Counted from the stretch's first letter, positions 1-24,000 are shown. The stretch is DNA of 24,000 nt from Paracoccus versutus (GCF_000763885.1 NZ_JRKO01000020.1:24602-48601); one strand, 5' to 3'. Made by a program: numbers and translations. Notes: generated by a model from the sequence alone, not told the origin.

Positions 1-1016
1 GAGCCGCCGATGCGCGAAAAATGGAAATCCGTCGCCGATTGCCGTTTCGAGATGTTCCCGGCCCGGTCCACGCGGATGAAAAAGAACGGCACGCCGCGCG
101 CCTCGGGGCGTTGCAGGGTGGACAGGCGGTGGCAGGTGGTCTCGAACCCCACGCCGAAGCGGCGCGCGATCAGGTCGATGTCATAGGCCACGGCCTCGGC
201 CTCGCGCAGGAAGGCGCCATAGGGCAGGACCAGCGCGCCCGCGAAGTAATTCGCCAGCCCGATCCGCAGCAGCGCCTGCGCGTCGGGGGCCAGCCCCGGA
301 TCGCCCGCAAGCCGGGCGATGGTTTCGCCCTGTTCCAGGAAGGCCAGCTGCGTGGCGATCTGGAAGGCCTGCTGCCCCTCGGTCAGGTGCGGCGCCAGGT
401 GCAGGATGCGCGCGCCGGCGTCAAAGCGGCGCAGGCTGCCTGCGTCCAGCGCGATGCGGATGCCGTGCCGCCCGGCCAGCCGGTCGATCAGCCCCGCCAC
501 CATCCGCCCCGGCGGCAGCGCCGAGCCGATGGCCTCGGCCGGGGTCTCCAGGTCCGGGACATGGTTGCGGCGGTCATAGAACCAGTCGCGCACCGCCTCG
601 AAGGCGGCGGGGGTGGCGGCGGCCTGCGGCTCGGTCAGCCGGCCCGCCAGCAGGTCGGCGCGCTCGGCGGTTTCGCGCAGCCGGGCCTGCATGGCGATGA
701 TGGCCCGCGCGATGCCGGGCATGTTCGAAACCAGTTCCCGCAATTCCGCCGTCGCCGCCGGCGCGCCCTGGTCGGCCAGCGCCGCGCGCAGGTCGGTGAT
801 CAGCCGCGCCTCATCGGCATCCGAGAACAGCTGCACATCGAGGCCGAAGGCGCCGTTCAGCCTGAGCAGCACCGGCACGGTCAGCGGGCGCTGGTTCTGC
901 TCGATCTGGTTGAGATAGCTGGGCGAAATCCCCAGGGCCCGCGCCAGGGCCGCCTGGGTCATGCCGCGTTCCTCGCGCAAGCGGCGCAACCGGACGCCCA
1001 TATAGCTTTTCGTCAT
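1..1016 (-). CDS. ScfR/PrpR-type transcriptional regulator (XRE helix-turn-helix N-terminus, DUF2083-like C-terminal part); the 3' end runs off the left edge of the window
   Basis: Absent from the ORF track because the frame is still open at position 1. The reverse complement from CAT 1014-1016 reads MTKSYMGVRLRRLREERGMTQAALARALGISPSYLNQIEQNQRPLTVPVLLRL..., a textbook XRE HTH. It stays open to ...RFGVGFETTCHRLSTLQRPEARGVPFFFIRVDRAGNISKRQSATDFHFSRIGG at the edge. Track ORF 21..1040(+) is its antisense shadow. It is divergent from a methylcitrate operon, as in the mycobacterial PrpR / Rhodobacter PccR-MccR regulator family (from memory). Confidence 0.8.
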   Translation of the reverse strand, partial: MTKSYMGVRLRRLREERGMTQAALARALGISPSYLNQIEQNQRPLTVPVLLRLNGAFGLDVQLFSDADEARLITDLRAALADQGAPAATAELRELVSNMPGIARAIIAMQARLRETAERADLLAGRLTEPQAAATPAAFEAVRDWFYDRRNHVPDLETPAEAIGSALPPGRMVAGLIDRLAGRHGIRIALDAGSLRRFDAGARILHLAPHLTEGQQAFQIATQLAFLEQGETIARLAGDPGLAPDAQALLRIGLANYFAGALVLPYGAFLREAEAVAYDIDLIARRFGVGFETTCHRLSTLQRPEARGVPFFFIRVDRAGNISKRQSATDFHFSRIGG

Positions 1017-1126
1017 CTTCGCAACCTTCGCAATTTGTAGGCGCAACCTTCGCAGATCAACACTTTTTCAGTAGTTTAACCGGCGATGCGCCTTGTGGAT
1101 AGATGGCTTTGCCAATTTTGCGAAGG
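1017..1126. promoter_or_regulatory. Divergent promoter region with a repeated TTCGCAA-core motif (candidate operator of the adjacent regulator)
   Basis: A tandem pair CTTCGCAAC/CTTCGCAAT lies at 1017-1034. The 13-mer CGCAACCTTCGCA occurs at 1020-1032 and again at 1042-1054, 22 bp apart. An inverted copy TTGCGAAGG lies at 1118-1126, just upstream of the thioesterase start. The first copy abuts the regulator's start codon. Confidence 0.35.
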
Positions 1127-1134
1127 CAGGAACG

Positions 1135-1536
1135 ATGGGCACAGAGACCCGCATGGTCGAGATGATCTTTCCCGATGCCGCGAACCATTACGGCACGCTG
1201 TTCGGCGGCAATGCGCTGGCCCTGATGGCCAAGGCGGCCTTCATCGCCGCCACCCGCCACGCCGGCGGCTCGGTCGTCATGGCGCGCTCGGAGCGGGTGG
1301 ATTTCACCACCCCGATCCGCGTGGGCGAGATCCTGGACCTGACCGCCCGCGTCATCCGCACCGGCCGCAGTTCGATGACCGTCGAGGTGCTTGGCCTGGC
1401 CCAGGCGACGACGGGCGCGACCGAAAGGCAGGCGCTCTCGGGCCGCTTCGAAATGGTGGCGGTGGATGCGCATGGCCGTCCGCTGCCCATCGCCCAGAAC
1501 ATCACCAGCGAAGGACTGACCCATGATCACCCATGA
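1135..1536 (+). CDS. Hotdog-fold acyl-CoA thioesterase (YciA/BFIT-like)
   Basis: Reads [36 protein letters not shown]...[16 protein letters not shown]..., a typical 4HBT/acyl-CoA thioesterase pattern. I chose ATG 1135, preceded by GGCAGGA, over the upstream TTG at 1093. It overlaps prpD by 14 nt. Confidence 0.75.
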
Positions 1537-3034
1537 CCTGCGGACCTGGAAATCCGCCGAACACCTGCCGCGCGAACAGCAGCTGGCCTGGAAGATCGCC
1601 GAGGTGGCGGCCGACCCGGTGGCGGTGGAGCCGGCCGTGACCGAGATGATCGTGAACCGCATCATCGACAATGCTGCGGTGGCGGCGGCCTCGCTGGCGC
1701 GGCGCCCGGTGGCCTCGGCCAGGGCGCAGGCGCTGTGCCATCCGTTCCAGCGCGGCGCCACGGTCTTCGGCATGACCGACGCCACCCGCGTCAGCCCGGA
1801 ATGGGCGGCCTGGGCCAATGGCACCGCGGTGCGCGAGCTGGATTTCCACGACACCTTCCTGGCCGCCGACTATTCCCACCCCGGCGACAACATCCCGCCC
1901 ATCCTGGCCGTGGCGCAACATTGCGTCCGCTCGGGGCGCGACCTGATCCGCGGCATCGCCACCGGCTACGAGATCCAGGTGAACCTGGTGCGCGGCATCT
2001 GCCTGCACGAGCACAAGATCGACCATATCGCCCATCTGGGGCCCTCGGCCGCCGCCGGCATCGGCACGGCTCTGAACCTGCCCGCGCAGACCATCTACCA
2101 GGCGGTGCAGCAGGCGCTGCACGTCACCACCACTACCCGCCAAAGCCGCAAGGGCGAGATTTCCAGCTGGAAGGCCTATGCCCCCGCCTTCGCCGGCAAG
2201 ATGGCGATCGAGGCGGTGGACCGAGTGATGCGCGGCGAAGGCGCCCCCAGCCCGGCATGGGAGGGCGAGGACGGCTTCATCGCCTGGCTGCTTTCCGGCC
2301 CCGAGGCCCGCTACCAGGTGCCGCTGCCGGGCCAGGGCGAGGCCAAGCGCGCCATCCTCGACACCTACACCAAGGAGCATTCGGCGGAATATCAAAGCCA
2401 GGCGCTGATCGACCTTGCCCGCCGGTTGGGGCCGCAGATCGGCGACCTGTCGCAGGTGGACGGCATCGTGATCCACACCAGCCACCATACGCATCATGTC
2501 ATCGGCACCGGCGCCAACGACCCGCAGAAGCTGGACCCCAAGGCCTCGCGCGAGACGCTGGACCATTCCATCATGTATATCTTTGCCGTGGCGCTGGAGG
2601 ATGGCGGCTGGCATCACGAACGCTCCTATGCCCCCGAGCGCGCGCAACGCCCCGAAACCGTGGCGCTGTGGCACAAGATCACCACCGTCGAAGACCCCGA
2701 ATGGACCCGGCGCTATCACGCCCGCGACCCCAGGGAAAAGGCGTTCGGCGGCCGCGTCGCGGTCACGCTCAGGGACGGCCGGGTGATCGAGGACGAGCTG
2801 GCGCTGGCCGACGCCCATCCCGACGGCGCGCGTCCCTTCATGCGGGAAAACTATATCCAGAAGTTCCTGACCCTGTCGGACGGCATCATCGCCACCGCCG
2901 AGCAGCACCGCTTCCTCGACGCGGTGCAAGGCCTGCCCGACCTGCCCGCCGGGCGACTGGGAGAGCTGAACTTCACCGTCTCGCCCGCGCGCCTGGGCGA
3001 GGCCGCGCCCCATGGCATCTTCGACTGGAAATAA
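1523..3034 (+). CDS. prpD: 2-methylcitrate dehydratase (MmgE/PrpD family)
   Basis: 503 aa with PrpD-like sequence throughout (..[12 protein letters not shown].., ..[28 protein letters not shown].., ..[12 protein letters not shown]..). GAAGGA lies upstream of ATG 1523. It sits next to prpC and prpB. Confidence 0.9.
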
Positions 3035-3044
3035 GGAGATCACG

Positions 3045-4214
3045 ATGAGCGGTTCCGCCAGGAAACCCAAGAAGTCGGTGGCCCTTTCAGGGGTCGTCGC
3101 CGGCAACACCGCGCTGTGCAGCGTCGGCCAAAGCGGCAATGACCTGCATTATCGCGGCTTCGACATCCTCGACATCGCCGAAGCCTGCGAGTTCGAGGAG
3201 ATTGCGCATCTGCTGATCCACGGCACCCTGCCCTCGGCCGCGGAACTGGCCGCCTACAAGGCCAAGCTGCGCAGCTTGCGCGGCCTGCCGCTGGCGGTGC
3301 GCCAGACGCTCGAGGCGATCCCGGCCGCGGCGCATCCGATGGACGTGCTGCGCTCGGGCGTCTCGGCCATGGGCTGCGTGCTGCCCGAGGCGCATGACCA
3401 CAACATCCCCGGCGCCCGCGACATCGCCGACCGGCTGATCGCGGTGCAGGGCTCGATGCTGCTTTACTGGTATCACCACGCCCAGCATGGCCGCCGCATC
3501 GAGGTCGAGACCGAGGACGACAGCATCGCCGGGCATTTCCTGCACCTGCTGCACGGCCGTCCCGCGACCGAGGCCGAGATCCGCGCCATGCACACCACGC
3601 TGATCCTTTACGCCGAGCACGAGTTCAACGCCTCGACCTTCACCGCGCGCACCATCGCCGGCACCGGCGCCGACGTCTATTCCGCCATCGCCGGCGCCAT
3701 CGGCGCGCTGCGCGGGCCCAAGCACGGCGGCGCCAACGAGGTCGCCTTCGAGATCCAGAAGCGCTACGCCACCCCCGACGAGGCCGAGGCCGACATCCGC
3801 GCCCGCGTCGCGGCGCGCGAGGTCGTCATCGGCTTCGGCCATCCGGTCTATACCGTCTCGGACCCGCGCAACGTGGTCATCAAGCGCGTCGCCCGCCGGC
3901 TGTCCGAGGACAAGGGCGCGACCCGCATGTTCGCCGTGGCCGAGCGGATCGAGGACGTCATGCTGGACGCCAAGGGGATGTTCCCGAACCTCGACTGGTA
4001 TTCGGCCGTCTCCTATCACCTGCTCGGCGTGCCGACCGCGATGTTCACGCCGATCTTCGTCATCGCCCGCACCGCCGGCTGGGGCGCGCATGTGGTCGAG
4101 CAGCGCCAGGACAACAAGATCATCCGCCCCTCGGCCCATTACATCGGCCCGGAAAACCGCCGCTTCCTGCCCATCGACCAGCGCGGCGGGCTGTTGTCCC
4201 TGGAGGCCGAGTGA
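3045..4214 (+). CDS. prpC: 2-methylcitrate synthase (citrate synthase family)
   Basis: Motifs ..[15 protein letters not shown].., ..[13 protein letters not shown].., ..[14 protein letters not shown].., ..NLDWYSAV... AAGGAG lies 6 nt upstream of ATG 3045. The track start at 3012 is an upstream in-frame extension that overlaps the prpD end. Confidence 0.9.
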
Positions 4215-5125
4215 TGCCCTATCTGATCGGCTCCGACCTGCCCGAGGCGCCGGCCGGCGCGCGGTTCCGCGCAGCCCTGGCCCGTCCCGGCATCCTGCGC
4301 CTGCCCGGCGCGCATAACGGCATGGCCGCGCTTCAGGCCCGCGCGGCGGGGTTTCAGGCGCTCTACCTCTCCGGCGCCGCCATGACCGCCTCGATGGGCC
4401 TGCCCGACCTGGGCATCATCACCGTGGACGAGGTCTGCTTCTTCATCCGCCAGATCGCGCGGGCCAGCGGGTTGCCGCTGCTGGTCGATGGCGACACCGG
4501 CTATGGCGAGGCGCTGAACGTCATGCACATGGTGCGCAGCTTCGAGGATGCGGGCGCCGCGGCCGTGCATCTGGAGGACCAGCTGCTGCCCAAGAAATGC
4601 GGCCACCTGAACGACAAGAAGCTGGCCCCGGCGCAGGACATGGCGGCCAAGGTGGCGGCGGCGGCCCGCGCGCGGCGGCATCTGTTCGTCATCGCCCGCA
4701 CCGATGCGGCCGCGGCCGAGGGCATCGAAGGCACCGTGGCCCGCGCCAAGCTTTACGTCGAGGCCGGGGCGGACGCGATCTTTCCCGAGGCACTGACCTC
4801 GGTCGAGATGTTCCGCGAGGTCCGCGCCCGCCTGCCCGGCGTGAAGCTGCTGGCCAACATGACCGAGTTCGGCCGCACCCCCGCGTTGACCGCGCAGGAG
4901 TTCCAGGAGCTTGGCTATGACATGGTGATCTGGCCGGTCTCGTCGCTGCGGGTGGCCAACAAGGCGCAAGAGCGGCTTTACGCCGCGCTGGCCCGCGACG
5001 GGGAGACGACGGCCATGCTGCCCGAGATGCAGACCAGGGCCGAGCTTTACGACGCGATCGGGCTCAACGCCTTCGAGGCGCTGGACGCCTCGATCGCGCG
5101 CAGCCTGCTGCCCGCGCAGGGCTGA
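4211..5125 (+). CDS. prpB: 2-methylisocitrate lyase (ICL/PEP-mutase family)
   Basis: Motifs ..[12 protein letters not shown].., ..[17 protein letters not shown].. (KKCGH loop), ..FVIARTDA.., ..ADAIFPEA... The start is GTG 4211 or ATG 4214; both overlap the prpC TGA at 4212-4214. Confidence 0.9.
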
Positions 5126-5129
5126 GGCA

Positions 5130-5188
5130 TCGGGCGGGGCGGTCCCGCCCGACGACCGGCGGGGCGCAGGCGCCCACCGTCCCGCCGG
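5130..5188. terminator. Two consecutive GC-rich hairpins between convergent prpB and paaZ (probable bidirectional terminator region)
   Basis: TCGGGCGGG (5130-5138) pairs with CCCGCCCGA (5144-5152): a 9-bp stem with a 5-nt loop. CCGGCGGG (5156-5163) pairs with CCCGCCGG (5181-5188). There is no clear U-tract. Confidence 0.4.
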
Positions 5189-5201
5189 TCCGTTCGCGCA
5201 T

Positions 5202-5252
5202 CCGGCGACGCAAGCCCGGCGACGCAAGCCCGGCGACGCAAGCCCGGCGACG
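5202..5252. repeat. Perfect 14-bp tandem repeat CCGGCGACGCAAGC, about 3.6 copies
   Basis: Units lie at 5202-5215, 5216-5229 and 5230-5243, plus a partial 9 nt at 5244-5252. It is intergenic and ends 3 nt before the paaZ stop codon (5256-5258 on the - strand). Confidence 0.95.
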
Positions 5253-5255
5253 GCC

Positions 5256-7319
5256 CTATTGCGCCGCCGCCTGGGCCAGCGGCCATTCCTTGGCCACCAT
5301 GGTCAGCACGTCGTATTGCGCCACGACCTCGCCCTTCTGGTTCGTCACCTGGCAATCCCAGCGCACCTCGCCATGGCCGGCGTTCTCGCGCGGGTTGATC
5401 TCCTTGCAGGTCAGCCGCACTTGCAGCGTGTCGCCGAAATAGACCGGGGTCAGGAAGCGCAGGTTGTCCACGCCGTAATTGGCCAGGACCGGGCCGGGGT
5501 TCGGCTCGACGAAAAGACCCGCGGCAAAGCTGGCGATCAGGTAGCCATGCGCCACGCGGTCGTCGAAGAACGGGTTCGCCTTGGCCGCCGCCTCGTCCAT
5601 ATGGGCATAGAAGGTGTCGCCGGTGAAATGGGCGAAATGCTCGACATCCTCGCGGGTGACGGTGCGGGTCGCCGTGACCAGCTGGTCGCCGATGCGCAGC
5701 TCGGCCAGCGACTTGCGGAAGGGATGTTCGCCCTGCCGCACGTCGGCACCGGGGATCCAGCGCCCGGTGACGGCCGACAGCAGCCGCGGCGCGCCCTGCA
5801 CGGCGGTGCGCTGCATGTAATGCTTGACGCCGCGGATGCCGCCCATCTCCTCGCCGCCGCCGGCGCGGCCGGGGCCGCCATGGACCAGCGGCGCCAGGGG
5901 CGAGCCATGCCCGGTCGAGGACTTGGCCGAGGCGCGGTTGCCGATCAGCACCCGGCCATGCCAGGGCGCGGTGCCCAGCACCAGCTCCTCGGCGACCTTC
6001 GGATCGTCGGTAAAGACCGATGTGACCAGCGAGCCGCGGCCCATCCGCGCCAGCGCCACCGCCTCGTCCAGGTCGTCATAGGGCATGACCGTCGAGACGG
6101 GGCCGAAAGCCTCGACCTCATGCACCGCCCCGGCCGCGAAGGGCTTGGCGGCATACATCAGCACCGGGTTCAGGAAGGCGCCCCTGGCCGCGTCGCCCGA
6201 GGTCACGCGCACCGCATCGGGATCGCCGGCGACGATCTCGGCCGCCGCCTGCAGGTCGCGGATGCGCTCGCGCACCTCTTCGCGCTGGTCCAGGCTGGCC
6301 AGCGGCCCCATGCGCACCCCCTCGTCGCCCGGCAGGCCGACGGCGGTCTTGCCCAGCCGCTCGTCCAGCGCGGCGACCAGGGCGTCGACCTGGGCGCGGG
6401 GCGCGATGACGCGGCGGATGGCGGTGCATTTCTGCCCGGCCTTGACCGTCATCTCGCGCGCGACCTCGCGCACGAACAGGTCGAACTCGGGCGTGCCCGC
6501 CACCGCGTCGGGGCCGAGGATGGCGGCGTTCAGGCTGTCCGCCTCCATGGTGAAGCGCACGGAATTGGCGATCACCGCCGGATGGGTCTTGAGCTTGCGC
6601 CCAGTCCAGGCCGAGCCGGTGAAGGTCACGGCGTCCTGTTCGGTCACATGGTCCAGCAGATCGCCGACCGAGCCGCAGATCAGTTGCAGCGCGCCTTCGG
6701 GCAGGATGCCGGTCTCGACGATGCGGCGCACCATCAGCTCGGTCAGATAGGCGGTCTGGCTGGCGGGCTTGACCAGGCAGGGCATCCCGGCCAGCAGCGT
6801 CGGCGCGATCTTTTCCAGCATGCCCCAGATCGGGAAGTTGAAGGCGTTGATATGCACCGCCACGCCATGCAGCGGCGTCAGGATATGTTGGGCGCTGAAG
6901 CTGCCGTCCTTGGACAGCGGCTCGACATCGCCATCGGTCAGCACGCGGGCATTGGGCAATTCGCGCCGCGCCTTGGAGGCAAAGGTCAGCATGGTGCCGA
7001 TGCCGCCCTCGATGTCCACCCAGCCGTCGGTGCGGGTGGCGCCGGTATGCAGGCTTTCGGCGTAGAATTCCTCTTTCTGCGCCATCAGCGCCAGGCCCAG
7101 GGCCTTGAGCATGCCGGCGCGTTCGTGAAACGACATGGCGCGCAGCCTTGGCCCCGCCGCCTCGCGGCCATGGGCCAGCGCGGCGGCAAAGTCGATGCCG
7201 GTCGAATCGATCACGGCCACCGGCTCGCCGGTGGCGGCGTCCAGCAGGGTCTGGCCGGGCTGGCTGCCGGGGGTCCAGCACCCGCAGACATAGCTTTCAA
7301 GACGGCGCGGAGTGGTCAT
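5256..7319 (-). CDS. paaZ: Bifunctional oxepin-CoA hydrolase / 3-oxo-5,6-dehydrosuberyl-CoA semialdehyde dehydrogenase
   Basis: The N-terminal ALDH domain has ..FTMEADSLNA.. and ..GQKCTAIRR... The C-terminal MaoC-like hotdog has ..HFAHFTGDTFYAHMDEAAAKANPFF... I chose the start MTTPRRLESY at 7319, preceded by AAGGAAAC. The track ORF extends to 7502 and would overlap the upstream gene. Confidence 0.9.
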   Translation of the reverse strand: MTTPRRLESYVCGCWTPGSQPGQTLLDAATGEPVAVIDSTGIDFAAALAHGREAAGPRLRAMSFHERAGMLKALGLALMAQKEEFYAESLHTGATRTDGWVDIEGGIGTMLTFASKARRELPNARVLTDGDVEPLSKDGSFSAQHILTPLHGVAVHINAFNFPIWGMLEKIAPTLLAGMPCLVKPASQTAYLTELMVRRIVETGILPEGALQLICGSVGDLLDHVTEQDAVTFTGSAWTGRKLKTHPAVIANSVRFTMEADSLNAAILGPDAVAGTPEFDLFVREVAREMTVKAGQKCTAIRRVIAPRAQVDALVAALDERLGKTAVGLPGDEGVRMGPLASLDQREEVRERIRDLQAAAEIVAGDPDAVRVTSGDAARGAFLNPVLMYAAKPFAAGAVHEVEAFGPVSTVMPYDDLDEAVALARMGRGSLVTSVFTDDPKVAEELVLGTAPWHGRVLIGNRASAKSSTGHGSPLAPLVHGGPGRAGGGEEMGGIRGVKHYMQRTAVQGAPRLLSAVTGRWIPGADVRQGEHPFRKSLAELRIGDQLVTATRTVTREDVEHFAHFTGDTFYAHMDEAAAKANPFFDDRVAHGYLIASFAAGLFVEPNPGPVLANYGVDNLRFLTPVYFGDTLQVRLTCKEINPRENAGHGEVRWDCQVTNQKGEVVAQYDVLTMVAKEWPLAQAAAQ

Positions 7320-7360
7320 TGGCGTTTCCTTGGTCAGTCTTCGTTTTGCTCGGGCGGCAA

Positions 7361-7386
7361 GGCCGCGCCCGTCGGGGAGCGCGGCC
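7361..7386 (-). other. Intercistronic hairpin between the PaaA-like gene and paaZ
   Basis: GGCCGCGC (7361-7368) pairs with GCGCGGCC (7379-7386) around a 10-nt loop. It lies in the 79-nt gap upstream of paaZ. No U-tract follows on the - strand. Confidence 0.3.
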
Positions 7387-7398
7387 GCAAGCGCCGGT

Positions 7399-8151
7399 TC
7401 AGAGGCCAAGCGCGGCCAGATGTTCCGACACCAGCGCCTCCCAGCGCGCCAGCAGCGCCTCGTTCGGGCTGTGGCGCAGGCCGAAGCGCGCCAGCGTGTC
7501 ATAGCGCGCCGAATGGGTCAGGCCGAAGCCCGCCGCGACGCGCGGCTGCCAATAGGCGATGGCGGCGCGGGCTTCCTCGCGCCCGGTCTCGGTCTGGGCG
7601 ATCTGCTCCAGCCCCTCCAGGCCCAGCTCGGCATGGCGGGCCTCGCGCGGGGCGATCTCGCGAAAGACCTCGGCCAGCGGGCCGTAGGAGACGCGGGTCA
7701 GCTCGGTCATCTGCACCCCGGTCGCCAGCCCCTGCAGCACGTTCATCACCACCGCATCGGTCCAGCCGGCGATCGGATAGTGGAACACCGACAGCCGCAT
7801 GTCGCCGGGCCGGCGCGCGGTGCCCAGATCGGCGTCGCGCGGGACGCGGGCGGCCCAGTCGTGGCTGGTCTGGTAGCGGGCGGCATCGGTGCCGAACTCG
7901 GCCATCACCCGCAGCACGCGCCCGGCATGGTCGGCCTTTTCCAGCGTGATGCGACTGGCGGCGATACGCTCCTTGATGCCGGGGGCGAGGTTGATCGCAT
8001 CGGCAAAGCCGGCCGAGGCGGCCAGTTCGCTGTCCACGAAGGACGACATCAGCCGCAAAAGCTCGCCGCGATAGCGGGCGGGCACGTTGCCGGGCGCGGT
8101 CAGCACGCCCCCCTGCGCCAGGTAGTCCTCGATATTCATGGTATCGGACAT
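7399..8151 (-). CDS. Extra PaaA/PaaC-family ferritin-like protein (PaaA-like paralogue, function unknown)
   Basis: It aligns by eye with the in-window PaaA. YRGELLRLM matches [52 protein letters not shown] matches [45 protein letters not shown] chose ATG 8151 (MSDTMNIEDY), preceded by AGGAGG, giving a 22-nt gap after paaE. Confidence 0.7.
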   Translation of the reverse strand: MSDTMNIEDYLAQGGVLTAPGNVPARYRGELLRLMSSFVDSELAASAGFADAINLAPGIKERIAASRITLEKADHAGRVLRVMAEFGTDAARYQTSHDWAARVPRDADLGTARRPGDMRLSVFHYPIAGWTDAVVMNVLQGLATGVQMTELTRVSYGPLAEVFREIAPREARHAELGLEGLEQIAQTETGREEARAAIAYWQPRVAAGFGLTHSARYDTLARFGLRHSPNEALLARWEALVSEHLAALGL

Positions 8152-8173
8152 GGGTTCCCCTCCTGCGCCCGGA

Positions 8174-9250
8174 TCATTCGTCATAGGTGACGACCACGCG
8201 GTCGCTGACCGGATAGGCCTGGCAGCTCAGCACATAGCCCGCGCGGACCTCGTAATCTTCCAGCGCGTGGTTCACCGCCATCTCGACCTCGCCCTCCAGC
8301 ACCTTGCAGCGGCAGGTCGAGCAGACGCCCGCCTTGCAGGAATAGGGCGCGTCCATGTTGTTGGCCAGGGCCGCCTCCAGGATCGTCTCGCCCTCGCGCG
8401 GCATCTGGAAGGCGCGGGTGGCGCCGTCCAGCGTCACCGTGGCGGCCACGCCCTCGCCCGCGCCGGCCGCCTGGGCCGAGACGGGGCGGGCCTTGGCGCG
8501 GCCCGGCTGGCTGGAGGCGAACAGCTCGAACTTGATCTGCTCGTCGCGCAGCCCGTGGCCGCGCAGGGACGCCGCCACGGTCAGCATCATCGGCTCGGGG
8601 CCGCAGATGAAGGCGGTGTCGACCGCCTCGGCGTCCAGCCAATGCTGGAGCAGCGCCGTCATCTTGCCCTCGTCGATGCGGCCGGTGAACAGGTCGATCT
8701 CCTGCCCCTCCTGCTCCAGCACATGGATGACCGAGAAGCGGCCGAGATAGAGGTTCTTCAGATCCTCCAGCTCCTCGCGGAACATGATGGTGTTGATCTG
8801 GCGGTTGGCATAGACCAGCGTGAACTGCGCCCGCGGCTCGCGCGCCAGCACGGTCTTGATGATCGACAGCACCGGGGTGATGCCCGAGCCGGCGGCAAAG
8901 CCCAGATACTGCTTTTCCGCCTCGGGCTCGATCGGGGTGAAGAACTTGCCCATCGGCGGCATCGCCTCGATCTCGTCGCCGGGCGCCAGGTTCTCGTTGG
9001 CCCAGGTGCTGAAGGCGCCGCCGTCGACGCGCTTGATGCCCACGCGCAGGGTGCCTTCGTCCTTGCCGGCGCAGATCGAATAGGACCGGCGCAGCTCCTC
9101 GCCGTCGAAGTCGCGGCGGAAGGTCAGGTATTGGCCCTGGGTGAAGTCGAACAGCGCGCGGTCCTCGTCGCGGGGGGCCAGGGTGACGACCACCGCGTCG
9201 CGCGTCTCGCGACGCACATCGGTGACCTTCAGCGGATGGAAGCGTGCCAT
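8174..9250 (-). CDS. paaE: Phenylacetyl-CoA epoxidase reductase subunit (FNR-like domain plus 2Fe-2S ferredoxin)
   Basis: Motifs ..RRSYSICAG.., ..GSGITP.., and a C-terminal plant-type ferredoxin ..YSCKAGVCSTCRCKVLEGEV... GAAGGA lies upstream of the ATG. Confidence 0.9.
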   Translation of the reverse strand: MARFHPLKVTDVRRETRDAVVVTLAPRDEDRALFDFTQGQYLTFRRDFDGEELRRSYSICAGKDEGTLRVGIKRVDGGAFSTWANENLAPGDEIEAMPPMGKFFTPIEPEAEKQYLGFAAGSGITPVLSIIKTVLAREPRAQFTLVYANRQINTIMFREELEDLKNLYLGRFSVIHVLEQEGQEIDLFTGRIDEGKMTALLQHWLDAEAVDTAFICGPEPMMLTVAASLRGHGLRDEQIKFELFASSQPGRAKARPVSAQAAGAGEGVAATVTLDGATRAFQMPREGETILEAALANNMDAPYSCKAGVCSTCRCKVLEGEVEMAVNHALEDYEVRAGYVLSCQAYPVSDRVVVTYDE

Positions 9251-9281
9251 GGGGGTATCCTTCCTGAAGCGGGGCGCCTTC

Positions 9282-9803
9282 TTACAGGCATTTGAAATAG
9301 TCGAAGGGTTCCAGACAGTCCTTGCAGCGATAATTCGCCTTGCAGGGGGTCGAGCCGAACTGGCTGATCTTTTCGGTATTGGTCGAGCCGCAGCGCGGGC
9401 AGGCGATGGTCAGGTTCGCGCCGCTCATGCGGGCGATGCGCCCGGCCAGCACCCCGTCCGCCGCCGTGCCGTCGATGGGCGGCGCGATGCCATAGGCGCG
9501 CAGCTTTTCGCGGCCCGCCTGGGTGATCCAGTCGGTGGTCCAGGGCGGGGTCAGCTGGCGTTCCAGCCGCAGCTTGTCGATGCCGTGGCTGCGCAGCGCG
9601 GTCTCGATGTCCAGGTTGATGATGCTGGTCGCGGGGCAGCCGGAATAGGTCGGCGTGACCCTGACGACCAGCGTGTCGCCCTGCCATTCGACGCCGCGGA
9701 TGATGCCCAGGTCGGTCAGGCTGATCACCGGGATCTCCGGGTCGGGCACCTCGGACAGCCAGCCCCAGACCTGCTCGACGCTGGGATGGGTCGCAGCGGC
9801 CAT
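9282..9803 (-). CDS. paaD: Phenylacetyl-CoA epoxidase subunit PaaD
   Basis: Motifs ..DPEIPVISLTDLGIIRGV.., ..VTPTYSGCPAT.., and a C-terminal Cys cluster CPRCGS..CKDC. Confidence 0.88.
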   Translation of the reverse strand: MAAATHPSVEQVWGWLSEVPDPEIPVISLTDLGIIRGVEWQGDTLVVRVTPTYSGCPATSIINLDIETALRSHGIDKLRLERQLTPPWTTDWITQAGREKLRAYGIAPPIDGTAADGVLAGRIARMSGANLTIACPRCGSTNTEKISQFGSTPCKANYRCKDCLEPFDYFKCL

Positions 9804-9808
9804 GGGCT

Positions 9809-10663
9809 TTACCAGCTGGCGCCGGGATAGGCGCGTTGCAGGAACTGCATCTCGGCCAGGATATAGCCCAGATGTTCCGTGTGGATGCCCTGCTTGCCGC
9901 CCTTGTGCGCAAAGTCGCTTGCGGGGATCTGCAAGGTCGCCTCGCCCAGCACGTGGCGCAGCGTGGCGTCCCAGCCGGCGCGCAGGCTGGCCGGATCGGG
10001 GGCGATGCCGCGCGCGGCCATCTGGGCATCCTTGTCGTCGCCCAGGAACATCTCGCCGGCATAGGGCCAGAGCGCGTCCAGCGCCTGCTGCATCCGGCGG
10101 TGGCTTTCCTCGGTCCCGTCGCCCAGCCGCACCACCAGGTCGGACGAGCGTTCCAGGTGATAGGCCACTTCCTTGCCGGCCTTGGCCGCGATTTCGGCCA
10201 CGCGCGGGTCCGAGGATGCCGCCAGCCCCTTCAGCAGTTCATGGTGCCAGGCGTCGAACAGGAACTGCCGCATCAGCGTATGGCCGAAATCGCCGTTCGG
10301 ACGCTCGCAGATCAGCAGGTTGCGGAAATCCCAGGCGTCGCGCAGATAGGCCAGGTCGTCGGCCGAGCGGCCCTGCCCCTCGACCTCGCCGGCAAGCCCC
10401 AGCCACAGCTGGGTCTGGCCGATCAGGTCCAGCGCCACGTTGGCCAGCGCGATGTCTTCCTCGAGCGCCGGCGAATGGCCGCACCATTCGGACACGCGAT
10501 GGCCCAGGACCAGGGCGCTGTCGCCGATGCGCAGCAGCGTCTCGAAGAACGCCTCCTGGCCCTCGTCGGGCTGGGGCACGGTCGGATGGGCCGGATGGGC
10601 CTCGGCCTGATGCCGGGCCAGTTCCGCCACCTGGGGCGTGGTCATGTCGGGCAGCGACGGCAT
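9809..10663 (-). CDS. paaC: Phenylacetyl-CoA epoxidase structural subunit PaaC
   Basis: Ferritin-like PaaA/PaaC family sequence (..LLRIGDSALVLGHRVSEWCGHSPALEEDIALANVALDLIGQ.., ..KEVAYHLERS..) without intact ExxH pairs. The start ATG at 10663 overlaps the paaB stop (TGATG). An alternative ATG lies at 10645. Confidence 0.85.
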   Translation of the reverse strand: MPSLPDMTTPQVAELARHQAEAHPAHPTVPQPDEGQEAFFETLLRIGDSALVLGHRVSEWCGHSPALEEDIALANVALDLIGQTQLWLGLAGEVEGQGRSADDLAYLRDAWDFRNLLICERPNGDFGHTLMRQFLFDAWHHELLKGLAASSDPRVAEIAAKAGKEVAYHLERSSDLVVRLGDGTEESHRRMQQALDALWPYAGEMFLGDDKDAQMAARGIAPDPASLRAGWDATLRHVLGEATLQIPASDFAHKGGKQGIHTEHLGYILAEMQFLQRAYPGASW

Positions 10664-10947
10664 CACATATGCCCCACTTCTTCGGGAATGTCGAAAAAGG
10701 TCGGGTGGCGATAGACCTTGGCGTTCGAGGGCTCGAACAGCGGCCCCTTTTCCGAGGGGCTCGACGCGGTGATCTGCGCCGAGGGCACCACCCAGATCGA
10801 CACGCCCTCGTTGCGGCGGGTATAGACGTCGCGGGCGTTCATGATCGCCATTTCGGCGTCGGGCGCGTGCAGGCTGCCGACATGGCGGTGGTTCAGCCCG
10901 TGCTGGCCCCGGATGAAGACTTCCCAGAGCGGCCATTCCTTGGACAT
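10663..10947 (-). CDS. paaB: Phenylacetyl-CoA epoxidase subunit PaaB
   Basis: 94 aa: MSKEWPLWEVFIRGQHGLNHRHVGSLHAPDAEMAIMNARDVYTRR.., a typical PaaB. Confidence 0.9.
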   Translation of the reverse strand: MSKEWPLWEVFIRGQHGLNHRHVGSLHAPDAEMAIMNARDVYTRRNEGVSIWVVPSAQITASSPSEKGPLFEPSNAKVYRHPTFFDIPEEVGHM

Positions 10948-10971
10948 GGTTCTCTCTCCCTAAACTTGGTT

Positions 10972-11000
10972 GCGCCCCGGACCCGGTTGTCCGGCGGCGC
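10972..11000 (-). other. Intercistronic hairpin between paaA and paaB
   Basis: The core is CCGGAC (10977-10982) paired with GTCCGG (10989-10994) around a 6-nt loop. It can extend by 5 more GC pairs if there is a 1-nt bulge. It lies in the 73-nt paaA-paaB gap. Confidence 0.3.
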
Positions 11001-11020
11001 CGTTCCTGGCGATTGCGGGC

Positions 11021-12010
11021 TTACTCGGCGGCCTGCGCGCGGCGGGCTGCGGCCTTCTCGGCATGCGCCATCAGCCCCTCGCGGAACCAGGCGCCGTCCT
11101 CCCAGGCCTTGACGCGGGCGCCCAGCCGGTCCTTGTTGCAGGGCCCGTTGCCGGCGATCACGTCGAAGAATTCCGACCAGTCCGGCTCGCTGAAATCGTG
11201 GCCGCCCTTTTCCTCGTTCCATTTCAGGTCCGGGTCGGGAACGGTCAGGCCCAGGTATTCCGCCTGCGGCACGGTCTGGTCGACGAATTTCTGCCGCAGC
11301 TCGTCATTGGTGTTGATCTTGATCTTCCAGGCCATCGACTGCGCCGAATGCACCGAATCCTTGTCCGAGGGGCCGAACATCATCAGCGCCGGATACCAGA
11401 AGCGGTTCAGCGCGTCCTGCGCCATGCGCTTCTGCGCGGGGGTGCCCTGGGCCAGCTTCATCATCACCGCATAGCCCTGGCGCTGGTGGAAGCTTTCCTC
11501 CTTGCAGATGCGGATCATGGCGCGGGAATAGGGACCGTAGGAGGTGCGTTGCAGTGGCACCTGGTTCATGATCGCCGCGCCATCGACCAGCCAGCCCACC
11601 GCGCCCATGTCGGCCCAGGTCAGCGTCGGATAGTTGAAGATCGAGGAATATTTCATCTTGCCGGCGTGCAAGAGCTCCATCAGCTCGTCGCGCGAGACGC
11701 CCAGCGTCTCGGCCGCCGAGTAGAGATAGAGCCCGTGCCCGGCCTCGTCCTGGACCTTGGCCAAGAGGATCGCCTTGCGCTCCAGCGTGGGGGCGCGGGT
11801 GATCCAGTTGCCCTCGGGCAGCTGGCCGACGATCTCGCTATGGGCGTGCTGGCCGATCTGGCGGACCAGCGTCTTGCGATAACCCTCGGGCATCCATTCC
11901 TTGGGCTCGATCTTCTCGCCGCGGTCGATGCGCTCCTGGAAGGCGATCTCCTGGGGGGTCATCTCCTCGCGGGCTTTCATCCCTTCGGACTTCACAAGCT
12001 GGGCATACAT
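11021..12010 (-). CDS. paaA: Phenylacetyl-CoA epoxidase catalytic subunit PaaA
   Basis: Motifs ..[19 protein letters not shown].., and di-iron ExxH motifs ..VQDEAGH.. and ..CKEESFH... GGGAGAAG lies upstream of ATG 12010. In-frame downstream Met codons are possible alternative starts. Confidence 0.9.
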
Positions 12011-12028
12011 GGCAAACTTCTCCCTGGG

Positions 12029-13234
12029 TCAAACGCGTTCGAGGATCAGCGCGATGCCTTGCCCCACGCCGATGCACATGGTGCAAAGCGCATAGCGCCC
12101 GCCGGTGCGATGCAGCTGATACATCGCCGTCGTCACAAGCCGGGCCCCCGACATGCCAAGCGGGTGGCCAAGCGCGATGGCGCCGCCGTTGGGGTTCACA
12201 TGGGCGGCGTCGTCGGGCAGGCCAAGGTCGCGCAGGGTCGCCAGCGCCTGGCTGGCGAAGGCCTCGTTCAATTCTATCACATCCATCTGGTCGATGGTCA
12301 GTCCCGCGCGCGCCAGCACCTTTTTCGCCGCCGGCGCCGGGCCGATGCCCATGATGCGCGGCTCGACCCCCGCCGCCGCCATGGCGACGATGCGCGCCTT
12401 GGGCGTCAGGCCGTGCCGTTCCGCCGCCTCGCCGGACAGGATCGCCAGCGCCGCGGCGCCGTCGTTCACGCCCGAGGCATTGCCCGCCGTCACCGACAGA
12501 TCGGGGCCGTTCACGCCCTTGAGCCGGGCCAGCGTCTCGGCCGTGGTGCCGGGGCGCGGATGCTCGTCGGTGTCGAAGACCACCGGCTCGCCCTTTTTCT
12601 GCGGGATGGTGACGGGCACGATCTCGTCGGCAAAGACGCCGGCCTGCTGCGCCGCTTCCCAGCGGGCCTGGCTCTGCGCGGCAAAGGCGTCCTGGTCGGC
12701 GCGGCTGACGGCGAAATCGGCGGCGACGTTGTCGGCGGTCTGCGGCATCGAGTCGATGCCGAACCGGGCCTTCATCGCCGGGTTGACGAAGCGCCAGCCG
12801 ATGGTGGTGTCATAGACCGCATTGGCGCGGGAAAAGGCGCTTTCCGCCTTGGGCATCACGAAGGGGGCGCGGGTCATGCTTTCGACGCCGCCGGCGATGA
12901 CGAAATCGCAATCGCCCGCCTTGATCGCGCGGGCCGCCATGCCGACCGCATCCATCCCCGAGCCGCAAAGCCGGTTCACCGTGGTCCCCGGCACCGCGAC
13001 GGGCATGCCCGCCAGCAGCACCGCCATGCGGCCCACGTTGCGGTTGTCCTCGCCCGCCTGGTTGGCGCAGCCATAGATCAGGTCGTCGACCGCCGCCCAG
13101 TCCACGCCGGGGTTGCGCTCCATCAGCGCCTTCAGCGGCACTGCCGCCAGGTCGTCCGCCCGGACCGAGGCCAGCGCCCCGCCATAGCGACCAATCGGCG
13201 TGCGCACCGCGTCACAGATGAAGGCGTCCTGCAT
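12029..13234 (-). CDS. paaJ: 3-oxoadipyl-CoA / 3-oxo-5,6-dehydrosuberyl-CoA thiolase
   Basis: Thiolase motifs ..VNRLCGSGMDAV.., ..NEAFASQ.., ..GGAIALGHPLGMSGARL.., ..CIGVGQGIA... The start is MQDAFICDAVRTPIGR at 13234, with GGGAGAGAG upstream. It is the first gene of the paa operon. Confidence 0.88.
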   Translation of the reverse strand: MQDAFICDAVRTPIGRYGGALASVRADDLAAVPLKALMERNPGVDWAAVDDLIYGCANQAGEDNRNVGRMAVLLAGMPVAVPGTTVNRLCGSGMDAVGMAARAIKAGDCDFVIAGGVESMTRAPFVMPKAESAFSRANAVYDTTIGWRFVNPAMKARFGIDSMPQTADNVAADFAVSRADQDAFAAQSQARWEAAQQAGVFADEIVPVTIPQKKGEPVVFDTDEHPRPGTTAETLARLKGVNGPDLSVTAGNASGVNDGAAALAILSGEAAERHGLTPKARIVAMAAAGVEPRIMGIGPAPAAKKVLARAGLTIDQMDVIELNEAFASQALATLRDLGLPDDAAHVNPNGGAIALGHPLGMSGARLVTTAMYQLHRTGGRYALCTMCIGVGQGIALILERV

Positions 13235-13317
13235 GCTCTCTCCCATTTTCAAGACGAAAGACCGGCGATTCTCCAATTCGCCGACCGATTGGTCAGTTTA
13301 TACATGGCCAAACATCA
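13235..13317 (-). promoter_or_regulatory. Putative paa operon promoter/operator region
   Basis: This is the lowest-GC stretch in the window. Read on the - strand it has a TATAAA -10-like hexamer. Downstream lie an imperfect palindrome GACCGATTGGTC (13283-13294) and GGCGATTCTCCAATTCGCC (13264-13282), which carries a GATTC core like the E. coli PaaX box (from memory). No transcription start is known. Confidence 0.35.
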
Positions 13318-13365
13318 CAAAGAAAGAAAATTCTTCGCACGCCGTGTAATGTCTGGCGGCATGCG
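13318..13365 (-). terminator. Rho-independent-like terminator after paaX
   Basis: Read on the - strand: CGCAUGCCG, a 12-nt loop, then CGGCGUGCG. That is a 9-bp stem with one G.U pair (13336-13365). It is followed by AAGAAUUUUCUUUCUUU. Confidence 0.5.
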
Positions 13366-13382
13366 AAAAAGATAATTTCAAT

Positions 13383-14237
13383 TCAGCCGGTTATCCTGCA
13401 CAGATCGGCCAGTCGCTCTTCGCTCTGGGCGGTTTTCTCGGGCAGGAAGCCGTCGCCGCCCTCGAAATGCGCCCCGATCCAGCGTTCCGCCGCCGGGGAA
13501 AGCTGGCAATAGAGGCGGCGGAACAGCGCCCGCGCCTCGTGCCCCTGCCAGTCCGGCGGCAGGGCGGCCTGCGGCAGGCGCGGGTCGCGCAGCAGCACGC
13601 CGCGATAGTCATGCACCAAAAGCAGCCGGGCGATCAGCGCCATCTCGTCGGACAGCGCCGCGCCCGCCTCGGCCAGGGGCGCAAACCGCGCCAGCATGTC
13701 GAGATAACGCTGATGCAGCGCCGAGAGATCCCAGAACTGCCCGATCCGGCCAAGCGCCGGCGGGTCCGGGGCGTGAAAGACCAGCGCGCCTTCCGGCACC
13801 GGCTGGCCGCGGTCGGGCCGGATGAAGACCGCCCCGCCCATATGGCCCATGCGCTGGTGGCGGGCCTCGTCCTCGGTCAGCTCCGGGGCGTGCAGGATCT
13901 GCCAGCCCCGCGCCGGCACCTCGGCCTTGTAGAGCAGCCCCGCCGCCTGGTCGAATTCCCGCTGGGCCGAGGCGTCCAGCCGGTAATAGCTGTGCCGCCC
14001 CAGCCGCTCGCCGCGCAGCCGATGCGCGGCGACCAGGCGCGAGACGGCGGTGCGCACCAGCGATTCGCTGATGCCGACCCGCTCGCAGACCTCGATCAGC
14101 GTGCCGGTCCACAGTACGCCGCCGCGCGGCACCACCACGTCGCCATAGACGGTGACGATGAACGCGGCCGAACGCAGCGCCATTCCCTGCAATATTCCGT
14201 CGATCAGCCCGCGCTCGGCCATTCCGCCCCGCCGCAT
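13383..14237 (-). CDS. paaX: Phenylacetic acid degradation operon repressor PaaX
   Basis: ..AAFIVTVYGDVVVPRGGVLWTGTLIEVCERVGISESLVRTAVSRLVAAHRLRGERLGRHSYYRL.. matches the E. coli PaaX N-terminal winged-helix region as I remember it. The start is ATG 14237 or 14222. Confidence 0.85.
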   Translation of the reverse strand: MRRGGMAERGLIDGILQGMALRSAAFIVTVYGDVVVPRGGVLWTGTLIEVCERVGISESLVRTAVSRLVAAHRLRGERLGRHSYYRLDASAQREFDQAAGLLYKAEVPARGWQILHAPELTEDEARHQRMGHMGGAVFIRPDRGQPVPEGALVFHAPDPPALGRIGQFWDLSALHQRYLDMLARFAPLAEAGAALSDEMALIARLLLVHDYRGVLLRDPRLPQAALPPDWQGHEARALFRRLYCQLSPAAERWIGAHFEGGDGFLPEKTAQSEERLADLCRITG

Positions 14238-14320
14238 GTTTCCCCGCTGCCTGCAACCGCCGCCATAGAAGCCCGGAAAGCGGTCATGTGCAACGCGGCT
14301 TGCCCCTCGGGCGCGGAGAT

Positions 14321-14346
14321 GCCGGCCACCTGTCGCGATGGCCGGC
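14321..14346 (-). terminator. Hairpin after the acylase gene
   Basis: GCCGGCCA (14321-14328) pairs with TGGCCGGC (14339-14346) around a 10-nt loop. It lies 7 nt past the acylase stop on the - strand. There is no U-tract. Confidence 0.35.
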
Positions 14347-14352
14347 CGGTTC

Positions 14353-16725
14353 CTAGCGCGGAACGGCGATGGTTTCGCGCGACACGGCGGTCGCCTCGAC
14401 CTCGTCGCGGGTCAGCGCCTGTGGGCGGCAGTCGAAGCCCTCGTAAAGCGCCAGCTGGTCCTCGTAATGCGGCGAGGCCTCGCCCGAGGGGCTGATGAAC
14501 CCGCTCTGGCCCGGAGGGGTCACGGCGCAGAACTCGGCCCTGCCGTCGCGGAAGGTGATCCGGTTGTTCTCGGTGCCGCGGTTCATCGCGGTGCCGATGG
14601 CGCGGACCTCGTCCTCGCCGGCCTGCGGGATGCCCAGGTAGTTGCTGGTCTCGAACACATGCTGCTTGATCTCGATGCGCCAGTCCGCGGGCTCCTGGCT
14701 GCCGAACCTGTCGGCCAGCCGCGCCGCCGCCTTGTCGAGCGAGGCGAGGATGATCTCGTTGCGGCCCCCCTCGTCGGCGCCGTTGAAGAAATCATGGGTC
14801 TGCGGCACGCCGGCCCGTTCGCCCAGCAGCGCGTTGTGCAGCATCTGCGCGGCGCGCGAGATACGGTTGTAAAGGATCGCCGGCGGGATGGCCGGGCTGT
14901 CGTCGCGCAGCACGTCCTCGACCATCACGTCCAGCCAGGCCTGGAACAGCCCCACCGCCGGGGTGGCGGCGCGGCCGTCCTCGGCCCGGATCTGCTGCCG
15001 GTCCCAGTTGCGCAGGATCTCGACCAGTTCGGCGCGCTGGCTTTGCGGATCGATGCCCTCGGCCGCATCGAGGATGAAGGGCAGGAAATAGCGGGCGTTG
15101 ATGTCGAGGAAGCTGATCTCGCGGTTGATGTTCCAGACCTCCTCGGGGGTCAGCTTGTCCTTGGCGTCCAGCCGCGCGGTGATCTCGACCACCCGGTCGG
15201 CGCTGCCCCAGGGCGTGGCCTCGAAATTCGCGGCGTCCCCCTTGGCCGAGCGGTTGTTCCAGTTCGCGATCCAGCCCTGGCTGGGGTTATAGGCCTTGGG
15301 CGCATCGGCAAAGGGCCGCAGGCCCTGCCAGTCGTCCTTGCCCGGCTGGGCCGGCAGGCGCTGGTCGTGGCCTTCGGCGCGGACCGGGACATGGCCGGGC
15401 GAGACATAGCCGATATTCCCGTCCCGGTCGGCGTAATACCAGTTGATCGTGGTCGCGACCCTTTCCGCCTGGTCCAGCCATTCCTGGTAATTCTGCGCCT
15501 TGGTCGAGTTCACCCAGGCCATGAGCGTCGAGATCTCCTGCCCCTTCCAGGCGCGGTTGAAGGCATAGGCGGTCGCCGTCTCGGGGTCGATCTGGCCGAC
15601 CACGCCGTAATCGCTTTCCCAGACCGTGGTCTCGACCTCGGGCTGGCCCTTGACGCGGAAGGTCTCGCGGCGCGCCGTCATCTCCTTCCAGCCGTCGCCG
15701 GCGCGGTATTGCCGCGGATTCTCGGGGTTCAGCTCCAGCCGGTAGTAGTCGTTCACGTCGCGCGGCCCGGCCGTGGCGCCCCAGCCGATGGTGCCATTGG
15801 TCCCGAACAGCACATTGGGAACCGCAAAGGGCGTGTTGCCGGTCAGGTCGAACCCGGCGCCATGCAGGCCGATGCTGAAGACATAGGACGGGTTGAAATT
15901 GCCGAATTGCGGGCCGTTGATCAGGATGGTGCTGCCGTCGGTGGTCTTTTGCGGCCCGGCGATCCACAGGTTGCTGGCGCGCGGACGCCCATCGTCGCCG
16001 GGCAGGTCCGGCGCGTTCAGCAGCGCGGCAAAGCGGCTGGCCGAAGGCGGGGTCAGCGCGGCCTTGCGCTGGTATTGCTCGCCCTCGGGCACGGTGGTCG
16101 GGGCCAGCGGGTCTTCGTCCCAGAACATCTGGTCGAAAAGCGCGCGTGCCTGTTCGGCGCCGAATTGCGCCTCCAGCTCGGCCAGCGTCCTGGCATTGGC
16201 CAGTTCGGAGCTGTAGCCCGAAAAGCGGCCGGCCATGGTCCCGACATAGATCATCGCCACGTCGAATTCGGTCCAGCGGCGGGGCTTGAAGCCGAAATCG
16301 TTGAACTGCTTGGGCATCAGCCCGGCCGGTTTGGCCAGAACCCGGTCCACCCACAGGTTGAAGCCCGCCGCATAGCCACGCAGGATGTCACGCTCTTCCG
16401 GCGCCAGCGCCTCGATCTGGCGGCGGATCTCGGCATGGTCGAACATCGCGCGGGTCTGGATGTCGAAGGGCAGCCGCTCGATGACCAGCACCTCGGCCAC
16501 CTCGCCCAGGACCGAGCGCCGCGCCATCTCCATCTGGAACAGCCGGTCCTGCGCCACGCTGTAGCCGAAGCCCGCGTAAAGCCCATGCACGTCGTCGGCA
16601 TAGACATGCGGCACGCCCCAGCTGTCGCGGATGATCTCGACCTTGGTGTCGGCCAGCGCCGGGCAGGCCAGAAGGGCAGAAAGGCCAGCCGACAGCAGCA
16701 GGCGGCCAAGCGAAGACCTGAGCAT
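14353..16725 (-). CDS. pac: Penicillin G acylase-family Ntn hydrolase (S45), secreted precursor
   Basis: The signal peptide is MLRSSLGRLLLSAGLSALLACPALA. The alpha-chain start reads ..IIRDSWGVPHVYADD... The beta-chain N-terminal nucleophile context is ..ASNLWIAGPQKTTDGSTILINGPQFGNFNPSYVFSIGLHGAGFDLTGNTPF.. (compare E. coli SNMWVIG..NGPQFGW..GLHGAGYDVTGNTPF). GGAGGAGAA lies upstream of ATG 16725. Confidence 0.88.
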   Translation of the reverse strand: MLRSSLGRLLLSAGLSALLACPALADTKVEIIRDSWGVPHVYADDVHGLYAGFGYSVAQDRLFQMEMARRSVLGEVAEVLVIERLPFDIQTRAMFDHAEIRRQIEALAPEERDILRGYAAGFNLWVDRVLAKPAGLMPKQFNDFGFKPRRWTEFDVAMIYVGTMAGRFSGYSSELANARTLAELEAQFGAEQARALFDQMFWDEDPLAPTTVPEGEQYQRKAALTPPSASRFAALLNAPDLPGDDGRPRASNLWIAGPQKTTDGSTILINGPQFGNFNPSYVFSIGLHGAGFDLTGNTPFAVPNVLFGTNGTIGWGATAGPRDVNDYYRLELNPENPRQYRAGDGWKEMTARRETFRVKGQPEVETTVWESDYGVVGQIDPETATAYAFNRAWKGQEISTLMAWVNSTKAQNYQEWLDQAERVATTINWYYADRDGNIGYVSPGHVPVRAEGHDQRLPAQPGKDDWQGLRPFADAPKAYNPSQGWIANWNNRSAKGDAANFEATPWGSADRVVEITARLDAKDKLTPEEVWNINREISFLDINARYFLPFILDAAEGIDPQSQRAELVEILRNWDRQQIRAEDGRAATPAVGLFQAWLDVMVEDVLRDDSPAIPPAILYNRISRAAQMLHNALLGERAGVPQTHDFFNGADEGGRNEIILASLDKAAARLADRFGSQEPADWRIEIKQHVFETSNYLGIPQAGEDEVRAIGTAMNRGTENNRITFRDGRAEFCAVTPPGQSGFISPSGEASPHYEDQLALYEGFDCRPQALTRDEVEATAVSRETIAVPR

Positions 16726-16810
16726 GTGATTCTCCTCCGGGTGCAAGCGCCTCCTCCGGCGCATGGCCATGGTTATCCTTAACCGTCCGGTCGGTCAATT
16801 ATTGAAGGCA

Positions 16811-16847
16811 CCCATCCGCCGGCGGCCGCCCTGCGCCGGCGGATGGG
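16811..16847. repeat. Perfect 14-bp inverted repeat (37-bp palindromic element) in the divergent intergenic region
   Basis: CCCATCCGCCGGCG (16811-16824), a 9-nt spacer, then CGCCGGCGGATGGG (16834-16847). A third direct copy of the 11-mer CCCATCCGCCG lies at 16918-16928. Confidence 0.9.
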
Positions 16848-16965
16848 CCGAGGATCGCCGCGTTCACGCGATTGTCAGCCCCAACGGGCGCAGGCTGGCC
16901 GATCATGGTGGGGCGGCCCCATCCGCCGCGACGCAGTCCCGACCCACATCCCAAGGAGGTCCGAC

Positions 16966-17352
16966 ATGCAGATCCGAGCCCGCACCCTTTCCTCCGTCAT
17001 GCTTGCCGCCGCGCTGGCGCTAGGCACCATGCCCGCGCTGGCGCATCACGGCTGGTCCTGGGCCGAGGGGGAACAGACGACGCTCGAGGGAACCGTCGAG
17101 AGCGTCTCGATGAGCCCGCCCCATCCCACGCTTCAGGTCCGCGACGCCCAGGGCACCGTCTGGCAGGTCGACCTGGGCAATCCCAACCAGACCGCCCGCT
17201 CGGGCTTTACCGCCGACACGGCAGAGCCGGGCGATGCGATCACGGTGATCGGCAATCGCAACCAGGATCAAAGCGCGCATATGAAGGCCGTCCGCATCGT
17301 GATCGACGGGCAGAACTACGACATGTATCCCGAGCGCATCCAGGCGGACTGA
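16966..17352 (+). CDS. Secreted small protein, DUF6152-like (function unknown)
   Basis: AAGGAGG lies upstream of ATG 16966. The signal peptide MQIRARTLSSVMLAAALALGTMPALA is followed by HHGWSW... The pattern ..LEGTVESVSMSPPHPTLQVRDAQGTVWQVDLG..GDAITVIGNR.. resembles the DUF6152 family as I recall it (AHHS.. then an OB-like core). Confidence 0.6.
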   Translation: MQIRARTLSSVMLAAALALGTMPALAHHGWSWAEGEQTTLEGTVESVSMSPPHPTLQVRDAQGTVWQVDLGNPNQTARSGFTADTAEPGDAITVIGNRNQDQSAHMKAVRIVIDGQNYDMYPERIQAD

Positions 17353-17355
17353 GCC

Positions 17356-17829
17356 GTGCAGGAACTCGCGGCCTGGGCCGAGGGCACCGCGCTTGCCGCG
17401 GCGCTGCGCCGGTCGGGCCATCTCTACATGGTGGTGAACGCCACGCATATCCTGGGCATCGCGCTGCTGCTGGGCGCGATCGTTCCGCTGGACCTGCGCC
17501 TTGTCGGGATCGTCCGCGGCGGGGCGCTGCGCGTGCTGGCGCCCTTCCTGTCCCGCGCGGCGGGGGCCGGGCTTGCCATCGCCCTTGCGACCGGCCCGGT
17601 GCTGTGGTCGGTCTCGGCCCGCGACTATCTGGCCAATGCCGCCTTTCGCTGGAAGATCGCGCTGATCGGCCTTGGCCTTGCGGTCGTCGCCCTGCAACAT
17701 GCCGGCAAGGGCTGGCAACAGGCGGTCGAGACCGGGGTGCCCAGCCCGGATGCGCGCATCCTGGCGGCGCTTTCGCTGGCGATCTGGGTGTCGGTGCTGC
17801 TGGCGGGGCGCTGGATCGGCTTTCTGTGA
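17356..17829 (+). CDS. Four-TM inner-membrane protein (DUF6644-like?, function unknown)
   Basis: The GTG start lies 4 nt after the upstream stop. There are four hydrophobic segments: LYMVVNATHILGIALLLGAIVPL, AGAGLAIALATGPVLW, WKIALIGLGLAVVAL and ILAALSLAIWVSVLLAGRWIGF. Family assignment is from memory only. Confidence 0.55.
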   Translation: MQELAAWAEGTALAAALRRSGHLYMVVNATHILGIALLLGAIVPLDLRLVGIVRGGALRVLAPFLSRAAGAGLAIALATGPVLWSVSARDYLANAAFRWKIALIGLGLAVVALQHAGKGWQQAVETGVPSPDARILAALSLAIWVSVLLAGRWIGFL

Positions 17830-17943
17830 CGCCCCGCGCACCGCTGCATCGGAAATCCTGAGACGCTGGCAAGGGAATGGCGATTTTTTGCGGCGGCGCG
17901 GCTTCGCTAGTCTTGGGCAAACGGCCAGGACGACGAGTTGCCC

Positions 17944-18711
17944 ATGACCCAGATTCCCTTTTCCCATCCGTTCCGCCCGGAACTGGTGATCCTGCGCAGC
18001 GGCATCGCGACGGGATCGGCGCTGCGCCGGGGCGTCGTCGTGCTGGGGAATTTCGACGGCTTCCACCGCGGCCACCAGTTCCTGATCCGCTCGGCCCGCC
18101 GGATCGCGGCGGATGGCCGCGCGGTCGGCGTCATGTCGGTCGAGCCCCATCCGCGCCAGGTGTTCTGCCCCGAGGCCGCGCCCTTTCGCCTGGCCCTGCC
18201 CGAGCAGAAGCACCGCACGGCGCGGCGCATCGGGCTGGACTACCTGTTCGAGCCGGTCTTCGACCGCGCCTTTGCCGGCATGACGCCCTGCGCGTTCATC
18301 GACGAGGTGCTGTGCCGGCGGCTGGGGGTTTCGCATGTCGTGGTCGGCGCGGATTTCCATTTCGGCGCGAAACGCGCCGGCACCACCCGGACCCTGGCGC
18401 AGGAATGCACCGCGCGCGGCATCGGCGTCACGGTGCTGCCGTTGCAGGGCGGCTTTTCCTCGACCGCCGCGCGCCAGGCGATCCTGGCCGGCGACATGCG
18501 GCAGGCACGGCGCTGCCTCGGCCGCCCGTGGGAAGGCGTGCTGGATGCCGGCCGGCTTGCGCCCGACCAGATCCGCCCGCCGGCGGGGCGCTATCTGGTC
18601 CGAACCCAGCGGTCCGCGCAGGCAGGGCCGGTCCGGCTGGACGCGGACGGCCGCATCCTGTCCCCCGAAAGCCTGCCGCGCCGGATCGAATTCCTGGATC
18701 GGCACGACTGA
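17944..18711 (+). CDS. RibF-like FMN adenylyltransferase (FAD synthetase) with a truncated/degenerate riboflavin-kinase half
   Basis: ..VVVLGNFDGFHRGHQFLI.., ..VVVGADFHFGAKRAG.. and ..FSSTAARQAI.. match the RibF N-terminal domain. Only about 70 aa follow, and there is no GFPTAN-type motif. The start is ATG 17944 (the track begins at TTG 17938). Confidence 0.7.
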   Translation: MTQIPFSHPFRPELVILRSGIATGSALRRGVVVLGNFDGFHRGHQFLIRSARRIAADGRAVGVMSVEPHPRQVFCPEAAPFRLALPEQKHRTARRIGLDYLFEPVFDRAFAGMTPCAFIDEVLCRRLGVSHVVVGADFHFGAKRAGTTRTLAQECTARGIGVTVLPLQGGFSSTAARQAILAGDMRQARRCLGRPWEGVLDAGRLAPDQIRPPAGRYLVRTQRSAQAGPVRLDADGRILSPESLPRRIEFLDRHD

Positions 18712-18739
18712 TCCGCCTTGCCCGAGAAAAAGGAGCCCC

Positions 18740-19294
18740 ATGGACCTGCCCCTGCACCTGCCGGCCAGCACCTATCGCACCATGCCGTGGAAGAACGGCA
18801 CCGGCGCCACCGACGAGATCTGGCTCTGGCCGCCCCGCAGCGACCGCGACGCCTTTTCGATCCGCATCTCGCGCGCGCCGATCCTGGCGGATGGCGGCTT
18901 TTCCGCCTTTGCCGGCGCCGACCGGGTCATCACGCTGATCGAGGGCACGGGGCTGGTGCTGGATTTCGGCCATCGCCGCGAACATCTGGCGCCGCTCGCC
19001 CCGTTCCGCTTCGACACCGGCCTGGCGCCCCAGGGGCGGCCGGTCGGCGGTCCGGTCCGGGTCTTCAACGTCATGGCCGATCGCAACGACTGGACCATCC
19101 CCGATGCCGCGGTGCTTGAGAAGGGAACGGCGGAGGCGACCGGCCTGACCGTCCTCTTCGCGCTGGAAGCCCAGCAGGCCAGGACCGGCGGCCGCCTGCA
19201 CGACTTGGCCCGTCAGGATACGCTGATCTGCGGGCCGGGCCCGCTGCGGCGCGGCGGGCGGGCGCTGGTCGTCACCCTAGCGCCCGCGGGCTGA
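18740..19294 (+). CDS. hutD: HutD/Ves-family protein
   Basis: AAAAGGAG lies upstream of ATG 18740. The sequence MDLPLHLPASTYRTMPWKNGTGATDEIWLWP... has the W-x-N-G-x-G-x-T-x-E-I signature of HutD/Ves. The track ORF from 18335 is an upstream extension that overlaps the previous gene. Confidence 0.7.
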   Translation: MDLPLHLPASTYRTMPWKNGTGATDEIWLWPPRSDRDAFSIRISRAPILADGGFSAFAGADRVITLIEGTGLVLDFGHRREHLAPLAPFRFDTGLAPQGRPVGGPVRVFNVMADRNDWTIPDAAVLEKGTAEATGLTVLFALEAQQARTGGRLHDLARQDTLICGPGPLRRGGRALVVTLAPAG

Positions 19295-19302
19295 CGGGGG
19301 GC

Positions 19303-19320
19303 GCGGGCCGCCAGGCCCGC
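19303..19320. terminator. Hairpin between convergent hutD-like and flavin-reductase-fusion genes
   Basis: GCGGGCC (19303-19309), loop GCCA, then GGCCCGC (19314-19320). It lies within the 31-nt convergent gap. Confidence 0.4.
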
Positions 19321-19325
19321 ACGCA

Positions 19326-20495
19326 TCAGGCCCGCGCGAATTTCTCGCGGCATTTCTGGGCGAAACGCTGGGCGGCGCTGGACAGCGCATGCCCCTTGCG
19401 CCAGGCCAGCACGATCTGCGACAGCGCATGATCGCCCGCCAGCGGCAGCGCCACCAGCGGCAGCCCGTCATAGCTCATGCTCGATGCGGGCTTGGTGCAA
19501 AGCAGCGTATAGCCCAGCCCATGCGCGACCATGCCCCGCACCATCTCGAACGAGGCCGAGCGATGCGCGATCAGCGGCTCGACCCCCTGCGCCTCGAGGA
19601 TGCCGGTGAAATAGGCGCTGGAGGGCGGCGCATCCAGAAGCACCATCGGCTCGGCCGCCAACTCGGTCGGCAGGATCTCGGCCTGCCGGGCCATCGGATG
19701 ATCCTCGGCCATCAGCACATAGGGCTTCAGCACGCTCAGCGCCTGCCAGTCGAAACGCTCGTCCAGGTCGTTGTCGTAGATCACCGCGATCTCGGTCTCG
19801 CCCGAGACCAGGCTTTCGGTCAGCCGGCGCTGGTCCCCTTCCAGCAGCTCGATGTCGAGCCCGCCCAGTTGCCGGATCAGCGAGGGCATCAGGAACGGCC
19901 CGAAGGTGTGGAAGCAGCCGACCTTCAGCTTGATCCCTTCGCCGTTCAGCACGCCCCGCATGCTGCGCGGCGCCTCGATCCGGCGCGACGAGCCATAGGA
20001 GCGGTTGGCATAGATCAGCGGCGAGCCGAGCCGCGCGCTATGCGTGTCCTCGACGCCGCACAGCAGGACGTGATGCGTGCCCACCCGCTCGGCCGACAGC
20101 ACCCGGCATTCGAAGGCGACCAGCGGGTCGGCGACGCGGGGCGTGCCATTGGCCAGCACCACCCAGTCGGTGCATTCGAACTTGTCGCCCAGCTCGTCCT
20201 TGAAGCGGCCGGCGAAGGCTTCCGAGATATAGGACTGGTCCTCGCGCAGCACGTTCACGCAAAGGACGCCGTTCTCGATGATCTTCGGCGCCGCCGGGCT
20301 GAGGTGATGCACGCAGATCAGCAGCGTCGGCGCCTCGCCATCGGCCGAGACCGAGGCCATGGCCGAAACCGTGACGCCCGCCCTGCCCGCCGGCCCGTCG
20401 GTGGTCACGACATTCACCGTGCAGGCGGCATGGCTCATCCCGGCGACGAAACGGTCGCGCAGCGGGATCTGGGGCATCTGCGGGTCGGCATTCAT
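19326..20495 (-). CDS. Fusion protein: N-terminal flavin reductase (HpaC/RutF-like FMN-binding split barrel) plus C-terminal LysR-type substrate-binding domain, with no HTH
   Basis: The N-terminal part reads ..FVAGMSHAACTVNVVTTDGPAGRAGVTVSAMASVSADGEAPTLLICVHH..CVNVLREDQSYISEAFAG..VGTHHVLLCGVEDTH..PLIYANRSYG. The C-terminal part reads ..LKVGCFHTFGPFLMPSLIRQL..LLEGDQRRLTESLVSGETEIAVIYD..PMVLLDAPPSSAYF..MVAHGLGYTLL.. and aligns with the effector domain of the neighbouring LTTR. AAGGAAAG lies upstream of ATG 20495. It is a single uninterrupted frame of 389 aa. Confidence 0.75.
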   Translation of the reverse strand: MNADPQMPQIPLRDRFVAGMSHAACTVNVVTTDGPAGRAGVTVSAMASVSADGEAPTLLICVHHLSPAAPKIIENGVLCVNVLREDQSYISEAFAGRFKDELGDKFECTDWVVLANGTPRVADPLVAFECRVLSAERVGTHHVLLCGVEDTHSARLGSPLIYANRSYGSSRRIEAPRSMRGVLNGEGIKLKVGCFHTFGPFLMPSLIRQLGGLDIELLEGDQRRLTESLVSGETEIAVIYDNDLDERFDWQALSVLKPYVLMAEDHPMARQAEILPTELAAEPMVLLDAPPSSAYFTGILEAQGVEPLIAHRSASFEMVRGMVAHGLGYTLLCTKPASSMSYDGLPLVALPLAGDHALSQIVLAWRKGHALSSAAQRFAQKCREKFARA

Positions 20496-20550
20496 GGCTG
20501 CTTTCCTTGCGTGGGGTTCGTTCCGATTGTCCTGAATGCAGATTGCCGGC

Positions 20551-20569
20551 TTTTGCCGTCGAGCCAAAA
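20551..20569. promoter_or_regulatory. LTTR-box-like inverted repeat TTTTG-N9-CAAAA (T-N11-A architecture)
   Basis: TTTTG (20551-20555), a 9-nt spacer, then CAAAA (20565-20569). It is an AT-rich dyad in the 96-nt gap between the lysR stop and the fusion-gene start, about 55-75 nt upstream of ATG 20495. Confidence 0.3.
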
Positions 20570-20591
20570 TCGTGTTTTCCGCAGCTCTGCC

Positions 20592-21560
20592 TCAGGAAGA
20601 TTGATGGGCCGGATGATCGGGGCCGCATTCGGTCTGCCCGGCCGGCAGCATGCCCGGCAGGGCGCCGTCGCCGATCACCTCGCGGCAATAGTCGACAAAG
20701 GCCTCGGCCGCGCGCGACCGGCGCAGCTCGGTCAGGGAGGCGATGCCGAAGGCGATGGATTGCGAGACGTCCTCGATCGGCAGATAGACCAGCGGCAGAC
20801 CGTTCTCGGCGTGGCGGTTGGCAGGCCGGACGGTCATCATGCTGTAGCCGATGCCCGCCGCGACATAGGAACGCAGCGACGCGGTGGACGAGGTCTCCAT
20901 CACGATCCGGGGGGTGCCGCCGATCTTGCGGAACATGCCCAGGAAATAGTCGCGCGTCAGCGGCGGGTCCAGCAGGACGAAGGGGTCGTCGATCAGCTCG
21001 GCCAGCCGGATCGACCGGCGCCCCGCCATGCGATGCCCGGCCCCGACGATGACATAGGTCCTGAGCCGCGCCAGCTCGATGAACGAGACATCCGGCGGCA
21101 GGTTCAGGTCATAGGTCAGCGCCAGGTCGATCCGCGCCAGCCGCAGCTTTTCCAAGAGATCGACCTCGCTGCCCTCGGTCATGGTCATCTGCACCGCCTC
21201 GTAGCGGCCCGAGAAGCCGGTCCAGAGTTCCGGCGCGATCAGCGGCGCGAAGGTGAAGAAGGTGCCGACATTCAGCGTCCCCGCGACATGGTCGTTCACG
21301 TCGCTGGCCACGTCGTAAAGCTCGGAGGCGGCGCGCAGCGATTCCTTGGCCGCGCGCAGCAGCCGGGTGCCCGCGGGGGTCAGCGACAGGCCCTGCGCGT
21401 GATGGCGCACGAAAAGCTGCACGTTCAGTTCGGTCTCCAGATGCGCGATGGCGGCCGAGATCGAGGGCTGCGAGATATTGACCTGCTCGGCGGCCTTCGT
21501 GACCGACAGCGTCTCGCCCGCCGCGATGAAATAGCTGAGTTGCCTGAGCGTGAATCGCAT
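20592..21560 (-). CDS. LysR-family transcriptional regulator (full length)
   Basis: MRFTLRQLSYFIAAGETLSVTKAAEQVNISQPSISAAIAHLETELNVQLFVRHHAQGLSLTPAG.. is the canonical LTTR winged HTH. It is followed by a PBP2-type effector domain. Confidence 0.9.
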   Translation of the reverse strand: MRFTLRQLSYFIAAGETLSVTKAAEQVNISQPSISAAIAHLETELNVQLFVRHHAQGLSLTPAGTRLLRAAKESLRAASELYDVASDVNDHVAGTLNVGTFFTFAPLIAPELWTGFSGRYEAVQMTMTEGSEVDLLEKLRLARIDLALTYDLNLPPDVSFIELARLRTYVIVGAGHRMAGRRSIRLAELIDDPFVLLDPPLTRDYFLGMFRKIGGTPRIVMETSSTASLRSYVAAGIGYSMMTVRPANRHAENGLPLVYLPIEDVSQSIAFGIASLTELRRSRAAEAFVDYCREVIGDGALPGMLPAGQTECGPDHPAHQSS

Positions 21561-21640
21561 CGTCTTGGTCCCCTGTCATGCGCGCAAAGTGGCAACATTC
21601 TTTCTGCGCTGGCCCGCCGAAAGGGAAGCTGGTTCTTGGG

Positions 21641-22813
21641 TCAGGCCGCCGGCGCCTCCAGCGCGTCGAGCAGGCGCGACAGCATCCGGTCGCAGGCCGA
21701 CAGCTGTTCGGCGGCGATGAATTCGTCGGGCTTGTGGCCCTGTTCCATGAAGCCCGGCCCGCAGATCGCCGTGGACATGCCCAGGCCCTGATGGAACAGC
21801 CCGCCTTCGGTCCCGAAGGCGACCTTGATCGCCGGCCCATCCTGGCCGGTGATGCGGCGCAGCAGCCGGACCGCGGGCGCGTCCTCGGGGGCATCGAGAC
21901 CCGGATAGCCCGAGACCGTCTCGATCTCGATCCGTGCCTCGGGGAAACGGGCGCGATGCGGGGCGGCGATGGCCTCGGCGTCGCCGGCGATGGCGGCCAG
22001 GATCGCGGCGGGGTCGTCGGCGACGATGTTGCGGATCTCGAAGTCGATCTCGCAGCGGTTCGGCACGATGTTCAGCGCCGTGCCGCCCTGCATGAGGCCG
22101 GCATGGATGGTGGAAAAGGGAATGTCATAGGCCGGGTCGCGGGCGCCGGCTCGGACCAGTTCCTCTTGCCGGGCCTGAAGACTGGCGATGAAGGCCGCGC
22201 CCAGGTGCAAGGCGTTCAGCGCGTTCGGGGCCAGCGCCGAATGGCCCTCGCGGCCGTGGCAGCAGGCGCGGCAGGCGAGCTTGCCCTTGTGGCCGGTGGC
22301 GATGCGCATGCCGGTCGGCTCGCCCACGATGCAAAGCGCCGGGCGGTCGGGACGCGCGGCCAGCGCCTCGATCATGCCGCGCACGCCCATGCAGCCGATC
22401 TCCTCGTCATACGACAGCGCCAGGTGCAGCGGCCTGCGCAGGTCGCGCCGGGCGGCGCCGATCGCGGCATGGACCGCGGCGGCGACGAAGCCCTTCATGT
22501 CCGCCGTGCCGCGCCCGTAATAGCGCCCGTCCCGCTCGGTCAGGGCAAAGGGATCGACGCTCCAGTCCTGGCCGGCCACCGGCACCACGTCGGTATGGCC
22601 CGACAGCACCACGCCCCCCGGCCCCTCGGGACCGATGGTCGCCCAGAGATTGGCGCGGCTGCCATCGGCATGGGCGAAGCGTTCGACGCGCGCGCCCGCC
22701 GGCACCAGCAGCCCCTCGACATAATCCAGCAGGTCGAGGTTCGGGCGGCGGGACAGCGTCTCATAGGCAACCAGCCGGCGCAGGATGTCGACGGTCGAGG
22801 GGATCGCGGTCAT
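21641..22813 (-). CDS. M20-family amidohydrolase, acetylornithine deacetylase (ArgE)-like
   Basis: Motifs ..VVLSGHTDVVPVAGQDWSVDPF.., ..GRGTADMKGFVAA.., ..YDEEIGC.., ..GEPT.., and C-terminal ..CGPGFMEQGHKPDEFI... The start is MTAIPSTVDIL at 22813, with AAGGA upstream. Confidence 0.8.
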   Translation of the reverse strand: MTAIPSTVDILRRLVAYETLSRRPNLDLLDYVEGLLVPAGARVERFAHADGSRANLWATIGPEGPGGVVLSGHTDVVPVAGQDWSVDPFALTERDGRYYGRGTADMKGFVAAAVHAAIGAARRDLRRPLHLALSYDEEIGCMGVRGMIEALAARPDRPALCIVGEPTGMRIATGHKGKLACRACCHGREGHSALAPNALNALHLGAAFIASLQARQEELVRAGARDPAYDIPFSTIHAGLMQGGTALNIVPNRCEIDFEIRNIVADDPAAILAAIAGDAEAIAAPHRARFPEARIEIETVSGYPGLDAPEDAPAVRLLRRITGQDGPAIKVAFGTEGGLFHQGLGMSTAICGPGFMEQGHKPDEFIAAEQLSACDRMLSRLLDALEAPAA

Positions 22814-22818
22814 GGAAA

Positions 22819-22857
22819 TCCTTGTCGCAAGGACGGGGGGCGGAACGGGCCGCCCCC
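22819..22857 (-). other. Two hairpins in the DUF1028-M20 intergenic gap; one contains the M20 Shine-Dalgarno
   Basis: TCCTTG (22819-22824) pairs with CAAGGA (22828-22833) around a 3-nt loop and covers the AAGGA ribosome-binding site. GGGGGCGG (22836-22843) pairs with CCGCCCCC (22850-22857) around a 6-nt loop. Confidence 0.35.
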
Positions 22858-22868
22858 GCGTCGGGGGA

Positions 22869-23546
22869 TCATTCGTCGCCGGGCACGCCATAGCTCGGCG
22901 CGGCGTCGGGGTTCAGCGCGCGGGTCACATAGGCGTCCATCTCAAGCCGCCAGCGTTCCCACAGGGCGGCGCAATCCTCGATGGGATCGCCCTCGCTCCA
23001 GTCGATGCGCAGGTCGGCGATGGGCCAGCTGACCTTGTCCACGATCAGCATGCCCATGGAATGCACCGGCCCCTCTTCGCCGCCCGCGGCGACCGAGGCG
23101 CGCATGCCCGCCAGCAGCCGGTCGCCCAGGTGCCGGCCCCTGGCCGCCATGAAGGCATCGACCATCTTCTGCGGGATCCCGGCCGAGCGCAGCAGGTTGC
23201 CCGCCGCCGCCACGCCCTCGCCATGGGCGATGCCATGCGTGCCCAGCGTCCGGGCGCCGGAACGCCCGGCGGTGCGGCCCGCCGCATCGACCAGCGCCAG
23301 CTGGCGATACTCGACATGCGACGCCCCGGCCACCAGCCGCTCCAGTGCCTCGGCCGCCGAAAGCCCCTGCGCCATCAGGTCCAGCCCCTTGGGCCCCAGG
23401 CTCGGGTCGGTGACGTTCTGGGTCGCGACCACCCCCACGCCCGCCCGCGCATGGGCGCAACGCGCCGCCACGCAGGGCGAGGAGGAGGAGACGGCGATGC
23501 CGAACATGCCGGTCTCGGGGCAGCGGGCGGAGATCGAGAAGGTCAT
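22869..23546 (-). CDS. DUF1028-family protein (Ntn-hydrolase-like fold)
   Basis: MTFSISARCPETGMFGIAVSSSSPCVAARCAHARAGVGVVATQN.. is a typical DUF1028 N-terminus, with Thr2 as the putative N-terminal nucleophile. It starts 7 nt after the upstream stop. Confidence 0.7.
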   Translation of the reverse strand: MTFSISARCPETGMFGIAVSSSSPCVAARCAHARAGVGVVATQNVTDPSLGPKGLDLMAQGLSAAEALERLVAGASHVEYRQLALVDAAGRTAGRSGARTLGTHGIAHGEGVAAAGNLLRSAGIPQKMVDAFMAARGRHLGDRLLAGMRASVAAGGEEGPVHSMGMLIVDKVSWPIADLRIDWSEGDPIEDCAALWERWRLEMDAYVTRALNPDAAPSYGVPGDE

Positions 23547-23553
23547 GTCCGCC

Positions 23554-23973
23554 TCATGCGTCCGGGATGACGGCGGTGGCCTCGATCTCGACCACCCATT
23601 CGGGCCGGGCCAGCGCCGGAACCACGATCCCGGTCGAGCAGGGATGCACGCCCTGCAGGTGCCGGCCCATTTCCTGATAGACCGCCTCGCGATAGCGGAT
23701 GTCGGTCACATAGACGACGATGCGGCAGATATGCTCCATCCGCGATCCCGCTTCTTCCAGCAGCATCCGAATGTTTTCCATGGTCTTGCGGGTCTGCATC
23801 GCCGGGTCGCCGACATGCAGGCATTCGCGGGTCTCCAGGTCCTGCGAAACCTGGCCGCGCAGGAAGACCATGGTGCCGCGGGCGACGACGCCCTGGCTCA
23901 GGTCGTTGTCCAGCTTCTGCTCGGGATAGGTCTCCCTGGTGTTGAAGGGGCGGATGCGGTGATGGATGGTCAT
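23554..23973 (-). CDS. Rid (YjgF/YER057c/UK114) family protein
   Basis: ..VFLRGQVSQD.., ..QTRKTMENIRMLLEEAGSRMEHICRIVVYVTD.. and C-terminal ..VVEIEATAV.. are typical of the family. GGAG lies upstream of ATG 23973. A TGA at 23992-23994 on the - strand suggests another gene ends just upstream, so the operon probably continues off-window. Confidence 0.8.
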   Translation of the reverse strand: MTIHHRIRPFNTRETYPEQKLDNDLSQGVVARGTMVFLRGQVSQDLETRECLHVGDPAMQTRKTMENIRMLLEEAGSRMEHICRIVVYVTDIRYREAVYQEMGRHLQGVHPCSTGIVVPALARPEWVVEIEATAVIPDA

Positions 23974-24000
23974 GGTTTCTGCTCCGGTCGGTCAGTGTTT

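Follow-up and report, generated by a model that had tools for sequence, protein, structure and literature searches.

In the 24,000-nucleotide stretch of Paracoccus versutus DNA considered here (the window), a minus strand gene at 19326–20495 encodes a 389-amino-acid protein in which a flavin reductase is fused to the effector domain of a LysR-type transcriptional regulator (LTTR) without the helix-turn-helix (HTH). The open frame extends from 19326 to 20567, its ATG at 20495 has an AAGGAA Shine-Dalgarno sequence 8–9 nt 5′ of it, and this start matches the N-termini of homologues, all of which agree with the uninterrupted frame and good ribosome binding site described in an earlier note on this DNA. 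The GC3 of the gene, 0.88, is typical of its neighbours, and a protein 100% identical to its product is recorded from P. pantotrophus.

Upstream on the same strand are a full-length LTTR gene (20592–21560; assigned by Pfam, BLAST and a neighbour-joining tree), an M20 ArgE-like deacylase gene that is a candidate for a HinG-type N-formylaspartate deformylase (21641–22813; Pfam, and 504 bits to NCBIfam PRK07522), a DUF1028 gene whose Ntn-hydrolase-like product is a candidate HinH-type amidase (22869–23546; Pfam, E 6.5e-65), and a gene for a RidA-family enamine/imine deaminase, a candidate HinL (23554–23973; Pfam, with NCBIfam Rid and RutC matches). They are followed by the extreme 3′ end (23992–24000) of a gene for a 484-amino-acid HpaB-family oxygenase that lies almost wholly beyond the window edge and was identified on an identical contig (L001, 5049–6503); its product gives 220 bits to the HpaB-1 model TIGR02309, below the cutoff, and 181 bits to Thermus thermophilus HpaB (PDB 2YYG). 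On the plus strand, and convergent with the fusion, is a HutD-family gene (18740–19294; Pfam and a tblastn map), and next to it one for a protein with an FAD_syn (FMN adenylyltransferase) domain but no riboflavin-kinase domain (17938–18711; Pfam), only the N-terminal half of which is matched by the NCBIfam RibF models.

The minus strand intergenic region between the LTTR and the fusion (20496–20591) contains, besides the ribosome binding site, the dyad GAAAA-N5-TTTTG (20565–20579), which occurs once in 21 kb against an expectation of 0, and which is conserved within Paracoccus in an alignment of seven species. A scan of 19000–21800 revealed no sigma-70-like promoter or terminator, as is to be expected when a simple sigma-70 consensus is applied to a genome of 70% GC.

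Architecture and spread of the fusion

The two domains are each essentially complete. The N-terminal one, amino acids 20–169 (19989–20438), is matched by PF01613 (Flavin_Reduct; E 2e-26, 93 bits against a cutoff of 27) over positions 1–151 of the 153 in the model, and so constitutes a whole flavin-reductase-like beta-barrel domain. It is of the HpaC/RutF/TftC type: the best NCBIfam matches are RutF (132 bits, cutoff 254.75) and HpaC (100 bits, cutoff 205.95), in both cases below the equivalog cutoff, and its PDB matches are 2R0X, CobR (3CB0) and TftC (3K86). The C-terminal domain, amino acids 189–386 (19338–19931), is matched by PF03466 (LysR_substrate; E 5.5e-33, 115 bits against a cutoff of 28) over positions 7–208 of 209, and is a two-lobed PBP2-type effector domain whose resemblance to that of HinK, considered below, comes from PDB and Foldseek matches and clade-specific residues. 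No match to PF00126 (HTH_1) at E ≤ 0.01 was found in the fusion, and so the combination of models foreseen in the earlier note is that obtained with Pfam. In addition to the winged HTH, the long linker helix characteristic of LTTRs is missing, with LTTR models aligning only from about model position 80 on; the NCBIfam CynR match begins at position 80.

Between the domains is a linker of approximately amino acids 163–188 (19932–19988), the last part of which corresponds to the end of the LTTR linker helix. It is poorly conserved and predicted to be flexible, residues 163–186 having a pLDDT below 50 in the AlphaFold2 (AF2) model, with one short helix. The same model predicts the N-terminal domain as a confident beta-barrel and gives the C-terminal domain a fold that matches those of LTTR effector domains. 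As a single chain it has no defined inter-domain interface (pTM 0.56), and two confidently predicted domains with a disordered linker are compatible with a regulatory module.

Might the fusion be an artefact, two genes merged through a frameshift or misassembly, or a pseudogene? The chance of this is negligible. The identical protein comes from independent assemblies, nearly all of the top 120 homologues (to 56% identity) have both domains uninterrupted, and at least 115 full-length orthologues to 56% identity, as well as representatives to approximately 40%, are single-frame proteins of 375–405 amino acids. A stop or frameshift around residues 160–190, which by the earlier note would have refuted the fusion, is not present in the orthologues. 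The fusion is an old, widespread alphaproteobacterial family, and the architecture is not rare; family members bear only generic database names, and a literature search found no published characterization of a flavin reductase joined to a LysR effector domain. Across the family the N-terminal domain, with many invariant residues, is the better conserved half (44–77% identity, against 35–62% for the C-terminal domain).

The adjacent regulator

The gene immediately upstream of the fusion does encode a complete LTTR, with both HTH_1 and LysR_substrate domains by Pfam, and its effector domain aligns with the C-terminal half of the fusion (33% identity over 199 amino acids, E 4e-29 by BLASTP), both as noted earlier. 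That the fusion arose from this neighbour by tandem duplication and domain swap is another matter, and is rejected on the combined grounds of match ranking, direct BLAST, tree and column comparison. In a phmmer ranking drawn from 1.8 billion representatives, clustered at 50% identity, all 150 listed representatives match the fusion C-terminal domain at 112–212 bits, above the 102 bits (33%) of the adjacent LTTR; about 85 of the 150 are full-length ordinary LTTRs and none is an orthologue of the adjacent one. Identity of the fusion domain to cluster LTTRs is 28–34%, and there are 17 conserved positions at which the fusion sides with the HinK clade and departs from that of the cluster LTTR. BLAST and the neighbour-joining tree likewise put the adjacent LTTR in a different LTTR clade from the fusion sensor domain, the tree, which is unbootstrapped and star-like, supporting only that the clade of the window LTTR is not sister to that of the fusion.

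The possibility that orthologous loci would keep the two genes together, raised in the earlier note, is not borne out either, the LTTR being no constant companion of the fusion. Orthologues of it are found in Roseovarius, Ensifer, Leisingera and Labrys, being 9.6 kb from the fusion in the last of these; the LTTR near the fusion in Hwanghaeella and HTCC2150 belongs to a different LTTR lineage, and in three further loci (L015, L016 and L026) there is no LTTR beside the fusion.

Cluster partners and the link to histamine catabolism

Gene contexts of fusion homologues were taken from their encoding contigs and from a plasmid collection. The cluster comprises genes for a transporter, the HpaB oxygenase, RidA, DUF1028, the M20 deacylase, the LTTR and the reductase, and it is HpaB, RidA and DUF1028, usually with M20, that recur with the fusion, in four species of Paracoccus and in Labrys, Hwanghaeella, Leisingera, Roseovarius, Ensifer and HTCC2150. 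In 10 independent lineages the cluster of the fusion includes an HpaB-family gene, the product of which is 71–87% identical across fusion-bearing loci. The two are directly adjacent in Hwanghaeella, where the fusion begins 8 nt after HpaB, and in L025, where they are divergent with M20 some 5 kb off and neither RidA nor DUF1028 was called. No second PF01613 gene was found in the fusion clusters with HpaB, RidA and DUF1028. Fusions with no visible HpaB in the cluster are those of L015 (Rieske only), L016 (FMO-like), and L019 and L026 (other pathways). HutD adjoins the fusion in Paracoccus, Leisingera and Ensifer and is inside the operon in HTCC2150 (tblastn map), with the FAD_syn gene being conserved beside it, including in L009 and L014.

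The cluster of Rhizobium sp. ACO-34A is instructive. Its order is HpaB, a stand-alone 173-amino-acid flavin reductase, RidA, DUF1028 and LTTR. Such HpaC/RutF/TftC-type reductases, of approximately 150–185 amino acids, have the fold and family of the fusion N-terminal domain but are single-domain proteins with no sensor domain. Since that of Rhizobium is 52–61% identical to fusion N-terminal domains, the fusion occupies the reductase slot, after HpaB; it also follows that the pathway can do without the sensor domain, as a plain reductase suffices in Rhizobium.

What the pathway is can be approached through the C-terminal domain. Its best PDB matches are 3FZV and 6M5F, both HinK (PA0218) of Pseudomonas aeruginosa (144 bits; Foldseek E 1e-23), identity to HinK is 37–43%, and the 17 clade-specific residues referred to above are common to fusions and HinK orthologues. 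HinK differs in having the HTH and linker helix and in acting on DNA, but it shares with the fusion a link to RidA, DUF1028 and M20 genes. According to two reports HinK senses imidazole-4-acetate (ImAA) and activates hinFLHG, the products of which are described there as a monooxygenase, an enamine deaminase, an amidase and an EC 3.5.1.8 hydrolase (PMC8231116, PMC6467879). In beta- and gammaproteobacteria HinK is beside FMO-like, RidA, DUF1028 and M20 genes, matching the hinFLHG order; the Burkholderia pyrrocinia HinK orthologue, whose effector domain is 80% identical, adjoins such an operon, and Ideonella has the same operon with a HinK orthologue. The equation of HinF, HinH and HinG with the FMO-like, DUF1028 and M20 proteins rests on these two operons together with the published descriptions; no Pseudomonas entries are among the best 120 matches to the DUF1028 protein or to the FMO-like protein. 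Judged in the same way, HinL-, HinH- and HinG-type genes are together in one operon in Paracoccus, in the same order as in Burkholderia and Ideonella, and the products are at 49–50% (M20), 54% (DUF1028) and 53% (RidA) identity to the members of those operons.

The oxygenases, in contrast, are not equivalent. Rather than a HinF-type single-component FAD monooxygenase, an FMO-like NAD(P)/FAD oxidoreductase, the Paracoccus cluster has the non-homologous HpaB, implying a two-component system with a reductase; it is L016, L018, Ideonella and Burkholderia that have the FMO-like oxygenase. Common to the hinFLHG operons and the Paracoccus-type clusters are a LysR regulator from one and the same subfamily and linked HutD and histamine dehydrogenase genes. 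The latter adjoin HpaB in L025, are near the Hwanghaeella cluster and adjoin the HinK orthologue in Ideonella, the assignment being from 976–1257 bits to 6DE6 against approximately 526–554 to trimethylamine dehydrogenase. On this comparative footing the Paracoccus cluster is most likely an alphaproteobacterial version of the ImAA-to-aspartate branch of histamine catabolism.

There is nevertheless a case for a different substrate, with the cluster degrading some other N-heterocycle or amine-derived acid, the sensor recognising that compound and the mechanism being otherwise unchanged. We regard this as rather unlikely. It draws on the lack of homology between HpaB and the FMO-like oxygenase of HinK-linked operons, on the GbcA-like Rieske oxygenases inserted in some fusion clusters, and on the very widespread occurrence of the RidA/DUF1028/M20 triad, present for instance on more than 100 Klebsiella plasmids. 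(A copy of RidA/DUF1028/ArgE on an E. coli plasmid is truncated upstream by an IS and is uninformative on the oxygenase.) Further, HinK E103 is mostly His in fusions, and only half of them retain Arg at R205, which is Ser in the Paracoccus fusion, so the ligand could differ. Against these are the histamine dehydrogenase genes just mentioned, the linkage of HutD to the cluster, and the orthologue-level similarity of the three downstream enzymes to the ones encoded next to a true HinK orthologue.

A reductase with a sensor

Of the two roles offered in the earlier note, a ligand-gated flavin reductase is the one that the evidence favours. On balance we lean towards the fusion being the reductase of a two-component HpaB-type, probably ImAA, monooxygenase, with the HinK-like sensor perhaps gating flavin reduction. 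That it is the reductase partner is supported by the conserved pairing with HpaB, the lack of another PF01613 gene in those clusters, the slot filled by a plain reductase in Rhizobium and the conservation of the N-terminal domain. From these comparisons we infer the enzymatic activity, the ligand and the gating as follows. The fusion would serve as NAD(P)H:flavin reductase component for the neighbouring HpaB oxygenase, the two having taken the place of HinF, the FMO-like single-component enzyme of Pseudomonas and Burkholderia. The reductase would have acquired a HinK-like LysR effector domain minus its HTH and nearly the whole linker helix. This sensor would bind the oxygenase substrate, ImAA or a close relative and, when occupied, may act via the flexible linker to relieve inhibition of the reductase domain. 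With gating by substrate, reduced flavin would be made only when the oxygenase has something to oxygenate, and less NADH would be wasted and less H2O2 generated.

There is a precedent of sorts. The closest analogue of the fusion is the effector-regulated C1 reductase of the Acinetobacter baumannii p-hydroxyphenylacetate 3-hydroxylase, to our knowledge the only reductase class known with a built-in ligand sensor against wasteful turnover. The C-terminal domain of C1 is MarR-like, and its partner, C2, is an oxygenase of acyl-CoA-dehydrogenase fold and not an HpaB. As described in two papers, the C-terminal domain is autoinhibitory and oxygenase substrate relieves the inhibition (PMC6165268, PMC11795597). 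The fusion has the C1-type layout of an N-terminal flavin reductase and an extra C-terminal ligand-binding domain: the N-terminal domains are homologous and of PF01613 type, each C-terminal domain is from a transcription-factor ligand-binding family, and C1, as is proposed for the fusion, is the reductase partner in a two-component monooxygenase. However, the C1 model NF045919 matches amino acids 21–169 of the fusion to model positions 15–157 of 309 and stops there, with the remainder of the fusion being PF03466, so that the C-terminal domains are not homologous; pathway and ligand also differ.

Two other roles for the LysR-type domain have to be set beside gating. A purely structural one, with the domain being an oligomerization or docking module that, for instance, holds the reductase near the oxygenase and is not subject to small-molecule control, gains from HpaC-type reductases and LTTR effector domains both being dimeric, from divergent fusions occurring in unrelated pathways as befits a generic module, and from the two charged HinK positions not being kept. 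We nonetheless think it unlikely, as many of the HinK-clade-specific residues are more than 90% conserved over the fusion family, for which a retained pocket or hinge is the better fit, and the sole characterised reductase to carry an additional C-terminal domain is effector-regulated (PMC6165268, PMC11795597). The remaining role was the other suggestion of the earlier note: that the fusion is an HTH-less LTTR decoy whose C-terminal domain hetero-oligomerises with the cluster LTTR, making transcription dependent on flavin/NAD(P)H redox state; in a variant considered here, it would titrate inducer. LTTRs do form oligomers by way of their effector domains, the fusion belongs with the cluster LTTR in one broad subfamily (unrelated LTTRs of the same loci give no BLAST match), the two genes lie side by side in the same orientation in Paracoccus, Leisingera, Ensifer and Roseovarius, and there is the Paracoccus-conserved intergenic dyad. 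But the fusion domain is closer to HinK and to about 85 other LTTRs than to those of the clusters, adjacency to that LTTR does not extend to Labrys, Hwanghaeella, HTCC2150, L015, L016 and L026 with HpaB, RidA and DUF1028 being what travels with the fusion, conservation is higher in the reductase domain than in the sensor, and a plain reductase does duty in the slot of the fusion in Rhizobium. Such a decoy is quite improbable.

When the reductase of a two-component flavin monooxygenase runs without substrate, NADH is wasted and H2O2 is made, and ligand gating of the reductase is pertinent to this. Tentatively, and with less assurance than for the reductase assignment, one may envisage that substrate-gated flavin supply arose independently a second time, a HinK-derived ImAA sensor having been placed on the reductase of an HpaB-type ImAA monooxygenase that displaced HinF in Alphaproteobacteria. 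If this is true, the C1 design would have been reached again with an unrelated sensor fold, evolution having found the solution on more than one occasion, and this would be the first LysR effector domain shown to serve as an allosteric module of an enzyme rather than of a DNA-binding domain. Relatives in other clusters would then be ligand-gated reductases with different specificities, and a natural, modular, ligand-switchable flavin reductase would be to hand for biocatalysis and biosensing. For the organisms themselves, the findings point to an uncharacterised two-component route of ImAA/histamine degradation in Paracoccus, rhizobia and marine Roseobacter-group bacteria, and suggest roles in it for DUF1028 and the ArgE-like M20 enzyme.

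The fusion gene and its family

The minus-strand open reading frame runs from 20567 to 19326 and, from an ATG at 20495 that agrees with the N-termini of homologues and has AAGGAA 8–9 nt 5′ of it, encodes 389 amino acids, as the earlier note had read from the single frame and its ribosome binding site. Its account of a flavin reductase joined to a LysR effector domain is also borne out: Pfam places Flavin_Reduct (PF01613) at residues 20–169 and LysR_substrate (PF03466) at 189–386, both complete and scoring well over cutoff, and a Pfam search of the 389 residues finds no HTH_1. The 5′ neighbour (20592–21560, minus strand) is indeed a complete LysR family regulator (LTTR) by Pfam, with an effector domain that aligns with that of the fusion (33% identity over 199 residues). 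An 800-aa ORF antisense to both genes (19389–21791, plus strand) is a high-GC artefact, since GC3 on the coding strand is 0.88–0.89; several other long antisense ORFs of the same sort occur within the window.

The AlphaFold2 model, for which 115 family members were supplied, has a mean pLDDT of 84 and a pTM of 0.56, with the reductase domain a confident beta-barrel and the effector domain confident and two-lobed. Since residues 163–186 fall below a pLDDT of 50 and the pTM is as stated, the domains appear to be joined by a flexible tether, without a fixed predicted interface.

A P. pantotrophus entry (contig FPKI01000003.1) has a 100% identical protein, and a word-indexed search matched 1378 proteins at E≤1e-10. 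Both domains are present in all but one of the best 120 of these (identity 100% down to 56%), which disposes of the earlier concern about a frameshift: the frame is real. Carriers among the best 120 include Paracoccus, Labrys, Ensifer, Pseudaminobacter, Ruegeria, Roseovarius, Sulfitobacter, Leisingera, Hwanghaeella and many metagenomes, under generic names such as ‘LysR substrate-binding domain-containing protein’, ‘flavin reductase’ or ‘RutF’. The exception, P0107, is a 310-aa metagenomic protein that matches the first 56% of the fusion at 100% identity and continues as an MFS_1 transporter, probably an assembly chimera. When the C-terminal domain alone was searched exhaustively against 1.8 billion 50%-identity representatives, 2322 matched at E≤1e-3, and of the best 150, 13 are fusions close to full length and about 16 are fusion fragments truncated at the N-terminus, with N-domains 44–77% identical (35–69% in the short fragments). 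The family is therefore old and conserved, not artefactual. The architecture is not rare, but the earlier note's sense that it is uncharacterised stands in that our literature search found no paper describing the family.

Divergent members (38–39% identity) lie in other catabolic clusters, on Aminobacter aminovorans pAA02 (L019, 9989–11167) and at L026 (2267–3433). In one of the two clusters the genes are for a glutamine-synthetase-like protein, an acyl-CoA-dehydrogenase-family protein, a second flavin reductase and a TetR protein; in the other they are for a thiolase, an alpha/beta-hydrolase, an ornithine cyclodeaminase-like protein, RidA and a DAO protein. The architecture seems to have been adopted there for other substrates.

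Genomic partners

The same contig continues, just past the window edge, with genes for an HpaB-family oxygenase and a branched-chain-type ABC transporter; on the minus strand HpaB is followed by RidA, DUF1028, M20, LTTR and fusion. HpaB, RidA and DUF1028, usually with M20, accompany the fusion in four Paracoccus species, Labrys, Hwanghaeella, Leisingera, Roseovarius, Ensifer and HTCC2150, in an order that varies among these genera; in Hwanghaeella the fusion begins 8 nt past HpaB. At L025 fusion and HpaB are transcribed divergently, M20 lies about 5 kb off, and RidA and DUF1028 are not called. The earlier note asked whether orthologous loci keep fusion and LTTR together, and it is the former partners that are kept. 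The LTTR lies 9.6 kb from the fusion in Labrys, is of a different lineage (35–41% identity) in Hwanghaeella and HTCC2150, and is absent beside the fusion in L015, L016 and L026, so that the stress laid on this neighbour is not upheld.

None of the HpaB clusters with the fusion has a second PF01613 gene. A Rhizobium sp. ACO-34A plasmid has the Hwanghaeella order with a plain reductase where the fusion would be: HpaB, flavin reductase, RidA, DUF1028, LTTR. This reductase stands alone, is 173 aa long and shares 61% identity with the Hwanghaeella N-domain and 52% with that of Paracoccus. By this correspondence the fusion holds the position of the reductase in a two-component HpaB system. The ACO-34A reductase resembles the main fusions more closely than the divergent fusions do, so that either a later fission or more than one fusion event may have taken place. 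Other settings are a Rieske oxygenase without HpaB nearby (L015) and an FMO-type operon that the fusion follows (L016, whose contig begins inside the FMO gene, so that an upstream HpaB could lie outside it); at L018 a stand-alone reductase adjoins an FMO-type cluster.

GbcA-like Rieske oxygenase genes are inserted in some clusters (L013, 2553–3704 and 5396–6550; L011, 7558–8691; L015, 8862–10001, the last overlapping the fusion gene start). Their best NCBIfam match, glycine-betaine monooxygenase, is far below cutoff; the products may act as N-demethylases on imidazole compounds that carry methyl groups, or draw on the reductase as its second client. A B12-binding-domain protein (~590 aa) and an F420_oxidored/P5CR-like protein (248–258 aa) sit beside the cluster at two unrelated loci (L013, 12160–14717; L025, 12550–15377).

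Convergent to the fusion on the plus strand are genes for a FAD_syn (FMN adenylyltransferase) domain protein without the riboflavin-kinase half (17938–18711) and a HutD-family protein (18740–19294). The pair is kept in Paracoccus, Leisingera and Ensifer (equivalents in L009 and L014), and HTCC2150 has HutD within the HpaB operon; it may bear on FAD supply to the oxygenase and on imidazole-compound metabolism. Further off are a methylcitrate-cycle set (PrpD, citrate synthase-like, PEP mutase/ICL-like; 1523–5125), a phenylacetate (paa) cluster with PaaZ-like, PaaE, PaaD, PaaC, PaaA, thiolase and PaaX followed by a penicillin-amidase-family gene (5256–16770 together, the latter at 14353–16770), and a DUF6152/DUF6644 pair (16843–17829), none of them conserved beside the fusion in other genera. 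The LTTR–fusion intergenic region contains a dyad, GAAAACACGATTTTG (20565–20579, minus strand; one occurrence in 21 kb, none expected), in a block that four Paracoccus species share but that is not conserved outside the genus; the dyad may be where a regulator acts on a separate fusion-gene promoter.

Relatives of the sensor domain and a probable imidazole-4-acetate pathway

Did the sensor domain come from next door? The earlier note proposed tandem duplication of the adjacent LTTR and a domain swap. By BLASTP that LTTR reaches 102 bits (33% identity) against the fusion C-domain, and every one of the best 150 representatives outscores it (112–212 bits by phmmer, 110–208 by BLASTP); roughly 85 of the 150 are full-length LTTRs with HTH, up to 44% identical. 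The 150 include no orthologue of the window's LTTR: the highest score among them against its effector domain is 155 bits, where true orthologues reach 201–236. The main fusion clade is, moreover, separate from the clade of that LTTR in an unbootstrapped NJ tree. Tandem duplication is therefore not supported. The two domains do belong to one broad LTTR subfamily, which accounts for their alignment by eye; unrelated LTTRs of the same loci have no BLASTP match to the fusion C-domain.

Among solved structures the C-domain is best matched, whether sequence or fold is compared, by 3FZV and by 6M5F, whose title reads ‘HinK, a LysR family transcriptional regulator from Pseudomonas aeruginosa’. Fusion C-domains are 37–43% identical to HinK versus 28–34% to their own clusters' LTTRs. 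In a grouped alignment of 123 fusions, 6 HinK-clade proteins and 7 cluster LTTRs, 17 positions at least 90% conserved in the fusions match the HinK clade and differ in the cluster LTTRs, among them P291 and S292 (‘PSRxYF’), E317 and G321 (‘SxEMVRG’) and Y342 and D343 (‘TYDG’); only one is conserved in both groups yet different. Neither E103 nor R205 of HinK is retained: at the first position most fusions have His, and at the second half have Arg, while this protein has Ser.

HinK senses imidazole-4-acetate (ImAA), a histamine metabolite, and activates hinDAC and hinFLHG, the products of the latter converting ImAA to aspartate; PA5390 (HinG) is listed as a ‘probable peptidic bond hydrolase’ and PA5391–PA5393 as hypothetical proteins (PMC8231116). 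Elsewhere HinF is given as the FAD-monooxygenase EC 1.14.13.5, and the roles of enamine deaminase, amidase and EC 3.5.1.8 enzyme are assigned to HinL, HinH and HinG respectively (PMC6467879). On B. pyrrocinia pBPJTT an operon for an FMO-like NAD(P)/FAD-dependent oxidoreductase, RidA, DUF1028 and an ArgE-like M20 protein lies divergent to the gene of an LTTR with 80% effector-domain identity to HinK. Ideonella has the same operon, with a HinK orthologue (68% identical) about 12.6 kb away, then aldehyde dehydrogenase and histamine dehydrogenase. The Paracoccus RidA (53%), DUF1028 (54%) and M20 (49–50%) proteins are identical to members of these operons to the extents given. Close homologues of histamine dehydrogenase (976–1257 bits to PDB 6DE6; L025, 5246–7312; L005, 16668–18737; L021, 12299–14392) adjoin HpaB and the fusion, or a HinK orthologue; those directly after HpaB in L025 and about 5 kb from the Hwanghaeella cluster score 1096–1257 bits to 6DE6 versus ~526–530 to trimethylamine dehydrogenase. 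Together with HutD, these operons, identities and dehydrogenases make the Paracoccus cluster look like the ImAA branch of histamine catabolism, with HpaB and a reductase in place of the single-component, FMO-like oxygenase of the hinFLHG system (the Pseudomonas proteins being likened by published description).

Many conjugative plasmids of Enterobacterales also bear the RidA/DUF1028/ArgE-like triad, with >100 records from Klebsiella, 14 from Pantoea and 7 from E. coli (for example L022, 8562–10848). In E. coli AH21 ISKpn28 cuts it off upstream; some DUF1028 genes go under the wrong name of ‘fimbrial assembly protein FimA’ or ‘major pilin’.

Proposed gating of flavin reduction

The fusion is very probably the reductase partner of the oxygenase and would reduce free flavin for HpaB. 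Of the earlier note's two proposals we retain the ligand-gated reductase, which we judge somewhat more likely than not: the sensor domain would bind the compound on which the oxygenase acts (ImAA or a relative) and gate flavin reduction. The precedent is C1, the effector-regulated reductase of Acinetobacter baumannii p-hydroxyphenylacetate hydroxylase, whose N-domain is homologous to that of the fusion (NCBIfam NF045919) but whose C-domain is not; the fusion is likewise a sensor-fused flavin reductase, with a LysR-type sensor. That the C-domain acts instead as a decoy on the neighbouring LTTR, as hetero-oligomerization would have it, is argued against by the inconstant adjacency and by the distance between the two effector domains. 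A purely structural LysR-type domain is possible. ImAA as the ligand is a tentative choice, at slightly under even chances, and the ligand may be another compound.

The Paracoccus cluster is apparently an uncharacterised two-component version of the imidazole-acetate pathway, and the hypothesis that its reductase is gated is both specific and cheaply testable.
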